In this document: in pieces, positions 1 to 64,000 of the stretch | Layout of the letters: every line of letters starts with the position of its first letter | How positions within the stretch are numbered: position 1 is the first letter of the stretch | Source of the DNA: a virus | Lineage: Duplodnaviria; Caudoviricetes | DNA: 64,000 nt | IMG/VR virus record: IMGVR_UViG_3300025389_001063 | Direction: 5' to 3' (one strand) | Notes under the pieces: model-generated | The model's database searches: none | What the model saw: only the letters and a program-made list of their open reading frames with translations | What the model was told of the DNA's origin: nothing | Translations under genes and position numbers: made by a program

Positions 1-1053
1 GGTGAAGTAAGAATTGAACCATTTGATAAAGTATCAATACAGAAGGCTATGGACAAAGTTCATGCTGAAATTAAAGATTACGAGAGAGGTGTTGCAGATA
101 ATCCAAAAGATAAAAAGATGCAATATGGTCTCGAGAAGGCACAGGCACGTTTAGGCTTACTTCAGGCTCGTATGGGAACTGCTGAAACACATGCAGGTAA
201 CCCAGTAACAAAGATTGGTCTATTTATTGACCATCTTTCAAAGCATGTTAAAGACGATAAACTTTCTTTAATACTTTCTCGTATAGCAGATGCTTACAGT
301 GAAATGTCAAAGCAAGAACGTCAAGAAGTCAACAGCATGATTAGTGCTATGTTGAAGAAGGCAAAGTACGTACCGATGTTCTCAGCAGAGAGCACCTCAT
401 TCGAAGAACTCGAAGGTATGTTAGGCGGTACAGTACAACAAAGACCAATGCAGGGGGAAAAGGTTGACCCTGTCAGTGAATACGAAAGTCTTTTAGACGC
501 AACAATACATGAAAAAAGTGATATATTAAGTACAGATCAAGACGTCAAAGCAAGGGCACTAGGTGAACTAAATCAATTAATGAGTGACGAATTCCCAGTA
601 GGGACAAACGGAGTAAATGCAATTGAAAGTTTGCGCGGTATCATAGATGACGGCAACTTGTTTAAACAGTTTATGGAAATGAGTCAGGAAGATGCTGCTG
701 GTGATGCAAGACAAATGATTGTTGCGTGGATCCAGGAACATGCTCCTGACATTATGAGTGAATTAGAGGTCAAGGGCATAAAGATGCCCGTTAAAAAGGC
801 ACCAGAAGAAAGTGAAATGGAAGTTCCAAAAGAAGAAAAGGAACAACCAATAAATGAAGTCGAAGACTTTGTTAAGAGCCTATATGATAGCCATACTGGA
901 AACTTTCCACGTGGTGAAACTGGTGTCCTTTCAAGCGTCGAAAAGAAATTTGGTGAAAGAGCAGTTCCAGTTGCCCAATCGGTAATTGAACATTTAAAAC
1001 AGAGCTTTGACGAAAATATAATGCGTATGCGTAAGTTAGCAGGCGTAAGTTAA
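1..1053 (+). CDS. Hypothetical phage protein, 5'-partial
   Basis: Frame is open from base 1 (GEVRIEPF...) through the track ORF 49..1053; ends RMRKLAGVS. Confidence 0.75.
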   Translation, partial: GEVRIEPFDKVSIQKAMDKVHAEIKDYERGVADNPKDKKMQYGLEKAQARLGLLQARMGTAETHAGNPVTKIGLFIDHLSKHVKDDKLSLILSRIADAYSEMSKQERQEVNSMISAMLKKAKYVPMFSAESTSFEELEGMLGGTVQQRPMQGEKVDPVSEYESLLDATIHEKSDILSTDQDVKARALGELNQLMSDEFPVGTNGVNAIESLRGIIDDGNLFKQFMEMSQEDAAGDARQMIVAWIQEHAPDIMSELEVKGIKMPVKKAPEESEMEVPKEEKEQPINEVEDFVKSLYDSHTGNFPRGETGVLSSVEKKFGERAVPVAQSVIEHLKQSFDENIMRMRKLAGVS

Positions 1054-1070
1054 AAATATCAAAATATATA

Positions 1071-1114
1071 TTGACATGATAAATAGAACTGCATTATAGT
1101 AATATAGTGCAGTT
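1071..1114 (+). promoter_or_regulatory. Promoter region of gp32 with inverted repeat
   Basis: TTGACA at 1071, TAAATA at 1080-1085, 11/12 inverted repeat AACTGCATTATA(1087-1098)/TATAGTGCAGTT(1103-1114). Confidence 0.5.
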
Positions 1115-1157
1115 TTATTTTAGGCACAGCCAAGGCATTTTATAAAGGAGATAGGCA

Positions 1158-2138
1158 ATGGCATCATTAGCAGAAATTCGCGCAAAACTTCGCGAGCAAG
1201 AAACTAAATCATCAGGCAATTCACAAGGTGGCGGAGATAACGGAATTTATCCGTTCTGGAACCTTAAGGAAGGCGAGGAAGCAGTAGTTAGATTCCTCCC
1301 AGATGGCAATCCCGATAATACATTTTTCTGGGTTGAACGTGCGATGATTAAACTTCCATTCCAAGGTGTAAAAGGTGGAGACTCTAAGCCTGTACAGGTA
1401 CAAGTTCCATGCGTTGAAATGTGGGGTGAGACTTGCCCAATTCTAAGTGAAGTGCGTGGTTGGTTCAAGGACAAGAGCCTTGAAGATATGGGTCGTAAGT
1501 ATTGGAAGAAGCGTTCGTATCTCTTCCAAGGTCTAGTTACTGATGATCCTCTTAAAGAAGAAACTACACCTGAGAATCCAATTCGTAGATTTATCATTGG
1601 TCCTCAGATATTCCAAATTGTTCGTGCAGCATTACTTGATCCAGAGATGGAAGATCTTCCGACAGATTATGTCCACGGTGTTGACTTCCGTATCAGCAAA
1701 GGATCAAAGGGTGGATATGCTGACTACGGTGCTTCCAAATGGTCACGTCGTGAACGTGCTTTAACTGAAGATGAACAGAATGCTGTTAAGGCACATGGTT
1801 TGTTTAAGTTAAATGATTATTTGCCAAAGAAGCCAACTGATGTTGAACTTAAAGTCATTAAAGAGATGTTTGAAGCATCTGTTGATGGTGAGGCATTTGA
1901 TGCTGAGAAGTGGAGTCAATATTATCGTCCAAGTGGTATGAGTGCAGCAACAGGCGATCCAAACACAAGATCAGCCGCTAAGGCTGCTCCAGTGGAGGAT
2001 GAGGACGCCCCTTTTGATGATGAGCCAAAGGCAGTAGCAAAGGCTGCTCCTAAGGCTCCTGAAACAAAAAGCACAAGCGGAGATAGCAAGGCACAAGATA
2101 TCCTTTCTATGATTCGCGCACGTCAAAACAAGAACTGA
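1158..2138 (+). CDS. gp32: T4 gp32-like single-stranded DNA-binding protein
   Basis: VRFLPDG, CVEMWG..CPIL, WKKRSY, YADY..SKW motifs; AAGGAG SD; directly upstream of uvsX. Confidence 0.88.
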   Translation: MASLAEIRAKLREQETKSSGNSQGGGDNGIYPFWNLKEGEEAVVRFLPDGNPDNTFFWVERAMIKLPFQGVKGGDSKPVQVQVPCVEMWGETCPILSEVRGWFKDKSLEDMGRKYWKKRSYLFQGLVTDDPLKEETTPENPIRRFIIGPQIFQIVRAALLDPEMEDLPTDYVHGVDFRISKGSKGGYADYGASKWSRRERALTEDEQNAVKAHGLFKLNDYLPKKPTDVELKVIKEMFEASVDGEAFDAEKWSQYYRPSGMSAATGDPNTRSAAKAAPVEDEDAPFDDEPKAVAKAAPKAPETKSTSGDSKAQDILSMIRARQNKN

Positions 2139-2144
2139 TAACAA

Positions 2145-2169
2145 GGGGGAGTTAATCTCCCCCATTTTT
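2145..2169 (+). terminator. Intrinsic terminator after gp32
   Basis: GGGGGAG-ttaat-CTCCCCC stem followed by ATTTTTC. Confidence 0.8.
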
Positions 2170-2185
2170 CTTTAGGAGAATTCTC

Positions 2186-3274
2186 ATGGCTAAGACTTTT
2201 GACATAACAAAATTTAGAAAAACTCTAACAAAGAGTATTGACGGTTTAGGTGTAGGCTTTAATGATCCAACAGATTGGGTTTCAACAGGTAACTTTGCTC
2301 TTAACTATTTGATTAGCGGTGATTTTTACAAAGGTATTCCTCTCGGTAAGGTTACAGTATTTGCTGGTGAGTCAGGTGCCGGTAAGAGTTATATTTGCTC
2401 TGGTAACATAGTTAAGAATGCACAGGAACAAGGAATTTATGTTGTTCTAATTGATAGTGAGAACGCATTAGATGAATCATGGTTACATGCTTTAGGTGTT
2501 GATACTAGTGAAGAAAAACTTCTTAAACTTAATATGGCAATGATCGACGATGTTGCTAAAACTATTCATGAGTTTATGAAGGAATATAAAGTAATGGCAG
2601 AAGAAGAACGTCCAAAGGTTCTTTTTGTAGTTGACTCACTTGGTATGTTGCTTACACCTACAGATATTAATCAGTTTGAAGCAGGTGACTTAAAAGGTGA
2701 TATGGGTAGAAAGCCAAAGGCTCTTACTGCTCTTGTTCGTAATTGTGTTAATATGTTTGGCAATTATAATGTTGGACTTGTAGCGACTAATCATACATAT
2801 GCTTCACAAGATATGTTTGATCCAGACGATAAGATCAGTGGTGGTCAAGGCTTTATCTACGCAAGTTCGATTGTTGTTGCGATGCGTAAATTAAAGTTAA
2901 AAGAAGATGAAGACGGTAATAAGGTTAGTGAGGTAAATGGTATTCGTGCCTCATGTAAGATCATGAAGACACGTTATGCTAAACCTTTTGAAGGTGTACA
3001 GATTAAGATCCCTTATGACACTGGTATGGATCCTCACTCAGGAATTCTAGACCTATTCGAGAAGAAAGGTATAATTACACAACAAGGCAACCGACTAAAG
3101 TATATAGATTCAAAAGGTAAAGAACATTTAGAATACCGTAAGCAGTGGAAAAGTGATCTGTTAAATTTTGTAATGGAAGACTATATACATTTACAGCCGA
3201 AGAAGACTGTCGAAGAATCAGTCGATGAAGAAATGGTTGTCTTAGAACAAACTGAGGAAACTGTAAATGAATGA
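2186..3274 (+). CDS. uvsX: UvsX/RecA-like recombinase
   Basis: Walker A GESGAGKS, IDSENALD, FVVDSLG, SGGQG motifs. Confidence 0.95.
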   Translation: MAKTFDITKFRKTLTKSIDGLGVGFNDPTDWVSTGNFALNYLISGDFYKGIPLGKVTVFAGESGAGKSYICSGNIVKNAQEQGIYVVLIDSENALDESWLHALGVDTSEEKLLKLNMAMIDDVAKTIHEFMKEYKVMAEEERPKVLFVVDSLGMLLTPTDINQFEAGDLKGDMGRKPKALTALVRNCVNMFGNYNVGLVATNHTYASQDMFDPDDKISGGQGFIYASSIVVAMRKLKLKEDEDGNKVSEVNGIRASCKIMKTRYAKPFEGVQIKIPYDTGMDPHSGILDLFEKKGIITQQGNRLKYIDSKGKEHLEYRKQWKSDLLNFVMEDYIHLQPKKTVEESVDEEMVVLEQTEETVNE

Positions 3275-3503
3275 ATCATTAATTGTAGAGATGTGGGACT
3301 TATTCAAGGATTATACCGATAAGAAACAAAGACCAGTAATAGCAGAAAAATATGTTCAATTAGTGAGCGACCACGGAGCAAGTGATCGTGATTTACAACA
3401 TGTTATAGGTCACGATGATGACTTAGATGATGCTATAAAAGACTTATTAGATATTAATCCTTATGAAGAAGAAGACAACTATAACGATTATGACAATGAG
3501 TGA
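3267..3503 (+). CDS. Small acidic hypothetical protein
   Basis: 78 aa ORF overlapping the uvsX stop, in operon with uvsY. Confidence 0.75.
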   Translation: MNESLIVEMWDLFKDYTDKKQRPVIAEKYVQLVSDHGASDRDLQHVIGHDDDLDDAIKDLLDINPYEEEDNYNDYDNE

Positions 3504-3506
3504 TAT

Positions 3507-3962
3507 ATGAGTTGGTATTCCAAGGTTAGCAAAGATATAGGAAATCTTCCTGATGCAATGGCATACTTCGAAGCAGAGTTATTAGATGCTCGTAAAGAAG
3601 TAAAGATATCAGGAAATATTGAGAAGGCTTCTGCTAACATGCCCGGTATTGTAGAACTACGATACGCACAGTTACAGGAATTAGAAGCAATCTTGGAATA
3701 CCTTAATATCGAATTAAGAAAAATTAGAAGTCAATTTTTTAGAAAATATTTAGAAAATTATCAGAGAGCACTCAGCAGTCGTGACGTAGAAAAATATGTT
3801 GACGGTGAAGAAGACGTTTGTGATTATGAAAAGATTATCAATGAATTTGCTTTGTTACGTAATAAATGGCTAGGAGTCTTAAAATCACTAGATATTAAGC
3901 AGTGGCAATTAACTAATGTGATAAAACTCAGGGTAGCAGGCATGGAAGATGCTTCATTATAA
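3507..3962 (+). CDS. uvsY: UvsY-like recombination mediator
   Basis: 151 aa helical protein, LSSRDVEKYVDGE motif, position after uvsX. Confidence 0.75.
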   Translation: MSWYSKVSKDIGNLPDAMAYFEAELLDARKEVKISGNIEKASANMPGIVELRYAQLQELEAILEYLNIELRKIRSQFFRKYLENYQRALSSRDVEKYVDGEEDVCDYEKIINEFALLRNKWLGVLKSLDIKQWQLTNVIKLRVAGMEDASL

Positions 3963-3989
3963 ATAGACGCATATAATGCGAGAATAATA

Positions 3990-5486
3990 ATGAAGAATAA
4001 AGTTTTTATAGGATGGGATCCTAGAGAAGATATTGCCTATCAAGTTAGTGAATATAGTATTATTTCTAGATCACCCAATGCCGATGTTGTTCCTTTAGTT
4101 CAAGAAGATTTGAGAACTGTTGGGTTATATTCTCGTCCAGTAGATCCTTTATCAAGTACAGAATTTACATTTACAAGATACTTAATTCCAGCAATTATGA
4201 ATTATCAAGGCTGGGCAATGTTCACCGATTGCGACATTATATTTTTAGAAGATGTACAAAAACTTTTTGATTTAGCAGATGATCAATATGCTATTATGTG
4301 TGTTAAACATAATTATGATGTTAAAGAAAAAGTTAAAATGGATGGTAAAGAACAAACTGTTTATCCAAGAAAAAATTGGAGTTCGGTTATGTTAATCAAT
4401 TGTGGACATCCAAGTAACGCTAAATTAACACCTGAATTAGTTAATGATCCTGAGATAACAGGTGCATATTTACATCGATTTGCTTGGCTAGAAGATCATG
4501 AGATTGGTGAATTTAGTCATGAATGGAATTGGTTAGTTGGAGTATATCAAGAACCTAAAGATGGAAAGCCTATCGGTATTCATCATACATTAGGTGGTCC
4601 TTGGTTTAAAAATTATCGTAATTGCGAATATAAGAATGTTTGGGTTAAGGAATTAACTAATATGATGAAACCTAATTTTTATACAATGGGAGAAGGTAAT
4701 GGTGTTCTAGAACTTTTTTCTGATGGTTCAGGAGGAGAAGTTATACGAAACGATTTTAACTTCAATGAAAATCTCTCAGTTCCGATAGCCTTTAGAGGAA
4801 TACAAAAAAGAAAATTAATACATAAGTGTTGGGAAACAAATAGATTATTCTACTTTATGGATACTGGTTATTTTGCTAATTATGCTACAGAAAGTAATCC
4901 TAAAGCATTTAAAAGATGGCATCGCATTGTTAAAAATAATGTACAACATATTGGAGAAGTTCAAGATAGACCATCTAATCGTTGGGAACGTTTACAAAAA
5001 GAATTTCCTAAACTAAAATGGCCTAATTGGAAGAAAGATGGTAGAAGTATACTACTAGTAACACCTTCTGATAAACCTTGTAAGTTTTATGAAATTAACG
5101 CCCAAGAGTGGATTGATACTACTATTGAGACTTTAAGACAATACACTGATAGACCTATAATTGTTAGAAATAAACCAGAAACAAGAATTGAAAGAGCACA
5201 GTATTTTACAATATACGATCAAATGGATAAAGATGATGTGTTTGCTCTCGTAACTTATAATTCTATTGCAGCAGTTGAAGCAGTTGCTTATGGAATTCCA
5301 GCATTCACTCTTGCACCCAATGCTGCTAGTTCCATGTGTTCAACAGACTTATCAAAAGTAGAAACACCATATTATCCTGATCCAGATTTAGTACATAAAT
5401 GGTGTTGTTATCTTGCTTACGGACAATTTCATGTTGATGAACTAGGTGACGGGACTGCCTGGAAAATATTGAACAAGTATTCATAA
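3990..5486 (+). CDS. Two-domain glycosyltransferase (GT8/CDI-like N-terminus plus KpsS/KpsC-like GT-B C-terminus)
   Basis: FIGWDPRE, STEFTFTRY, FTDCD, YPRKNWSS, GGPWF; then DTGYF, RPIIVRNKP, TYNSIAAVEA..GIP. Confidence 0.8.
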   Translation: MKNKVFIGWDPREDIAYQVSEYSIISRSPNADVVPLVQEDLRTVGLYSRPVDPLSSTEFTFTRYLIPAIMNYQGWAMFTDCDIIFLEDVQKLFDLADDQYAIMCVKHNYDVKEKVKMDGKEQTVYPRKNWSSVMLINCGHPSNAKLTPELVNDPEITGAYLHRFAWLEDHEIGEFSHEWNWLVGVYQEPKDGKPIGIHHTLGGPWFKNYRNCEYKNVWVKELTNMMKPNFYTMGEGNGVLELFSDGSGGEVIRNDFNFNENLSVPIAFRGIQKRKLIHKCWETNRLFYFMDTGYFANYATESNPKAFKRWHRIVKNNVQHIGEVQDRPSNRWERLQKEFPKLKWPNWKKDGRSILLVTPSDKPCKFYEINAQEWIDTTIETLRQYTDRPIIVRNKPETRIERAQYFTIYDQMDKDDVFALVTYNSIAAVEAVAYGIPAFTLAPNAASSMCSTDLSKVETPYYPDPDLVHKWCCYLAYGQFHVDELGDGTAWKILNKYS

Positions 5487-6406
5487 TGATTACTGTTGTC
5501 TCATATTTACGAGGAATACCTGCTAGTAATAATAATTTAGAAAAACCTAGAGCATTAACAAATTTTATCTCTGGAGTACAAATTGCTGGAGATACTGGTA
5601 TTTTAAGTAACGATACTAAGTTAATAAAAGCAGATGTTGCTGTTATACAGGGGTTTGTTCACGAAGATGGTAAGAATGCCCCTCATCTGCAATTTCGTAA
5701 AGATGTATTAGATTTTCAAAAATTTAATAAGAATAGAACTATAATAATTGATAGTAATCTTTTTTTATATAGAGATCCTGGGAATACTAAAGGATATTTG
5801 AGATATAGTTATGATGGTATATTTCCCAATACAGGAGAGTATTGTAATAATAGTCCTGATCCTAAAAGATGGAATAAAATTCAAACAGATTTAGGAATAA
5901 GATTAAAACCTTGGAGAAACAATGGTAATCATATTTTAATATGTTTACAACGTAACGGGGGGTGGAGTATGAAGGGTATGACTGTTGTTGATTTCTTTAT
6001 AGATACCGTTAAAAAAATAAGAAAATATACAGATCGTCCTATTGTTGCTCGTACACATCCCGGAGATAAAAAGGCTTTAGAATATTCGAGACAACTTATT
6101 GGACCTAATGTAACTTTAAGTAATAAAAAAAATATTATTGATGATCTAAATAATGCTTGGGCATCTGTTGTTTATAATAGCAGTCCGAGTGTAGCAAGTA
6201 TTATTGAAGGTGTTCCAAGTTTTGTATTAGATCCTTCTTATAGCCAATCAACTAGCGTATCTAATTTAAATTTAATTGATATCGAAAACCCATTAATGCC
6301 AGAGAGGAAAGATTGGGTACAAAGATTAGCACAATGTCACTGGAATGATGTAGATTTAATACGTGGAGATACTTGGAGACATATGCGTAATTATCTACGC
6401 CAATAA
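5486..6406 (+). CDS. KpsS/KpsC-like GT-B glycosyltransferase
   Basis: LKPWR, RPIVARTHP, YNSSPSVASIIEGVP. Confidence 0.7.
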   Translation: MITVVSYLRGIPASNNNLEKPRALTNFISGVQIAGDTGILSNDTKLIKADVAVIQGFVHEDGKNAPHLQFRKDVLDFQKFNKNRTIIIDSNLFLYRDPGNTKGYLRYSYDGIFPNTGEYCNNSPDPKRWNKIQTDLGIRLKPWRNNGNHILICLQRNGGWSMKGMTVVDFFIDTVKKIRKYTDRPIVARTHPGDKKALEYSRQLIGPNVTLSNKKNIIDDLNNAWASVVYNSSPSVASIIEGVPSFVLDPSYSQSTSVSNLNLIDIENPLMPERKDWVQRLAQCHWNDVDLIRGDTWRHMRNYLRQ

Positions 6407-7200
6407 GATTCAGTTCTAATCATTTTTAAATCTGGCGTTTTACTCTTACCTAATCTCTTTCGTTCGTCACCTTTGAGGTGATCCAAGTAAGCACCCCATT
6501 CACAATTAATTAAAGGATGCCCTTCCCCAGAAATAATCCCATCGCTCCAATTATACTCTTTGAGATTAGAGATACGAGACCGTACTTCATCAAATACAAA
6601 ACTATCATGCCACTCACGCATAGTAAAGATACCATTTTCAGCATCGTCATATACATGTTGAAACTCCTTTAAGAATTGTTGAACTTTTTCACTACGAAGA
6701 TTTAGACTATAAAGACCACATTCACTGTATTTGTTCTTACGTCCTAAATAGCCAATATCAATGCTACTAGGTGCCATTCTAGAAATAAAATCAATAGTAA
6801 TAGGACTGTGACAAACATTATCTGCATCCATCCAAAAGATCGTATCAACATCACAATTTCGAACACAATGAAAAATACTATATACCTTATGAGCAAACCT
6901 AATCGCATCCCACTTAAATCCTTCTTTCTTTCTTTTATCGTTATGCTGCTTAGTACTGTCGTTAGTCCATCCTCTAGCCTTAGGATCATTTTTCCATTTT
7001 CTTTTAAAAGATGTTAATTCATTAACTGAATTTAAATCTCTGTAAACAATATTAGAAGCAGTTTCAGTTGGAATAACATCTTGATGATAAACATATAAAG
7101 TTATTTCTTTAGGCCAATTACGAATAAATGTTTGTATCATTCTCTTTCCATAAAGATCGTAACCGGCTTTATGAAAAGTTGTTACTACAGCATATTTCAT
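6391..7200 (-). CDS. GT-A fold nucleotide-diphospho-sugar transferase
   Basis: AVVTTF, RFAHKV, WMDAD (DxD), WHDSFVFD, DHLKG. Confidence 0.75.
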   Translation of the reverse strand: MKYAVVTTFHKAGYDLYGKRMIQTFIRNWPKEITLYVYHQDVIPTETASNIVYRDLNSVNELTSFKRKWKNDPKARGWTNDSTKQHNDKRKKEGFKWDAIRFAHKVYSIFHCVRNCDVDTIFWMDADNVCHSPITIDFISRMAPSSIDIGYLGRKNKYSECGLYSLNLRSEKVQQFLKEFQHVYDDAENGIFTMREWHDSFVFDEVRSRISNLKEYNWSDGIISGEGHPLINCEWGAYLDHLKGDERKRLGKSKTPDLKMIRTESYWRR

Positions 7201-8024
7201 CCGTAATTACCATATCGCTTTTCGTCTTTATCACTTATCTTAATAAGTTTAATAAAATCACCAGCGGGATCCCATTCCCACCAATTTTCTTTTAAATGCC
7301 ATTTGTCTGGTCTTGCATGATGTGTATTATGCCATCCATCGCCGAACGCAATTATGTTTGCTAACCAACTATTAGTACTATTATCTTTAATATCATAACT
7401 ACGATAACCATGCCAATGCCCAACTACATTTAACCACCCTAATGAGTTAAGACTCCAACTAGTCGGAACAACATAAAGAAATAACCAAAGCTTAGGACTT
7501 ATAATAATTAAAAATATCCACCAAGCAAACATCATTTTCCAATAATGATCATAAATGAATCTATGTCTAGGATTTTTTAATAAATCTCTACCAAAAGAAA
7601 TAGGAATAGTACTCACTTTCCAATCCCACCCTAACCAAACATTTAATGCTTGTGGAAAATTAAATTTTCCATTAATAAGAGGAGAATGTGGATCGCGTTC
7701 AGTATCAGAGCATCTATGATGGTATCTATGCAATGCTACCCATGCTATTGTTGGGCCAACTGTAGAAGGAATTGTCATATATGTAAAAATTGTTTCTAAC
7801 CAAGGCCAAGTCTTATATGATCTATGACAAATTAATCTGTGTAATACTACAACAATACTAATACCACCAAAAATTATCCACCCTAGTACTGAAACTAAAA
7901 GCCATTGCCATTCTTGATTCCATAGGGCGTATATTACTGTAGGAATAGATAAAATATGACATCCCCATTGTATTAATCTTATTTGTCGATCTAACCCCAG
8001 ATTGTTTATCCATTTTATTATCAT
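7197..8024 (-). CDS. Membrane fatty-acid (delta-9-type) desaturase
   Basis: His boxes HRLICH, HRYHH, HNTHH; DPHSP; hydrophobic segments; start chosen at ATG 8024. Confidence 0.9.
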   Translation of the reverse strand: MIIKWINNLGLDRQIRLIQWGCHILSIPTVIYALWNQEWQWLLVSVLGWIIFGGISIVVVLHRLICHRSYKTWPWLETIFTYMTIPSTVGPTIAWVALHRYHHRCSDTERDPHSPLINGKFNFPQALNVWLGWDWKVSTIPISFGRDLLKNPRHRFIYDHYWKMMFAWWIFLIIISPKLWLFLYVVPTSWSLNSLGWLNVVGHWHGYRSYDIKDNSTNSWLANIIAFGDGWHNTHHARPDKWHLKENWWEWDPAGDFIKLIKISDKDEKRYGNYG

Positions 8025-8040
8025 GATACTATATATATCC

Positions 8041-8886
8041 ATGAAGTTCGGAATATTTAACAAATTCGGTGCCTTAAACAGTCAACCTATATTCGAAGCA
8101 TTTGAACAATCTATAAAAAGAAAAGGTTGGCAAGTGTTACATCAAAATGCAGATTGTGATGTTGCTGTTATATGGTCTGTTCTTTGGGATGGACGTATGG
8201 CACAGAATCATAGAATATGGGAACATTATCGTAAGAAGAATAGACCTGTAATTATATTAGAAGTTGGTGCTCTTGATAGAGGTAATTTATGGAAAGTATC
8301 AATTAACGGTATTAATGGCTCTGGTTATTTTGGACCAACAGGTAACGACGATAGGAGAAGAAAGAACTTAAATTTAAAACCTTGGAAGCAAGGTAATAAG
8401 ATTATAATTTGTGGACAACACCCTAAGAGTCAACAATGGAAAAATATGCCTGATCCAAATCAATGGCTATCAAAAGTAGTTACTGATATAAGAAACGTTA
8501 CAGACCGTGAGATACTAGTAAGACCACATCCCCGAGTACCATTAAATTATACAGGATATGAACCATTTGTTAGTGTTCATTATCCAAATAAAATTCCAGG
8601 TACTTATGATTCATTTGATTTTGATAATGCACTACAAGATGCTTGGGCAGTCGTAAATTGGAACAGTAATCCTGCTACTGTAGCAGTATTAGGTGGCATT
8701 CCTGTATTTGTTGGACCAGATAGTTATGCTGCTCCTGTTGGAAATTTAGATTGGTCTAAGATTGAAAATCCAATAATGCCTGATAGAGAACAATGGGCAA
8801 ACGACCTTGCGTATACTGAGTGGACTGTAGAAGAAATAGCATTAGGCGAACCTTTAGATAGACTTGCGTCACGTTTGACTGTATAG
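8041..8886 (+). CDS. KpsS/KpsC-like GT-B glycosyltransferase
   Basis: LKPWK, LVRPHP, WNSNPATVAVLGGIP; start ATG 8041 (the track ORF extends into the desaturase). Confidence 0.7.
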   Translation: MKFGIFNKFGALNSQPIFEAFEQSIKRKGWQVLHQNADCDVAVIWSVLWDGRMAQNHRIWEHYRKKNRPVIILEVGALDRGNLWKVSINGINGSGYFGPTGNDDRRRKNLNLKPWKQGNKIIICGQHPKSQQWKNMPDPNQWLSKVVTDIRNVTDREILVRPHPRVPLNYTGYEPFVSVHYPNKIPGTYDSFDFDNALQDAWAVVNWNSNPATVAVLGGIPVFVGPDSYAAPVGNLDWSKIENPIMPDREQWANDLAYTEWTVEEIALGEPLDRLASRLTV

Positions 8887-8893
8887 TTATAAA

Positions 8894-10081
8894 ATGCTTC
8901 CATCAACAATTGAAGACCTTATACTCTACATCTACGACCCGATGAATGGTTTCGATCGTAAAGGTTTACCGCCTCGCGATAGAAGTATATTATTCAGTAT
9001 GGCTTCACAACTTAAGAAGCCTCTCTCATTAACTGAACGTCAAGGTACGTTAGCAGTTAAGATTATTAGTGAGAATCGTCATCTTTATGAAAGTATATCA
9101 ACCTTAAATTCTTTATTAGAGTTTCCTATCTATAAGAATACATTTCGTGTTGTTGATATAAGTCGTAGAATATTTCTATTTGATAAAGAAACTATTGGAA
9201 TTAAATTTCCGTTTGATGCAGCAATTAATAAACTTCTAGATAGAATTCCTGGACGTAAGATATACGATATTAATTCACGTTGTCACAAATATAAATTAAA
9301 CGAAGTTAATCTTATAGCCATTAGTAATTATTTTCAATCTCATAATTTTCTTATTGATACTAAGATACAAGAATGGATCGATGATATTAAAAAGATATTG
9401 AAGAACCCCGAAGAATATGTCCCCACTATTGATTTTATAAATGGTAATCTTATACTTAGAAACTGTGGACGTAAACTTGAAGAATATTACGAAAATAATA
9501 AGAAAGAAGATCTTATTGCTAATGTCTTTTTAGCAAAAACAATGAACTTAGATTTTACAGTTAATATATCAATGCTTTTAGCAAACGCTGAATGTAACAA
9601 TATTTCTAAGAAACTTTTGGGAGAAAATAAAAATAAATTTTCTATGTCAAATAAAAGAGGTTATACTAAAACTGATGTTACTAACATTTTAAAGGATTCA
9701 CAACTTTATCCTATACTAGTTTCTATAGACGATAATGAAAAACTCTATTCTGATTTTAACGAATGGATTAAGTGTTTTAATAGTATAGGTATAAGCAATA
9801 AAGAAATATCTGTTCTATTTCGTAGTGATAAAACTACAGAATTTAATAATATGATTAAAGAACAAGAACTTAATAATCTTGTTGATATTAATACAAAGGT
9901 TGTTTTCATAAAACATAAAGTACCCAAAATAATATATAAAATAAATTTTGTTCCTAAAATAATTATAAGCACAAGTACATTCTATGTTCATTATACTAAT
10001 CAGAAAATGGTTGACTCACATCCGTTAGTATTGTATTATACTGAACAAGATACTTCGGACAAAAGAATTGCCATCCTGTAA
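8894..10081 (+). CDS. Hypothetical protein upstream of uvsW
   Basis: 395 aa ORF; TAGACT-N17-TATAGT-N6-ATG upstream. Confidence 0.75.
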   Translation: MLPSTIEDLILYIYDPMNGFDRKGLPPRDRSILFSMASQLKKPLSLTERQGTLAVKIISENRHLYESISTLNSLLEFPIYKNTFRVVDISRRIFLFDKETIGIKFPFDAAINKLLDRIPGRKIYDINSRCHKYKLNEVNLIAISNYFQSHNFLIDTKIQEWIDDIKKILKNPEEYVPTIDFINGNLILRNCGRKLEEYYENNKKEDLIANVFLAKTMNLDFTVNISMLLANAECNNISKKLLGENKNKFSMSNKRGYTKTDVTNILKDSQLYPILVSIDDNEKLYSDFNEWIKCFNSIGISNKEISVLFRSDKTTEFNNMIKEQELNNLVDINTKVVFIKHKVPKIIYKINFVPKIIISTSTFYVHYTNQKMVDSHPLVLYYTEQDTSDKRIAIL

Positions 10082-11516
10082 ACTTATTATTAAAGATGAA
10101 GTAAACATTAAGTTTGAAGGACTTAGTTTAGAAGCACGTCGCAAACTTGCTAATAAATTTAAGTTCGAAGTTCCTTGGGCAAGATATCAACCATCATATA
10201 GGTTAGGGCGCTGGGACGGTACCGTGGCGTTCTTTGGGGTCGGTGGCACCGGATACATCAATCAACTAGACGAGATCATCCCACTCTTAGAGGCGATGGA
10301 CTATGATATTGAAGTAGAAGACCACCGAACCCATTCTTCTATCCAATTCGAAGATATTGATCAAAACTATTGGGGAGAACTAACTTGGCCTAAAGGTCAC
10401 GTTAAAGAAGGTGAACCAATTGTACTACGTGACTATCAAGTAGATGCTGTTAACAATTTCCTCAAACAATCTACAGCATTACAAGAACTTGCTACCGGTG
10501 CTGGTAAGACAATCATTACTGCTACACTTTGTAAAATATGCGAGAAGTATGGACGTACATTAACTATCGTTCCAAACAAAGGACTTGTAGAACAAACAGA
10601 AGAAGATTTCCGCAACTGTCAATTAGATGTTGGTGTTTATTATGGTGATCGTAAAGAATTAAACAAGACCCATACAATTTGTACTTGGCAGAGTCTAAAC
10701 ATATTAGACAAGAAGAGCCATTATGACGAAACACTTACACTTGCTGAATTCTTAGAAGGCGTTAGTACAGTTATTGTAGACGAAGTGCATCAAGCAAAAG
10801 CAGAAGTTCTAAAGAAATTACTCACAGTTAATCTTGCTAATGCTCCAATACGTTGGGGATTAACTGGTACTGTTCCAAAAGAAAGATTTGAATTTGAGGC
10901 TATTAGATGTAGTCTAGGTGATGTTATTAATAGAATACAAGCACACGAATTACAAGCACAAGGTGTATTAAGCAATTGTCATGTTAATGTATTACAAACA
11001 ACAGATGTAAAAGAATTTAGAGCATATGCAGACGAATACAAATATCTAGTTACAGATGAAGATAGAATGCATTGGCTAGGTAATACAATTAAAGATATTG
11101 CTAAAACTGGAAATACCTTAGTACTTGTTAATAGAATTGAATCAGGAAAGATCTTAATCGATGAAATACCGGAAGCAGTCTTTGTCAGCGGCGAAGTTAA
11201 GAATAAGGATCGCAAAGAGGAATATGATGAGGTTAAAACGGCAACGGACAAAATCATTGTGGCCACATATGGAGTGGCAGCCGTGGGCATTAATATTCCT
11301 AGGATCTTTAATCTTGTTTTACTTGAGCCTGGAAAATCGTTTGTAAGAGTAATTCAAAGTATTGGTAGAGGAATTCGTAAAGCCGAAGATAAGGACTTTG
11401 TACAAATATGGGACATAACATCAACTTGTAAGTATGCCAAACGTCACCTCACGGAACGTAAAAGATATTATAAGGAGGCCAAATATCCCTTTACATTAAC
11501 TAAGGTAGACATATAA
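10068..11516 (+). CDS. uvsW: UvsW-like SF2 DNA helicase
   Basis: LATGAGKT, DEVH, GLTGT, GINIP, QSIGRGIR motifs; TTG start. Confidence 0.93.
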   Translation: MPSCKLIIKDEVNIKFEGLSLEARRKLANKFKFEVPWARYQPSYRLGRWDGTVAFFGVGGTGYINQLDEIIPLLEAMDYDIEVEDHRTHSSIQFEDIDQNYWGELTWPKGHVKEGEPIVLRDYQVDAVNNFLKQSTALQELATGAGKTIITATLCKICEKYGRTLTIVPNKGLVEQTEEDFRNCQLDVGVYYGDRKELNKTHTICTWQSLNILDKKSHYDETLTLAEFLEGVSTVIVDEVHQAKAEVLKKLLTVNLANAPIRWGLTGTVPKERFEFEAIRCSLGDVINRIQAHELQAQGVLSNCHVNVLQTTDVKEFRAYADEYKYLVTDEDRMHWLGNTIKDIAKTGNTLVLVNRIESGKILIDEIPEAVFVSGEVKNKDRKEEYDEVKTATDKIIVATYGVAAVGINIPRIFNLVLLEPGKSFVRVIQSIGRGIRKAEDKDFVQIWDITSTCKYAKRHLTERKRYYKEAKYPFTLTKVDI

Positions 11517-12022
11517 TGAAAATATTAACATTAGATAATCAAGCATTTGATTTAAACAATTTACCAGAAGAAGTAGACGATAGTATGAGGTTCTCTGTTT
11601 TAGATAATTCTAATCCTAACGAACCTGATTTCTTTTTTCAACCACTTATATTTTTAGAAAGTTTTAATGCTCCAGCAGTTGTACTAAAAATAGGACAATA
11701 TGAATTAGAAATGCCATTAGATTGGAGCATAGTAGTTGGTTGTAGAGAAAGCGGAAATGACTTAGAAGTTATTCCTCTTACCAGTTTAACAGATAGAGGA
11801 TTTGATTGTTTTATTTTTAATCCTCTCAGTGGATTTAAATTTAGTTTTCTAGATGTTGAAATTACAAATATCTATATGGATATTAAATGGTATTTTCCAA
11901 AGATGCGTAATGGACAAATATTAACAGTTCCTTTATCAACTGGAGATGATCCTCTTTGTGCTTACTTTGTTAAAGAGATAAGTAGACAGAGCGAAATAAT
12001 ACAATATTCTAAATTGCTCTAG
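11516..12022 (+). CDS. Hypothetical protein
   Basis: 168 aa ORF translationally coupled (TAATG) to uvsW. Confidence 0.75.
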   Translation: MKILTLDNQAFDLNNLPEEVDDSMRFSVLDNSNPNEPDFFFQPLIFLESFNAPAVVLKIGQYELEMPLDWSIVVGCRESGNDLEVIPLTSLTDRGFDCFIFNPLSGFKFSFLDVEITNIYMDIKWYFPKMRNGQILTVPLSTGDDPLCAYFVKEISRQSEIIQYSKLL

Positions 12023-12031
12023 GAGATTTTG

Positions 12032-12397
12032 ATGAAATCGGGAAAAGTTTGGGGAGTAACAGAACTCATCCATGCCAACGGAATATTAGAGTTTCATCGT
12101 ATCGATACTAAAAAAGGTGGTGTTTGTAGTAAACATAAACACAAACATAAATGGAATGGCTTCTTTGTTGAAAGTGGTAAACTTCTAATCCGTACTTGGA
12201 AAAATGATTACGATCTTATTGATGAAACTATATTAGAAGCAGGCGATTGGCACGTAGCAAAGCCCGGCGAATTCCATCAATTTGAAGCAGTAGAAGATAC
12301 TATAGCATTTGAATTATATTGGCCTATGTTGCTTATTGATGAACACCCTGATGACATTGTTAGAGAAACTCATGGTTTTGCCAAAGGCAAAAAATGA
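12032..12397 (+). CDS. Cupin (sugar isomerase/epimerase-like)
   Basis: KVWG, CSKHKHKHKWNGF, PGEFHQF; AGGAG SD. Confidence 0.8.
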   Translation: MKSGKVWGVTELIHANGILEFHRIDTKKGGVCSKHKHKHKWNGFFVESGKLLIRTWKNDYDLIDETILEAGDWHVAKPGEFHQFEAVEDTIAFELYWPMLLIDEHPDDIVRETHGFAKGKK

Positions 12398-13059
12398 CGT
12401 TTAATACATATATTATTAGATTAAAAGGAAATCAACTTTCAGAACAGTTAGCTAAAGATGTATTTCAATCATCTCTAAAATTTAATTTTAATCCAATATA
12501 TTTTGATGCTATTGATAAAAGTAAAGCATTAGATTTTATAAGTTCGGAAAATTTAATCCTAGCTAAAGATAAAAAAATGAAAGCATCTTTAGGAACTATA
12601 GGATGCTTTTGTAGTCATTATAGTTTATGGAAAATAGCTTCAAAACAAGATAAACCAATAATAATTTTAGAACACGATGGGGTTATTATTAACGACTTTA
12701 AAACTATTATTAATCAAATACAAGATGTTTGTCATCTAGATCCAAACGATCCTTATAGTTTTAATTATGATGAATCTGTTTCAAAAGTTAAAGACTTAAA
12801 GGTTGAATATTATCAAAGAGCCGAATTAAAACAAAAAAGAATAACCGGTGGATATTTTAGAGGAGCATATGGATATATTTTGACTCCTTACGGAGCAACT
12901 AAACTAATTAACTTTGTTAGAGAAAAAGGATGTTTTACTGCTGACAGATCTATCTGCGAAAGAGCAGTATTCTTAACACAAACTTCTTATACTTGTGTTA
13001 GATTACATAGTTTTTTTGATTCAGCTAAAAAGATTAAAGATTATTCTACGAGAGATTAA
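12394..13059 (+). CDS. GT25-like glycosyltransferase
   Basis: YIIRL, GCFCSHYSLW, IILEHD, GAYGYILTP. Confidence 0.8.
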   Translation: MTFNTYIIRLKGNQLSEQLAKDVFQSSLKFNFNPIYFDAIDKSKALDFISSENLILAKDKKMKASLGTIGCFCSHYSLWKIASKQDKPIIILEHDGVIINDFKTIINQIQDVCHLDPNDPYSFNYDESVSKVKDLKVEYYQRAELKQKRITGGYFRGAYGYILTPYGATKLINFVREKGCFTADRSICERAVFLTQTSYTCVRLHSFFDSAKKIKDYSTRD

Positions 13060-13302
13060 ATGGTAAAACAATATGAAGATGACACATACATATATGAAAG
13101 TCCAGATGGAGGTAAATCTGTTTATCGTAGAGAGATAGGTGGTATCACAAGAGAATTGTTAATATCTTCAGAACCTAATGATTTATTCCATTATGCTGAA
13201 TTTGTTAAAATAATAGACCTATCTTATAAAAACCCTGCGGTGAAGAAGGCTCTTGATAATCTTCTATTAATATACTATACTGTAAGAGATGGGACAGAAT
13301 AA
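13060..13302 (+). CDS. Hypothetical protein
   Basis: 80 aa, YESPDGGKSVYRR motif. Confidence 0.7.
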   Translation: MVKQYEDDTYIYESPDGGKSVYRREIGGITRELLISSEPNDLFHYAEFVKIIDLSYKNPAVKKALDNLLLIYYTVRDGTE

Positions 13303-13765
13303 ACATATAGACCTCTTTAAGGAAATGATTCCTAGTGTAGACATGGGTATTAAAGACCTGTGGGATGCTGCTACGGACGAAGGTCGAAAAGAAATTAAAG
13401 GTGATCTTTGGAACTTAAACAGGTACATAAGTTCAGTTAAAACTAATAATAGAGAGCAACAAGAATACTTTGTTACTATGGTAAATGAACTTTATAATAA
13501 ACATTGGTTTGAATTACAGAAACATCCTAAACTACTTTGGATTTTACTTTGTATGTGTAGTTGGGATAAAGAGAAAACATTCTTTCATGAATGGATACCT
13601 CTAGGAAAGAAATCTTCCAATAAACGTGTTAAAATATTAGCAGAAGCATATCCTCATCTAAAAGACGACGAACTAGAAGTATTGGCAGAAATAAATGGAA
13701 CCGCTGGCATTAAAGACCTTGCGAGACAGATGGGATATTCCGAAAAGGAGATTAAAAATCTCTAA
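13289..13765 (+). CDS. Putative clamp-loader small subunit (T4 gp62-like)
   Basis: LWNLNRYISS...VNELYN...HPKLLW pattern, size and replication context. Confidence 0.5.
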   Translation: MGQNKHIDLFKEMIPSVDMGIKDLWDAATDEGRKEIKGDLWNLNRYISSVKTNNREQQEYFVTMVNELYNKHWFELQKHPKLLWILLCMCSWDKEKTFFHEWIPLGKKSSNKRVKILAEAYPHLKDDELEVLAEINGTAGIKDLARQMGYSEKEIKNL

Positions 13766-14435
13766 CTACGTTTGTGAGCATTGCGGCAAGAGTTTTGTTA
13801 AAGAAAAGACCTTAATGGTTCATATGTGTGAACCAAAGCGTCGTTATATGCAACGTGATGAACGTAGAGTACAGAATGGATTTTATGTTTATAATAAATT
13901 TTATAAAATCACACAAAATGCTAAGAAAGAAAAGAAATATGAAGAATTTATAAAGAGTCCCTATTACAATGCATTTGTAAAGTTTGGATCCTTTATGAGT
14001 AATGTTAATCCATTATACCCAGACAAATATATTGATTGGATTATTAAAAGTGGCATTGCACTAGACAAATGGTGCAGAGAAGAAATATATGACAAATATG
14101 TTATTGATCTTATTAGAACAGAACATGTTGAGACTGCGGCAGAAAGATCTATTCAAACTATGGTACAATGGGGAGAAAAACATAGCGCAGGTTGGAATCA
14201 CTATTTTAGTTATGCTAATGTAAATAAGATTGTGTACGATGTAAGAGATGGTAAAATATCGCCGTGGATTATGCTTAATAGTGATAATGGTATTAGATCA
14301 TTACAGAATATGAACGACGAACAATTACAAATCATTGCTCCCATGGTAGACATTGAATTCTGGTCCGATCATTTTAAAAAACATAAAGCAGATACAGAAT
14401 TTGCTAAAAAATTAATAAGGGAGGCAAAGATATGA
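13758..14435 (+). CDS. C2H2 zinc-finger hypothetical protein, possible ATC start
   Basis: CEHC-x-HMC; AAGGAG lies 7 nt before ATC 13758; the only upstream ATG (13695) overlaps the previous gene by 71 nt. Confidence 0.7.
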   Translation: MSNYVCEHCGKSFVKEKTLMVHMCEPKRRYMQRDERRVQNGFYVYNKFYKITQNAKKEKKYEEFIKSPYYNAFVKFGSFMSNVNPLYPDKYIDWIIKSGIALDKWCREEIYDKYVIDLIRTEHVETAAERSIQTMVQWGEKHSAGWNHYFSYANVNKIVYDVRDGKISPWIMLNSDNGIRSLQNMNDEQLQIIAPMVDIEFWSDHFKKHKADTEFAKKLIREAKI

Positions 14436-14644
14436 GTGAAGAATTTGAAGATATCCCCGACAATGAAGACAATGGAAATTATCAAGCCGTTGACCTTAAA
14501 TATCAAATCTTTTCCGATGAAAAAGATAACACTGTCTACTTAAAATTTACAGGATTTGATAATCAAAAACAAATGGATAATTTTGTTGAATACATCGACT
14601 TCTCTTTACCATTACTATTATTCAATAGCGATACAAAACACTAA
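14432..14644 (+). CDS. Small acidic hypothetical protein
   Basis: 70 aa, ATGA-coupled, AGGAGG SD. Confidence 0.7.
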   Translation: MSEEFEDIPDNEDNGNYQAVDLKYQIFSDEKDNTVYLKFTGFDNQKQMDNFVEYIDFSLPLLLFNSDTKH

Positions 14645-15216
14645 TGGATATTGATATTGACTTCTTTGATAGAAACAAAGCACTAGATGTTTTACCTCAT
14701 CGTTTAGCAATGAGGCATCAAAAAGGAGAAGAAGTTAAACATAATACAGGTGTTTACTTTACAGAAATTCCTCACAATCCATTTACAAATATTTCAACTA
14801 TTGACTACGAACAAGCAGAAGAAAGAGGATATTTTAAAATAGACTTTCTTAATGTTAGTATGTATGACGGTGTAAAGGATGAAGAACATCTTATAAAACT
14901 ACTAACACAAGAACCAAATTGGGACTTTCTCGAATACAAAGAAATTGTAGATCAACTATTTCATATTAATGGTCACTTTGATATTGTTAATAAATTAAAA
15001 CCTAAATCAATTGAACAACTTGCTGCTGTATTAGCAATTATACGCCCTGCTAAACGATATCTTGTAGATAGTGATTGGAATACAATTAATAACGAAGTTT
15101 GGACTAAATCTGAAGAAGGATATTTCTTTAAAAAATCACATGCTATAGCATATGCTCATGCCATTGTAGTACAAATGAATTTATTAATAGAACAATCTAA
15201 CGCTTTGGTGTCCTAA
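14644..15216 (+). CDS. dnaE: Miniature DNA polymerase III alpha (C-family palm/fingers fragment)
   Basis: MDIDIDF, HNTGVY, GYFKIDFLN, IIRP, FKKSHAIAY correspond to DnaE PDFDVDF, HAGGV, KFDFLG, RPG and FNKSHSAAY. Confidence 0.8.
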   Translation: MDIDIDFFDRNKALDVLPHRLAMRHQKGEEVKHNTGVYFTEIPHNPFTNISTIDYEQAEERGYFKIDFLNVSMYDGVKDEEHLIKLLTQEPNWDFLEYKEIVDQLFHINGHFDIVNKLKPKSIEQLAAVLAIIRPAKRYLVDSDWNTINNEVWTKSEEGYFFKKSHAIAYAHAIVVQMNLLIEQSNALVS

Positions 15217-15571
15217 CTAATTGTACAGAACGACGTTTTACTCTTTTTAACATAATATTGTGTAAATTTACTACTGGACCTATTAATATCTGAACATCTT
15301 TAGTTGTTAGGTTTTTTATAGCATATCGAAAGACTTCCATCTCTTTTCGTAAGAATATATTAATGGGAATCATTCTGTTTGATTCCCACCACCATACATC
15401 ACCTAATTGTAAAAACGCTTTCTTGTGATCATCACCTTTTAATATATTATAATCATATATGCTCGTTATGTTGTTATCTTGGTTAATTATTATCCCAACA
15501 TACTCGTGGTTACCATATGTGATTACTGTGATGAACGGAAAATCGTCTTCTATCTGTTCTTTTAATAGCAT
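15197..15571 (-). CDS. Hypothetical protein
   Basis: 124 aa, WWWESNRMIPI motif; TAAATA 3 nt upstream. Confidence 0.75.
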   Translation of the reverse strand: MLLKEQIEDDFPFITVITYGNHEYVGIIINQDNNITSIYDYNILKGDDHKKAFLQLGDVWWWESNRMIPINIFLRKEMEVFRYAIKNLTTKDVQILIGPVVNLHNIMLKRVKRRSVQLVRTPKR

Positions 15572-15580
15572 AAATATTTA
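15571..15580. promoter_or_regulatory. Bidirectional late-type promoter
   Basis: Palindrome TAAATATTTA gives TAAATA on both strands between divergent genes. Confidence 0.55.
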
Positions 15581-15596
15581 CAAGGATCCTTTTAAC

Positions 15597-16409
15597 ATGC
15601 ATAAGCAACCAGCGTATTTATACAAAAACGTCCAGGAACTTTATACTGATCTGGATCCAAAATGGATGGGGTATAGGAAGGTGTACGCAAGAACTTTGAA
15701 ACTCTATAAGGGTATTGATAACTCATTTACTATGAAACTAATGAATGGGGATCAGAAACTCCTAGACTTGTCAAATCAAGGACAAACTCTTTGGTTTCAG
15801 ATATTAGATCGCGATACAGCAGAACTTAAATTTATTACCAGCATGGCTATCGATTGTAATACTGCCCCTAATTCATTTGTTACTCTTTCTCTATCGGAAG
15901 GAGATTTAGAACCACTTAATAGTGGACATTATATGTATAGTACATACCTACAAGATGCTACAGGTAAAAGAACTATACTTTACGGAGACTCACAGTTTGG
16001 CGCAAGCGTTCCTGTTGAGATAATAGAAAATGCATTTCCAAATGTTCTACCTTCGCAGGAAGTTCTACATTCAGAATTTATTACTGCGGAGCAAGTTAAC
16101 TATGTGGTCCAAGACAATTCACTCTATACTTCCTCGCTTAACGGTCATCCTGATCTCAATAGTAATACAGCTCTTCATACTGCGGCATTGTATTGTACAG
16201 GATATTCAGGACAGGTTGAGATTCAAGTAACACTCGAGAATGGACATACCGATATTATAAAATTCTCAGTGCTAAAAACTATTACAGTAACTCCAGATCA
16301 AACTATCATTTATGATAACTTCAATGGTATCTATAGTTGGGTTAGATTCCGTATGATACCTGATCTAAGCAATACTGGAACAATTGACAAAATCCTTTAT
16401 CGAAGTTAA
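15597..16409 (+). CDS. Putative virion structural protein (beta-rich)
   Basis: LKLYKGIDN, N-terminal half resembles BppU-like baseplate domains; late-type promoter; start ATG 15597. Confidence 0.55.
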   Translation: MHKQPAYLYKNVQELYTDLDPKWMGYRKVYARTLKLYKGIDNSFTMKLMNGDQKLLDLSNQGQTLWFQILDRDTAELKFITSMAIDCNTAPNSFVTLSLSEGDLEPLNSGHYMYSTYLQDATGKRTILYGDSQFGASVPVEIIENAFPNVLPSQEVLHSEFITAEQVNYVVQDNSLYTSSLNGHPDLNSNTALHTAALYCTGYSGQVEIQVTLENGHTDIIKFSVLKTITVTPDQTIIYDNFNGIYSWVRFRMIPDLSNTGTIDKILYRS

Positions 16410-16418
16410 TATGCTTGT

Positions 16419-17384
16419 ATGAGTCTTTATGACGACTTACTTGCTCTTGCTCCAAACAAGAAACAGACGCCTAACGGTTGGGTGAGTTTCAATGCTCCTT
16501 GTTGTGTCCATCAAGGTGAGAATCGCGATACAAAGAAACGTGGAGGAATAAAGAGAACCGACGACGGCGGTGCTACATATCATTGCTTTAACTGTGGATA
16601 TAAGGCAAGTTGGAGACCAGGACGTGGACTTAGCAAACGAATGAAAGAATTGCTAGGATGGATGGGCGCAAGTACCGATCAAATTAATAAGATTGCGTTT
16701 GAATGTTTAAAGACCGAAAGTGGACAAAAGGCAGAACATATAGTTGCTATTCCAGAATTTATTCCACGTCCACTACCTAACAACTCATATAAGATTACAG
16801 AAGAACTAGTAATGAATGACGAGAGAGTGCATCCCGTTGTTCAATACTTAGATGGTCGTGGATTAAACATTTATGATCATGATTTATATTGGAGTGAAGG
16901 AAATGGATGGCATGATAAATTGATTATACCTATTACTGTAAATAGACAACTTATGGGATTTGTTGCTCGTAAGATTACAGACGGTGGTCCTAAATATATT
17001 AAAAGTCATCCCCCCTTTATAGTATTCAATTTAGATAAACAAACTTGGGATAAAAAGTTTGTACTAGTGTTTGAAGGTAATATTGATGCTTTATTGTTAG
17101 ACGGTGTTAGTGTAATGACTAATGAATGTAGTCCAGAACAAGCATTACAAATTAATAACTTAGGTAAACAGGTTATCGTTGTTCCAGATCAAGATGCCGC
17201 AGGTGAAACTCTAATTAAACATGCTTTAGAATACGGATGGAGCGTATCTTTTCCTAATTGGGAAGAAGATATTAAAGATGCTGCTGATGCTGTGAAAAGA
17301 TATGGAAGATTAACTACATTGATAAGTATCATAATGAATATAGAAAGTAATCCACTTAAAATTAAATTAAGGATGAAGATATGA
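16419..17384 (+). CDS. DNA primase
   Basis: Zn finger CCVH...CFNC; TOPRIM FEGNIDAL, PDQDAAG; TTGACA-N17-TAATAT-N6-ATG. Confidence 0.88.
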   Translation: MSLYDDLLALAPNKKQTPNGWVSFNAPCCVHQGENRDTKKRGGIKRTDDGGATYHCFNCGYKASWRPGRGLSKRMKELLGWMGASTDQINKIAFECLKTESGQKAEHIVAIPEFIPRPLPNNSYKITEELVMNDERVHPVVQYLDGRGLNIYDHDLYWSEGNGWHDKLIIPITVNRQLMGFVARKITDGGPKYIKSHPPFIVFNLDKQTWDKKFVLVFEGNIDALLLDGVSVMTNECSPEQALQINNLGKQVIVVPDQDAAGETLIKHALEYGWSVSFPNWEEDIKDAADAVKRYGRLTTLISIIMNIESNPLKIKLRMKI

Positions 17385-17494
17385 AAAAATTATGGGAAAT
17401 TATTACATGGCCCTGGCATGCTATCCGAGACGAATATAAATTTAGAAAACGTCTTAAAGAACTACGTAAGAAAGATCCATTTAATTACAAATGA
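17381..17494 (+). CDS. 37 aa basic peptide (not in ORF track)
   Basis: MKKLWEIITWPWHAIRDEYKFRKRLKELRKKDPFNYK, ATGA-coupled on both ends. Confidence 0.65.
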   Translation: MKKLWEIITWPWHAIRDEYKFRKRLKELRKKDPFNYK

Positions 17495-18990
17495 TCACTT
17501 GGGGAATATCTGCTAACAGTCATGATGCTGCACTTGCAGTATTTGATGATGATCGATTGCTCTTTGCTAGTCATAGCGAACGATTCAGTGGAATTAAGAA
17601 CGATGGTCATTTAGACTATAAAATGATTAAATATGCTATACAACTAGCAGGTGAACCAGATCTAGTATGTTGGTACGAAAATCCTAATTGGAAATTTGCT
17701 AGACAAGTATATGCCGGTCAGAATGTAAAAGAGTGCTGGAATGATCGAAATATTAAAAATTATTTGGCTAGTTACGGTATACATGCTCCTATCAAATATT
17801 CCAACCATCACGAAGCACATGCCGCTGGAGCATTTTATACTAGTCCTTTTGATTCTTGCGCTGTTCTATGCATTGATTCTATAGGTGAATGGATTACTAC
17901 TTCTATCTGGACAGCAAATAAAGATAAAGGTCTTAAACAAATTTGGAAACAAGTATATCCTCATAGTATAGGACTTTGGTACTCTGCTATGACTCAACGT
18001 ATAGGTCTTAAACCTAACGAAGAAGAATATATCCTTATGGGTATGGCTGCTTTTGGTGATCCAAATAAACTATACGGTCGTATACTAGAAGACTTCTTTG
18101 AACCAGGCGATTGGAATGATGACTTTAGATTAAAACATAATTTACATCGTGGTTGTAAATGGTGGGCACCTGAATTAACAAGCGAACAAGATATATTTAA
18201 TATTGCCGCAGCAACACAAGCAATCTACGAAAGAAAATTTGGAGACTTGCTACTTAAGACAATGGTATTAACAGGTGCTAATAAAATAGCACTCGCAGGA
18301 GGTTGTGCTCTTAATTGTGTTGCTAACGATCTAGCACTAGAAGTATTCACTAATGTTTGGATTTATCCCAACCCAGGTGATGCTGGATCAAGTGTAGGTA
18401 CAGTACTAGCATATCGTAAACAAAAAATTGATTGGGAACATTGCTATTGGGGTTACGATATTCCAGGTCACTATCCCATTAAAGAAACATTAGAAGTTCT
18501 CTTAAAAGGTCTACCAGTTGGTGTAGCAAATGGACAAGCAGAGTTTGGCCCTAGAGCATTAGGTAATAGAAGTTTACTTGCTGATCCAAGATCAAATACA
18601 ATTAAAGACAAAGTAAATGAAATTAAGAGACGACAGAAGTTTAGACCGTTTGCTCCTGCTATCCTAGAAGAACATGCTAAGGATTACTTCCAATTAAACG
18701 GACACACATCTAGGTTTATGCAATATGCTGTACCTTGCTTACGCTCAAATGAGTTTCCTGCTATTATACATGTTGATCATACTAGTCGTGTTCAAACCGT
18801 TCCCGATAACGGAACTGGATTTCGTAAACTTCTCGAAGCATGGTATGAAGAAACAGGTTGTCCAATGCTACTCAATACTAGTTTAAACATTAAAGGTAAA
18901 CCGATGGTTAATGATAGTCTTGATGCTGAGGCATTTAGAAAACACTATAACGTACCAGTTCTTACTCATGCAAACACTTTGAAAAGATAA
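17491..18990 (+). CDS. NodU/CmcH-family carbamoyltransferase
   Basis: HDAALA, HHEAHAAGAF, LAGGCALNC, GDAGSSVG, EFGPRALGNRSLLADP, FRPFAP, LLNTSLN. Confidence 0.95.
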   Translation: MITWGISANSHDAALAVFDDDRLLFASHSERFSGIKNDGHLDYKMIKYAIQLAGEPDLVCWYENPNWKFARQVYAGQNVKECWNDRNIKNYLASYGIHAPIKYSNHHEAHAAGAFYTSPFDSCAVLCIDSIGEWITTSIWTANKDKGLKQIWKQVYPHSIGLWYSAMTQRIGLKPNEEEYILMGMAAFGDPNKLYGRILEDFFEPGDWNDDFRLKHNLHRGCKWWAPELTSEQDIFNIAAATQAIYERKFGDLLLKTMVLTGANKIALAGGCALNCVANDLALEVFTNVWIYPNPGDAGSSVGTVLAYRKQKIDWEHCYWGYDIPGHYPIKETLEVLLKGLPVGVANGQAEFGPRALGNRSLLADPRSNTIKDKVNEIKRRQKFRPFAPAILEEHAKDYFQLNGHTSRFMQYAVPCLRSNEFPAIIHVDHTSRVQTVPDNGTGFRKLLEAWYEETGCPMLLNTSLNIKGKPMVNDSLDAEAFRKHYNVPVLTHANTLKR

Positions 18991-19027
18991 TCTTTTACTT
19001 AAACCAATCAAGGTACTATAATACAAT

Positions 19028-20443
19028 ATGGCAGAGTACTCTTACGACATACAGAAACTTTATTTGGAGATGTTCTTAGCAGACGCAGAATCGTTTGTGA
19101 GAGTACAAAACATCTTTGATCCACAGTCATTTGATCGTAAACTACAACCAGTTGCAGAAAAACTTAAAGTATATGTAGACAAATATAAGGTAATGCCTGA
19201 ACTAAAAATTATTAAGGCAGATACTGGACTTGACTTACAAGATGCTACAGATGTTCCTAAGGAAAATTATGAATGGCTGCTTGATGAGTTTGAGAAGTTT
19301 GCTAGACATAAAGCCTTAGAACGTGCAATCCTCGAATGCGCAGACTTGCTTGGAAAAGGCGATTATGGTCCTGTAGAAGCAAAGATTAAGGCTGCGGTAC
19401 AAATTAGTCTTGCTAAAGATATGGGCACTGATTATTTCTTTGATCCGAGAAGTAGACTTCTGAAACTTAAAGATAATAATGGACAGGTATCTACTGGATG
19501 GAAGGCTATAGATCAAAAACTCTATGGCGGCTTTAATCGAGGAGAACTGAATATCTTTGCAGGTGGTTCTGGTGCTGGTAAGAGTTTGTTCCTACAGAAT
19601 CTTGCTGTTAACTTTTCTTCAGTTGGACTTAATGTTCTTTATGTCTCATTAGAACTTAGTGAAGAACTTACATCTATGCGTATTGATAGTATGATTACCG
19701 GTGTTACTACTAGAGAAATTTTTAAACAGATTGATGACGTTGAAATTAAAGTTAAAGTCGCAGGTAAAAAGGGCGGAGCAATACAAGTTAAGTATATGCC
19801 CAGTGGTAAGAATGTTAATGACTTAAGAGCATATGTAAAAGAATATTCAATTAGAAAAGGCTTCATGCCCGATGCTATCTTAATCGATTACTTAGATCTA
19901 TTAATGCCAATGGGCGTTAAAGTTAGTGCTGAAAACTTGTTTATTAAAGACAAATATGTATCAGAAGAACTTAGAAACTTTGGCATGGAGATTAAGGCAG
20001 TACTCGTAACAGCAAGTCAGTTAAACAGAGCAGCAGTTGAAGAAGTTGAATTTGATCACAGTCATATTAGTGGCGGACTTAGTAAGATACAGACAGCAGA
20101 TAATGTTATTGGTATCTTTACAAGTAGAGCAATGAGAGAACGTGGACGTTATCAAATTCAATTTATGAAGACAAGATCCTCTAGTGGTGTTGGACAGAAA
20201 GTTGATCTAGCTTTTGATCCAGATACACTGAGAATTAGTGATTGCGACGATGACGATGACGATATGAATCAGTCAGGTGGTCGTAGCAAGATTGCTGATA
20301 GTATTAAAAGTAGAACTACGGTAACACCAAATACTCCGGCAAATGATCCAATTAAGGATATGGCTAAAATTAGAGCAACAACAGGTAGTAGCAAATTAAG
20401 AGAACTATTAGGAAATTTGAATAATAACGAAGACGATCTATAA
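19028..20443 (+). CDS. dnaB: gp41/DnaB-like replicative helicase
   Basis: GGSGAGKS, LELSEE, IDYLDL, TASQLNR, QFMKTR. Confidence 0.92.
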   Translation: MAEYSYDIQKLYLEMFLADAESFVRVQNIFDPQSFDRKLQPVAEKLKVYVDKYKVMPELKIIKADTGLDLQDATDVPKENYEWLLDEFEKFARHKALERAILECADLLGKGDYGPVEAKIKAAVQISLAKDMGTDYFFDPRSRLLKLKDNNGQVSTGWKAIDQKLYGGFNRGELNIFAGGSGAGKSLFLQNLAVNFSSVGLNVLYVSLELSEELTSMRIDSMITGVTTREIFKQIDDVEIKVKVAGKKGGAIQVKYMPSGKNVNDLRAYVKEYSIRKGFMPDAILIDYLDLLMPMGVKVSAENLFIKDKYVSEELRNFGMEIKAVLVTASQLNRAAVEEVEFDHSHISGGLSKIQTADNVIGIFTSRAMRERGRYQIQFMKTRSSSGVGQKVDLAFDPDTLRISDCDDDDDDMNQSGGRSKIADSIKSRTTVTPNTPANDPIKDMAKIRATTGSSKLRELLGNLNNNEDDL

Positions 20444-20451
20444 ATATTCCC

Positions 20452-21114
20452 ATGACTATACAAATCTTTGGCGATAGTGCTACAAGACATTTTAGAATGC
20501 TTAAAGACAGTTGGATTGAAAAACTGTCAAAAAAATTAGGTCAAGATCTTTTTATCTACGGAAAAGTAATTGGAGATCTGAATATATTATACGCTGCATA
20601 CTATCATCAAAAAAATAATATTAAAGATAATGATGTAGTTATTATATGCTTGTCAGTTATTGAAAATACATTAGACGAATCAGAATTACTTCGCTTTATA
20701 ATAGATCTAAATAATCTTTCGAAAGAAAAAAACTTAAAGACAATAGTCTTTACCCTTTTCGATACTGTTAATAATTTTTTAGATCCAATTAAAGATCAAT
20801 ATCCCTATATACACTTCGCTCATGGAAAATATAGTGATGTTGCAAGAAATGAATGGAAATCAGAACATCTCGAACAACAAGGTTACGAATGGTTAATATT
20901 TCACGACATTAGAGTTAATCATATGATTAAATCAAATCATAAAATATTATTCAAAAAAATTATGAACTTTATTAATAATAACACTCCTATTGATCTTACT
21001 GATGGATTTAAAAAAGAAATTATAGATATAGATCTACTTAATAATGAAGAATTTCAAAAAGATGAACTGTTTAATGGATTTGTTACAAGAGCAGTTGGAA
21101 TACAATCAAAATGA
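20452..21114 (+). CDS. SGNH/GDSL-like protein, family A paralog 1
   Basis: QIFGDS ... DIRVNHMIKSNH; TAAATA 5 nt before ATG. Confidence 0.7.
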   Translation: MTIQIFGDSATRHFRMLKDSWIEKLSKKLGQDLFIYGKVIGDLNILYAAYYHQKNNIKDNDVVIICLSVIENTLDESELLRFIIDLNNLSKEKNLKTIVFTLFDTVNNFLDPIKDQYPYIHFAHGKYSDVARNEWKSEHLEQQGYEWLIFHDIRVNHMIKSNHKILFKKIMNFINNNTPIDLTDGFKKEIIDIDLLNNEEFQKDELFNGFVTRAVGIQSK

Positions 21115-21854
21115 CTATTTGGACCTTTGGCGATAGCTTTTCAAAACATTTTGAACATTTACCCGATAGTTGGGTTGAACGAACATCTAAATTATTAAAA
21201 CAAGATGTAAAATCTTATTCTAAACCACTGTCAACTCTTGAATATATGTTTTACAAATTTAACGAGGAAAGAGACAATATACAAGATAACGATATTGTTA
21301 TAATTACAGTCACTACTTTAATAAGAAGGTGGTTCTTTAAAGATTATCCATTTAGAGTTTTAGATCTCACTGAAGATCAAATTAATGCATTTCAAAATTA
21401 TATGAAATATCTAAGTCATTTTGACGAAATGCATAAAACATTTCTAATCAATTTTTTATACAACTTAAATCATTTTACAGAAAAGAAAAATCTTCATACT
21501 ATCATCTTACCAAACTTTTTTGATTTTGATTCACTGCTTGCCGATCTATATAGAAATAATGAAATTCCAGCATTACATATAGCAAGAGGAAGAATAGGAA
21601 TTATTAGCGATTATGAATTTAAATCAGATATAGTAGCCATGAGTGGTGTTGATTGGTTTATGAAAAGTGATATTAGATTTAATCATTTAATTAAATCAAA
21701 TCATAAAATTCTATCAGATAAGATTATTGATAATATTAAAAATAAAACTCCCATTGATCTAAACAATCAAATGATACAGGGTGTACTTGATAATAGATTA
21801 CTAACAGACCCCATAGTATTCAAAGACGAATTGTTCGAAGGAGCAATAAAGTGA
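21111..21854 (+). CDS. SGNH/GDSL-like protein, family A paralog 2
   Basis: WTFGDSF, RRWFF, DIRFNHLIKSNH. Confidence 0.75.
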   Translation: MTIWTFGDSFSKHFEHLPDSWVERTSKLLKQDVKSYSKPLSTLEYMFYKFNEERDNIQDNDIVIITVTTLIRRWFFKDYPFRVLDLTEDQINAFQNYMKYLSHFDEMHKTFLINFLYNLNHFTEKKNLHTIILPNFFDFDSLLADLYRNNEIPALHIARGRIGIISDYEFKSDIVAMSGVDWFMKSDIRFNHLIKSNHKILSDKIIDNIKNKTPIDLNNQMIQGVLDNRLLTDPIVFKDELFEGAIK

Positions 21855-22606
21855 CTATGTGGATCTTTGGTGATTGTCCCGCTAGATATTTTAAATACTT
21901 GCCCGATAGTTGGATACAGAATGTTGCTACTACTTTAAATCAAAAAGTAATTAGTTGCGTTAAAACTAGATCAAGTTTAGAATATACTTACTATAGGTTT
22001 AATCAAAAAGAATCAGATATAAAAGAAAATGATATTATCATAATGTCTCTTAATACCCTTGAGAAAAGATGGTTTTTTGAAGATCCTATCTTAGATCCAG
22101 GCGAACCGGGAACAGAGAAAAAGACAAAAGCAATTAAAAACTATTATAGATACTTGTGGTTCTTAGAAGAAATAACTGAAGTATATTTTACAAACTTTTT
22201 ATATCACTTAGATTACTTTGCTTTAAAAAAAAATGTACATATTATAGTACTTCCAAATTTTATCGATGCTGACAATATAGTGAGAAAATATCAAAAAGAA
22301 TTAAAAAATTTACACTTTCCAATTGGTAAATTTGGGGATTTGTCAAAGGAAGAATGGAAAACAGAATTCCTAAACAAATATGGCCCAGGATGGTTTGCTA
22401 AAAATGATGTGAGAGTTAATCATGCAATTAAATCAAATCATATCATTATGAAAGATAAAGTAATTGATAATATACTATATAAAAAACCTATAGATCTTAC
22501 ACAAGGATTTATTATTAATATATTAGATGATAAAGTTATACAAGATCCTGACTTTATTAAAAATGAACTATTTGATGGCTTTATGGCAAAAGCTCGAGGA
22601 GAATAA
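21851..22606 (+). CDS. SGNH/GDSL-like protein, family A paralog 3 (Ser->Cys)
   Basis: WIFGDC, KRWFF, DVRVNHAIKSNH; GTG start. Confidence 0.7.
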   Translation: MTMWIFGDCPARYFKYLPDSWIQNVATTLNQKVISCVKTRSSLEYTYYRFNQKESDIKENDIIIMSLNTLEKRWFFEDPILDPGEPGTEKKTKAIKNYYRYLWFLEEITEVYFTNFLYHLDYFALKKNVHIIVLPNFIDADNIVRKYQKELKNLHFPIGKFGDLSKEEWKTEFLNKYGPGWFAKNDVRVNHAIKSNHIIMKDKVIDNILYKKPIDLTQGFIINILDDKVIQDPDFIKNELFDGFMAKARGE

Positions 22607-22607
22607 A

Positions 22608-23348
22608 ATGACACTATGGGTATTCGGTGATAGCTTTGCACAGATGAAAGATAATACTCCAGAACAATGGATGCAGAAAGCAGCAACAGATCTAGGAACT
22701 ACACCTTGGTCGATGGGACTTAATGGATCTAGTTTGGAATTCACTTATCATAGGTTTAATATTGCTAGAAAAAAGATTGAAGGAAATGACGTTGTAGTGC
22801 TTGTACTTACTGGACTAGATCGTCGTTGGTTCTTTAAAGATTTTCCTGGACATAATAGTAATACTAGCCCTAGAGGTGATAAGAAAGAAACTAAGGCAAT
22901 AGAACTATACAGAGAACACTTAGACTTTAATCCCGATGTACATAAAGTTTATCTAATCGATTTTCTTTTTAATGTACATGCACTAACTGAAAAATTAAAT
23001 CTTCATACTATTATAATAGCAAACTTTTTAGACGTATATGACTTCCTTTTAGATAAAAGAAATAGATTCCCGTTATTCAACTTTGCTAACGGTATACTTC
23101 TCGATGTTAGTATGTACGAATATACTTACGAATTTTTTGATAAAGATAATCAAGGAAAAACTTACGGTGATAACGATCGTAGATTAAATCACTTATTGAA
23201 AACTAATCATTTGATACTTGCTAAAAAAATTGTTGAAAATGTTAAAAATAAAACTACTATCGATCTTACAACTGAATTTGAAAAACACTTAATGTCTGAA
23301 GATGCAGTTAATGATCCAACCTTTTCTAAAAACGAACTGTTTCAATGA
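22608..23348 (+). CDS. SGNH/GDSL-like protein, family A paralog 4
   Basis: WVFGDSF, GSSLEF, RRWFF, DRRLNHLLKTNH; start ATG 22608 after GAGGAG. Confidence 0.75.
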   Translation: MTLWVFGDSFAQMKDNTPEQWMQKAATDLGTTPWSMGLNGSSLEFTYHRFNIARKKIEGNDVVVLVLTGLDRRWFFKDFPGHNSNTSPRGDKKETKAIELYREHLDFNPDVHKVYLIDFLFNVHALTEKLNLHTIIIANFLDVYDFLLDKRNRFPLFNFANGILLDVSMYEYTYEFFDKDNQGKTYGDNDRRLNHLLKTNHLILAKKIVENVKNKTTIDLTTEFEKHLMSEDAVNDPTFSKNELFQ

Positions 23349-24127
23349 TATGGGTGTTTGGCGATAGTTATGCTCATCAATATCCCGGTCTTCAAGACCA
23401 ATGGATGAATAGAATAGCAAGAGAACTCGATCAAGATATTAAATGCTTTGGACTGGTTGGATCTAGTGCTGAATACACTTATACAAAATTTTACGAATAC
23501 GAACAAAATATCAATTATAAAGATATCGTTATAATAACACTTACTACACATAGCAGAAGATGGTTTTTTAAATCATATCCCGAACATACTGCTACTCCGG
23601 ATACAGATACTAAAGGTTACACTTGTACACAAACTAGCCCCACTAATAATCTAAAAGAAAACGAAGCATTAGAATACTTTACAAAATATCTTTATAACGA
23701 AGATGCTTACTTAGAATATGTTACTAATTTTCTATATCACTTAGATTACTTAACACAAAAAAAATATCTCCACACTATCGTTCTTATTAATTTTTACGAT
23801 ACAGATAATTGGATTAAAAATAAAAAATCTCTGTGGCCCAATATACAGTTTAGTATTGATAAATTGGTTACTCCTAGTTTTGATGAATACTCTAAAGATT
23901 TCTTTTATAATTACGACTTTTCAGCAGGTATTAAAGATATTAGAGTTAATCACTTTATAAAATCAAATCATATCATACTGGCAAAGAAAATAATTGATAA
24001 TATCAATAATAATATATCAATCGATTTAACAAATGGCTTTATAAAAAATGTCATTACTGTTGATAAAATTAAAGATCAAAACTGGATAAAAAACGAAACT
24101 TTTAATCTCGCTGTGATGGTCTTTTAG
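23345..24127 (+). CDS. SGNH/GDSL-like protein, family A paralog 5
   Basis: WVFGDSY, GSSAEY, RRWFF, DIRVNHFIKSNH. Confidence 0.75.
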   Translation: MIWVFGDSYAHQYPGLQDQWMNRIARELDQDIKCFGLVGSSAEYTYTKFYEYEQNINYKDIVIITLTTHSRRWFFKSYPEHTATPDTDTKGYTCTQTSPTNNLKENEALEYFTKYLYNEDAYLEYVTNFLYHLDYLTQKKYLHTIVLINFYDTDNWIKNKKSLWPNIQFSIDKLVTPSFDEYSKDFFYNYDFSAGIKDIRVNHFIKSNHIILAKKIIDNINNNISIDLTNGFIKNVITVDKIKDQNWIKNETFNLAVMVF

Positions 24128-24470
24128 TAGGCTTAAACTTTGCTACTGGACTCTTGGTATTAGTGCCTTGTAACTCTTTACTATCACCTGCACTAGATTC
24201 TTTATGGTTGATGCCTCTTAACTTGGTAACAACATCAATCATTTTGGCTTCTTCTTTAGTATAAGCAGTCATACAAGGACTGTCTTGTAATGGCTGACTT
24301 AATGATGGTTCTTCTACTTTACCATCAGAACCTACTTGTGCCATGTCTAAACTCATACGGTAGAATCTATAATATTGATCCATACCCGGAAAATATGTAG
24401 CACGGGTTAACGATGGATCAGTAAAATCCAACTTACGGGTTGTTTCATTTATAAATTCTCGTGCTCGCAT
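24102..24470 (-). CDS. Hypothetical late protein (MRAREFINE start)
   Basis: 122 aa; TAAATA 4 nt before ATG. Confidence 0.7.
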   Translation of the reverse strand: MRAREFINETTRKLDFTDPSLTRATYFPGMDQYYRFYRMSLDMAQVGSDGKVEEPSLSQPLQDSPCMTAYTKEEAKMIDVVTKLRGINHKESSAGDSKELQGTNTKSPVAKFKPTKRPSQRD

Positions 24471-24477
24471 ATAGTAT

Positions 24478-24825
24478 TTATTCTATTTCACTAGAGCCGT
24501 ATAACTCTGGATGATTAGCACAATATAACTTGACTAATATACCCGCAGCATACGTGGCTTCAATTTCTAGGTCAACATGACTCTTTGTTGACCCTACTTC
24601 ATTCTGACGGTGATGGGTTAACTCATGAGCAATGGTCCTCAAAATATCAACTATGTTACGACCATACACTTCAACAGTTGTTGAGTTTTTATCTGGATAA
24701 TATATCCCAAAAGTTTTATTACTTGTGGCAAAATTAGGGTCGTTGTCTATACGTACTTCTGGTATCTTATCCATACGTAACTTCTTGGCAACAAACTTTA
24801 CAAATTCATTAATAACTTTATCCAT
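24478..24825 (-). CDS. HExxH metallopeptidase-like protein
   Basis: LRTIAHELTHHRQ...EIEA; TAAATA 4 nt before ATG. Confidence 0.65.
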   Translation of the reverse strand: MDKVINEFVKFVAKKLRMDKIPEVRIDNDPNFATSNKTFGIYYPDKNSTTVEVYGRNIVDILRTIAHELTHHRQNEVGSTKSHVDLEIEATYAAGILVKLYCANHPELYGSSEIE

Positions 24826-24829
24826 AATG

Positions 24830-24844
24830 TATTTATTTTAAATA
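24830..24844. promoter_or_regulatory. Divergent late-type promoter pair
   Basis: TAAATA on - (24835-24830) and + (24839-24844), each 4 nt from an ATG. Confidence 0.6.
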
Positions 24845-24848
24845 ACAC

Positions 24849-25613
24849 ATGACTGTTTGGGTGTTTGGTGATAGCTTTGTAGATATACAACCTAATAGGG
24901 GAAACGTTTGGCCCCTCTTGATTGCACAAAAATTAAATCAAAATTTGAATTGCTTTGGCCAAGGTGGATCAGCTATAGAATATACATATTATCAATTTAA
25001 TGTTAATAGAGAATATATTAAAAATAACGATGTTGTAATCGTGGCACTAACTGATACTAATCGTCGTTGGTTCTTTAAAGATAAACCTGCTAATGCTGTC
25101 GATATCTATCAAAATACTAATGATGCTTACAAATATTACGCACTATATCTCGCAAATAATAACGAGATAATACCTACATATCTTATTAACTTTGTGGAAA
25201 ATTTAGAATACTTAAGAAAAAAATTAAACTGTCATATTATTGTAATTCCTTGCTTTGAAGTTATAGATAATATAATTAAACAAGGTAAAGCAGATTATCC
25301 ATATATAAACTTCAGCAACGGACATCTTTTTGATGTAAGCTATAAGGAATTTGATTTAAAATTTATACAGAGTTACGGATTATTAAAATATGCTAGAAAT
25401 GATCTTAGACCCAATCATATGATTAAATCAAATCATATCATACTGGCAGATAAGATCGTGAATAATATAAAAAATCAAGAACCCATTGTGTTTGATACTT
25501 TTGTCAAATATGTGCTGAATGAACACAATTTAACTAACAAAGAATACAGTATAAATGAATTATATAATGCACACTTAAATGAAGAACTTTGGAACTTCCA
25601 TCAATTTGGTTGA
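24849..25613 (+). CDS. SGNH/GDSL-like protein, family A paralog 6
   Basis: WVFGDSF, GGSAIEY, RRWFF, DLRPNHMIKSNH. Confidence 0.75.
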   Translation: MTVWVFGDSFVDIQPNRGNVWPLLIAQKLNQNLNCFGQGGSAIEYTYYQFNVNREYIKNNDVVIVALTDTNRRWFFKDKPANAVDIYQNTNDAYKYYALYLANNNEIIPTYLINFVENLEYLRKKLNCHIIVIPCFEVIDNIIKQGKADYPYINFSNGHLFDVSYKEFDLKFIQSYGLLKYARNDLRPNHMIKSNHIILADKIVNNIKNQEPIVFDTFVKYVLNEHNLTNKEYSINELYNAHLNEELWNFHQFG

Positions 25614-25756
25614 CGATGTCTGACTTGTGTTTTCTTGACTATGCGCTCACGATCAAGATTAAGAATAGGATCAAAATAAACAATACGAAAATCCTCCCCT
25701 AAATCAGAAAGAACTTCACACTCTATCCATTGGTTGTTAATTGATACTTCCCACAA
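25601..25756 (-). CDS. 51 aa hypothetical protein (not in track), paralog of 25723..25902
   Basis: TTG start; MWEVSINNQWIECEVL... matches MWLYHEDDDWVECELL... Confidence 0.55.
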   Translation of the reverse strand: MWEVSINNQWIECEVLSDLGEDFRIVYFDPILNLDRERIVKKTQVRHRQPN

Positions 25757-25902
25757 TCCACTACTTCCTTTATATCATCCCTAGATACTACTTTTTCTAT
25801 ATGATGAAAATCACTGTCATGATACTTAATTTGATAGTGCTCTAAAAATTCATGCAATAACTCACACTCAACCCAATCATCATCCTCATGGTATAACCAC
25901 AT
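25723..25902 (-). CDS. Small hypothetical protein
   Basis: ATG 25902 with AGGAG SD; WVECELL motif. Confidence 0.6.
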   Translation of the reverse strand: MWLYHEDDDWVECELLHEFLEHYQIKYHDSDFHHIEKVVSRDDIKEVVDCGKYQLTTNG

Positions 25903-25937
25903 CAGTCTCTCTCCTCGGAACCCAAGCCCCCGCACAG

Positions 25938-25961
25938 CCGCGAAGCGGTAGCGCGGTTTTT
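25938..25961. other. GC-rich hairpin with GCGAAGC mini-hairpin, followed by a T run
   Basis: CCGC-GAA-GCGG (25938-25948); alternative CCGCG/CGCGG stem then TTTTT. Confidence 0.5.
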
Positions 25962-25998
25962 AAACAAAAATTTCTATGCATAATATATATGCATTTAA

Positions 25999-26400
25999 TT
26001 ACTTTTTTGCGGGCGTAAAGAGTAACCACAAAGATACTAACAAATCAATCGCAACTAAACAATAAGTCACAATACTCTCGGGCTCCCCATAACTATGTAT
26101 ACTCGTTACTAACCATAATCCACTTATCCACCATATATGTACAGTGTCAAGCCCCATGGAACGTAGACGCTTGATTACTAACACTACTGATGTATATGCG
26201 GCGTTGCTTAAGGCTAATAACAGTAAAGATATACTTAATACTACAAAGAAAGAGCCTTCTGAATCTAATACTGGATTGATCAAGGCTAATAAAATACAAC
26301 TGACTAACGACGATAATAAACCATACATGAAATACTCTAATCGACCTAATGAACCATCCCAACTATACATGGTATTGAATACATTCCGCAATTGATCCAT
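25999..26400 (-). CDS. DUF805 (YhaH-like) inner-membrane protein
   Basis: WDGSLGRLEYF, IKRLRSMG, 3-4 hydrophobic helices; GAGGAG SD before ATG 26400. Confidence 0.75.
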   Translation of the reverse strand: MDQLRNVFNTMYSWDGSLGRLEYFMYGLLSSLVSCILLALINPVLDSEGSFFVVLSISLLLLALSNAAYTSVVLVIKRLRSMGLDTVHIWWISGLWLVTSIHSYGEPESIVTYCLVAIDLLVSLWLLFTPAKK

Positions 26401-26475
26401 AAAATTGCTCCTCATATTAGTGCTTATAAATATAACACAAATTTAATTAAAACACAATATTATTTGGAGTTTATA

Positions 26476-27249
26476 ATGACCGTTTGGGTGTTTGGCGATA
26501 GCTTTGCTACGCTTATTGATAAATCTGAAAATCAAAAACAATATATGGAAATCATTGCTGATCATTATAATACAGATTTGAAAACTTTTGGAATTTGTGG
26601 AACTAATTTAGAATATACTTACAACGAATTCCACAGAGAACGTGATAATATACAAAATGGCGATATACTGATTATAACAACTACTGTGATAGCAAGAAGA
26701 TGGTTCTTTGAATGTAACCCTGATCTTGCTGCTGACGATCTTGGAAGAGAGTATAGCGAAACTCAAAGTATTAAACGATATAGAGCATTCTTGGATACTA
26801 ACTATGTTCCACATAGAATTAACTTCTTTAATTTCCTCTATACAGTTAATGAACTTAGTGAAAAATTGAATCTTAAAACTATGGTGCTATGCGTTTGTAT
26901 AGATACTGAAGAAATATTAGAAAACTTTAAAAATAAAATACCAAAGGTACATATAGCAAAAGGACTGTTGAACGACGATCTATACTTAAAAGAAATGACT
27001 GACGAATTTAAAAACTACTACGAAAGTCTTGCTTATGATAAACGTGGAGACCCAAGACCTAATCATATGATTAAATCAAATCATATTATATTAGCAGATA
27101 AAATTATAAATCATATCAATCAAGGTACTGATATTGATCTAACACAAGGATTTGTCGAAAAATATATAGGATTTAAAGATGAACAAGATTATACCGATGA
27201 ATTCTTTGGTTTTGCTTGGGATACTTTTGTAGATAGATCTAGTAAATAA
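26476..27249 (+). CDS. SGNH/GDSL-like protein, family A paralog 7
   Basis: WVFGDSF, GTNLEY, RRWFF, DPRPNHMIKSNH; ATG 26476 after GGAG. Confidence 0.75.
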   Translation: MTVWVFGDSFATLIDKSENQKQYMEIIADHYNTDLKTFGICGTNLEYTYNEFHRERDNIQNGDILIITTTVIARRWFFECNPDLAADDLGREYSETQSIKRYRAFLDTNYVPHRINFFNFLYTVNELSEKLNLKTMVLCVCIDTEEILENFKNKIPKVHIAKGLLNDDLYLKEMTDEFKNYYESLAYDKRGDPRPNHMIKSNHIILADKIINHINQGTDIDLTQGFVEKYIGFKDEQDYTDEFFGFAWDTFVDRSSK

Positions 27250-27253
27250 TAAC

Positions 27254-28048
27254 ATGACTATATGGGCGTTTGGCGATAGCTTTATCGGCGATTTTAAAAA
27301 TTTAAATTATAAATCAGAACAAAAGAAACGAGGTATTAAACCTTGGATTAGAGCAATTGGAGAACAACTAAATCAATCAGTTGTTAATCATGGATGCCCA
27401 GGTTCGAGCCCAGATTATACATATCATATGTTTAGACAAGAACGCGATAATATACAAGATAATGACATTTTGATAGTGGGTATAAGTAATTTGTTTAGAA
27501 GATGGTTTATTAAAGATAAACCGAATAATACTATGCTTAATAATAAAAAATCAATATCAGAACAACATACAAGCGCAGAGTTTATGAAGGCTGTAAAATA
27601 CTACTTGATACATCTAAATCATGAGGAATTATACGAAACTTACTGTATAGACTTCTTATACAATCTTGATCACTTAACTAAAGAAAAAAACTTACATACT
27701 ATACTGCTACCACTTATGTACTACGAATACGAATGGTTGAATACAGATTATAGACATAAATTTAATAACTTTCACTGGCCCAATATGCCCTTAACTAATG
27801 TACATAGTAATGAATATGAAAAATGGTACTTTGAACGTATACATGATATAATTGGTATGGATGGAAAATACAATCATTTGACTTGGACTAATCATGCTAT
27901 ACTAACTAACAAAATAGTGAATAATATATCTTATAAGATTCCTCTAGACTTTAAAACAGAGTTTGTTGAAGGTATTATTACTCATAAAACAATACAGAGC
28001 CCAAAATTTATAGAACGTGAATTTGCTGCTGCACCAGATTTTGGGTGA
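27254..28048 (+). CDS. SGNH/GDSL-like protein, family A paralog 8
   Basis: WAFGDSF, GSSPDY, RRWF, DGKYNHLTWTNH; TAAATA 5 nt before ATG. Confidence 0.75.
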   Translation: MTIWAFGDSFIGDFKNLNYKSEQKKRGIKPWIRAIGEQLNQSVVNHGCPGSSPDYTYHMFRQERDNIQDNDILIVGISNLFRRWFIKDKPNNTMLNNKKSISEQHTSAEFMKAVKYYLIHLNHEELYETYCIDFLYNLDHLTKEKNLHTILLPLMYYEYEWLNTDYRHKFNNFHWPNMPLTNVHSNEYEKWYFERIHDIIGMDGKYNHLTWTNHAILTNKIVNNISYKIPLDFKTEFVEGIITHKTIQSPKFIEREFAAAPDFG

Positions 28049-28281
28049 CCATGAAAGCATATACTAGACCCTTTTCCCACTATATCTATACAGTGGAGAT
28101 GAATAAAAACATTATTATTCCACAACAAATACGTGATTGGTTGACAACTAAAGATCAGCCCTTTGACGAATCACACGTTGCTTATGCTAGTAATAATAAT
28201 TACGTGATTGCTTTTGAATACGCAGATGATGCTTATTACTTTATTGCTTATATGGAACATCTAGAAGTAGACTACTTATAA
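28045..28281 (+). CDS. Small hypothetical protein
   Basis: QIRDWL...FEYADDAYYF, resembles the 45-52 kb family. Confidence 0.6.
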   Translation: MTMKAYTRPFSHYIYTVEMNKNIIIPQQIRDWLTTKDQPFDESHVAYASNNNYVIAFEYADDAYYFIAYMEHLEVDYL

Positions 28282-28334
28282 CTGTAGGGGACCCGACCTA
28301 TAGACACAGGAAAAAAATTGGTCGCGCATTTTTT

Positions 28335-28445
28335 TAAATATACGGAAAGTTTATCGGCCGGGTGGTGATTTTTACCCACTAGGCTTGTTTGTATGTAAAC
28401 AATAGACTTGCTTACTAAGCCGGCCACCCCACTCTGTTCATACCG
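28335..28445 (+). ncRNA. Candidate late-promoter-driven structured RNA at the strand-convergence point
   Basis: TAAATA 28335-40 with no downstream + ORF; nested stems GGGTGG/CCACCC, GGCTT/AAGCC, TTGTTT/AAACAA. Confidence 0.3.
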
Positions 28446-28446
28446 G

Positions 28447-29088
28447 TCACCACTCGAGTGGATTGCCTTTCCAATCGAAGAACCGTCCACTAAAGTCTTC
28501 AGGGAGATTCTCTAAAGTTCTCAAAACTTCTTCTGCTGACCTTGTGGGTTCTAGTGTAGCGAATTGACCTCCCATATCTGTCTTGACCCAACCTGGATCG
28601 ATTGCATAGACAAATATTCGTTTGGGTTTAAGATCAACTGCTAAACATTGTACCAGTTTATGTACAGCAGCCTTGCTCATTCTATATCCTAGACTGTATG
28701 TGGGATCGATATGATGTTCACCATAGCGGCCATATACAGTAACGCCACCTGTTAGTACAGAGCTACCCATCTCTGAACTAATAACAGCAATACGACTCTC
28801 GGGTTCTAGATGTGGGACTGCTGACTGTACCGTTCTCAGTGCGCCCACAGCATTGACATTGATTACATCTAGTATAGTATCTGGGTTTGAGTATAGAGTA
28901 TTCTCGCCATCTTTTACAGCAGCATTAACAATCAGCCGTTGGAATCTATCTGCGTCGCCAAATCTATATGATTGTCTCACGTCCCATTCTCTGCGGGTCA
29001 TAGCACAAACTTCGTGTCCTGTGAGTCTACATTGATCAGTTAGTGCTCTACCTAGTCCTCTATTAGTACCTGTTATAAGATATCTCAT
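28447..29088 (-). CDS. SDR-family oxidoreductase (CsgA-like)
   Basis: ITGTNRGLG, VNAA, SSEMGS, YRMSK, PGWVKTDMGG. Confidence 0.9.
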   Translation of the reverse strand: MRYLITGTNRGLGRALTDQCRLTGHEVCAMTRREWDVRQSYRFGDADRFQRLIVNAAVKDGENTLYSNPDTILDVINVNAVGALRTVQSAVPHLEPESRIAVISSEMGSSVLTGGVTVYGRYGEHHIDPTYSLGYRMSKAAVHKLVQCLAVDLKPKRIFVYAIDPGWVKTDMGGQFATLEPTRSAEEVLRTLENLPEDFSGRFFDWKGNPLEW

Positions 29089-29188
29089 TCACATTCTTCC
29101 TCGTAGTGACATTCTTGATTAGCCCAATTATCCCGATCTGGGATAACTGTAGTAGCAGTTATGATTGTGAGCATGGCTAGAAAGAATT

Positions 29189-29473
29189 TCATTTGGCAAG
29201 TACATTTATCGCATGTAGTGCGCCAAAGAGGAAGAATATGAATAGCATCAAGGACAGTATAATTCCGGCCACCAATTCCCAGTAAGCAATAGCCAGTAAC
29301 AGCGCCAGCAGCCCCATAACGAGAGCAGCAAAGTAGAATGCGCCTATGGGCCATATATAGAGTAGACAAGTGAATACCACAAACACTATAAAGGCTGGTA
29401 TAACTGTATCAGTCTCTCTAAGTATATAAGTAAAGGCAGCGCCACCTATTATTGATAAGATAAAGAAAGGCAT
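29189..29473 (-). CDS. Small membrane protein
   Basis: 94 aa, almost entirely hydrophobic; GAGG SD. Confidence 0.65.
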   Translation of the reverse strand: MPFFILSIIGGAAFTYILRETDTVIPAFIVFVVFTCLLYIWPIGAFYFAALVMGLLALLLAIAYWELVAGIILSLMLFIFFLFGALHAINVLAK

Positions 29474-29474
29474 A

Positions 29475-29609
29475 TTACCTCTCCTCTATTGCTATAATGT
29501 GTCGTGGGTCGATACCCCATGCATCAAATGCTAAAGCAGCCTGTGTCCATGTGCGAGCTATGCAGTTAACTGCCTCGCCATTATCCAGTATGAATTTAAA
29601 CCAGGTCAT
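29475..29609 (-). CDS. 44 aa hypothetical protein (not in track)
   Basis: MTWFKFILDNGEAVNC..., fills the gap between neighbouring ORFs. Confidence 0.5.
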   Translation of the reverse strand: MTWFKFILDNGEAVNCIARTWTQAALAFDAWGIDPRHIIAIEER

Positions 29610-29610
29610 A

Positions 29611-29823
29611 TCAGTAGCTCCCTACTAGTTTGCCATCTTGATTGATATACACATAGACTCTACCGTATCCGATAGAGTTATCTATGTCTTCATATGCTAT
29701 TTTAAATATAGCATGACCGCGTTCGTTTACACCTTGGAACTCGACTTGTAGGAATTCATCTACATAGCCATTCTCGGCTAATGCTTCTAGTACTTCTTGT
29801 CGAGTCCATTTTGAGAGATCCAC
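29611..29823 (-). CDS. Hypothetical protein, tandem paralog of 29823..30041
   Basis: W(T)xxEV..LxxNGY...F.GVN..G...F.I...GRV.V...DG.LVG.[YF]. Confidence 0.7.
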   Translation of the reverse strand: MDLSKWTRQEVLEALAENGYVDEFLQVEFQGVNERGHAIFKIAYEDIDNSIGYGRVYVYINQDGKLVGSY

Positions 29824-30041
29824 TAGAAGTCTCCTACCAGTATGCCATCTTTGTTAAAGCCCACGAACACTCTACCTGTGTCAACACCATACTCGGCATC
29901 GTCGTTGTAGAATGTGATATCGAACATACCTTGTCCGCTTGCATTAACGCCCGCGAACTTTGCTTCAACTATCTCGCTCTCGTAGCCATTTGCTTCGAGA
30001 GATGCCTCTACCTCTTTGTGAGTCCAATTAGCAAGATTCAT
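29823..30041 (-). CDS. Hypothetical protein, tandem paralog of 29611..29823
   Basis: Same motif; GGAG SD. Confidence 0.7.
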   Translation of the reverse strand: MNLANWTHKEVEASLEANGYESEIVEAKFAGVNASGQGMFDITFYNDDAEYGVDTGRVFVGFNKDGILVGDF

Positions 30042-30052
30042 TTGCTTTCTCC

Positions 30053-30394
30053 TCAGTCCAGTCTCGAGCCAGCGTAGGCAGTGAAGCCATAGCGTTTGAA
30101 TACTTCAGCGGCAGCTCTTGCGCCTTCCTCTAGTGTGTCGATATTCTGACAGGGGAACTTAGCAGGGTTCCAAATTTGATATGAGCCAGTATAGCTCTTG
30201 CGGAAGCCCGCAGCCTTCATAGCCTTACCTAGTTTAGTATTACCCTTGATGCCGTAGATGTCGACCCAAGCAAAGCCGCAAGCATATTGATCCACACCGC
30301 CCAGCTTCTCCATAAAGAATTTGTGAGCAGCATCTTGAGCAATGGCTTGAGCTTCTTGGAGGATGTCTTGGAGTTCAGCAACGGAATAGTTCAT
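30053..30394 (-). CDS. Phage hypothetical protein
   Basis: ACGFAWVDI motif; own promoter and AAGGAG SD. Confidence 0.75.
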   Translation of the reverse strand: MNYSVAELQDILQEAQAIAQDAAHKFFMEKLGGVDQYACGFAWVDIYGIKGNTKLGKAMKAAGFRKSYTGSYQIWNPAKFPCQNIDTLEEGARAAAEVFKRYGFTAYAGSRLD

Positions 30395-30451
30395 ATCATG
30401 CTCCTTAGTGTCTATGAGTTTATAATAGCACCTAGTCCGTATTCGTCAACC

Positions 30452-30607
30452 TCACAGTCCGCAAGCGTCGTAGAAGCGCTGACGATTGAACTTTGGGTTT
30501 GCTTGTTTAGCAATGATAGCGAATGCTTCAGCAGCATCTAGAGCGCTCTTACGATCTTCCATCTTAGCGATTACTTCTGCCATTGCTTTGAAGTGCTTGC
30601 GGGACAT
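30452..30607 (-). CDS. 51 aa phage protein (not in track)
   Basis: MSRKHFKAMA...NPKFNRQRFYDACGL; promoter and AAGGAG SD. Confidence 0.75.
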   Translation of the reverse strand: MSRKHFKAMAEVIAKMEDRKSALDAAEAFAIIAKQANPKFNRQRFYDACGL

Positions 30608-30643
30608 ATCATGCTCCTTTGTTTATGAGTTTATAATAGCACC

Positions 30644-30940
30644 TTAAGCGAGTACGTCAACCCCGGGCCAAATCTCAACCCACCAGTGGCTTTGGCTTGC
30701 TAGGCTAGCACCACCTCGGAATGAAGTCCACTTCTCACCGTAGTCCTTGAGGTGATAGTTCATTCCTGCTTCGTTGAGTCGTTTACATACAGCAATTTTG
30801 TATGTCTCAGCATCTGTGCCGTGTCTATAGTAGAAGCCTCTGCGGATGACAATGCTTCCATCTCTGCGTTTACTAACAGTGTCGGCTAGGGCGGCGAGTG
30901 TGTTCGAAACTTGGGCTTGGAAGGACTTTGGCTTTGCCAT
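30644..30940 (-). CDS. Hypothetical protein
   Basis: Own promoter, GAGGAG SD. Confidence 0.7.
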   Translation of the reverse strand: MAKPKSFQAQVSNTLAALADTVSKRRDGSIVIRRGFYYRHGTDAETYKIAVCKRLNEAGMNYHLKDYGEKWTSFRGGASLASQSHWWVEIWPGVDVLA

Positions 30941-30989
30941 ATTGTGCTCCTCTGTTTATGAGTTTATAATAGCACCTCTGCGGGTGCTG

Positions 30990-31133
30990 TCAACTATGTC
31001 GTTTCACTTCGTGCCCGCACTCTGAGCAATGAAGCACACCGTCCCAATCGTCGTGTATAGATGTTTCCTCATAGTGACCCTTGCCGCACTTCTCGCAGAC
31101 CTGTCCCATATGATCGGTCGTTTCCTTGCCCAT
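30990..31133 (-). CDS. 47 aa zinc-ribbon protein (not in track)
   Basis: CEKC...CSEC; GAGGAG SD; its stop TGA is part of the next -35 box. Confidence 0.7.
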   Translation of the reverse strand: MGKETTDHMGQVCEKCGKGHYEETSIHDDWDGVLHCSECGHEVKRHS

Positions 31134-31169
31134 AGTGTGCTCCTCTGTTTATGAGTTTATAATAGCACC

Positions 31170-31391
31170 TTATGCCTCTTCGTCAACCGTATCCTCGAGG
31201 GCTTCGACGTTATATATAAAGTCCTGACAGTATGTCAACATACGCTGGAAAGCATATTGTTCTTCTTTGCTAAGTTCTGCGAGGAACTGCTCCATAGTCT
31301 TGCCATCGTCTACGGCTTCCCCTACGATGTCTAAGCAATCACGGAAGTCCATCATAGTGTTCTGAAAGCGGCAGTAAGACATGTTAGCCAT
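31170..31391 (-). CDS. Phage hypothetical protein
   Basis: MANMSYCRFQNT motif; AGGAG SD. Confidence 0.75.
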   Translation of the reverse strand: MANMSYCRFQNTMMDFRDCLDIVGEAVDDGKTMEQFLAELSKEEQYAFQRMLTYCQDFIYNVEALEDTVDEEA

Positions 31392-31406
31392 TTGACTCTC
31401 CTTTGC

Positions 31407-31640
31407 TTATGCTGTTACTTTAACAGACTTTGCCACATTGTCAACCACTTCACCTTTGATGTCAAATGAGAACTTACAAGCCTGGTCTAATGACATGCGA
31501 GTGATATAGAGATTGTCGGGATCTCCATCAGTCTCTAGATAGCGGATACGAGCACGACGGGCACGATCAAGAGTAGTATATAAACCCATCAACTCGTCAA
31601 AGTGCCCCCATCGATACCACACTCCGTATACATTTGACAT
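31407..31640 (-). CDS. Hypothetical protein, related to 32329..32550
   Basis: LMGLYTTLDRA vs MLGVYRTLDEA. Confidence 0.7.
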   Translation of the reverse strand: MSNVYGVWYRWGHFDELMGLYTTLDRARRARIRYLETDGDPDNLYITRMSLDQACKFSFDIKGEVVDNVAKSVKVTA

Positions 31641-31689
31641 AGTAGCCTCCTTTGTTTATGAGTTTACTATAGCACCTCTGCGGGCGTTG

Positions 31690-31881
31690 TCAATAGGACC
31701 CAATACCTCTGCGGACTTTGCGTTTAGGAGCAGCAGGTTTACGCTTGCTGATGTTTACATTCAGGAACTCTACAAGCAGGGCATCCATCATAGCATCACG
31801 CTGGGCGGGATCGTTGGTCTTGAGAACCTGGGTGAATCGGGGTGCAGCACTATCTAAGAACCTATCCATTGCCTTTGACAT
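31690..31881 (-). CDS. Small basic hypothetical protein
   Basis: Promoter and AAGGAG SD. Confidence 0.65.
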   Translation of the reverse strand: MSKAMDRFLDSAAPRFTQVLKTNDPAQRDAMMDALLVEFLNVNISKRKPAAPKRKVRRGIGSY

Positions 31882-31895
31882 CGTATGCTCCTTTG

Positions 31896-32117
31896 TTATG
31901 CTCTTACTTTAGCACCTTTGCGGAGTATGTCAACCAAGCCCTGTTGTAGTGTTGACAATTCCTCATTGTCAACATATATGTCAGTTCGGGGATCCCAATA
32001 CTGCCCTTCACGCGGATCATAGTAAAGGATTCTACCGTTGGCGTATGTAAACGGGCCCTCTAGTCCTTTGCGAGGGCCAAACCCGTGATCGATATGGGGA
32101 AGAACAGTATAGCCCAT
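31896..32117 (-). CDS. Phage hypothetical protein
   Basis: LYYDPREGQYWDPRTDIYV motif. Confidence 0.75.
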   Translation of the reverse strand: MGYTVLPHIDHGFGPRKGLEGPFTYANGRILYYDPREGQYWDPRTDIYVDNEELSTLQQGLVDILRKGAKVRA

Positions 32118-32127
32118 TTGATTCTCC

Positions 32128-32313
32128 TTAATCTATCAAGTCCCCATCACTGAACTCAATGTCTACTTCATAGTTCCAGTTCTTAGAACGTTCTTCAGGG
32201 GTAGCATCGAAGAACTGCTTCTCTGCTTTCTGGACTGCCTTCTTGGCACTCTTGGCTTCTACTTCGATAGCGTAGCGGACGATCTCTTGTATTTCTACGA
32301 TGAACTTAGCCAT
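32128..32313 (-). CDS. Small acidic hypothetical protein
   Basis: Promoter and AAGGA SD. Confidence 0.65.
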   Translation of the reverse strand: MAKFIVEIQEIVRYAIEVEAKSAKKAVQKAEKQFFDATPEERSKNWNYEVDIEFSDGDLID

Positions 32314-32328
32314 TTGACGTTCCTTTGT

Positions 32329-32550
32329 TTATGCTGCTAATATAGCATCACTGTTCAGTGTGTCAACCACTTGGGGAAGTCCTGCTTCCTCACTGAGCAT
32401 TTTTTGAACTATCTCGTAGGAGTCATACCCTCCCTGTTCTAGTGCTACCTCTCTAGCCCAAAAGCGAGCCTCATCTAGTGTGCGATAAACGCCCAGCATA
32501 TCTGATTCACCGTATTGTAAACATCCTACGAGTATGTACAGCATCGTCAA
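32329..32550 (-). CDS. Hypothetical protein
   Basis: Promoter upstream; related to 31407..31640. Confidence 0.65.
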   Translation of the reverse strand: MTMLYILVGCLQYGESDMLGVYRTLDEARFWAREVALEQGGYDSYEIVQKMLSEEAGLPQVVDTLNSDAILAA

Positions 32551-32581
32551 CTCCTATTGCTTATGATGCTATAATAGCACC

Positions 32582-32806
32582 TTAGTCCATATTGTCAACC
32601 TTGAACCAATCTTCTAAGATTTGATCTCGCCAAGCAGCCATATTCTCTAAGCCCACGTGTTCTTCCACATAATGATTAATATCTTCGTGGGGGAATTTAG
32701 AAAGATCCCATAGTGCTTGTTTGAGAGCATGTACGGCACTCTCGGCTCTGGAGAAAGTCATCTCCAGACTTTCATGTGCTTCTTGCATTTGATTATTGAT
32801 TGACAT
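32582..32806 (-). CDS. Hypothetical protein
   Basis: ATG 32806 with GGAGG SD. Confidence 0.65.
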   Translation of the reverse strand: MSINNQMQEAHESLEMTFSRAESAVHALKQALWDLSKFPHEDINHYVEEHVGLENMAAWRDQILEDWFKVDNMD

Positions 32807-32814
32807 AATACCTC

Positions 32815-33834
32815 CTACTTCAGACATGTAACAATAGCATAGTCTTGCCAACGGTCTTTGAATGACTTCTTCAAGTCCGCTAGTTTAAGTATAGTACGCA
32901 ATGAGAGCTCTCTGAGTTGCTTCTTGTTTGAGTCGACGAATTCTAGTATCTCGTCAACTTCTTCTTGTTCGAAGTTATAGTCGCGTAGCATACCGTCTTC
33001 GACAATCTGTTTGATACGTAGTATCTTATCGCGCTCACTGTCAATAGTGAGATCAACATAATGACTTCTGGATTCAAGAGCATCGAGGTGATCCTTCAGT
33101 TTCTTCGATTTGACATGATCGAATTTGATGTTAGTGATAAAGATAGCACTCGCTTTAAACTCAAAGCGATTTGGAATACCTTCACGTTCAAGCAAGCGAC
33201 TATCGGTATTCCAACTAATGTAACGACGCTTGCTGGAGTCTAGAGCAGCCTTGAGAATGTTTAGTGATAAGTCATCTAAGAGTACGCTATCGCAGTCGTC
33301 GAACACGATAACATTACCTGCTTCACTGTACTCGTATAGTTTAGCGTACAAGCCCAAAGCACTCATCGCACCTTTAACAATCTCGTACTTAGGCTTCTTG
33401 TTACCGATGGTGTTGAATAGGTCTGATTTAGCCAATTGGGCTTCGACACCAAAGGACTTACCGACGCCCGGTGGTCCACTAACGATAACAGCCCGTACAT
33501 TACCTTCTTTGGCAGCCTGTGTGATATCGGATAAGATTTTAAACCTTCTGCGGAGTCGTTCCTTAATCTCACTGTCAGTCTCCGTTGCTATATGCTTCTC
33601 TATATGATCGCTAATGTTGCCGTTTGATATCGAGTACGTACCGGTTGCTTGGGATACGCGGATGCGAATGTTGCGATCAGGGAAGCCGCGAACAGCACGA
33701 GCATCAACCGTGACATAATAGCCCTTGTCATCTTCTTTAGTCTCCTCTACGAGTGGAAACACCATACCAGCGACACTCTGAGGCTCACCTTTGATATTAT
33801 ATGTGCCCTCAGAGAACTTAATGAGAATGGACAT
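32815..33834 (-). CDS. AAA-family P-loop ATPase
   Basis: GPPGVGKS, VFDDCD, FITN, SR motifs; start ATG 33834. Confidence 0.88.
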   Translation of the reverse strand: MSILIKFSEGTYNIKGEPQSVAGMVFPLVEETKEDDKGYYVTVDARAVRGFPDRNIRIRVSQATGTYSISNGNISDHIEKHIATETDSEIKERLRRRFKILSDITQAAKEGNVRAVIVSGPPGVGKSFGVEAQLAKSDLFNTIGNKKPKYEIVKGAMSALGLYAKLYEYSEAGNVIVFDDCDSVLLDDLSLNILKAALDSSKRRYISWNTDSRLLEREGIPNRFEFKASAIFITNIKFDHVKSKKLKDHLDALESRSHYVDLTIDSERDKILRIKQIVEDGMLRDYNFEQEEVDEILEFVDSNKKQLRELSLRTILKLADLKKSFKDRWQDYAIVTCLK

Positions 33835-33937
33835 TCGTCTTATCCTTCTTACGGTTGTATACTTTTTTGGATTTAACAATACGCTTGCGAAAGAGCGGGT
33901 TGCTCAACGCAGCAGCATAAGGGTTATACTTACTCAT
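33818..33937 (-). CDS. 39 aa ArfA-like basic peptide (not in track)
   Basis: MSKYNPYAAALSNPLFRKRIVKSKKVYNRKKDK...; own promoter, AAGGAG SD. Confidence 0.6.
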   Translation of the reverse strand: MSKYNPYAAALSNPLFRKRIVKSKKVYNRKKDKTNVHSH

Positions 33938-33974
33938 CGCTCTCTCCTTATGCTGCTACTATAGCACCTATACT

Positions 33975-34208
33975 CTATGCGTCAACCCCCATGTGAAGTC
34001 TATCGCGAACTTCTTGTTCAGCCGCCCAATCCTCGAGCAATTTGGTAGCAGACTTAACCTGAGCAGCAACAGTAGGATGAGTCTCGATCAATCCCTTAAG
34101 GAATGACTCATAGAAGCCCGCTTGATAGTCAAACCCTGTGTGGGTAAGTTGGCTAGAACGACGGTTAACAGCGTCTTGAAAGCGCTCAAAAACGGATACT
34201 TCTGACAT
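33975..34208 (-). CDS. Hypothetical protein
   Basis: Promoter and AAGGAG SD. Confidence 0.7.
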   Translation of the reverse strand: MSEVSVFERFQDAVNRRSSQLTHTGFDYQAGFYESFLKGLIETHPTVAAQVKSATKLLEDWAAEQEVRDRLHMGVDA

Positions 34209-34261
34209 GCTCTGCTCCTTTGTTTATACCTTATAATAGCATAATGTTAGGGCTTGTCAAC

Positions 34262-34579
34262 CTATCGGCAGTATTGTCTACGAACCCAGCCATAGCGTTC
34301 GTCCCATCCACGACTATTAGTGCATCGATATGGTCGAGCAACCTCGACTTGTTCTTGTATAGCAACAGGCGGAGCCATGACTGCTGGGGGTGGAGGGGGA
34401 GGTGCTGCCATAGCACGAGAAGCAATAGCGCCTCCGATCATACCCCCGATGAGCCCCATTCCCATTTCCATGCCATAACCGCCATAGCCCCACATAGGGC
34501 TTGATCCCCAAAACTGAGCATGAGCAGGTGTTGCTGCTAGGGCAACAGCAACGACCGTTGTGGCTAAGACTTTACGCAT
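34262..34579 (-). CDS. Secreted Gly/Pro-rich protein with glycine zipper
   Basis: Signal peptide ...PAHA, GLIGGMIGGAIA, poly-Pro, paired Cys; ATG 34579. Confidence 0.7.
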   Translation of the reverse strand: MRKVLATTVVAVALAATPAHAQFWGSSPMWGYGGYGMEMGMGLIGGMIGGAIASRAMAAPPPPPPAVMAPPVAIQEQVEVARPYRCTNSRGWDERYGWVRRQYCR

Positions 34580-34751
34580 AGTCTTGTTCCTCATTGTAGA
34601 AGTATTGACGATCAAACCATTGGACTACATCTTCTTCAGTCCACATATGGGAGGATGGTAAGCAATGATACTTCTCACGATATGCTTCCCTGAATACTTC
34701 CCAGAGTGCTTCGTTTACAATAGCACATACTTCGTTTTTTGGTATTCCCAT
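34572..34751 (-). CDS. 59 aa hypothetical protein (not in track)
   Basis: Promoter at 34769-34798, GAGGA SD. Confidence 0.55.
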   Translation of the reverse strand: MGIPKNEVCAIVNEALWEVFREAYREKYHCLPSSHMWTEEDVVQWFDRQYFYNEEQDYA

Positions 34752-34801
34752 CGTGTCCTCCTATAATACATATTAGCATCTAATTGGACTGTGTCAACCA
34801 A

Positions 34802-34885
34802 TGGTATCCGCGGCCGGACTCGAACCGGCACGAACAAGTCGAGGGATTTTAAGTCCCTTGTGTCTACCAATTCCACCACGCGGAC
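34802..34885 (-). tRNA. trnL: tRNA-Leu(UAA)
   Basis: Type II cloverleaf, anticodon loop CT-TAA-AA, TTCGAGT T loop, encoded CCA. Confidence 0.95.
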
Positions 34886-34886
34886 A

Positions 34887-34963
34887 TGGTGCCCCCACTC
34901 AGACTTGAACTGAGAACCTGCGGTTTATGAGACCGATGCTCTAACCGATTGAGCTATGAGGAC
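34887..34963 (-). tRNA. tRNA with CAU anticodon (Ile2 or elongator Met)
   Basis: Cloverleaf, loop CT-CAT-AA, paired G1-C72 (not initiator), encoded CCA. Confidence 0.9.
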
Positions 34964-35106
34964 TATTCAGCAGCATACTTCTCTATGATTGCAATAGCTT
35001 GATCGATATGTTCCATGGCTTTAGTTAAAGCATCTTCGTTGCCTTCTAAACCTTCAATAATCTCGAAAGCATTATTGAGCATATCTAAAACTTCTTGCTT
35101 CTCCAT
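34963..35106 (-). CDS. 47 aa acidic helical protein (not in track)
   Basis: Promoter at 35125-35154, GGAGG SD; the last G of its TAG is tRNA G1. Confidence 0.6.
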   Translation of the reverse strand: MEKQEVLDMLNNAFEIIEGLEGNEDALTKAMEHIDQAIAIIEKYAAE

Positions 35107-35154
35107 AGCTGCCTCCTATTTTCTAGTATATAGTGAGTAGAGGCACTCGTCAAG

Positions 35155-35176
35155 AAAAAAGGGGGATTTCTCCCCC
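35155..35176 (-). terminator. Intrinsic terminator
   Basis: Minus strand GGGGGA-gaaa-TCCCCC-TTTTTT. Confidence 0.85.
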
Positions 35177-35182
35177 TATTCT

Positions 35183-35512
35183 TTAAGCGAGTTCAGCCTT
35201 AGGAACAAAAGTCGGTTGAGCGATATTCGCCTTAGTCTTAGCCTTAGGTGCCTTAGCAGCAACCTTAGGGGTCTGCTTTACATTCTTAGCAGCATAATCC
35301 GCGAACACCGACTGAGCCTCTGTGTTCTCAAATAGTGCCAGCGTGGACAAATACGCCACAGCAGCGTCCTTTGACATAGCCTGAGGCAACTCAACTAGGT
35401 CAATGTCCTTATGACCATTGCGCTGAAGCACCTTGACTCGCGTAACGAAGTCATTGGCAAAGCGAAGCTTGAGAGCACCATTTTGACGTGAAAGACCAGC
35501 AACTGTAAACAT
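35183..35512 (-). CDS. Phage protein with Lys/Ala-rich tail, putative DNA-binding
   Basis: FTVAG.S...KLRFAND..RVKVL.RNGH; own promoter, 5' hairpin, terminator. Confidence 0.7.
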   Translation of the reverse strand: MFTVAGLSRQNGALKLRFANDFVTRVKVLQRNGHKDIDLVELPQAMSKDAAVAYLSTLALFENTEAQSVFADYAAKNVKQTPKVAAKAPKAKTKANIAQPTFVPKAELA

Positions 35513-35591
35513 ACTTAACTCCTCTTCTGTGTGTGTTGGGCACCATTGCCCATAGTCCTATAATAGCACCTCTATGAGTGCTGTCAACCGG

Positions 35592-35888
35592 TTAAGCCAT
35601 AACCGGATCTATGACAGGTGCTAACATATTAGCCGGCACCCGATAATTCCCACGCGACGTATTCACAATCACGTTCTTCTGCATGACCTTCTCTACTGTG
35701 CCAAATAACTTCTGACCAGCACGGTTAGTGAACGATACCTTAGAGCCAGATCGCACCATAGAAGTATTACGCTTAGCCAATTGAGCCCTACGATACTTCA
35801 TAGCATCGATGAGCATATTAAGTTCATCATTAGAAGCTTCGAATTGAATGAAGCTGATAGCAGCATTACGAGCAGCAACAGTAGACAT
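35592..35888 (-). CDS. SH3/KOW-like hypothetical protein
   Basis: GSKVSF...GTVEKV...NVIV...YRVPANML; AAGGAG SD before ATG 35888. Confidence 0.7.
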   Translation of the reverse strand: MSTVAARNAAISFIQFEASNDELNMLIDAMKYRRAQLAKRNTSMVRSGSKVSFTNRAGQKLFGTVEKVMQKNVIVNTSRGNYRVPANMLAPVIDPVMA

Positions 35889-35943
35889 ATCCAACTCCTT
35901 AGTTCTCATCCTATACCTTACTATAACACCTTATTCGATAGTG

Positions 35944-36120
35944 TCAACCAGCTAAGAAATACCAAAACCCAGCAACAATATAGAATCCAAACATCATATT
36001 GCGAACCCAATCAATCTTGAAACACATCAAGCCAGTGAATAACCAAACCGAGGCTATGACCATCCCATATTCGTTAAGGTTGATCAAAGTTAATGCAGCA
36101 GCAAGTAGGATCGCATACAT
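35944..36120 (-). CDS. Small membrane protein
   Basis: Hydrophobic; ATG 36120; stop TGA lies in the next -35 box. Confidence 0.6.
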   Translation of the reverse strand: MYAILLAAALTLINLNEYGMVIASVWLFTGLMCFKIDWVRNMMFGFYIVAGFWYFLAG

Positions 36121-36186
36121 TGGCTCTCTCCTTATGCCCTTAGTATAGCAGGGGCTGTCCAATTGTCAACCCCTGCTTGTTTACAA

Positions 36187-36336
36187 TCAAGGCACTCTGA
36201 TAAAAGCCGCATCCCCCCTCTTATTAAAGATCACAGCCTGAGAATTCTGCAACCATGACTCCTTCTCGGCAAAAGCCTTGGCATCTTCCCAATTGTCGAA
36301 CTTTTGAGTTACCTTACCAATCTTGACTGTAAACAT
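36187..36336 (-). CDS. 49 aa hypothetical protein (not in track)
   Basis: TAATG-coupled to the upstream gene; FDNWEDAKAFA. Confidence 0.55.
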   Translation of the reverse strand: MFTVKIGKVTQKFDNWEDAKAFAEKESWLQNSQAVIFNKRGDAAFIRVP

Positions 36337-36806
36337 TATTCTGACTCCTCTTCTTCCTCTTCCCACATAGCATTATTCTCACTAATAGAAAACTCCATAT
36401 CGATGTCTTCAGGAATATCCTTAGTGCCTTCATAGCAGTCGTCCTCACCATCAGTCCAACGACCACAGAAGTCCATGCCTGGCTCATAGTAGAATGCATC
36501 TACTTCAAAGTCTAACTCTACCAAATGCTCATAGAACGCCAGTGGAGGTGACCAAGCAGTCTCAAATGATAAGTTCAATTGATCAAACCTTATAGCAGCA
36601 GGACTATCGAAACCACGCTCAACATCCCACTTGGTGCCCCAGTTCTCTAGGTTCCAATTATACCAACCTTCACCCTCTAATAGCTCTGGGGGAGTAGGGA
36701 GGAAGGCTTTGAACAAGCCCTCACCATTATAACCAGCCGCCGCCTTCTCTAGCATGGCTCGGTCTTTGTGCTTAAGATAAAGTGTATTTGAACACCAATT
36801 AGGCAT
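36336..36806 (-). CDS. YubB/DUF1281 (Api92-like) ferredoxin-fold protein
   Basis: MPNWCSN, WNLENWGTKW, FETAWSPP, YYEPGMDFCG. Confidence 0.8.
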   Translation of the reverse strand: MPNWCSNTLYLKHKDRAMLEKAAAGYNGEGLFKAFLPTPPELLEGEGWYNWNLENWGTKWDVERGFDSPAAIRFDQLNLSFETAWSPPLAFYEHLVELDFEVDAFYYEPGMDFCGRWTDGEDDCYEGTKDIPEDIDMEFSISENNAMWEEEEEESE

Positions 36807-36848
36807 AGCAGCCTCTCTTGTTAGAGTTTACGATTATATAATAGCACC

Positions 36849-37277
36849 TTACGCGGGTATGTCAACCAGCTCCTTATCGCTGTTGCGGCACTCCCACTTG
36901 CCGTTTACATATACATAGGAGTAATCCTGCCCGCGATCATCTGCGAGGAACTCATAGATATCTTTATATTTGTGAGCCTTTGTGCATGTCTCACCACGAT
37001 CGCGTCCATACGCTTTACACCAGTTCTCGGTGCGGGCTTCATATGCGGCACGCTCTGCTTCAGGAACTTCAAACTGGCTAAAGGCATGCTTACGACCAAT
37101 CTTTGGTCCTAGCACAGATAAGTCCCCTAGCTTTATGAGATTAACGATCTTACTAGGAGTATTATAATGGTCCCGCAAGATACGACCATTATGCTCTGGA
37201 TAACCGTCCCAGTGGCAGTAGATGCCCTTAACAAACCCGTTCTCGTCCATAACACCGATTAAGCTGCGAGTGCCCAT
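36849..37277 (-). CDS. Phage/plasmid-type hypothetical protein
   Basis: MGTRSLIG...IYCHWDGYP motif. Confidence 0.75.
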   Translation of the reverse strand: MGTRSLIGVMDENGFVKGIYCHWDGYPEHNGRILRDHYNTPSKIVNLIKLGDLSVLGPKIGRKHAFSQFEVPEAERAAYEARTENWCKAYGRDRGETCTKAHKYKDIYEFLADDRGQDYSYVYVNGKWECRNSDKELVDIPA

Positions 37278-37435
37278 TGTAGGCTCCTTGTTAGCGTTTA
37301 TGATATTACTATAGCACCTTAGTCTTCTCTGTCAACCAAGTCCCATAGGTTGATCAAAGCATAGGAGACGAACAAACCAATCACACTACCAATTAACACG
37401 CCTACTATAAACATCGTTGTCTCCCTTGCTTATGA

Positions 37436-37648
37436 TTATATAATAACATCATCCCGGAATCTGTCAACCTCGGCTAAGTCACTAAAATCTATAGCAGTTC
37501 CCACGAGCCAACGACGCTTGGCTTCATTGGCTGTTGACATATCCTTATAGCCCACAGCGAATGCAAACTCGTCATCCTCCCAGAAGTTAACAACCCAAAT
37601 AGCATTGCCGTCTATAGTGAAGTCTATCTCTGATTTACATTCACGCAT
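37436..37648 (-). CDS. Hypothetical protein
   Basis: ATG 37648 with GGAG SD, own promoter. Confidence 0.6.
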   Translation of the reverse strand: MRECKSEIDFTIDGNAIWVVNFWEDDEFAFAVGYKDMSTANEAKRRWLVGTAIDFSDLAEVDRFRDDVII

Positions 37649-37711
37649 GATATGCTCTCCTATAGTCACAATAATAGCGTCGAATTGAATTATGTCAACC
37701 GACGCTATTGA

Positions 37712-38074
37712 TTAGAACTTTAAAGGTGGAACTGATTGTGGGATGCTACCAGGCACATTCGATGGCGGTGGAGTTACTGGCTTTCCTACTGACATAACCA
37801 ACGGGCTAACAAATGGAGAAAAATTATTCCATCCCTCTCCAGAAGCCGGAAGAGTGTTGTTATCAACTGGGGTAATATCTAATATTCTTCCCTGCCACGC
37901 AGCAACAGAACTAGCAGCCTGAGCCCAATTTAAAAGAGCATCTTCTGGATTGATCTGATTACTGAATACATAACGAATGGTGATGTCATATACTGTAGCA
38001 TCTAATCCCGCAGGAACCTGTGTCATTAGATACTGATTCTCTGAGAGTAATTCTGGATTCTTTGGTTGAGCCAT
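37712..38074 (-). CDS. Pro-rich hypothetical protein
   Basis: ATG 38074, GAGG SD; weakly similar to 38087..38305. Confidence 0.65.
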   Translation of the reverse strand: MAQPKNPELLSENQYLMTQVPAGLDATVYDITIRYVFSNQINPEDALLNWAQAASSVAAWQGRILDITPVDNNTLPASGEGWNNFSPFVSPLVMSVGKPVTPPPSNVPGSIPQSVPPLKF

Positions 38075-38086
38075 GCTATTCCTCAA

Positions 38087-38305
38087 TTAACCTATTTTAG
38101 TTACGTCTGTGATAGAAGTTCCTGGAACAAATGGAGGCTGAGTACTAGCGAACTTGCCAGTCATCATGTCTGCTAATAATTGTTCAATGTCTGAACCCTT
38201 AGGTATACTGAAATTCAAAGTGACACTGTAAATGTCATGTGAAGCATCAGGTACTAGGGGTGTTTCAAATAATTGTACTAATGTTGGATTTGTTGGTTTT
38301 ACCAT
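38087..38305 (-). CDS. Hypothetical protein
   Basis: TAAATA upstream (38337-38332), GGAG SD. Confidence 0.65.
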   Translation of the reverse strand: MVKPTNPTLVQLFETPLVPDASHDIYSVTLNFSIPKGSDIEQLLADMMTGKFASTQPPFVPGTSITDVTKIG

Positions 38306-38347
38306 AGTTTCTTCTCCCTTGCAAGGTAAACTATTTAGCCTGCTAGG

Positions 38348-38424
38348 TGGCGATTCCGGAACGATTCGAACGTTCGACCTGCTGATTAGAAGTCAGCTGC
38401 TCTATCCTGCTGAGCTACGGAATC
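38348..38424 (-). tRNA. trnR: tRNA-Arg(UCU)
   Basis: Cloverleaf, loop CT-TCT-AA, encoded CCA. Confidence 0.95.
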
Positions 38425-38425
38425 A

Positions 38426-38501
38426 TGGTGCCCGAAGACGGATTCGAACCGCCGACCTACTGATTACAAATCAGTTGCTCTACCAGCTGAGCTATTCGGG
38501 C
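38426..38501 (-). tRNA. trnT: tRNA-Thr(UGU)
   Basis: Cloverleaf, loop TT-TGT-AA, encoded CCA. Confidence 0.95.
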
Positions 38502-38686
38502 GCTTTTATATGCTGCTTCATCTTACGTCGGAACTCTGCTACACTGTGAAGTCTATATACTGCTTCACGAACACTAAGTCCCTCATGGTATGCTGAGTAT
38601 ATATCACCTCCGGTGACCTTGTCAATGGGAAATCCGACTGCTCTCAACTCATTAACAAATTGCTGAAATGCTGTTCCACTAGACAT
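38492..38686 (-). CDS. Hypothetical protein
   Basis: GGAGGG SD; the 3' end overlaps tRNA-Thr. Confidence 0.55.
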   Translation of the reverse strand: MSSGTAFQQFVNELRAVGFPIDKVTGGDIYSAYHEGLSVREAVYRLHSVAEFRRKMKQHIKAPE

Positions 38687-38706
38687 ATATCCCTCCCTAG
38701 ATGAAG

Positions 38707-38730
38707 AGTGGGCAGATTAACCGCCCACTA
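38707..38730 (-). terminator. Probable terminator hairpin after the HTH gene
   Basis: AGTGGGC...GCCCACT stem; weak U tract. Confidence 0.45.
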
Positions 38731-38741
38731 TTGTTTATTTA

Positions 38742-38987
38742 TTAAGCGAAGATCTTAGCGCGGCTACCTGTGATATCACGGGCACTCACAGCATACTTCG
38801 CACGTCCCTCTTGAGTCTTCTCACGACGAATCCGTAAACCAACAGCACGTAGATCGCTAATGCGAGCACGGAGGTTGCCAATGCCATATGTAGCACGAGC
38901 TTGAGCCTCTGTCAATGTGCGGCCAGTACCACGAAGATAGTCTTCAAGAAACTCTACCTGAGAAACTGTTAAATGAGTAAATGCCAT
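38742..38987 (-). CDS. Winged-HTH DNA-binding protein
   Basis: RTLTEAQARATYGIGNLRARISDLRAVG. Confidence 0.7.
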   Translation of the reverse strand: MAFTHLTVSQVEFLEDYLRGTGRTLTEAQARATYGIGNLRARISDLRAVGLRIRREKTQEGRAKYAVSARDITGSRAKIFA

Positions 38988-39070
38988 ATTGCCTATTCCT
39001 TTGTCAATGCGCTGTCTACAGCGTCTTTATACTATAACAGCGCATATGACAAAGATCAAGCAGTTTGGCT

Positions 39071-39364
39071 CTATTCGCTCTCAGGCTCGAATTCTTCTTC
39101 AGATATAGCATACTCTACCTGCTCGTCTAGCTCAAAGTAATAGCTCTCAAGCTCATCGCAGACACCGTCAATGTCATAACGATGCTCTGTATAATAGTCG
39201 TAGGCGTGAGCCAATTCCTTAGCACGAAGCGACTTAACAATGGTTTGGAGATGCTCTATAACATTCTCAATGTCAGCAGCTATATAACCTAAGTCGTCGC
39301 TGTCGACAATGTTTAAGTCCTGAGCTACGTTGAGATAAAACATGTTAGGTTCAAAGTCGCGCAT
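39071..39364 (-). CDS. Acidic hypothetical protein
   Basis: Promoter-like site near 39390, GAGG SD. Confidence 0.65.
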   Translation of the reverse strand: MRDFEPNMFYLNVAQDLNIVDSDDLGYIAADIENVIEHLQTIVKSLRAKELAHAYDYYTEHRYDIDGVCDELESYYFELDEQVEYAISEEEFEPESE

Positions 39365-39415
39365 GATAGCCTCTCTGTGTTGCTATAGCTTACAATAACA
39401 CAAACGACCCAAAAG

Positions 39416-39721
39416 TCAAACTCCCGACCACCTTACACTATTCCAATTGCGAGCAAGTATATTACCGCGGGCGAAGTTCTTAGCAGGTGACGCATAAGAA
39501 GCAGCCTTTAGAATGTCACCCTGCTTGAACTTGCCATCATCCTGCTTGACAATGAACGAGTGAACACTACGGTCTACAATGACCTTGACATACTTACTTC
39601 CATTAGTGAAATCAACCTTGCGTTCAGCTTCTTCTAATGTATACATACCCGTCTTAGCATAATCAGCCCTAATGTGATCAAGGTAATCTAAGAAGTTGAG
39701 TTGAAAGTCCTTGAAGCTCAT
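39416..39721 (-). CDS. Phage hypothetical protein
   Basis: KYVKV...VHSFI...GDILKAAS...PAKNFARGNI. Confidence 0.75.
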   Translation of the reverse strand: MSFKDFQLNFLDYLDHIRADYAKTGMYTLEEAERKVDFTNGSKYVKVIVDRSVHSFIVKQDDGKFKQGDILKAASYASPAKNFARGNILARNWNSVRWSGV

Positions 39722-39722
39722 G

Positions 39723-40052
39723 TTAACCCCTCTTGTCTGTGTTCAATACAGGACGATATTGACGAATTAACTCACGCTCTAATTTATGAGCAGCAACCTT
39801 ACCACGCACTATATACTCTGCTTTTATAACAGCTTCACGGCGATCTGTCAATGACCGAAGAGCGCTATAAAGTGACCAATGTAACCGGGCGGGATCATTC
39901 CTCCGGTACCAATGCTTACTAAGACGCGACCAGAGGCTTTTTGGAACAGTAGATTCAGTTTTCGCCGTGACGCCAACATATAGGTCTCCATCTATCGTTA
40001 TTGAATATACGATATGATTACGGTCCACTCGCTTTTTTCTTACTGCTTTCAT
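39723..40052 (-). CDS. GIY-YIG-like nuclease domain protein
   Basis: IVYSI...YVGVT...RLSKH...LERELI...P.LNT; probable leaderless start at 40052. Confidence 0.7.
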   Translation of the reverse strand: MKAVRKKRVDRNHIVYSITIDGDLYVGVTAKTESTVPKSLWSRLSKHWYRRNDPARLHWSLYSALRSLTDRREAVIKAEYIVRGKVAAHKLERELIRQYRPVLNTDKRG

Positions 40053-40088
40053 AATAACAATATACACTCAATTCCAAACTAGTCAACC

Positions 40089-40283
40089 ACTAGATATAGT
40101 CACTCAGAACACTAGATATAGTGGACTACATATAGTTACCCACTGACTACATATAGTAGGTTGACACTATATCTATAGACGCTATTATAGAATTATGAAA
40201 GCGAACCAGCAATAGCAGACTCGCTAGGGAGTATACTTCGGGGAACCCTGACCTCAAGGTCGTTTACATAAACAACATATAGT
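40089..40283. promoter_or_regulatory. ACTA(G/C)ATATAGT box cluster between divergent promoters
   Basis: Copies at 40089, 40111, 40125, 40146; variants at 40166 (reverse) and 40272; flanked by GTCAAC 40082 and GTTGAC 40160. Confidence 0.65.
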
Positions 40284-40285
40284 CC
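40195..40285 (+). ncRNA. Candidate small RNA A
   Basis: Follows TTGACA-N16-TATTAT; no SD/ORF beyond 6 codons; shares a 33-nt module with unit B. Confidence 0.5.
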
Positions 40286-40343
40286 CTGGTTGACATATAA
40301 AATTGTGACCTTATTATCATACTATAAGCAATAGGAGATCCCA

Positions 40344-40583
40344 ATGCGCAAACTGTCCTACTCAGAAGCCTTTGCTCGTATTGAATCCACATCCTGGACA
40401 GAATTGTATACAATGCTCTATGACTCCCACAAGGACTTCTATGGCTACAAGGGTCGCTATCTATATAACTATACCAAAGAGGAACTCCTCAATTGGTTTT
40501 CGGATCACTTCATGTGGGATAACGACGAACAGTTTTGGCGCAATCAAGTCCCCTTTTACGAATACAACCCGGAGGATATGTGA
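40344..40583 (+). CDS. Hypothetical protein
   Basis: LYDSHKDFYGYKGR motif; promoter at 40290, AGGAG SD. Confidence 0.75.
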   Translation: MRKLSYSEAFARIESTSWTELYTMLYDSHKDFYGYKGRYLYNYTKEELLNWFSDHFMWDNDEQFWRNQVPFYEYNPEDM

Positions 40584-40584
40584 T

Positions 40585-40806
40585 ATGCACTATGCTCAAT
40601 TCTATAATCAAACAGCCAAAGGTCTCCTCGAAGCTTGTGGTGATCGCGCTGTTATTATACTAGATGGTAGAGAATCACAGTGGAAGCAGGAACATACCGC
40701 AAGGCAGGAATGTGCCAAAAGAGGTTATGTGGCTTTTAGACTTTATAAAGGTGAGTCATTTACTCGTTCATGGCCAATCTCTCAAATCACAGTTTTGCCA
40801 GGTTGA
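40585..40806 (+). CDS. Phage hypothetical protein
   Basis: EACGDRAVIILDGR motif; ATG 40585 after GGAGG. Confidence 0.75.
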   Translation: MHYAQFYNQTAKGLLEACGDRAVIILDGRESQWKQEHTARQECAKRGYVAFRLYKGESFTRSWPISQITVLPG

Positions 40807-40836
40807 CGCACCCGCTAGTGATGTTAATATAACAAT

Positions 40837-40930
40837 ATAAAGCGCACACCCAATAGGGATCGCGTGATGGGTTCAAGTTCCGCCGAACTCTGACCTCCAG
40901 GTCGTTTACATAAACAAAATCGCGACCTAG
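40837..40930 (+). ncRNA. Candidate small RNA B
   Basis: Follows TTGACG-N16-TAATAT; homologous to unit A. Confidence 0.5.
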
Positions 40931-40946
40931 AAGATCACCCCAGGCG

Positions 40947-40981
40947 AATGTATACTATACCAATTCACTATAGTATACATT
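40947..40981. repeat. Perfect 12-bp inverted repeat
   Basis: AATGTATACTAT-N11-ATAGTATACATT at a convergence point. Confidence 0.75.
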
Positions 40982-40983
40982 AA

Positions 40984-41415
40984 CTACTTCTTCTGCTGTT
41001 TACATACTTCACCAGTGTTTACAGACTGAGTGCATACGTTTACATTAACTGTGGTGGGCGCTGCTACCGGAACCGGAACAGGGACTTTTTTGTATACAAC
41101 ACGACGCTTGACGACTACGCGATCTCTTACTATAATGCGATCTCTGTATACAACAGCAGGTGGCTGCTGAACTATTACAGCAGGCGGAGTCTCTATTACA
41201 ACAGGTGGCTGAGGAACTACTACTCGTCTCCTCACTATTACTTGCTGTGGATATAAGGTTTCCATAGAATCCACATATGGATTATATCCCGGTGGCGGTA
41301 ATGCTGTTTGTGGCGCAGCATATGGATATCCCGGTCCCGCTCCGGGATAATATTGGGCGTGAGCACTTCCCGCTATTAGTACACTAGATATAGTGGCAAT
41401 CACAATACGTTTCAT
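40984..41415 (-). CDS. Secreted Pro/Val-rich protein
   Basis: Signal peptide ...SAHA; PPVVIE/PPAVIV/PPAVVY repeats; GGGAG SD; own promoter. Confidence 0.7.
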   Translation of the reverse strand: MKRIVIATISSVLIAGSAHAQYYPGAGPGYPYAAPQTALPPPGYNPYVDSMETLYPQQVIVRRRVVVPQPPVVIETPPAVIVQQPPAVVYRDRIIVRDRVVVKRRVVYKKVPVPVPVAAPTTVNVNVCTQSVNTGEVCKQQKK

Positions 41416-41445
41416 GCTTTAGACTCCCTATAATAAGACTATACG

Positions 41446-41531
41446 ACGATATATAGTACCTGTCAACCATGGTCTTGGCGTGTTTTGAATGCTAGATATA
41501 GTAGATCTATACACTAGATATAGTGGTTGAC
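41446..41531. promoter_or_regulatory. Second divergent -35 pair with ACTAGATATAGT boxes
   Basis: GTCAAC 41462 and GTTGAC 41526; boxes at 41491 and 41513, variant 41446, extra copy 41383. Confidence 0.6.
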
Positions 41532-41712
41532 CGTGGTGACGACAGGCTTAGTTCAAATGGTATCTTTCCGATTTTGTCCAAGTTCTTCCTATTCACCACT
41601 ATATCGACAATCTATCTCTATAGTAGTTCGCCTGTCTAATCGCCGCGTTCAAGCCAGCGACTACTGTGGATCTCGTGTGCTTATAGCAGCGCCCACAGCT
41701 TTCCTAAGATGC

Positions 41713-41966
41713 ACAGCGGGGCCACTATGCATTAGGATCTCTATCGTCGTTTGCATGTATATCCAAAGGCGGCACAGCGGGGCCAGTAGTATTCCATTTA
41801 GTTCCTGCTAGTACCACCAATGGGATTGTTCTTTTTATAAAGTAAGTACCAGTTGTTACAGCGGGGCCTTTAAATACAGCATATGTTTTAACGGGACCTC
41901 TACTACGTTTACGATTAGCCTTTTTAAAGAAGTCTTTAAGATCGTTCATTATGTTACAGCGGGGCC
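41713..41966. repeat. Four exact direct copies of ACAGCGGGGCC
   Basis: At 41713, 41774, 41858, 41956. Confidence 0.85.
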
Positions 41967-42358
41967 TGTATGTAGAGTATCAGTATATGTATTTGTGCCT
42001 TCTATACGATCTAGTAGTGTCTGTTCTAGTTGTTCAACTTCTGCTTCTAGTGCTCTAGTTTCCCTATAAAGTTCTACTAGTCTGTCTTTCTTTGGTACTA
42101 GTATAAGATTGTATAGTGCTATTTCTTCTATGCTCATCATTGTGGATTTACTCTTTTCTTTAGTATAGCAAGTGTTCTATGATAGCGTTCGTTTAGTATG
42201 TTAAGACTATCAATAAGTTCGCTATATTCATTACTCAATCTATAGCGTTCTTTACTGTTTAGTATGTTAAGTCTATCTATAATATTACTACGTTCATCTA
42301 GTGTATTATTTGAAGTTATTTCTAGTTGTTCTATAGTCATTGTTATTAGATCTTCCAT
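41725..42358 (-). CDS. Three short coupled ORFs (42137..42358, 41949..42140, 41725..41949), uncertain
   Basis: Overlapping stop/start junctions but no recognisable motif; GPAV peptides derive from the 11-mer repeat. Confidence 0.35.
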
Positions 42359-42438
42359 TTGGGTCCCCTATAATGATGTTAGCAATAGTAGTAATAAAGG
42401 CCAGTATGACCAGCATCAGCATCAATGATTTAGACTGT

Positions 42439-42904
42439 TCAGTCATCACCAAATTCTACTATTTTATCTATGTGCATTATTTCATTTAGATCTTTTTCTA
42501 AGTTTTTTGAGTATCCTACTATATTTTGTATATCCATATGTTCGTAAGTAAGTAGTTCTTCTTCTAAGTGATTAATATAAGCAAGAGCATCTAGACTAAG
42601 TTCAGTATTTTGATTTTTCAGTTGATTTTTTAATTCTGTAATTTGCATCATATTTGTTCTCATTCACCAAGTCTTTTACACGTTGTATAACGTATGGTTG
42701 CTGTATAGGAGTCAATTTCACTACATCTTGTGCTATTTTAAGTTGTTCTTTAAGTGTGTTAATTTCGTTATTAATAGCATTTAGATCAATGTTATGTTCG
42801 TATACAGTAACTCTATCTTCTAGACGCTGTATATAGTCAAGAGCAGCAAGGCTCATCTGGGAATTGTGATTTTTGAGTAGTTGTTTCAGTTTCTTCGTGT
42901 TCAT
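42439..42904 (-). CDS. Two tandem paralogous coiled-coil ORFs (42602..42904, 42439..42663)
   Basis: LKxxLKNxNxxxSLxALxYIxxLExxxxxYEH in both. Confidence 0.6.
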
Positions 42905-45092
42905 TTTGTATACCTCCAGGCATGTTATTACGTGCTTTATTCAGTAGTTTAGCAGCCTCAATACTGTTTTGCAACATCATGTGCCAAGGTAATATACCGT
43001 TTTTAAGATCGTCAATATCAACGTTGTGTGAGGATTGTTCTGACATATTTCATCAACAGTTTCTTATTTTTATGTTTAGATAGTGCTTTATATATGATTT
43101 TAAAAGCAGCATGTGATATTGGGGGCATAACGAAGTCTAGGGCGTGTATAGCAAGACTTTCACGTCTAATAAGGGTATTTTCCTGTTTTAGTTCTTTAAT
43201 TCTTGTGAGGGCTCGTCGTGTGATCTTGTTTGCTCTAGATTCGTTACATTTTTCCAGAGCAATAGCCATAATGTATAGATCGTCGAGTAGTTCTTTATCT
43301 TTTGACATTCTTCTTCCATTGTTTTTTTAGGAGGAATGCCTTAAATTTCAATTTACCTATGAACAGGTTGACTTTTTCTTTGAGTGTGGGATCTGCCTTA
43401 TTAAGTTTTAATTTGAGTAGATTTATTTCTTGTTGTTGCGCCTGTATAGTATAAGCAGCCTGTCTGCAAGTTGAAGCGCATTGTACTGATTCGTTAGCTT
43501 CGATAATATCTGCATATTTGTGTAGTTTATGGACCAGTTCTCTAGGCATGGGTAATCTCCCTTTATTAGGGGTATTTATAAAAATTTGCGTGCCGTGTAC
43601 TTCGTATTGTTCGGGGCTATGTCATCTTCCAAAGTGAGTAGAAGGCTAGAGACAGTGCTATTGTAAAGAAGGCTATTGGGCCACCTACAGCAATAGCAGT
43701 AGAAGTTATAACCACTATGGAGAAGAATGTGGCAGCGTGTCTTAGTATATGTACGGGTTTTGTTAATTCTTTATAAGTAGGTAGTTTGATTGGTTCTAGG
43801 GTTGTATCTTGTATAGGAGAATTCTTTTGTTTAAATGGCAATATGTTCGACATGGCAATTCCTTAAATGTGTTTGAATTGTGTTAACACTATATATGGAT
43901 TTGCCATGTGTGTCTAGATATTTTTAGTCAATAAGTCTATGAGAACTTGTAGTTGATTTATTTCCGTATAGTCGCCATTCTGCTTCTAGATTCTTCTGCA
44001 TTACTTTTAGTATAAGTGGTCCCCAATAGGGTATATTATTATCCCATTCTGGTTTGAATTTAAAGTAGAGATGACGTCCGTATTGTACGGCATTATCTGT
44101 ATCTATTACGCCAAATTTGATATGTTGTTCTAGATATTCTTTACAAGTTTTCATTCGGGATCCTTTATCTTACGTGTTAGTATAACAGTAAACAGTAGGG
44201 TAGAGCAAGCGAAATAGCCTGCTAATATAGCAAGTCCTTCCAATGCTTGAGGATTCGTGAGAACTTCGTGTAGAGTGATTTGATGAGGTGCCATATGTGT
44301 GTCTCCTTGTGTTCGGTATTTAGCGGCATAGGAGCCTTGTTGGGCCATCTTACTCTATTGAACTCTCTTGTGGATCCTCTACCTTCATCATAGAAGTACC
44401 ATTCTGTATTATTAGTGCAGGGTATTTGTGTACCGTATTCTTGGGGACTTTTATATACTCCGATTCTACGTGGGTGGTGTGGTTTCTTAACCTTGATGTC
44501 GGCCCATATGTAAGCAAAGTCACCTTCAAACTCTACATATAGGAATTTGGGTTTCCTGCCCTGTATATAGACTATTTGACTTTTGAGGGAGATGGGGTGG
44601 CGTAGTTTCATTGAAGGGCCAACCAAGCCATATATGCTATTGCCAACATCCATATGCCCGCTAGGAAGAATATTAATAGGAATAGTTGTTTATCGTTTAG
44701 GTACATTGTTTTTGCTTTTCTTTTGTGGGGTCTGCGATTATCTCGGGGTCTTCTAACCGTTCTGGCCTCTCGGCTATATGGTGATCGAATTGGTCTTCGG
44801 GCATTCATTTTACCTCCATCATCTCGCCGTGATCGAATATGTGTAATATGTATGGTCCATCTTCTAGTGTATCTATGTAGTATCCAGTGAGGGCTAGTTC
44901 GTCGTTGATCTCTTGTCCAGTACTATATAGTTTAATGGCTCGTTTTCTTAGGGGTGCTTTTGGGTCTACTAGGGCCCACAGTGCGAATCTATTGGATCCG
45001 CAAGCAATGGCTTTAAGTATCTTAGCACCACGGGGCATCTCAATATGGGTGGTGCTATAGTTAAAGAGGAATTTATCAACTATCACTGTCAA
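42837..45092 (-). CDS. Run of small hypothetical ORFs (42837, 43018, 43295, 43617, 43924, 44151, 44222, 44608, 44805)
   Basis: Densely packed same-strand ORFs; 44805..45092 has IEMPRGAKIL...LWALVD...YILHIF; TATAAATA at 43580-43573 precedes 43295..43549. Confidence 0.6.
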
Positions 45093-45245
45093 GAGACCTT
45101 ATGAACCAATTAGTTAGAAACCCTGTAGCAATACTGGAAATCCAGCCCCACATAAAGAATTCTTGTGGTTTGCTGTATATCATTGTGAGATTCTCTGTTA
45201 TTAGAAAACACATCATGGCTAGTAATATAACAGCAATAATCTTAA

Positions 45246-45626
45246 TCATGTGCCCCGTTCCTTTCTGTGATCTTCTTCCATAATATCATCCCAACTGACG
45301 TAATTGTCTTCGTGATAGAATTTGTTTGTTGTGTTTATATCTATCCTATGTGTGGCTTGTTTATATTCGTTATGGGAGGGTTCGATAGTGGCTTCCCATT
45401 TAAGCACTATGAAGTTTAGTAATTTACTATCACCTACTCTATAGAATATACGACTACTAGCAACACCGCGTCTACCGGGATTAGTAGTCCAACGTGGTGA
45501 ATGAATCTCGTAGAATTTATCGCTGATAGTTTGAGAATTCATCCAGTCTCTAATCTCCAATTCGCAATGTTGATTACAGAGAATGTAAGCCACGGGCCAG
45601 TTTTCCCATCCAATAGGTTGAGTCAT
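45246..45626 (-). CDS. Small protein, xxW / FxLKW family
   Basis: EIRDWMN...LLNFIVLKWE. Confidence 0.65.
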   Translation of the reverse strand: MTQPIGWENWPVAYILCNQHCELEIRDWMNSQTISDKFYEIHSPRWTTNPGRRGVASSRIFYRVGDSKLLNFIVLKWEATIEPSHNEYKQATHRIDINTTNKFYHEDNYVSWDDIMEEDHRKERGT

Positions 45627-46465
45627 TATGGTATTACCGCCAATCGTTTAATCAGACCCTTCTCAAATGCTCTTTGGAATGGGGTATAGTCTCTAAAGGA
45701 TACGCACCCATTACTAGCACCCTCGGGGTTCAGCATATATGTATGGGCCAGTAAGCCATCTCTATTATGTATTTCTTTCGAGCCCCCAACAGGGTTGAGC
45801 CTAATGGCCTTCACGCCATGGAAGGGTCGTTCACGCCATGATAGATCGTATATGTGTGGTGGTGTAGGTCCACGCATCCTAACATGGGTGTAGCGTGGAT
45901 TATCACGCATCTGTCCTAGGCCACTATGTGCTTCTATCTGGGTACCGTCTGGGAGATATACTTTATGATCTGTAATCTTATAAACAGCCATACCTGGTTG
46001 GGCCTGTATATCACTTGCGGGTTGTGTAAGTCTACGTACCACTCCAAATAGTTTTTCTGCTAAGTTCTCTTGGGGTGCGTATGCCAAGGCTTCTTGTGGT
46101 TGCTCTTGTTGTGGCTCTACATCTTTAGTAGTCTTGAAGTGAGCAGCAATAGCTTGATAGGCCTGTTTGAATTTAGGCTTATGTGGGGGTGTTGGAATGT
46201 GTGCCACTACATTTTTAATAACCTCACGAGCAGTATGTTTCTCGGGGACTAGTTCTTCAGTCTTAGGTTTATCACCTTTTAGATTAACTAAGACTGGTCC
46301 AAATGGATTACGTGAAATAGCAACATCTGCTGCTTTGGGCATTTCTTTAGCAATCTCTTCGCTTTTCTTTGGCTCAGCAAGGATGAAGCATCCAATTGCC
46401 AGTAGCGTGGTCATTGCTGTCGCACTCAGCAGAATCTTTTCACTTTTTAACATTCTTTTCTCCAA
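45626..46465 (-). CDS. Membrane-anchored DUF2778/Tlde1 (L,D-transpeptidase-fold) protein
   Basis: N-terminal hydrophobic helix; EAHSGLG, RGPTPP, AIRLNP, GLLAHTYML...SNGCVSF. Confidence 0.8.
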   Translation of the reverse strand: MEKRMLKSEKILLSATAMTTLLAIGCFILAEPKKSEEIAKEMPKAADVAISRNPFGPVLVNLKGDKPKTEELVPEKHTAREVIKNVVAHIPTPPHKPKFKQAYQAIAAHFKTTKDVEPQQEQPQEALAYAPQENLAEKLFGVVRRLTQPASDIQAQPGMAVYKITDHKVYLPDGTQIEAHSGLGQMRDNPRYTHVRMRGPTPPHIYDLSWRERPFHGVKAIRLNPVGGSKEIHNRDGLLAHTYMLNPEGASNGCVSFRDYTPFQRAFEKGLIKRLAVIP

Positions 46466-48904
46466 TTATTTTACCTTTACTATAGAGCAAACGCTCTTTT
46501 ATATTCTCCCTAAAAATATTATCAGTTACATTTGTATCTTTAATCTTCTCTGTTATTTCTTTGAGAAGCCTTTTAATTTCTGCGTCCATTGCTGCATTTT
46601 TTTCTTTGCGATCTCGTTCTTGATCATCTTCACAAAGAAGTAATTCAGCAGTATACTTTATTAGCATATATGTAATATACTTGTCACTCTTAATGGCAAT
46701 CTTCGAAGCTATGGAGCCGTGATAGACTGGAACAAATTCATCTTTTGGACAGTTCTTTGTCAGCCATTCCACAGCCTCGTAGCGGTACGTAATATCTATT
46801 TGTACCTGAGGCCAAGATCTCCATTCGTTAGTCAATTTGGATCTCTTATGTGACTAGGTCCCCATTTGAGTAACCAATATGTTTCTTGCTGTGGTAGCAT
46901 TGTAGTATAGGCGATATAGGTATTCATATCTTCCATAGGAGAATAATGACTATCTGCTTCTATCTTCATCTTTTCTTCTTGTGTCCAATTGAACCAAGGT
47001 TGCTTGATTATTAAATTTGCTAGACGTGAGTCTGTGCTGGATATTTCGCTATCGTTAAATCTATTATAGTACCAAGAGTTCATGGACCAAGTAAGTAGAT
47101 TAACTCTTTTCTTTGAGGAATTCTCTGAGGGCATTTTCTTTTTCTGCGTCCATGACAGAGATGGAAATTTCTCGTGCTCGATCATCTAGTAATATTCTCC
47201 AAGTATGATTTTGGGCCTGCCATTCTACCTTTTTTGAGTGTTGACTGCCCCAATGGGGTTCATATCCTTGTCTGGAACTGGGAGCCACGTGAGCAGTAAG
47301 CCAATCTATAATATCTCTATAGTTGTCATCCTGCCTGGGGATTATGATCATCTTCTATAGTCCATGCTCTAATTCCTTTTTCTGGTTTGGCTTCCCATTT
47401 AAGGATTGCGTAAGTTATAAGTTTAGCATCGTCGGTAATTAAAGTAAATTGATATGGACTATTCCAGGAATAGCATGTCCACTCTATGTTGTGTTCTCTA
47501 ATCCATGCTATACATTCGTACCATTCTTCATGTGTAAGAATTCTAGAAGTTATGATCATGTAAACTTCATAGCCACAATGAGGGCATCCTTACTATGTGT
47601 AAAGTATATTATATGCGTTAATGGGTCTGGTTTCCATTGTTTCATCTTAACATTAGTCATACACCAACCCATTGCTTCGTAGTATTTTATTCCTGAATCG
47701 AATTTGATCTTAGTCATAGTATTTCAGCATAAACAATGCTGCCTTCCCTTTGTCTACCATTTCCCCGGAATAGAAACCGTTTGGTTTACGACGATTGTAG
47801 TGTTTCTGTAGTTTAACTCCCCACCTTTCTTTAAGCCATGGATCAAAGTCAATTAAACCGTATTCTGCTTCTCGATACCAATTACCCCAATCGTGATGTG
47901 CTTTTAGGATGACCTTGTTTGGAATTTCCATTTTCATGAGAACCTCAACACAAATAGAGTTCGATCTTGTTCTTGTTCGAATGTGATAATATCGGGACTG
48001 TACCAGATATGTCTTATGGGTTTATCTTCAAGCCAGTCTATCATCTTCATTTCTTGTAGCATTTCGGGTTCGTCGAGAAAGTGGAGACTATATCCTGGCT
48101 TAAAGATAAAGTGATGTGGATTATCTATTAGTTTGAATCTCATCCTCAGGGACGTCCTCTTCCCAATAGCGACAATAGAAGTGATCTCCACAACTATCTA
48201 TTTCGTGCTGTGGATATCCATTTTCAATTAGCCATTTCATTTTATCGGTTATGTCATCTGGGAGGATTTTTGGAAATCCATATTGCCAACCAGATGGAGG
48301 ATCAATCATAGTGACCTTAGGCATAAGTTCCAACTTTCTCTTCGTCCGGGTTATATGATGCGTAGGCTCGGATAACCTGATCCAAACACATCTGAATAGT
48401 TACATTAGGCTTTAGGTCGCTCATAAAAGAATAGAGACGCACAGCCTTATCCAATAGTTCTTCTTCGCTCATTTGAGTAAGTTCGTAATCTTTGAATGAC
48501 AAGTTCATTTAGATTCTCCAGATTTCTGTTCCAAATTTTAGAGAAAGCATTATTACGATGTGCTTATCTCTAACATAGAAGTAAGCATACATGTTATTTA
48601 GGTTACTGTCAATATGTGGATGGTAGTCCTTTTCGTCCACATTTTGGGCGAGCCAATCGTGGACTTCTTTCGCTACTTTAAAGTCTTCGTTTGCTTTTGG
48701 ATCAAGTATTAGAACTTTAGCACAAGGCCACTGATACCAATTTTCCAGTAAACGATTTTTCTTCTTCTTATCCATAGCCTTATCATAACCGATAAAGTAT
48801 CCACTCATAAATCCAGATAGCATGGCCACACAAACAAATGCCAGCCATGCCATCACTTGTCCTTCACTCATGTTCTGTCGTATGCAGCAAATAATCTTAT
48901 CCAA
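46440..48904 (-). CDS. Run of small ORFs, mostly the xxW / FxL(K/R)(W/F) family (46440, 46832, 47100, 47326, 47556..47717 not in track, 47710, 47934, 48121, 48317, 48509)
   Basis: Shared C-terminal motif; 48121..48333 instead has IDPPSGWQYGFPK. Confidence 0.65.
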
Positions 48905-49613
48905 AGATAAACAAGCAAACTAATAATAAAAAATAGTAACCAAGAGTTGAGATATTCTTCTCGTTCAACAAGATGTTTGAAGTCAAAGTATTTTCCGTAA
49001 GTATTTGGATTACCGGCCATGAATTCGGCGGCTTTTTGATTTAGAGTATCGAAGTCGAAATATTTGCTCATTGTTATGCCCCTTGCATATACGAATATAT
49101 AGCAGAGGCATAAAATAGATTACTTTATTCCGAGTGCTTCTTTAGCAAGATTAGCAGCATCAAATACTGCTTTAGCATCTACAGATCCAGTAAATGGAGT
49201 AAATTTACTAATCTTTGTTAGTGCTTCTTTATATGTTTCGAGTGTTTTCTCGAGTTCTTTAATTCTATCTGTGTCAGCCATGGAAGTTCTCCCTGTGTAT
49301 TTAGACAGGACTATTGTTTGATTTTATCGGAGTTTTTAAGAACCTGTGTAAGGACATCCTCTCTAATACAAACGGCATCCCCTCTTAATGTTCTAACTGC
49401 TATACCTTTTTGTTCAGCACAGTTATCTAATATCTTTAATATATTAGAAGATTCTGTTGTGTAGTTCCATAGACTAAGAATAGAAAATCCTACCATAACA
49501 TAGAAGAATACATTAAAGATCCAAACCATTCCTTTTGGTGGAGTTGATTCTTCTGGTGGTTCGGGTTCTGCTTGTTGTTTTCTATATTTCTTCCAATCAA
49601 AATCAGTTGGCAT
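48868..49613 (-). CDS. Three small ORFs (48868..49071, 49120..49281 not in track, 49311..49613)
   Basis: Two carry single hydrophobic helices; SD sites present. Confidence 0.55.
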
Positions 49614-49616
49614 ATA

Positions 49617-49793
49617 CTATCCTTTTTTCTTCGGTTGTGGAGTATTCTTACCCATTGTACCAGTTACAGCAGGAGCAGTAACAATTTGATTAAGATCGGG
49701 ATGATTCTTCAGAAAATCATCTAGTTCTGAAATCTTCATAAATTGTTCGAATACTTCACCGGTATGTTTATCTTGAAATTGATATGTGGGCAT
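49617..49793 (-). CDS. 58 aa FmdB-like (Cys-less) small protein (not in track)
   Basis: MPTYQFQDKHTGEVFEQFMKISELDDFLKNHP; AAGGA SD. Confidence 0.65.
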   Translation of the reverse strand: MPTYQFQDKHTGEVFEQFMKISELDDFLKNHPDLNQIVTAPAVTGTMGKNTPQPKKKG

Positions 49794-49816
49794 TAGTAAT
49801 CCTTTTATAAACTATA

Positions 49817-49990
49817 TTAGTTCTTCTTCAGTAAGTCAAATGAATTGAGCGCATAGTCATATTCATATTTCTGACTCCACCAAAGCAATAGTCTTTCGCG
49901 TTCATATACATATCGCAGCCAGTACCATCGTCCGTTTATTTTTAGTGGCCACCAAAGAAATTTACGTTCCCATAAGGTCCAATTACTCAT
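49817..49990 (-). CDS. 57 aa Trp-rich protein (not in track)
   Basis: WERKFLWWPLKINGRWYWLRYV. Confidence 0.55.
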   Translation of the reverse strand: MSNWTLWERKFLWWPLKINGRWYWLRYVYERERLLLWWSQKYEYDYALNSFDLLKKN

Positions 49991-49997
49991 CTATTAA

Positions 49998-51255
49998 TTA
50001 TTTGATATCCCAAGACCTTGGAATGTTTCTGGATTTAAGCATAATCCAACTAAGTTCTTTATCGTCTATAGGATATTCTCGCCATTCGTTACACTGATCT
50101 TTAAGTACTTGGACATTGCCAAATTCAATACGGAGACATCGCTCACATTTTGTTAGCATACGATAATCTACCTGTGTATCGCTCTTATAGACGATTCCTT
50201 CGCCCATATCGTAATAGTATGTGATCATGTGTCTCAAATATTGCGGTCTCGCATATACTAATTTATCTTGATTGGCTTTGCTTTTAGCAGTATCCATGCC
50301 CATTCTTGGTCACTTATACGTTCATCTAGTCTATGTGGTTTGTAACTATCAATAACCATTTGGTTACAGTATATCTCTTCGATATGATTACCATAACCAC
50401 CCCAATGAAGCGTATCATTCGTTGATATATATGTCCCATCGTCTAAGAGATAATAATAGATCATGTATGTGGTGGATCTTTAACGCCGCCACTCTTAATT
50501 AGGATCAGCATCCAATCTTTAGGAGATACATATCTCGGTTCATCTAAGACCCATTTATCTTCCATAATGCAAGTAATATGTCCGTGTTCATATTTGTATA
50601 TTCTTATACCATAATCGTAAGTATAGAACATATGACTTTTAACAAAGGATCCATCGGTCATTTCGTAATAGTAGTGAGTATCGGGCCAATTATGATAATG
50701 TCGATCTATATAACTATCTTCCACGTTATTCACCTTGTGATTGAGAGACTGCTCTATGATAATATCTAGCAAATATATCTAATCTATCTTCTTCGGAGTA
50801 ACAATCTGGTATTGGGTAACCTTTTACTTGTAACCAAACAATTTCAGCCATTGATAAAAGGAATTCTTTTTCTCTGCGTTCGCTTTCTGCTAAAGCATTA
50901 AGAGTTTCGTAATGAGTCTCATTTATTTCTTGAAGCATTTTTGCAATCTTAATTCTTTTATCGCTCATAGACTTTCTCCAAATCTATTTATAGTATACAA
51001 TCAAGCATGTCCAGGATCAAAGTAATTTGACATTTTGGTAGGATGAGGTTTTGCTGCTAATAGTATAAAAGTAGTTTCCTGGGGATCTAGGTAGTAATAA
51101 GTTGTACCGTATCCAGCAATGCATTGTAGACCATTGTCTTGCATCTGGAATACTCTAGTGCTTATACTGGCAAGGAAAGGATCAAAGTAGTTTTCGTGAA
51201 TGTATGGTGGATTACCGTTCTTCTGAAAATTCTCTTCAATTTCGTAATAGTAAAT
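49998..51255 (-). CDS. Four YYY-motif paralogs (49998..50228, 50258..50464, 50461..50724, 51001..51255) plus 50726..50968
   Basis: N-terminal xYYY, C-terminal [DS]xxExxxIxL[KA]; 51001..51255 needs an ATT start. Confidence 0.6.
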
Positions 51256-51374
51256 TAGTTATCTCCGGGAATATAATGATAGTTAGTGTAAGCATTATAA
51301 AGACTGTAGCACATAAGCTGCATCCTATATAAAGTTTCTCTGCTACTATTAGTTTCTTTGGTCTAGCCATAATT

Positions 51375-51789
51375 TTACTTATCATCGTAATGGGCCTTGC
51401 CCAAATTGTCTACCCAGAATCCTGGCTTACGATTTATGCCTTCGTCTCTTAATTTTTTATCAAATTCAAATCTTTTTTCCACATACCAATATATTCGTTC
51501 TTGTTCATCATTTGGTGGAGTTTGTTTTCTGACCCATTCTATGTATTGCACTTCAAACTCTGCTTGTGTTATTATTGTCACAGCCCCACCTCATAAAGAA
51601 TAATAGTCTGTCGTTAGGGTCTTCTATTATTAAAAAGTGTGGCTCTTGTGTGACTACGACCCCGGGAAATGTTTTTATAGCTTCCCAATTCTTTACTGCC
51701 CACTGAACATCTCTAATATAGATGAGTTGTGGGACTTCTAAGTCTTCGCATGTTTCAAAGTACTTAGTACGCATGACTTTACTTATCAA
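51375..51789 (-). CDS. Two small ORFs (51375..51581, 51553..51789)
   Basis: 51553 ends DRLLFFMRWG (family motif). Confidence 0.6.
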
Positions 51790-53165
51790 AAATTAGCCCT
51801 CAAACGTATTCCAAAAACATGAGCAGAATGACTTTGACTATTAAAGTTAGGATTAATAACACGTTGATAATCAGCAGTTATAGCAAGTCTATCGTTAATA
51901 GTCCATTTGTAATAAGTTTCTATAGTTTTCTGAGCAGCATATCCTGCTGATCCTGCTCCATATGGGGTAAAACTGAGATCATTATTATTGAAGATGTTAT
52001 TTCCTTTAATATGTTGTATACCAAATGCAGCACCAATCTCATCTCCGGGTCTATTCCATAACTTCCCGTCAAACACAAGACCATTACTGAATGTATGAGT
52101 AATATCAGATATTGATACAGACTTATTATCCATACCTGCTCTCATAAAATATCCAATGCCGTCTGCTAATTGTTGTTGTAGATTAACACCAATACCAAAT
52201 ACAGTTCTTCGCATTAGATCGTTAAGTTCAGTTCTATTAATTCCATTTACATAATCAATAAGACTGTTAAGACCTTGGTATCCTCCATTCTGATCTAGAT
52301 ATCCGTAATCTCTATAACCAATTAGTTTAAGACTACCGGGATTATCGAATAAATGATATCTTCTTTCTAGTTCTGATATTAACATATATTGTCTTAAGGG
52401 AACTGGATCTATATTATTACTAGGTGGTGGTAGTGATCCCTGGAATATACCTGTTCTCCAAGACCAATTATAATAATGCCAATCAAACATAGCACCAACA
52501 GTAGTACCCCAAGAATTACCAACATAGTCAACAGAGTCAAATCCAGAAAAGGATTGATTCATAAACTTTCTAGTTGGGTCGTGAGCATATATGTTACCAT
52601 CAAATATATCGCCAACAGCAAACTTACCAAATGTAAATGTTAGGGTATTTTCAGAAACTTTATCAGCAAGTTTCTGTTCAACTGAAGCAAGTGCATCACT
52701 TCGTGTGCCGCTAAAGTCTGGCATAATAGTATCTTCGCCTTCTATGTCAATTACTTGTCTAAAGAATAATCTTTGTAATTGCATATAAGGATTATTAGTG
52801 TTTACATTTGGAACTGTGGAATTAACATTGTTAGCAAAGTCTATATTGTTTGAAATGTTATAACCTTGGTATATTTCTGTATTGCTATAAACACTAGCAC
52901 CTTTCCAAAGTTTCATACCAAGATAGAAACTGCTCTTAACCATATTGTCAACTTGACCTTTATTGAAAGGATTATTTGGATCAACGTTATTTTTATAAGT
53001 TGGATAACCTTGCACAGTATCAAGCACAAGTCCGTTGATGGTTAATGTGCTAAGTGGATTAGAGTCGTCTAGTTTCCAAGGCCAATCAAATTTAGGACTG
53101 TGATCAGCCCAAGCAGGAGTAGCAGCCAAAAGGAATATTAACCCTAGAGTCTTGGATTTAACCAT
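51786..53165 (-). CDS. OprB-family outer-membrane porin (MnoP-like)
   Basis: Signal peptide ...PAWA, QRLFFRQVI, TFGKFAVGDIFD..YAHDP..FMN, ETYY, DYQRVINP, C-terminal Phe. Confidence 0.85.
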   Translation of the reverse strand: MVKSKTLGLIFLLAATPAWADHSPKFDWPWKLDDSNPLSTLTINGLVLDTVQGYPTYKNNVDPNNPFNKGQVDNMVKSSFYLGMKLWKGASVYSNTEIYQGYNISNNIDFANNVNSTVPNVNTNNPYMQLQRLFFRQVIDIEGEDTIMPDFSGTRSDALASVEQKLADKVSENTLTFTFGKFAVGDIFDGNIYAHDPTRKFMNQSFSGFDSVDYVGNSWGTTVGAMFDWHYYNWSWRTGIFQGSLPPPSNNIDPVPLRQYMLISELERRYHLFDNPGSLKLIGYRDYGYLDQNGGYQGLNSLIDYVNGINRTELNDLMRRTVFGIGVNLQQQLADGIGYFMRAGMDNKSVSISDITHTFSNGLVFDGKLWNRPGDEIGAAFGIQHIKGNNIFNNNDLSFTPYGAGSAGYAAQKTIETYYKWTINDRLAITADYQRVINPNFNSQSHSAHVFGIRLRANF

Positions 53166-53208
53166 AATAGGATAATAGCATATTGCTTAAAAAATAAGTA
53201 GTTTTATC

Positions 53209-54000
53209 ATGCTCAAACATCAATTTTTAAATTCTGATCGATTCAAAATATACAATACGACTCATGGATGGTTTTATACAGATACTTTAGAACAGTACAA
53301 TAAAGTAAAGGACAATCCACAAGTTCAATATAACCCTGGAGAAGTTGTTTACAAATTTAATAATAGAGGATTTCGTTGTGATGATTTTAGTAACTGGAAA
53401 AATCATCCAATTAGGATTTTATTTGCAGGATGCAGTGAAACCGAAGGAGTGGGTATTCCTCTAGAGAAAACCTGGGCAAAACTATTTCACAACATGCTTT
53501 GTGATCAATTGGGTCCAATACCTTTTTGGAGCATTGCACATAGTGGTGCCAGTATGGATCATTTAGTAAAACATTTATATTTGGAAGGCAATGAATTACG
53601 TCCACAGATAGTAATATCTTTATTACCTAGATTTGAGAGAAGAGAGCGATGGAGTGAAGACCATTGGGGACCTTGGTTAACTTATACAAAGGAAGATAAG
53701 AATACTGCTAAGATATTTCTCAAAGAAGAATATATTAGATATCAAACCGAAAAGAATTTATCATTTATTGATCTCCTTATGAATAGATGGGATAGTTTAT
53801 TTCTCTATTCAAAAATCGATTCCGATTATGATCTTAGTAACATAACATTTTCAAAATTTAAGAATGTCGATCATCGATTGGAATTTATTGATCTTGGGAG
53901 AGATGGGTGGCATGCTGGTCCGGAATCAAATAAATTATTTGCTGAAAGAATGTTTAATGATTTTTATCCTTACATAAGAGAAAAATTAAATGATTCCTGA
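53209..54000 (+). CDS. SGNH-like protein, family B paralog 1
   Basis: YKFNNRGFRCDDF, FAGCSETEG, DGWHAGPESN. Confidence 0.7.
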   Translation: MLKHQFLNSDRFKIYNTTHGWFYTDTLEQYNKVKDNPQVQYNPGEVVYKFNNRGFRCDDFSNWKNHPIRILFAGCSETEGVGIPLEKTWAKLFHNMLCDQLGPIPFWSIAHSGASMDHLVKHLYLEGNELRPQIVISLLPRFERRERWSEDHWGPWLTYTKEDKNTAKIFLKEEYIRYQTEKNLSFIDLLMNRWDSLFLYSKIDSDYDLSNITFSKFKNVDHRLEFIDLGRDGWHAGPESNKLFAERMFNDFYPYIREKLNDS

Positions 54001-54766
54001 ATTTTTAGATATCAGAAGAGACATTGTTGCCAACAAAACATTTCAGTGGATGCCCATGGATACTGAAGAGAATTATACAAAAGTCAAAGACTTAGTTCCT
54101 TATGGGCCAAACGATATTACTTACAAATACAATAATTATGGATTTCGATGTGATGACTTTGATAGTTGGGAAAAGTATCTTTATCGAATTTTATTTGCAG
54201 GATGCAGTATGACTGAAGGCATTGGACTTCCGCTAGAAGACCTATGGACCAAAAAGTTACATAGCATGATTTGTAAAGAATTAAATCAAGAAATACCTTA
54301 TTGGAGTATTGCATCAGGTGGAACTGGGTTGGATCATATGACTCGTTATCTTTATAATTTAAAGGATCTATTACGTCCACAAATTATAATATGTTACATT
54401 CCTAGTTCTGTTAGACGTGAACGATGGCATGAAGATCGCTGGAGTGTTTGGTCTCTGGAAAGAGAAAAAGATACAGATTTTTTAACGAATGAGCAATTGG
54501 TTAATTATCAAACTGAAAAAAATTTAGTTATGATTAATCTAATGTGTGAAGAAATAGATGCACATTTTTTATATTCGAGACAGTTTGAGGAGTATAAAGT
54601 AGAAAATCTTAATCTTTCGAATTTTATCTATAAAGAATTATTCATAATGCAATTGGATCTTGCTAGGGACAATATGCATGCCGGGCCAAAATCAAATGAG
54701 TTATTTGCCAATACTGCTTTTGAAATTTTTTGGCCAAATATATCAGAAAAGTTAGGCTTGACATAA
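53990..54766 (+). CDS. SGNH-like protein, family B paralog 2
   Basis: YKYNNYGFRCDDF, FAGCSMTEG, DNMHAGPKSN. Confidence 0.7.
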   Translation: MIPEFLDIRRDIVANKTFQWMPMDTEENYTKVKDLVPYGPNDITYKYNNYGFRCDDFDSWEKYLYRILFAGCSMTEGIGLPLEDLWTKKLHSMICKELNQEIPYWSIASGGTGLDHMTRYLYNLKDLLRPQIIICYIPSSVRRERWHEDRWSVWSLEREKDTDFLTNEQLVNYQTEKNLVMINLMCEEIDAHFLYSRQFEEYKVENLNLSNFIYKELFIMQLDLARDNMHAGPKSNELFANTAFEIFWPNISEKLGLT

Positions 54767-54791
54767 TAAAAAATGATGTTTAAATAAGAGT

Positions 54792-54968
54792 ATGATAATA
54801 TGTTCATGTCGCACAGTATGCACCCGAAAGATTAAGGAATGCATGGATCGTCTTCCAAATCCAACTGTCAAGACAATATTAAAAGAACTCAACTGGACGC
54901 CCGAATGTGCCACTTGTGCCAAAAGTATAGTAAAAGAAATTAATTCTATGTTGGATCAGAAGCAATGA
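54792..54968 (+). CDS. Bfd-like [2Fe-2S] ferredoxin, 58 aa (not in track)
   Basis: MIICSC...ECATCA (CxC ... CxxC); TAAATA 5 nt before ATG. Confidence 0.7.
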   Translation: MIICSCRTVCTRKIKECMDRLPNPTVKTILKELNWTPECATCAKSIVKEINSMLDQKQ

Positions 54969-55150
54969 CTGCAAGACAAAAAGAAATTCAAGGATATGTT
55001 ATTATCGGATTGTTAATATTTTCTTATTGGGTAGGTCAAGTTTATAGTGTTACCCAAAAAGGTATTGAGCATTCTTATGAAATGGAGCAGAAAACTGGTA
55101 AACATTGGATTATGGATCTACAAGGGAAACCCCTCGGAGATACATATTAA
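54965..55150 (+). CDS. Small membrane protein
   Basis: Single hydrophobic helix, ATGA-coupled. Confidence 0.55.
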   Translation: MTARQKEIQGYVIIGLLIFSYWVGQVYSVTQKGIEHSYEMEQKTGKHWIMDLQGKPLGDTY

Positions 55151-56070
55151 TGTATAAAAAATTTATTGTGGAACTATCTAAACATAAAGATGATATAGAT
55201 TCAGTAATTTGTGAATTTGATATTCAAAAAGATAATTTATCGCAATCATGGGCAAAAGAAATCAATAACAATTATCCATTTTATGAACAAGATAGATTTA
55301 CATATTGGCCCAATAATGGCAAGGATGAGGAACACTTTGCTAAGAAATTAAATGAACAAATCGATATAATAAACAAAACGTATCCCGGAAGAGTTACATT
55401 AAAAGCAAGTCCAGATATGGACCAACAAACAATGAATGAGATGCATGTCTTTTTTGAAAGACTTCGAGGGCCTATCGAAAGTCCATTAGAATGGTATCTT
55501 AATGCTACAGATGATGTTAAAAAAGCAATCGAGCGTCTTAATCTTTTAGTTCATGAATATGAATATAAGCAACTTAATAAAGAATTAGAAAAACTTACAG
55601 AACATCCAAATGCCATGATTGTGGGAACATATGAACCAAAACCTAGATTTAAATTAACTAATGACGAATACAAATTGTTTACATATAGGTATACGTTTGG
55701 AACAGTTTATATTAATTATTGTGTAGTTGGTAAGCCAATCCTTGATGTATTTTTAAATCAGGATGAAGATATAGGAAATGATAATATTCGTCCACAGGAT
55801 CACTGGTCTGCTGATTGGATGATTAAATTTGGAGCAGCATTACCAGAATGGAAAGTTACAGAAATGGAAAAAGATTTCTGGAAATGGTTTGAAAGCAAAG
55901 AAGATTTTTTTAATAATTTGGGTATATTAAGAGGACCTAAAATGTCTTTAGGACAGATACCTGTTGCACAATTAAATCGTGAGTGTTTATTATGTTATGG
56001 TTTAAGCAATTTAGAAATAGTAAACAAATTATCTCCATACCAATATTTAAAATCAACTCGGGTTGAATAG
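55150..56070 (+). CDS. Hypothetical protein
   Basis: RLNLLVHEYE, YINYCVVGK motifs; ATG 55150. Confidence 0.7.
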   Translation: MYKKFIVELSKHKDDIDSVICEFDIQKDNLSQSWAKEINNNYPFYEQDRFTYWPNNGKDEEHFAKKLNEQIDIINKTYPGRVTLKASPDMDQQTMNEMHVFFERLRGPIESPLEWYLNATDDVKKAIERLNLLVHEYEYKQLNKELEKLTEHPNAMIVGTYEPKPRFKLTNDEYKLFTYRYTFGTVYINYCVVGKPILDVFLNQDEDIGNDNIRPQDHWSADWMIKFGAALPEWKVTEMEKDFWKWFESKEDFFNNLGILRGPKMSLGQIPVAQLNRECLLCYGLSNLEIVNKLSPYQYLKSTRVE

Positions 56071-56117
56071 GTTGACACAAATCCTACATTGTATATAATA
56101 TAGGAAAGTGAGGAACC

Positions 56118-57416
56118 ATGCATCAGATTATCCAAGAACTCGAATCCGATAATAGTCGTCTTGCTAAAGAAGCAATTCTATTGCGTGAAGCAAATGCTAA
56201 CAATATGGAATTCTTTGCGGGATGTCGTCTAGCATATGATGCTAAGATTACTTTTGGAATTAAGCAACTTCCAGAATCAACAGAAGACGGACCCGGATTG
56301 CTTTGGAATGATTTTAGAACAACAGTTGATCAATTCATTCACAGAAACATTACTGGTAATATGGCTAGAATGTATCTTGCGGAATTAATGGCTACTGCTA
56401 CTAAGGATCAATGGAATGGTTGGTACCGACGTATCCTCATTAAAGATTTACGTTGTGGTATTAGTGATAAGAGTATCAACAGTGCTGCTAAGAAAGCAGA
56501 CAAACCACATCTTATGGTTCCAGTATTCACTTGTCAACTAGCACATGATGGAGCAAACCATGAATCAAAGATTACAGGACACAAACAAATTGAAGTCAAA
56601 TTGGATGGCGTTAGGATTATTACTATTGTATATCCTAATGGGCGTGTTGATCAGTTTAGCCGCAACGGAAAAGAACTTGTTAACTTCCCACATATTCGAA
56701 ACGAATTTACAAAAATGGCTAAAGACATAAATGAACCTATGGTCTTTGACGGCGAGATTATGAGTAGTTCATTTCAGGACTTAATGAAACAAGTACATCG
56801 AAAAGATAATGTTCAAGCACAAGATGCTACATTATATCTTTTTGATTGGTTAACTCTTAAAGAATTTGAAGAAGGTAGGAGCAACGTTGCTCAAATTAAT
56901 CGCAGCAACCTACTTAGTCAATTCCTCAAAGCATACAATTTCGATTCCATTGAGCAACTTGGATTTGAATTTGTAAATCTTGACAACGAGGAAGGTAAGA
57001 AACGTTTTGCCGAGATTAATGCTTATGCTATTGAAAATGGTTATGAAGGTATTATGATTAAAGACGTTGATGCTCCTTATGAATGTAAAAGGTCAACTGC
57101 TTGGCTCAAACAGAAACCTTTTATTGAAGTTAGTCTTGCTGTTAAGGATGTTGAAGAAGGCACAGGTCGCAATGAAGGACGACTTGGTGCATTAGTTTGT
57201 GAAGGAGAAGATGATGGGAAATTTATCAGGGTTAATGTGGGTAGCGGATTTACTGATGATAATCGTAGTAGTTATTGGTCCTCTCGCAGCCTTTTACTGG
57301 GCAGCGTTGTGGAAGTAAGAGCAGATGCTATTACTCAAAATCAAGATGGAACTTATAGTTTGCGATTCCCTCGTTTCTTAAGGTTCCGTGGATTCGAGTC
57401 TGGAGAGAAACTATAG
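56118..57416 (+). CDS. lig: ATP-dependent DNA ligase
   Basis: EVKLDGVR, FDGEI, GYEGIMIK, WLKQKP, VGSGF, SLRFPRF; TTGACA promoter at 56072. Confidence 0.95.
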   Translation: MHQIIQELESDNSRLAKEAILLREANANNMEFFAGCRLAYDAKITFGIKQLPESTEDGPGLLWNDFRTTVDQFIHRNITGNMARMYLAELMATATKDQWNGWYRRILIKDLRCGISDKSINSAAKKADKPHLMVPVFTCQLAHDGANHESKITGHKQIEVKLDGVRIITIVYPNGRVDQFSRNGKELVNFPHIRNEFTKMAKDINEPMVFDGEIMSSSFQDLMKQVHRKDNVQAQDATLYLFDWLTLKEFEEGRSNVAQINRSNLLSQFLKAYNFDSIEQLGFEFVNLDNEEGKKRFAEINAYAIENGYEGIMIKDVDAPYECKRSTAWLKQKPFIEVSLAVKDVEEGTGRNEGRLGALVCEGEDDGKFIRVNVGSGFTDDNRSSYWSSRSLLLGSVVEVRADAITQNQDGTYSLRFPRFLRFRGFESGEKL

Positions 57417-57442
57417 TTACTCAGTTCTTAAAAGAACCTTTT

Positions 57443-58189
57443 ATGTATCGAGCAAATACTCAAGACATTGTTCTTGCAACGGATCAATATGATCCAAGCA
57501 AAGGAAAACATATAAAATATAAATTCAACAATTATGGTTTTAGATGTGACGACTTTGATCACTGGGAGAAACATCCGTTAAGGGTAGTATTCACTGGATG
57601 TAGTTATTCGGAAGGAGTTGGTTTATCATTAGAAAATACATGGCCTAAGATTATTCATAAAAACCTTTGTGATGATTTTGGACTTATGCCTTTCTGGAAT
57701 CTATCTGCCGCAGCAAGTGGATTAGATCATATTGTCAAATATCTTTATCATTATGGGGATATGTTACATCCACAAATTGTAATTTGTTATCTTCCTAATA
57801 TTGAAAGAAGAGAAAGATGGGTTGGAGATTATTTTACTGCTAATACTCCAACTCCGATGTATGATAAGCTTAATAAAACATTTTTAAAAGAAGAATTTAT
57901 ATCTTATCAAACTGAAAAAGATTTTGTAATGTTAAATTTGTTGTTAGAAAAATTAGACAGTTATATGATATTCCACCCTGCTGTTAATGATATAGATATA
58001 TCATATATGAATTTATTGAACATACAACAGATAGACTTTAATGCCGATATCATGTATCATGACACTAAATTAGATGTAGCTAGAGATAACATGCACCCGG
58101 GTCCTAGATCGAATATTGAATTTGCTTCTAGACTGTACAATCAAATTAGAAAAATATCTAAAGAGAGGCTCAATGTTAATAGGATTTAG
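57443..58189 (+). CDS. SGNH-like protein, family B paralog 3
   Basis: YKFNNYGFRCDDF, FTGCSYSEG, DNMHPGPRSN. Confidence 0.7.
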   Translation: MYRANTQDIVLATDQYDPSKGKHIKYKFNNYGFRCDDFDHWEKHPLRVVFTGCSYSEGVGLSLENTWPKIIHKNLCDDFGLMPFWNLSAAASGLDHIVKYLYHYGDMLHPQIVICYLPNIERRERWVGDYFTANTPTPMYDKLNKTFLKEEFISYQTEKDFVMLNLLLEKLDSYMIFHPAVNDIDISYMNLLNIQQIDFNADIMYHDTKLDVARDNMHPGPRSNIEFASRLYNQIRKISKERLNVNRI

Positions 58190-58547
58190 TATATCGAGAT
58201 GTATATCTGATATAATGGAAGATAAAGTTGATCCTGATGATATACTTCTTATCATAGGAAGAACTTACTTTGATCTTGATAGTATAGATCAACTTATCAC
58301 CGAGTATCAACATATGGGGCCTTGGTACGACTATGATAAGGATAAATTGAAAAATATATTAACAACATTATGGAAGTCGGGTAAAATACATCAACCTAGA
58401 AGATTTGGAGTACAACCTCCTTCTATGCCAAGAAGTAAGATATGGATGCGAGTTATACTTGATCAAAAAGATATGCCTAAACCCGCACAAGATGCTTGGG
58501 ATAAGTTTATAGTATTAGCAAGTCTATATGGAGCAAAGGGTGATTAA
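58173..58547 (+). CDS. Hypothetical protein
   Basis: MLIGFSISRCI..., GKIHQPR; ATG 58173. Confidence 0.7.
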   Translation: MLIGFSISRCISDIMEDKVDPDDILLIIGRTYFDLDSIDQLITEYQHMGPWYDYDKDKLKNILTTLWKSGKIHQPRRFGVQPPSMPRSKIWMRVILDQKDMPKPAQDAWDKFIVLASLYGAKGD

Positions 58548-59139
58548 GGTACAAGGAAAGATTCCACGAGATGTTGGTGTTGCTGTAAGTGGCGGCATCG
58601 ATAGTATGGTTATCTTAAACTTCCTTCGTCGCAATCACAATGTCACTGCTTATAATTTTGATCACGGAACTAAGTTTGGTGGGAAGGCTGCTGACTTTGT
58701 AATCTCATATTGTAAACAGGCTAACATTCCCTATAAATTAGGACATATTAAGAATTATAGACCTAAGGGTGTAAGTAAAGAAGAACATTGGCGTAATGAA
58801 AGATATGCTTGGCTAACAGAACAAGACCAAACTATTGTTCTTGGACATCACCTAGATGATTGTTTAGAATCTTATGTGTTTAATATGTGTAATGGTAAAG
58901 ACTATACTATTCCATATAGACATGCTAATTGTATTCGTCCATTTAGATTAAACAAAAAAGATACATTAGCAGAGTGGGCATTGAATAATTTAATTATTTG
59001 GATAGAAGATCCAAGTAACAACGATTATTCTTTTAGACGTAACCACATCAGATGTAGTGTCCTTCCTTCTGTATTAAAAGTCAATCCAGGATTCTATAAG
59101 ATAATCGCTAAACGTCTTGCTGCCGAAGAAGTGGAGTAA
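58540..59139 (+). CDS. tilS: tRNA(Ile)-lysidine synthetase, catalytic domain only
   Basis: PP-loop AVSGGIDS, FDHG, RNERY, GHHLDD..E, RPF, WIEDPSN, RRNHIR; GTG start. Confidence 0.88.
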   Translation: MIKVQGKIPRDVGVAVSGGIDSMVILNFLRRNHNVTAYNFDHGTKFGGKAADFVISYCKQANIPYKLGHIKNYRPKGVSKEEHWRNERYAWLTEQDQTIVLGHHLDDCLESYVFNMCNGKDYTIPYRHANCIRPFRLNKKDTLAEWALNNLIIWIEDPSNNDYSFRRNHIRCSVLPSVLKVNPGFYKIIAKRLAAEEVE

Positions 59140-59146
59140 ATACATA

Positions 59147-59494
59147 ATGACTGTTTCTCTTCCAACAACTAAACAAGCACGTCGTATCTTTACTGCGGCA
59201 ATGAAGAGGCATGGAGTTATTATCGAAAAGTCAAAGACTAGAGATAAGGTAAGTCTATCTGGAGTTGATTATGATCTTTGGATAAAACTTTTTAGAGATG
59301 ACTCTATAAGACCTAAATTAAGAACAGTTGAGTTTCATGTTACATATGAAGATATGGATCAACTAATCGATGCTATGAATGAATTTGAATCTGTAATGGT
59401 TCTCAGTGGAAAAATATTCGACAATAGAAAGCATTGGAAATATCGTTACGGATCCAATCACAAATTAATTAAAGTTTTATCTGTTTTAGAATAA
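59147..59494 (+). CDS. Hypothetical protein
   Basis: TAAATA 4 nt before ATG 59147. Confidence 0.6.
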   Translation: MTVSLPTTKQARRIFTAAMKRHGVIIEKSKTRDKVSLSGVDYDLWIKLFRDDSIRPKLRTVEFHVTYEDMDQLIDAMNEFESVMVLSGKIFDNRKHWKYRYGSNHKLIKVLSVLE

Positions 59495-60793
59495 TTGGTC
59501 TATGTGCCAAGTAAGTTCTGGAAAAGTCTTACAAAAGTCTGTACCTCTAACATCGTCCATTCTTTGATACCAGAATTTAAAATTTTTATTCTCATTAGAT
59601 TCTTTTAGAGCGTTTCTAAATTTTTCCATATTTCCTTTAATAATTTTTGTAGCAAATACTCTCACATTAGAATTTTTCAAAGGAATTAAAGTATCAATAT
59701 ACCATTCTTCAAATTCGTTGAATTTTTGATTTAGATATTCTTTCCATTCTGGGGTTGCAATAGATATCGATAAATGTTTAGGATGCATTAATATGATTGT
59801 AGCTATATCAACGTCCCATGCAACTGAATTGTAGAAAGCATAAGGAAATAAATCGTTCAAATAGAAAAATTCTATAATATCTTTCATTCTATGTGCATTT
59901 AGAATATTCCAAGTCGGAGTAATAGACCAATGTTTATCAACGCTATTTAATGATTGATTTATTATTTTAATGTTATTAACAATTGCATCTCTATCTGAGG
60001 GGTATCTTATATAATGTAATCTTTCTGGGTCAACCTCATCAATACTAACGATTACTTTACATCTTTTCATTTTATTCCAATAATCAACGATATAATGATC
60101 TTTGTAATAAAGATTAGTTAAGTTAGTGCTATACATAAATTCTACTTTATCTAATTTTTCTAACCTATTTAATTCAGAAAGTATTTCATAATGTTCGGGA
60201 TGTAATAATGGCTCCCCACCTGCAAAATAGATATTATCTACAACTTTTGCCTGTGTTTTAATTGTATTAATAAAATTTTCTTTATTTTCTTTACTACTGT
60301 AGATTTTAAAGTCATCTGCATCATTTGGCCACATTCTTTTTTTTAGTTCAACCCAACTACTACTATAATCGGGTCCACAACCAACACAAGCAAGATTGCA
60401 GAGATTATTAAAACGAAAATCCCATCTATAGAGATTCATTGAATCTAAATGTCCGTCGGGTTCGGTGTTAGGAATCAATTCATCGTATTTGTTGTAATAT
60501 AGTTGATTCCAGTGTTTCCTATAACTAGACATACTTCCCCATTCTTCTTCTTTATAACATCTTTCACATTGGGGACATTCTTTTTCTTCTAATATATTTT
60601 TTCTAAATTCTTTATATTTCTCGTTGTTCCAAATATCTTCGATACTATCTTTATAAAGATTTCCAAAGACTCCATCTCGAGCAACACAACATGGAAGTAT
60701 ATCACCGTTTGGGTTATTATTAATACTAACCCAAGGTGCCATACAAAATACTTTACTCTTGTTTAGTCTAAAGTTTTTTTCTGTATTGCTCAT
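59486..60793 (-). CDS. Twitch/SPASM-domain radical SAM protein
   Basis: N-terminal CMAPW...PCC...CERC; CNLACVGC; FAGGEPL; STNLT. Confidence 0.88.
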   Translation of the reverse strand: MSNTEKNFRLNKSKVFCMAPWVSINNNPNGDILPCCVARDGVFGNLYKDSIEDIWNNEKYKEFRKNILEEKECPQCERCYKEEEWGSMSSYRKHWNQLYYNKYDELIPNTEPDGHLDSMNLYRWDFRFNNLCNLACVGCGPDYSSSWVELKKRMWPNDADDFKIYSSKENKENFINTIKTQAKVVDNIYFAGGEPLLHPEHYEILSELNRLEKLDKVEFMYSTNLTNLYYKDHYIVDYWNKMKRCKVIVSIDEVDPERLHYIRYPSDRDAIVNNIKIINQSLNSVDKHWSITPTWNILNAHRMKDIIEFFYLNDLFPYAFYNSVAWDVDIATIILMHPKHLSISIATPEWKEYLNQKFNEFEEWYIDTLIPLKNSNVRVFATKIIKGNMEKFRNALKESNENKNFKFWYQRMDDVRGTDFCKTFPELTWHIDQLF

Positions 60794-62771
60794 GTATTGT
60801 CTCTCTTACAACTTCTTTATCTGTTTTCCAATCACTTATATGACCTTTTCTAACTATCTTTTCTTTAAAGAATTCTTCTAATTCGTGATCGATAGTTAAT
60901 TGAAAATTATCATCTTCGTCTATTTCAAATAATACGTTAGTAGTATATCTTCTTGCGAGTAAATCTCCAAACAATAAAATATCTTTGTCAGGATCACACC
61001 TAAACTGAAATTTTACGCCTTTAAAGTATTTTGTCAACATATAACAAAAAGCAACATATTCATTTGCAATAGATCCTTCAAGATTATTGTCGAATTGAAA
61101 AAAGTTTACTTTAAAATCTTGTTCTTGAGTTTCTATTTCTAAATTTTCTATAAAAGAAAACTCATAATGATCTTTAATATTATATCCATGAGAATTAGAT
61201 ATAATACTACCACTATATTGATCTATTATTTGTAACCAAATATGAAACATTTTAAGTCTAAGAAATCTATGAACTATTGTATTTTTGAAATCTTTAGTAG
61301 ACCAAGATTTTAAAAATGAGTTATAAGAAGGACTTGTTCCATTTCCAATAATATTATATTCTTCATAATTAGTAACTGAATGACTTTGAGCAGCAATTCC
61401 AGCAGTAGCTCCAGGACTAATTGCTTTCATATATTTTCTAATATTAAATAAAAGTTGCATACTATGAAAATGATCGATAGGTTCTTCTGTGGCAAATCCT
61501 ATCATCCAATTAGCATGGGTATGAATTCCAGATTCATAACTGTCTTTAAAATTATTTTCTATTTCCCAGATTTTTATTTTCTTTCTCATATCGTCTAGTA
61601 TTTTTTGACTTCCTGATTCGACCCCAAAACTAAGACCAACTCCTCCGCTTTGTCTAATTTTCTTGAAGAATTCTTTATCCATTCTTCCATCACATCTAGC
61701 ATAACTATTCCAATTTATATGCAATTTTCTTTCAATAATAAGATCAACTATTCTCTCAAAGTTTTTAATATTACCATTGATAAGGCTATCTACAAACCAT
61801 ACTCTCAAAACATTATGTTTATTAACTTGATATTCTATTTCATCTACCACACGTTCTGCTTTTAAACTCCTGAAATCCCAAAAATAAGTTTCAGCACAGA
61901 AAGAACATTGGGCAACACATCCACGAGAAGTTTCCATACTAATTCCGTAAACCAAATAATTTTCTAGGTTATAATCTGAATAATCTGGATATGGATATTT
62001 CTCTAAAGAAAGTCTACTTTTAGTAGATCCAACTATTTCATTAGAAGGAAGTTTTTTTGGAAGATTAGATAAAAGATTTAATAAATTTTCTTCACTTTCA
62101 CCTATAAAGAAATAATTGATACATTCTTTATCTTTTTTTAAAATTGCATGTAGTCCTGTAATAGTTTCTGGTCCACCTACAATAATACAAATATCTTTAT
62201 TATGTTCTCTTATTTTATTTGCCATGTATATAGTAGCATGAACATTAGTATTATAGACACTAAAGCCTACAACCTTAACATTACTTTTTAATATATCATT
62301 AACTGTTTTATCTAATACCGGTTTAATTTTATCAAATATGTATTTTTCAAAATTATCTTTGAAAACCCAATAAAAGAATCTTTCACCTCTCCAATAGTCT
62401 TCACCTGTTAATTCTGTTAATAGATGATAACATTCAATATTAACATCATATGCCTTAACACTATAACCTTCTTTTCTTAATAATGAAGTTAATTTTGCTA
62501 CATTATATGGAGGAAATAGTACTCCCCAAGAAGGAGCAATTACCATAGATATTCTATATAGATTAGTTTTTGACCATTTGACTTTGGGATTTTTAAAAGA
62601 AACTTTATTATTTTTTGTTAGAGGAGAACCGAGATGAGAATTGGCATGATTGGGTTTTTTAGAAATCTCATCTTTAAGAATTTGATCTTTAAGAATTTGA
62701 TCTCTATCACCTGTTAATAATCTTTTAGCCTCTTCGATTTGTTTTAGTAGATCTGGATCTAACTTAGCCAT
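60768..62771 (-). CDS. B12-binding radical SAM protein
   Basis: PPYNVAKL, VGFS, IVGGPE, TSRGCVAQCSFC, FGVESGS. Confidence 0.88.
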   Translation of the reverse strand: MAKLDPDLLKQIEEAKRLLTGDRDQILKDQILKDEISKKPNHANSHLGSPLTKNNKVSFKNPKVKWSKTNLYRISMVIAPSWGVLFPPYNVAKLTSLLRKEGYSVKAYDVNIECYHLLTELTGEDYWRGERFFYWVFKDNFEKYIFDKIKPVLDKTVNDILKSNVKVVGFSVYNTNVHATIYMANKIREHNKDICIIVGGPETITGLHAILKKDKECINYFFIGESEENLLNLLSNLPKKLPSNEIVGSTKSRLSLEKYPYPDYSDYNLENYLVYGISMETSRGCVAQCSFCAETYFWDFRSLKAERVVDEIEYQVNKHNVLRVWFVDSLINGNIKNFERIVDLIIERKLHINWNSYARCDGRMDKEFFKKIRQSGGVGLSFGVESGSQKILDDMRKKIKIWEIENNFKDSYESGIHTHANWMIGFATEEPIDHFHSMQLLFNIRKYMKAISPGATAGIAAQSHSVTNYEEYNIIGNGTSPSYNSFLKSWSTKDFKNTIVHRFLRLKMFHIWLQIIDQYSGSIISNSHGYNIKDHYEFSFIENLEIETQEQDFKVNFFQFDNNLEGSIANEYVAFCYMLTKYFKGVKFQFRCDPDKDILLFGDLLARRYTTNVLFEIDEDDNFQLTIDHELEEFFKEKIVRKGHISDWKTDKEVVRETIHEQYRKKL

Positions 62772-64000
62772 GACGACGGATTATCTAATACCTTTCCTAA
62801 CCAGGGAATATAATCCCTTACATTGTGATTTCGAAGTTCATCTTGACGATCGAGTAGTGTTCTAAACTCAGGCATGAATATTGAATTATCCTGTTGGTTC
62901 ATGAATTTAATAATATTATATATATTATATTCTAAATCCGGTATATCACTGTTTGCAATGTATGAATCATAATACTCAGTGATCATTTTTTTAGCATATG
63001 GTGGAATAGTTTGCACACAATAAGAACGTGGAAATACTAAACGATGCCAGTTAAGATTTGGTCTAAATTTCTTAAATTTTTGTTCATAAAACCAAGTAGC
63101 AAATTCAGGTAGATGCATAATATTAAAAATACTAATAGTAGCATTAGTGCTACCATATAAATGCGGAATATCAATCTCATCAAACATTCTTAAATTACGT
63201 TCAATGACATTCCAATCACTAGGATATCTAACATAATGTGCAAGATCTCCCATAGCATCGATGGACCAGCAAACATCAACTAATTTAAATTGTCTCCATT
63301 GTTCTAATAGATTTTTATTAAGTGTAGTTCCGTTTGTATTATATTCTATCTCGATATTTTTAGCAAAGTCGTTTTCAATACAATAATCTAAAATTTCATA
63401 ATGTTTCTTATTAATCAAAGGCTCGCCACCGGTGAAATATATTCTATTAACTGTAGGTAAAACCTTATGTAAGAAATCATCAAGTTCTGGTTTTTTCCAG
63501 TAATTGAAATCATCTTGTTTAATTTTAAGAATCTTATTTTCTTCTATAATCTCATAAGTTCCGGGTCTGCCATTAATTGTAAATTGACGACCGTATTGAT
63601 AATCTACCCAAAGACTACTATTATCTGGACCACAACTGCGACATGCAAGATTGCAAAGATTTCCAAGTCTTAAATCTAAATATTGAACAGGAAATTTTTC
63701 GTTATCTATATGTCCTGTTGGATCTGCCTCGTCTAATATTTTTTCTAAAGTATCTTTATAGAAAAATTGTTGTCCTTGTCTTTTTGAATGTCTTCCTCCG
63801 AGGTCTTCTTCGTCCCAACACAATTTGCAGATAGGATGTTTTTCTCCGGCTAACATACTCTTTCTGAGTTCAACATATGTTGGATGATTACGTACAACAT
63901 CGATATCGGTTTCTGCAATATTAGAAGCCTTTTCTTCTGTAAATAATCTACCACCTGAATTGTAAACACACATACAGCAAATACCATAATCACCATTTTG
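62759..64000 (-). CDS. Twitch-domain radical SAM protein, 5'-partial
   Basis: Frame open to the window edge (QNGDYGICCM); CKLCW, CNLACRSC, FTGGEPL, YNTNGT. Confidence 0.88.
   Translation of the reverse strand, partial: QNGDYGICCMCVYNSGGRLFTEEKASNIAETDIDVVRNHPTYVELRKSMLAGEKHPICKLCWDEEDLGGRHSKRQGQQFFYKDTLEKILDEADPTGHIDNEKFPVQYLDLRLGNLCNLACRSCGPDNSSLWVDYQYGRQFTINGRPGTYEIIEENKILKIKQDDFNYWKKPELDDFLHKVLPTVNRIYFTGGEPLINKKHYEILDYCIENDFAKNIEIEYNTNGTTLNKNLLEQWRQFKLVDVCWSIDAMGDLAHYVRYPSDWNVIERNLRMFDEIDIPHLYGSTNATISIFNIMHLPEFATWFYEQKFKKFRPNLNWHRLVFPRSYCVQTIPPYAKKMITEYYDSYIANSDIPDLEYNIYNIIKFMNQQDNSIFMPEFRTLLDRQDELRNHNVRDYIPWLGKVLDNPSSWLS

Follow-up and report, generated by a model that had tools for sequence, protein, structure and literature searches.

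The message of bacterial arfA is self-truncating and non-stop, with an in-frame hairpin or terminator. Among the closest described proteins is ArfA (YhdL; PF03889) of E. coli and other beta- and gammaproteobacteria, with the structures 5MDV, 5MGP, 5U4I, 5H5U and 7OJ0. As arfA and several of its phage cousins are expressed from non-stop messages, the proteins build up only when tmRNA is overwhelmed. Within ArfA, the residues L19, L24 and F25 contact RF2 at W319, V198 and F217, P23 packs on A1492/A1493, and a fold-back N-terminal segment (residues 2-13) contacts h44 and S12, the N-terminal region staying disordered until RF2 opens, even in ribosome-bound ArfA (PMC5378476). The tunnel segment comprises amino acids 31-48; the protein truncated at N47 is active, and that truncated after M40 is inactive (PMC5378476). 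According to James et al. (2016), as cited in PMC5378476, RF2 stays compact and inactive with the ArfA variant A18T.

According to PMC8012679, ArfA is restricted to some of the beta- and gammaproteobacteria, and a published survey found arfA in 0 of 2,376 alphaproteobacterial genomes (PMC11633108). Phage ArfA genes are already known from the annotations in two papers, i.e., g10 of the Citromicrobium phage RXM (PMC8953757) and gp30 of the pelagiphage HTVC027P, which is highly transcribed both early and late in infection (PMC12753301). BrfA of Bacillus and ArfT of Francisella, small peptides that sense the empty mRNA channel and recruit a class-I release factor, resemble the peptide described below in proposed action only; sequence similarity of this peptide to BrfA or ArfT was not detected, and they are regarded as functional analogues only.

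The window, i.e., the whole stretch of DNA that was analysed (64,000 nucleotides), is part of a viral record of 95 kb with a CheckV completeness estimate of 27%. Its minus strand encodes a 39-residue peptide, MSKYNPYAAALSNPLFRKRIVKSKKVYNRKKDKTNVHSH, in an ORF running from 33937 to 33818. The ORF, its putative control elements and the adjoining gene are arranged as follows:

32815..33834, minus strand: downstream gene for an AAA-type ATPase (339 aa, phrog_1250), co-transcribed
33818..33937, minus strand: 39-codon ArfA-like gene, with ATG at 33937 and TAA at 33820-33818
33818..33850, minus strand: coupling region, comprising the ATPase ribosome-binding site, the ATPase ATG (33834-33832) and a 17-nt overlap
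33821..33874, minus strand: codons 22-39 (K22-H39), an 18-residue basic tail with 7 K/R and 2 H
33875..33925, minus strand: codons 5-21 (N5-V21), aligning with E. coli N14-E30, the ArfA segment for the A site and RF2 contact
33909..33959, minus strand: 14-bp inverted repeat between GTAGCAGCATAAGG (end of the -10, leader and half of the Shine-Dalgarno sequence) and codons 6-10, CCTTATGCTGCTGC
33944..33949, minus strand: Shine-Dalgarno sequence AAGGAG, 6 nt 5' of the ATG and invariant in 8 of 8 sequences
33958..33985, minus strand: sigma-70-type early promoter, with -35 TTGACG at 33985-33980, a 16-nt spacer and an extended -10, TGcTATAGT (33963-33958)

The -10 hexamer TATAGT is preceded by TG, which makes it an extended -10, and the -35 falls within the last codons (G-V-D-A) of an upstream ORF of 77 aa. 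Near-identical sites, this promoter included, number about 25 on the minus strand between 30 and 40 kb, and a promoter scan of both strands of this block found 44 promoter-like sites against 18.5 expected; the block is an early region with one promoter per gene. At its 3' end the 39-codon ORF overlaps the start of the ATPase gene by 17 nt (33834..33818), and its codons 30-32 (K30-K31-D32; AAG AAG GAT) double as the ribosome-binding site for the ATPase, AAGAAGGA (33850-33843). The viral record holds a single copy of the gene and four tRNAs; a tmRNA was not found in its 95 kb. An earlier note, which was made from the letters of the window, had described a 39-residue ORF with a promoter, an AAGGAG and an overlap with the ATPase start; each of these elements was confirmed, and the peptide fragment it quoted is exact.

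The inverted repeat in the list folds strongly if it is fully transcribed (z about -5), and its 5' arm reaches into the -10 and the start region. For transcripts that begin 5-7 nt downstream of the -10, folding gave z values of -0.1 to -1.4, no better than for shuffled sequences, and RNAalifold on a mixed set of sequences returned no structure. The leader, AGCAGCAT, is common to other promoters of the array. A conserved 5' regulatory RNA hairpin was rejected on the grounds of this shared promoter-cassette leader and the weak fold at a realistic start; the inverted repeat could be relevant solely in read-through transcripts.

The 39-codon ORF is a genuine gene, with purifying selection acting on its codons 1-31. 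In other assemblies, twenty relatives (36-39 aa, 72-90% identity) have been called as genes, and a blastn search of cultured phages with this region gave no match. In the seven metagenomic loci for which DNA was available, the -35 (GGTTGAC) is kept and the promoter spacer is free to vary; the extended -10, leader and Shine-Dalgarno sequence (GGTGCTATAGTAGCAGCATAAGGAG) are kept as well, with a slightly altered -10 in two of the seven. Over codons 1-31, pN/pS was about 0.1 for the relatives against the window sequence, with synonymous sites near saturation, and 0.0-0.26 among the relatives from these seven loci. All seven loci keep the overlap at the start of the ATPase gene and the string AATGTCC.TTCTCA.TAA. 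As the 17-nt overlap is kept throughout, together with the ATPase ribosome-binding site in codons 30-32, the ORF might be regarded as an upstream coupling device that feeds ribosomes to the ATPase start, the peptide itself being incidental. However, the amino-acid constraint covers codons far from the overlap, and homologs occur in many phages and bacteria next to unrelated neighbours and without the ATPase. We therefore hold a mere coupling role to be very improbable.

In single-sequence searches, the 39-residue peptide matched Pfam ArfA (PF03889) with 18.7 bits (E 0.0012; residues 7-31 of the protein against positions 14-41 of 44 in the model), which falls below the gathering cutoff of 25.5 bits. 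Pfam ArfA was the sole family matched by all 21 members of the clade formed by the peptide and its close relatives (hereafter, the window clade), with a best E of 1.2e-4 and none at the cutoff. A search of PDB sequences returned E. coli ArfA for all of the top six matches (E 0.13), the lysine-rich ribosomal proteins eL34 and eS6 were also matched weakly, and the NCBIfam search gave no match for the peptide. Direct comparison with ArfA of E. coli K-12 by BLASTP yielded 12 identities in 23 positions over E. coli K12-K34 (E 1e-6). Convergent similarity arises readily among short peptides rich in lysine, which counts against the ArfA reading. The Pfam and PDB scores of the single sequence are all weak, and these, like the matches to eL34 and eS6, would suit a generic small basic nucleic-acid-binding peptide with no role at the ribosome, in which the ArfA-like motif is convergent or compositional.

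The profile comparisons argue against such a peptide. As a reference for hhalign served 30 chromosomal ArfAs above the Pfam cutoff, taken from a 401-genome sample of the phylum. Against this reference the 21 sequences of the window clade scored 91.3% (E 9.5e-7, 31 columns) and 72 relatives lacking the GKG segment of ArfA scored 95.7% (E 1e-8, 41 columns), versus 0.1% (E 0.41, 1 column) and 1.6% (E 0.032, 21 columns) for the same two profiles reversed. As the reversed profiles are identical in composition, composition is not the source of the ArfA match. The match is moreover positional along its 31-41 columns and includes the non-basic residues N, A, L, P, L, F and Y, and unbroken intermediates lead up to ArfA sequences that pass the Pfam model. 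A generic basic peptide is thus improbable, and on these comparisons the ArfA likeness of the 39-residue peptide is homology and not chance. The ArfA likeness proposed in the earlier note was thereby upheld by a check that had been set beforehand (hhalign 91-96%), and the GKG segment that the note had reported missing is indeed absent, as a clean 3-residue gap in the alignments. The peptide also matched phrog_20887, a profile that has no curated cutoff (E 3.2e-9, 37.6 bits; residues 1-31 against profile positions 1-31 of 46). The peptide had no match to DUF7230 (PF23876; cutoff 27 bits), for which one clade member gave an E of 0.059.

ArfA and the window peptide are both very small and basic, and their motifs follow one order: N-x-x-x-A-x-L-x-x-P-L-F-R-x-R-[VI], K-x-K-K and Y-x-R-K, with a basic tail at the end. 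The A-site core of the window peptide (N5, L11, P14, L15, F16, R17, R19 and I20) aligned column for column with that of ArfA. In E. coli numbering, the residues N14, L20, F25 (F/Y), R26, R28, V/I29, K31, K33, K34, Y39, R41 and K42 are kept in the bacterial ArfAs, in the GKG-less relatives and in the window clade; A18 and L24 are kept in the window clade, and P23 in the window peptide and in 9 of the 21 clade members. Compared to E. coli ArfA, L19 is substituted by A, E30 by V and S38 by V, and two of the three residues of the hydrophobic RF2-contact patch (L19/L24/F25, aligned with A10/L15/F16) are kept. G35-K36-G37 is deleted from the K-G-K-G-S-Y-x-R-K motif, of which only K34, Y39, R41 and K42 are retained; in the bacterial ArfAs, G35, K36, G37 and S38 are invariant (30/30). 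Residues 1-9 of the E. coli protein are absent, leaving four residues before N5, and similarly short N-termini occur in bacterial ArfAs above the Pfam cutoff (L058-L062). The tail K22-H39 aligns with the mRNA-tunnel segment (E. coli 31-51) minus G35-K36-G37, and 18 residues follow V21 versus 17 in ArfA(1-47). Most of the predicted ribosome-contact residues and part of the predicted RF2-contact patch are kept.

We regard the gene, with a probability of roughly 0.6, as a minimal, divergent early phage member of the ArfA superfamily which would act in release-factor-dependent rescue of stalled ribosomes and would be made without tmRNA control. On a ribosome that has stalled at the 3' end of a truncated message, the basic C-terminal half (K22-H39) would enter the vacant mRNA channel, and the N-terminal half (N5-V21, with A9, L11, P14, L15, F16, R17 and R19) would occupy the A site. 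There it would keep a class-I release factor, which from the analogy with ArfA would be RF2, in the open and active state. The nascent chain would then be hydrolysed and the ribosome be freed, providing the phage with extra rescue capacity when nucleases of the host or of the phage itself leave ribosomes on broken mRNAs. We infer ribosome binding and release-factor recruitment from the structures of ArfA, a benefit to the phage would follow from them, and a role in countering mRNA- or tRNA-cleaving defences is speculative. In work on the DRT2 defence, host ArfA has been described, according to a review, to rise in phage-infected cells expressing DRT2 (PMC13434031).

Several features of the alignment could also fit a peptide that descends from ArfA and binds the ribosome, but to a different outcome, e.g., a channel plug that does not activate RF2, a competitor of tmRNA-SmpB, a factor with another partner (RF1 or either release factor) or one that parks ribosomes. 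As a competitor of tmRNA-SmpB, it might let phage nascent chains escape ssrA tagging or blunt tmRNA-dependent host responses. The half predicted to bind the tunnel is the best conserved (K22, K24, K25, Y27, R29 and K30) and the RF2 side is altered by the changes at L19 and E30 and the loss of residues 1-9; in the wider GKG-less family, L19 is replaced by A, D or E and L24 by K, L or R. ArfT works with both RF1 and RF2 (review PMC8012679). On the other hand, A18, L24, F25 and often P23, i.e., residues with roles at RF2 or the decoding centre, are kept in the window clade, the bacterial ArfAs L058-L062 are equally short at the N-terminus and pass the Pfam model, and a peptide that did no more than block the channel would tie up ribosomes needed by the phage. 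A different outcome is thus considered unlikely, and release-factor-dependent rescue is the reading preferred here.

Several relatives connect the peptide to ArfA. Two viral peptides from IMG/VR, L006 and L007, combine a window-like N-terminal half with KGKGSY, reach 42.9 and 49.4 bits, respectively, with Pfam ArfA (above the cutoff) and match phrog_20887 too, and a further sequence, P0028, carries the N- and C-termini of the window clade plus the GKG loop. An exhaustive profile search (E<=0.001) yielded 595 cluster representatives, nearly all of 34-100 aa; among the nearest 150 of these, 51 matched ArfA and 56 matched DUF7230 (E<=0.01), and a language-model atlas named ArfA and DUF7230 again. 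A word-index protein search with the L007 peptide returned three proteins only, and a pattern scan of genome contigs two loci only. The intermediates and the mixed family matches place the window peptide in a continuum joining ArfA, DUF7230 and phrog_20887.

The phage ArfAs, i.e., RXM g10, HTVC027P gp30, L006 and L007, are likewise small, phage-borne and located in early or auxiliary gene regions, and have in common with the window peptide the N-terminal half NP-x-A-x-x-L-x-x-P-x-F-R-x-R-[IV]-V. However, L006, L007 and HTVC027P gp30 pass the Pfam ArfA model and the window peptide does not, and L006, L007 and RXM g10 retain the GKG/GRG-S-Y loop, whereas the window peptide is shorter and without it. 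The members of phrog_20887 and DUF7230, two families listed as 'unknown function', include phiN3 gp277 and sequences of phiM12, OLIVR5/6, ORM_20, Atu_ph07 and T4-like Acinetobacter phages. They resemble the window peptide in the GKG-less architecture …V-K-S-K-K-x-Y-x-R-K-K, but their RF2 patch is more diverged than that of the window peptide (F to Y/L, L24 to K/R/H and A18 to K/R).

Among cultured phages, the short GKG-less form occurs in large Rhizobium, Sinorhizobium, Agrobacterium and Ochrobactrum phages, the jumbo phage Atu_ph07 among them, and also in about 30 T4-like Acinetobacter phages; as the latter carry the family, a distribution limited to alphaproteobacterial phages was rejected. 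The gene is annotated as hypothetical in phiN3 and is unannotated in the records of ORM_20, OLIVR6 and Atu_ph07. As such genes lie under most gene-caller cutoffs, the family is under-annotated. In a sample of alphaproteobacterial genomes, 17 of 301 (about 6%) had a match, with both forms present, and one match sits in a chromosomal-looking context. A shared functional neighbourhood was rejected as well, since the neighbours vary by lineage: the ATPase in the window, Sir2 and DUF2201 at L006/L007, ArdA in RXM, and a methyltransferase, RelA/SpoT and a CCA-adding enzyme in phiN3.

The genes of this family differ in whether they encode an in-frame hairpin. In six bacterial controls, hairpins of -23 to -41 kcal/mol were located within or across the end of the ORF. 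Among the phage cousins, folding was compared with 40 shuffled sequences each, and stronger folding was found for phiN3 gp277 (z -4.6, none of the 40 shuffles being at least as strong), Atu_ph07 (z -4.3, 0/40) and RXM g10 (z -2.3, 1/40); for OLIVR6, z was +0.8 (32/40). The genes on alphaproteobacterial chromosomes gave z -3.4 (L015, 0/40), z -3.8 (L017, 1/40) and z -0.9 (L019, 8/40). The arfA-type in-frame hairpins of the cousins tie the GKG-less family to trans-translation-gated rescue biology. For the four ORFs of the window clade (the window, L063, L064 and L068), folding against shuffles found no in-frame hairpin, with z values of +0.9 to -1.0 and 6-34 of 40 shuffles at least as strong, and a scan within the 39-codon ORF found no terminator-like site.

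Thus, RXM g10 retains an in-frame hairpin and phiN3 and Atu_ph07 keep terminator-like ones, whereas the window gene is without. Unlike arfA, the window gene has its own stop and lacks an in-frame RNase III hairpin or terminator and, as predicted from these features, gating by trans-translation; it is also phage-encoded, lies under an early promoter and is coupled to the gene for an ATPase. The stop is a TAA at codon 40, approximately where the messages of the cousins would be cut and close to the length of mature ArfA. The comparison shows that the window clade has lost or lacks the self-truncating design, and supports the view that it is naturally short and would be ungated by tmRNA. The expectation that the peptide is 'naturally short, constitutive', as had been put forward from the window alone, gained support from this contrast between the hairpin-free window clade with its plain TAA and the bacteria and several cousins with a hairpin or terminator. 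Given the gene's own stop, the host-type early promoter and the coupling to the next gene, unconditional production from the start of infection is expected.

What is particular to the present locus is the GKG-less, N-terminally minimal form that is missed by the standard models, its placement between ArfA and the two 'unknown function' families, and the plain-stop, promoter-driven and ATPase-coupled arrangement of the gene. We tentatively raise the possibility, with some doubt, that the GKG-less peptides (DUF7230, phrog_20887 and unannotated ones) are a separate class of rescue factors, dependent on release factors and spread by phages, of which the window clade would be an 'always-on' form that has dropped the gating by trans-translation. 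If this class is real, it would give large virulent phages a rescue capacity of their own, including in hosts without a canonical arfA, and could protect them against defences that cut mRNA or tRNA. The ArfA-type design of a peptide without a fold recurs in a family that comprises 595 sequence clusters or more, and many of its members are found in large virulent phages of Rhizobiales, of Acinetobacter and of uncultured aquatic hosts. If the rescue function holds true, phages would carry their own factor for translation quality control in two regulatory forms, one gated by tmRNA and one always on. Two families of 'unknown function' would then be linked to a testable mechanism, and the window peptide would provide a natural minimal ArfA of 39 residues for structure-function work.

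Features at and around the arfA-like gene of the window are:

Window 33975-34208, minus strand: upstream 77-aa ORF, whose last codons (G-V-D-A-stop) contain the -35 box of the arfA-like gene promoter
Window 33909-33959, minus strand: 14-bp inverted repeat pairing the end of the -10 box and the leader, GTAGCAGCATAAGG, with codons 6-10, CCTTATGCTGCTGC
Window 32815-33834, minus strand: coupled AAA-type ATPase gene (phrog_1250)

The position of the -35 box within the end of the upstream ORF fits the cassette pattern of the promoter array. Across eight members of the clade formed by the window peptide and its close relatives, GCTGCTGC did not vary at synonymous sites. The inverted repeat forms a strong RNA hairpin in read-through transcripts only; with a transcription start 5-7 nt past the -10 box, its fold was not significant.

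Homologs of the ATPase were found in 1,294 phage records. Among the carriers are Pseudomonas jumbo phages of the PA5oct type, at 49% identity, and numerous T4-like phages, in which they are frequently labelled 'thioredoxin', probably mistakenly. Around canonical ArfA genes of marine viral contigs, a Sir2-family gene follows directly (L006, L007), and a DUF2201 metallopeptidase gene with a VWA-like domain lies upstream:

L006:4253-4924, L007:4053-4802 and L007:1357-2622: neighbourhood of the canonical ArfA genes

ArfA-like peptide genes, comprising both GKG and GKG-less forms, were also detected in 17 of the 301 alphaproteobacterial genomes sampled (L015-L031); a published survey had reported arfA in 0 of 2,376 genomes from this class (PMC11633108). 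In L011/L015, the genes next to the copy are not phage genes but those for a MoxR-type ATPase and a ParDE-like pair.

Three phages carry ArfA-like/DUF7230-like ORFs that are absent from their GenBank records, those in ORM_20 and OLIVR6 partly overlapping annotated genes on the opposite strand:

L001:2501-2698: Ochrobactrum phage ORM_20
L002:2498-2644: Agrobacterium phage OLIVR6
L004:2492-2647: jumbo phage Atu_ph07

By tblastn, a weak ArfA-like match was additionally obtained within the very large gp38 ORF of Roseobacter phage CRP-212 (L010:2501-2587), which may be spurious or represent an embedded basic segment.

Strong terminator-like hairpins lie within the reading frames of three phage cousins:

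L003:2501-2641: phiN3 gp277, z -4.6
L004:2492-2647: Atu_ph07 ORF, z -4.3
L009:2501-2683: RXM g10, z -2.3

These hairpins give the three genes the non-stop design of arfA. Among the full-length ORFs, several of both phage and bacterial origin end in …AA (FLKAA, SKAA, LLAA, LMAA, RQAA), which resembles an ssrA-type degron; such an ending would destabilise any read-through product.

Follow-up and report, generated by a model that had tools for sequence, protein, structure and literature searches.

The put RNAs of phage HK022 are double hairpins of about 65 nt encoded downstream of two early promoters; acting in cis and with no phage protein, they enable the polymerase that transcribes them to read through terminators further on (PMC8632103). 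The PeSLs of T4-type phages, composite terminator/promoter motifs found many times per genome between small ORFs, provide a precedent for early-promoter modules that recur in a plastic region and have small, variable genes between them (PMC2839356, PMC4122927). Among virulent phages, only a few have so far had small RNAs predicted for them (PMC8244752).

The locus described here bears a likeness to all three. In a 64,000-nt stretch of DNA, hereafter the window, two promoter-driven units, A and B, lie at the edges of a block of small genes, and each carries a two-hairpin domain behind its promoter. The size of the domain (about 60-65 nt), its double-hairpin form, its place downstream of early promoters, the presence of two copies and the non-coding character are shared with putL and putR (PMC8632103). 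This likeness is one of analogy and not of homology, since the covariance model that detects both units (R1), run on the complete genome of HK022, matches nothing at E values of 10 or below; moreover, no terminator-gene arrangement that read-through could serve lies downstream of the units, and the host and the phage type are unrelated, ours being a freshwater phage of about 350 kb. With the PeSLs the locus shares repeated early-promoter modules around small genes, the content between the modules differing among close relatives, whereas the hairpins here are placed downstream of the promoter, within the part predicted to be transcribed, and covary, with two copies in 95 kb. With the small RNAs of virulent phages it shares a small, predicted non-coding product, an early tRNA-bearing region and a large phage of virulent type. 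Those RNAs are candidates drawn from transcript data, few of them backed by comparison, whereas the comparative support presented here comes from sequence alone and the units have no canonical terminator.

Results

Genomic setting

The window is part of an IMG/VR virus record of 95 kb, estimated to be 27% complete. A gene product identical to one of this phage is also encoded on a contig of 352,510 nt, which puts the phage genome at about 350 kb. Domain annotation revealed a DnaB-like helicase, an ATP-dependent ligase, radical-SAM proteins, a Tlde1-domain protein and an OprB-family porin, whose gene (51786-53165) indicates a Gram-negative host. The G+C content is 42-47% between 28 and 42 kb, against 29-36% in the remaining window. 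The high-G+C stretch (28000-42000) coincides with a promoter-punctuated array of small early cassettes, and the contrast in composition suggests a mosaic or separately evolving region. Each cassette of the array contains one gene downstream of GGTTGAC(A/G)-N10-rGGTGCTATTAT. The region, predicted to be early, bears tRNAs at 34802-34963 and 38348-38501. A replication origin at 40-41 kb was considered and rejected, GC skew giving no clear signal there.

The promoters of units A and B are sigma-70-like in a promoter scan and belong to the same class as those of about 15 one-gene early cassettes; the promoters of these other cassettes lack the RNA element described below. The resemblance to early-gene leaders proposed in the earlier note is genuine, several cassette leaders reading CATAAACA(A/G)AGGAG.

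Architecture of the two units

Both promoters had been recognized in the earlier note and were located as described, each with a 16-nt spacer. The promoter of unit A (40161-40188, plus strand) consists of a -35 box TTGACA (40161-66) and a -10 box TATTAT (40183-88), and its spacer contains a CACTAGATATAGTG-type box read on the minus strand (40165-40178). Transcription is predicted to start at about A40195. The RNA core of the unit (40194-40253, plus strand) scores 57.7 bits with R1 (E 2e-14) and comprises hairpin 1 (40200-40225; outer stem AGCGA/TCGCT, inner stem GC/GC, loop AATA) and hairpin 2 (40227-40253; GGG...CCC), which is weak in the unit A variant. A third hairpin, GACC-TCAA-GGTC, occupies 40250-40261 and is followed by the 12-mer GTTTACATAAAC (40262-40273), 16 nt upstream of the -35 box of a second promoter, P2.

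The promoter of unit B (40803-40830, plus strand) has a -35 box TTGACG (40803-08), which overlaps the stop codon of the preceding 73-aa gene, and a TG-extended -10 box TAATAT (40825-30). With the predicted start at about A40837, the RNA core extends over 40836-40896 of the plus strand and scores 85.5 bits (E 1e-22). Hairpin 1 (40842-40865) is built of GCGC/GCGU, an internal loop and CCC-AAUA-GGG. Hairpin 2 (40869-40896) is formed by GGGUUCAAGUUC and GAACUCUGACCU, for which two registers are possible; hairpin 3 (40892-40903; GACC-TCCA-GGTC) shares nucleotides with the outer stem that hairpin 2 has in its extended form. The 12-mer GTTTACATAAAC follows at 40904-40915, with degenerate copies further on at about 41000-41050.

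The sequence shared by the two units was initially reported as a 33-nt module at 40243-75 and 40885-917. The 31 of 33 identities given for it hold and extend to 33 of 36 positions (repeat family D6), and a 26-nt version has two matches in the window where 0.00 are expected. In both units the module begins at the 55th nucleotide past the end of the -10 box, with 54 nt between, and it contains the GACC/GGTC and GTTTA/TAAAC palindromes with a single difference in the loop. Likewise, AAAGCG is present in both units, and the stem next to the AATA loop reads GC/GC in A but CCC/GGG in B. Since AAAGCG and AATA lie 641 nt apart between the units and the module copies 642 nt apart, there is a one-nucleotide shift between the 5' halves, and the units differ by a 1-nt indel. 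No third copy was found in the 95-kb virus record, either by sequence or by covariance model, and no intrinsic terminator was predicted after either unit on the plus strand of 40161-41000. The discrete transcript of about 90 nt that had been envisaged is unsupported.

The units begin with ATG in A and with ATA in B, and their reading frame is not conserved across homologs, in agreement with the earlier view that they are non-coding. A micro-ORF product was rejected on the grounds that ATG occurs in A-type units only and that stop codons interrupt the plus-strand frames. The ATG of A-type units falls at the predicted start of transcription and opens a frame of 4-6 codons (MKANQQ-stop, MKSQ-stop; window 40195-40215 and L015:2766-2780, minus strand), which could be a leaderless micro-ORF; in B-type units ATA stands at this place.

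Homologous units and their distribution

Twenty homologous units with 17 distinct cores were gathered from the window and 12 metagenome contigs. All of them lie at a fixed distance downstream of GGTTGAC(A/G)-N16-TAnnnT promoters, and the GGTTGAC...TAnnnT layout, a -35/-10 pair with a 16-nt spacer, is retained in every homolog with upstream sequence on its contig. A scan of metagenome contigs with GACCNNNNGGTCGTTTANNTAAAC gave 18 matches, among them five true homologs in which the whole unit, promoter included, could be aligned; further units came from a core-pattern scan and from contigs encoding neighbours of the units. The core-pattern scan of 185,579 species genomes yielded one true locus, L027 (JBJTKU010000021.1). 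This contig of 5.7 kb is collinear with the phage region and was binned into an actinobacterial MAG of Ca. Planktophila. The binning looks wrong, as the phage bears an OprB porin gene typical of Gram-negative hosts.

Other searches returned no homologs: blastn of 39900-41200 against the phage collection and an exact-pattern scan for the module in viral contigs gave no match, no relatives of the 79-aa operon protein were found in viral contigs, and the core-pattern scan of viral contigs produced only chance matches in coding DNA. The contig encoding P0006 has no unit, and in distant jumbo phages, related through the 73-aa protein only (56-42% identity), the element is absent. The family is found so far only in one narrow lineage of uncultivated freshwater phages.

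A conserved fold on the promoter-sense strand

It is very likely, from the comparison of homologs, that a conserved plus-strand RNA fold sits behind the unit promoters. As predicted by RNAalifold, hairpin 1 consists of an outer stem of 4 bp and an inner stem of 3 bp, with a 3x3 internal loop between them and a tetraloop at the tip. Of the seven pairs, six are altered on both sides while pairing is kept, and 96-100% of the cells are paired. The outer stem takes the versions GCGC/GCGU, GAGC/GCUC, UCGC/GCGG and GCGA/UCGC; the inner stem is found as CCC/GGG, CCU/GGG, CCU/AGG, GGA/UCC, GUC/GAC, GCU/GGC and GC/GC. In the specified structure 97% of the cells are paired, and none of 500 column shuffles equalled the observed pairing or covariation score; when the partners are displaced by one to three columns, the pairing falls from 93-97% to 19-50%. 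The covariation is also present when all 17 sequences are aligned. A4 and A5 are alignments fitted to the model, but the structure-blind MAFFT alignment A1 already sets all units in register and gives the same result, so the fit to the model is not the cause of the covariation. The predicted hairpin 1 is thus proven by covariation.

Hairpin 2 pairs GGGUUC-AAGUUC with GAACYC-UGACC in either of two registers. The short register is 95.6% paired and the extended 10-bp helix 88-90%; when five units were folded, the latter had the lowest energy in three, all of the GGGUUC type, and it would account for the conservation of UGACC even where hairpin 3 is absent. All substitutions in hairpin 2 are of the kind G-C to G.U or U.G to U-A, with no double compensatory change, and for this reason the register stays two-fold.

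Across both hairpins there are 24 G.U cells against no A.C, and 189 of 195 cells pair on the promoter-sense strand against 165 of 195 on the opposite one. The excess of G.U over A.C means that the fold exists only on the strand transcribed by the promoter, which argues for RNA. Among B units, identity amounts to 0.90 in the core, 0.68 in the promoter spacer and 0.37 in the upstream coding ends, indicating selection on the transcribed part. Folding of the sequences one by one gave no significant energy for either strand (z from +0.5 to -1.9), so the case for RNA rests on covariation. The suggestion of a structured RNA in the earlier note is borne out by the compensatory changes in 17 distinct homologs and the strand-specific G.U pairs.

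The note also failed to recognize the family, and a search of Rfam 15 has now likewise matched none: at gathering thresholds the only matches are four tRNAs elsewhere in the window, and a permissive scan of 40150-41000 gave only two minus-strand matches at chance level (E 1.2 and 1.8). Having no match in Rfam 15, among tRNAs or in phage records, the units constitute a new predicted family of phage-encoded structured RNA.

Several identities were tried and rejected. A tRNA or tRNA-like element lacks the cloverleaf (ARAGORN, RF00005) and the acceptor stem, and the similarity of GGGTTCAAGTTCC to a T-arm is a mere resemblance, the flanking stem pairing inconsistently across homologs in alignment A4. 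A self-cleaving ribozyme has no Rfam match, and for a mimic of a CRISPR repeat the 4-bp hairpin is not conserved. Anti-Shine-Dalgarno mimicry by ACCUCC was discarded because this sequence is not conserved (variants TCAA, TGGA, TTCC), and a ToxI-like RNA of a type III toxin-antitoxin system because the units are single copies 642 nt apart and form no tandem array. When both units were compared with the whole window by RNAduplex, self-antisense matches and diffuse long duplexes were the only result, and these pointed to no target. Each unit has its own promoter, as a classical trans-acting small RNA gene would; a Rho-independent terminator of its own was not found.

The 33-nt module and the 12-mer

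The reading in the earlier note started from the shared 33-nt module. This module turns out to be the least RNA-specific part of the unit; the conserved RNA is the 5' part of about 60 nt made up of hairpins 1 and 2. The module is a composite of the 3' strand of hairpin 2 (its first 11 nt), the optional hairpin 3 and the separate 12-mer. The GACC/GGTC pairing of hairpin 3 is kept in some units, in L027 through a C-to-U change giving G.U; in other units it is swapped for an unrelated hairpin, UUGAUA-GUA-UAUCAA, and the units of a third group, L019B and L045-L048, either lack it or have it disrupted. Hairpin 3 has no U tract, and its lack of conservation leaves a discrete small RNA unproven.

The 12-mer was counted 44 times in 11 of the 12 loci scanned, every copy oriented like the units and none opposite. 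Many copies lie outside the units, 4-44 nt upstream of TTGAC and in arrays; in relatives the motif also occurs upstream of both the leftward and the rightward promoter of a divergent control region. Two of its variants form the perfect palindrome GTTTATATAAAC. The 12-mer thus behaves as a separate motif, apart from the RNA core and probably bound by protein.

The gene block and its surroundings

The operon between the units (40344-40806, plus strand) contains the two ORFs given in the earlier note, encoding 79 aa (40344-40583) and 73 aa (40585-40806), and has its own promoter P2 (40290-40317, plus strand; TTGACA-16-TATTAT), conserved in L019, L035 and L027. No family could be assigned to either protein, and they appear as variable cargo: from locus to locus the slot holds genes for 79+73, 100, 100+83+53, 83+53 or 53 aa. 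Unit B closes the plus-strand gene block in all 11 loci covering that position, and no plus-strand gene follows it, in the window for about 12 kb. Unit A opens the block in most loci and is missing in one relative, L010, so the twin arrangement is not obligatory.

A convergent gene of 143 aa (40984-41415, minus strand) with an N-terminal signal-peptide-like segment faces unit B in all loci. Where transcription from unit B would meet this gene there is a perfect 13-bp inverted repeat, AATGTATACTATA / TATAGTATACATT (40947-40981), the only strong structure ahead of unit B; the motif is conserved and reiterated in relatives. The transcript of unit B is likely to end at this repeat. A terminator-like hairpin for the 143-aa gene lies on the minus strand from 40938 to 40922, its T-tract overlapping the unit B 12-mer, so that the two transcripts would overlap at their 3' ends. 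The spacer between unit B and the convergent gene measures 66 nt in the window and up to about 330 nt in relatives. The expanded spacers (L015:1590-1760, L017:850-1045 and L027:560-860, minus strand; L019:3740-3960, plus strand) comprise 260-330 nt of non-coding DNA in which GTTTACATAAAC and GAATGTATACTATAC each occur three to five times, almost always pointing the same way. By its composition, an expanded spacer looks like an iteron or operator array, or a non-coding transcript bearing repeats.

The locus is rich in boxes other than the 12-mer, among them ACTAGATATAGT boxes. Boxes of the CACTAGATATAGTG type, ACTA(G/C)ATATAGT, have nine matches against 0.8 expected. They form two clusters that bracket the whole 1.45-kb module, one between the divergent promoters left of unit A (40084-40158; 40084-40178 including the overlap with the unit A promoter) and one at the right flank (41378-41530), which reaches into the promoter of the 143-aa gene. 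A 19-nt inverted repeat is made up by the outermost boxes and includes the -35 boxes (40082-40100 / 41513-41531). A small winged-helix protein (38742-38987, minus strand; Pfam HTH_39, E 5e-9), whose gene is conserved beside the locus in the relatives L030-L034 and L027, may be what binds one of these types of box.

Repeats are also found beyond the module. At 41711-41970 of the window there are four direct repeats with ACAGCGGGGCC at intervals of 61, 84 and 98 nt, and the presence of ACAGCGGGGCC three times in L017 (about 210, 95 and 20, minus strand) shows that it is conserved in relatives. In L004, a distant jumbo-phage relative, an identical terminator-like hairpin module of about 40 nt, TTTACTCATGCCCATTCTAATGAGTGGGCATTGTTG, is found at 1628-1670 and 2418-2457, flanking an operon that holds a homolog of the 73-aa protein. 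In this phage group, cassettes may often be bordered by regulatory modules that recur.

Discussion

We tentatively favour, with slightly less than even confidence, the reading that each unit is an early-promoter cassette making a structured non-coding RNA that acts in trans by binding protein. Host sigma-70 RNA polymerase would initiate about 7 nt past the -10 box and would first produce the two-hairpin domain of about 60 nt. Its hairpin 1, with the 4-bp outer stem, the 3x3 internal loop and the 3-bp inner stem, would be capped by a RAUM tetraloop, and hairpin 2 would form from GGGUUCAAGUUC and GAACYCUGACC. The folded domain would be the functional part, most likely as a stand-alone structured non-coding RNA. 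Hairpin 2 is near invariant whereas hairpin 1 drifts with compensation, which suggests recognition of a shape together with one specific surface; a protein would thus recognize the domain through its shape and the nearly invariant sequence of hairpin 2. The transcript of unit B probably reaches the 13-bp inverted repeat, giving an RNA of about 150 nt, while in unit A the same domain would stand at the 5' end of a transcript that continues into P2 and the two genes. The 12-mer would be part of the system of protein-binding boxes of the locus and not of the RNA core. An RNA product is favoured by the fact that unit B serves no gene and that the unit fills a gene-like cassette slot. Early transcription, the transcript end and the action in trans through protein binding are what we infer from this arrangement.

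The main rival, which we regard as unlikely, is a cis element of the put kind, in which the nascent two-hairpin RNA stays on its own RNA polymerase and makes it resist pausing and termination. It is the architecture that speaks for it: about 60 nt in two hairpins, the same as in put (PMC8632103), directly next to the promoter at invariant spacing, in two copies per genome and with no terminator of its own. The conservation of hairpin 2 in sequence instead of by covariation is what a specific contact would predict, and unit B stands about 50 nt ahead of the only strong hairpin on its path. The surroundings fit less well, as the 12 kb past unit B offer no plus-strand gene to be reached, no terminator is predicted between unit A and an operon that has P2 in any case, and unit A is dispensable in L010; the failure of R1 to find anything in the HK022 genome counts on the same side. 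By analogy, we consider with considerable doubt that the domain could be a protein-independent RNA polymerase modifier that arose independently in a lineage of jumbo phages, as part of an early promoter cassette, or alternatively that it primes or activates the adjoining repeat array. A further reading, which we hold to be improbable, makes promoter B a driver of convergent or antisense transcription that directs polymerases across the repeat array and into the 3' end of the 143-aa gene, regulating it by transcriptional interference or an RNA duplex, with the structured 5' domain only stabilizing the RNA. That unit B always faces a homolog of the 143-aa gene, and that the T-tract of the terminator-like hairpin of this gene reaches the unit B 12-mer, would be expected under such a scheme. 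It leaves unit A unexplained, as this unit points in the same direction as its downstream genes, and the spacer to the convergent gene is far from constant (66 to about 330 nt). The predicted 5-6 unpaired nucleotides at the 5' end are also unlike a protective 5' hairpin; in a hairpin that protects against RNase E, they would be unexpected.

The two remaining readings place the function in DNA. The variation in the genes between units A and B, and the overlap of promoter -35 boxes with upstream stop codons, as in other cassettes, would agree with cassette boundaries of the PeSL kind (PMC2839356, PMC4122927), in which promoter-plus-repeat modules supply recombination homology for gene shuffling and the RNA fold is incidental. 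Recombination homology, however, predicts neither compensatory double changes that retain pairing amid divergence nor the 24:0 excess of G.U over A.C, and PeSLs are composite terminator/promoter motifs (PMC4122927), whereas here the conserved hairpins lie inside the transcribed region; we rate this reading as highly improbable. Improbable in the extreme is the notion of an operator only, according to which the module is a pair of palindromic protein-binding sites and there is no product. The recurrence of the 12-mer where there is no RNA core, both in arrays and 4-44 nt ahead of -35 boxes, its perfect palindrome GTTTATATAAAC in a relative and the abundance of other boxes at the locus are all in keeping with operators, but they fit the 12-mer only: the core upstream covaries as RNA, GACC/GGTC tolerates G.U in L027 and is replaced by unrelated sequence in other units, and a symmetric operator would not predict one orientation for 44 of 44 copies. 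The earlier note had named conservation of the DNA palindrome, with no compensatory changes, as the sign of an operator. This applies to the GTTTACATAAAC palindrome, an independent reiterated motif, and fails for the 5' part, which is compensated as RNA. The covariation is explained by none of these last three readings, be it antisense transcription, cassette boundaries or operators.

The locus thus presents a compact RNA domain with strong covariation and a defined promoter, fixed at the edges of a shuffled gene block and surrounded by DNA dense with operator-like boxes. To our knowledge, comparative evidence for small RNAs of jumbo phages is almost absent. If the domain is merely a phage non-coding RNA, it would still be a clean new family for RNA databases. 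If it modifies RNA polymerase, only the polymerases starting at these two promoters would resist pausing and termination, and a put-like action would extend RNA-only control of the polymerase beyond its single lambdoid example.
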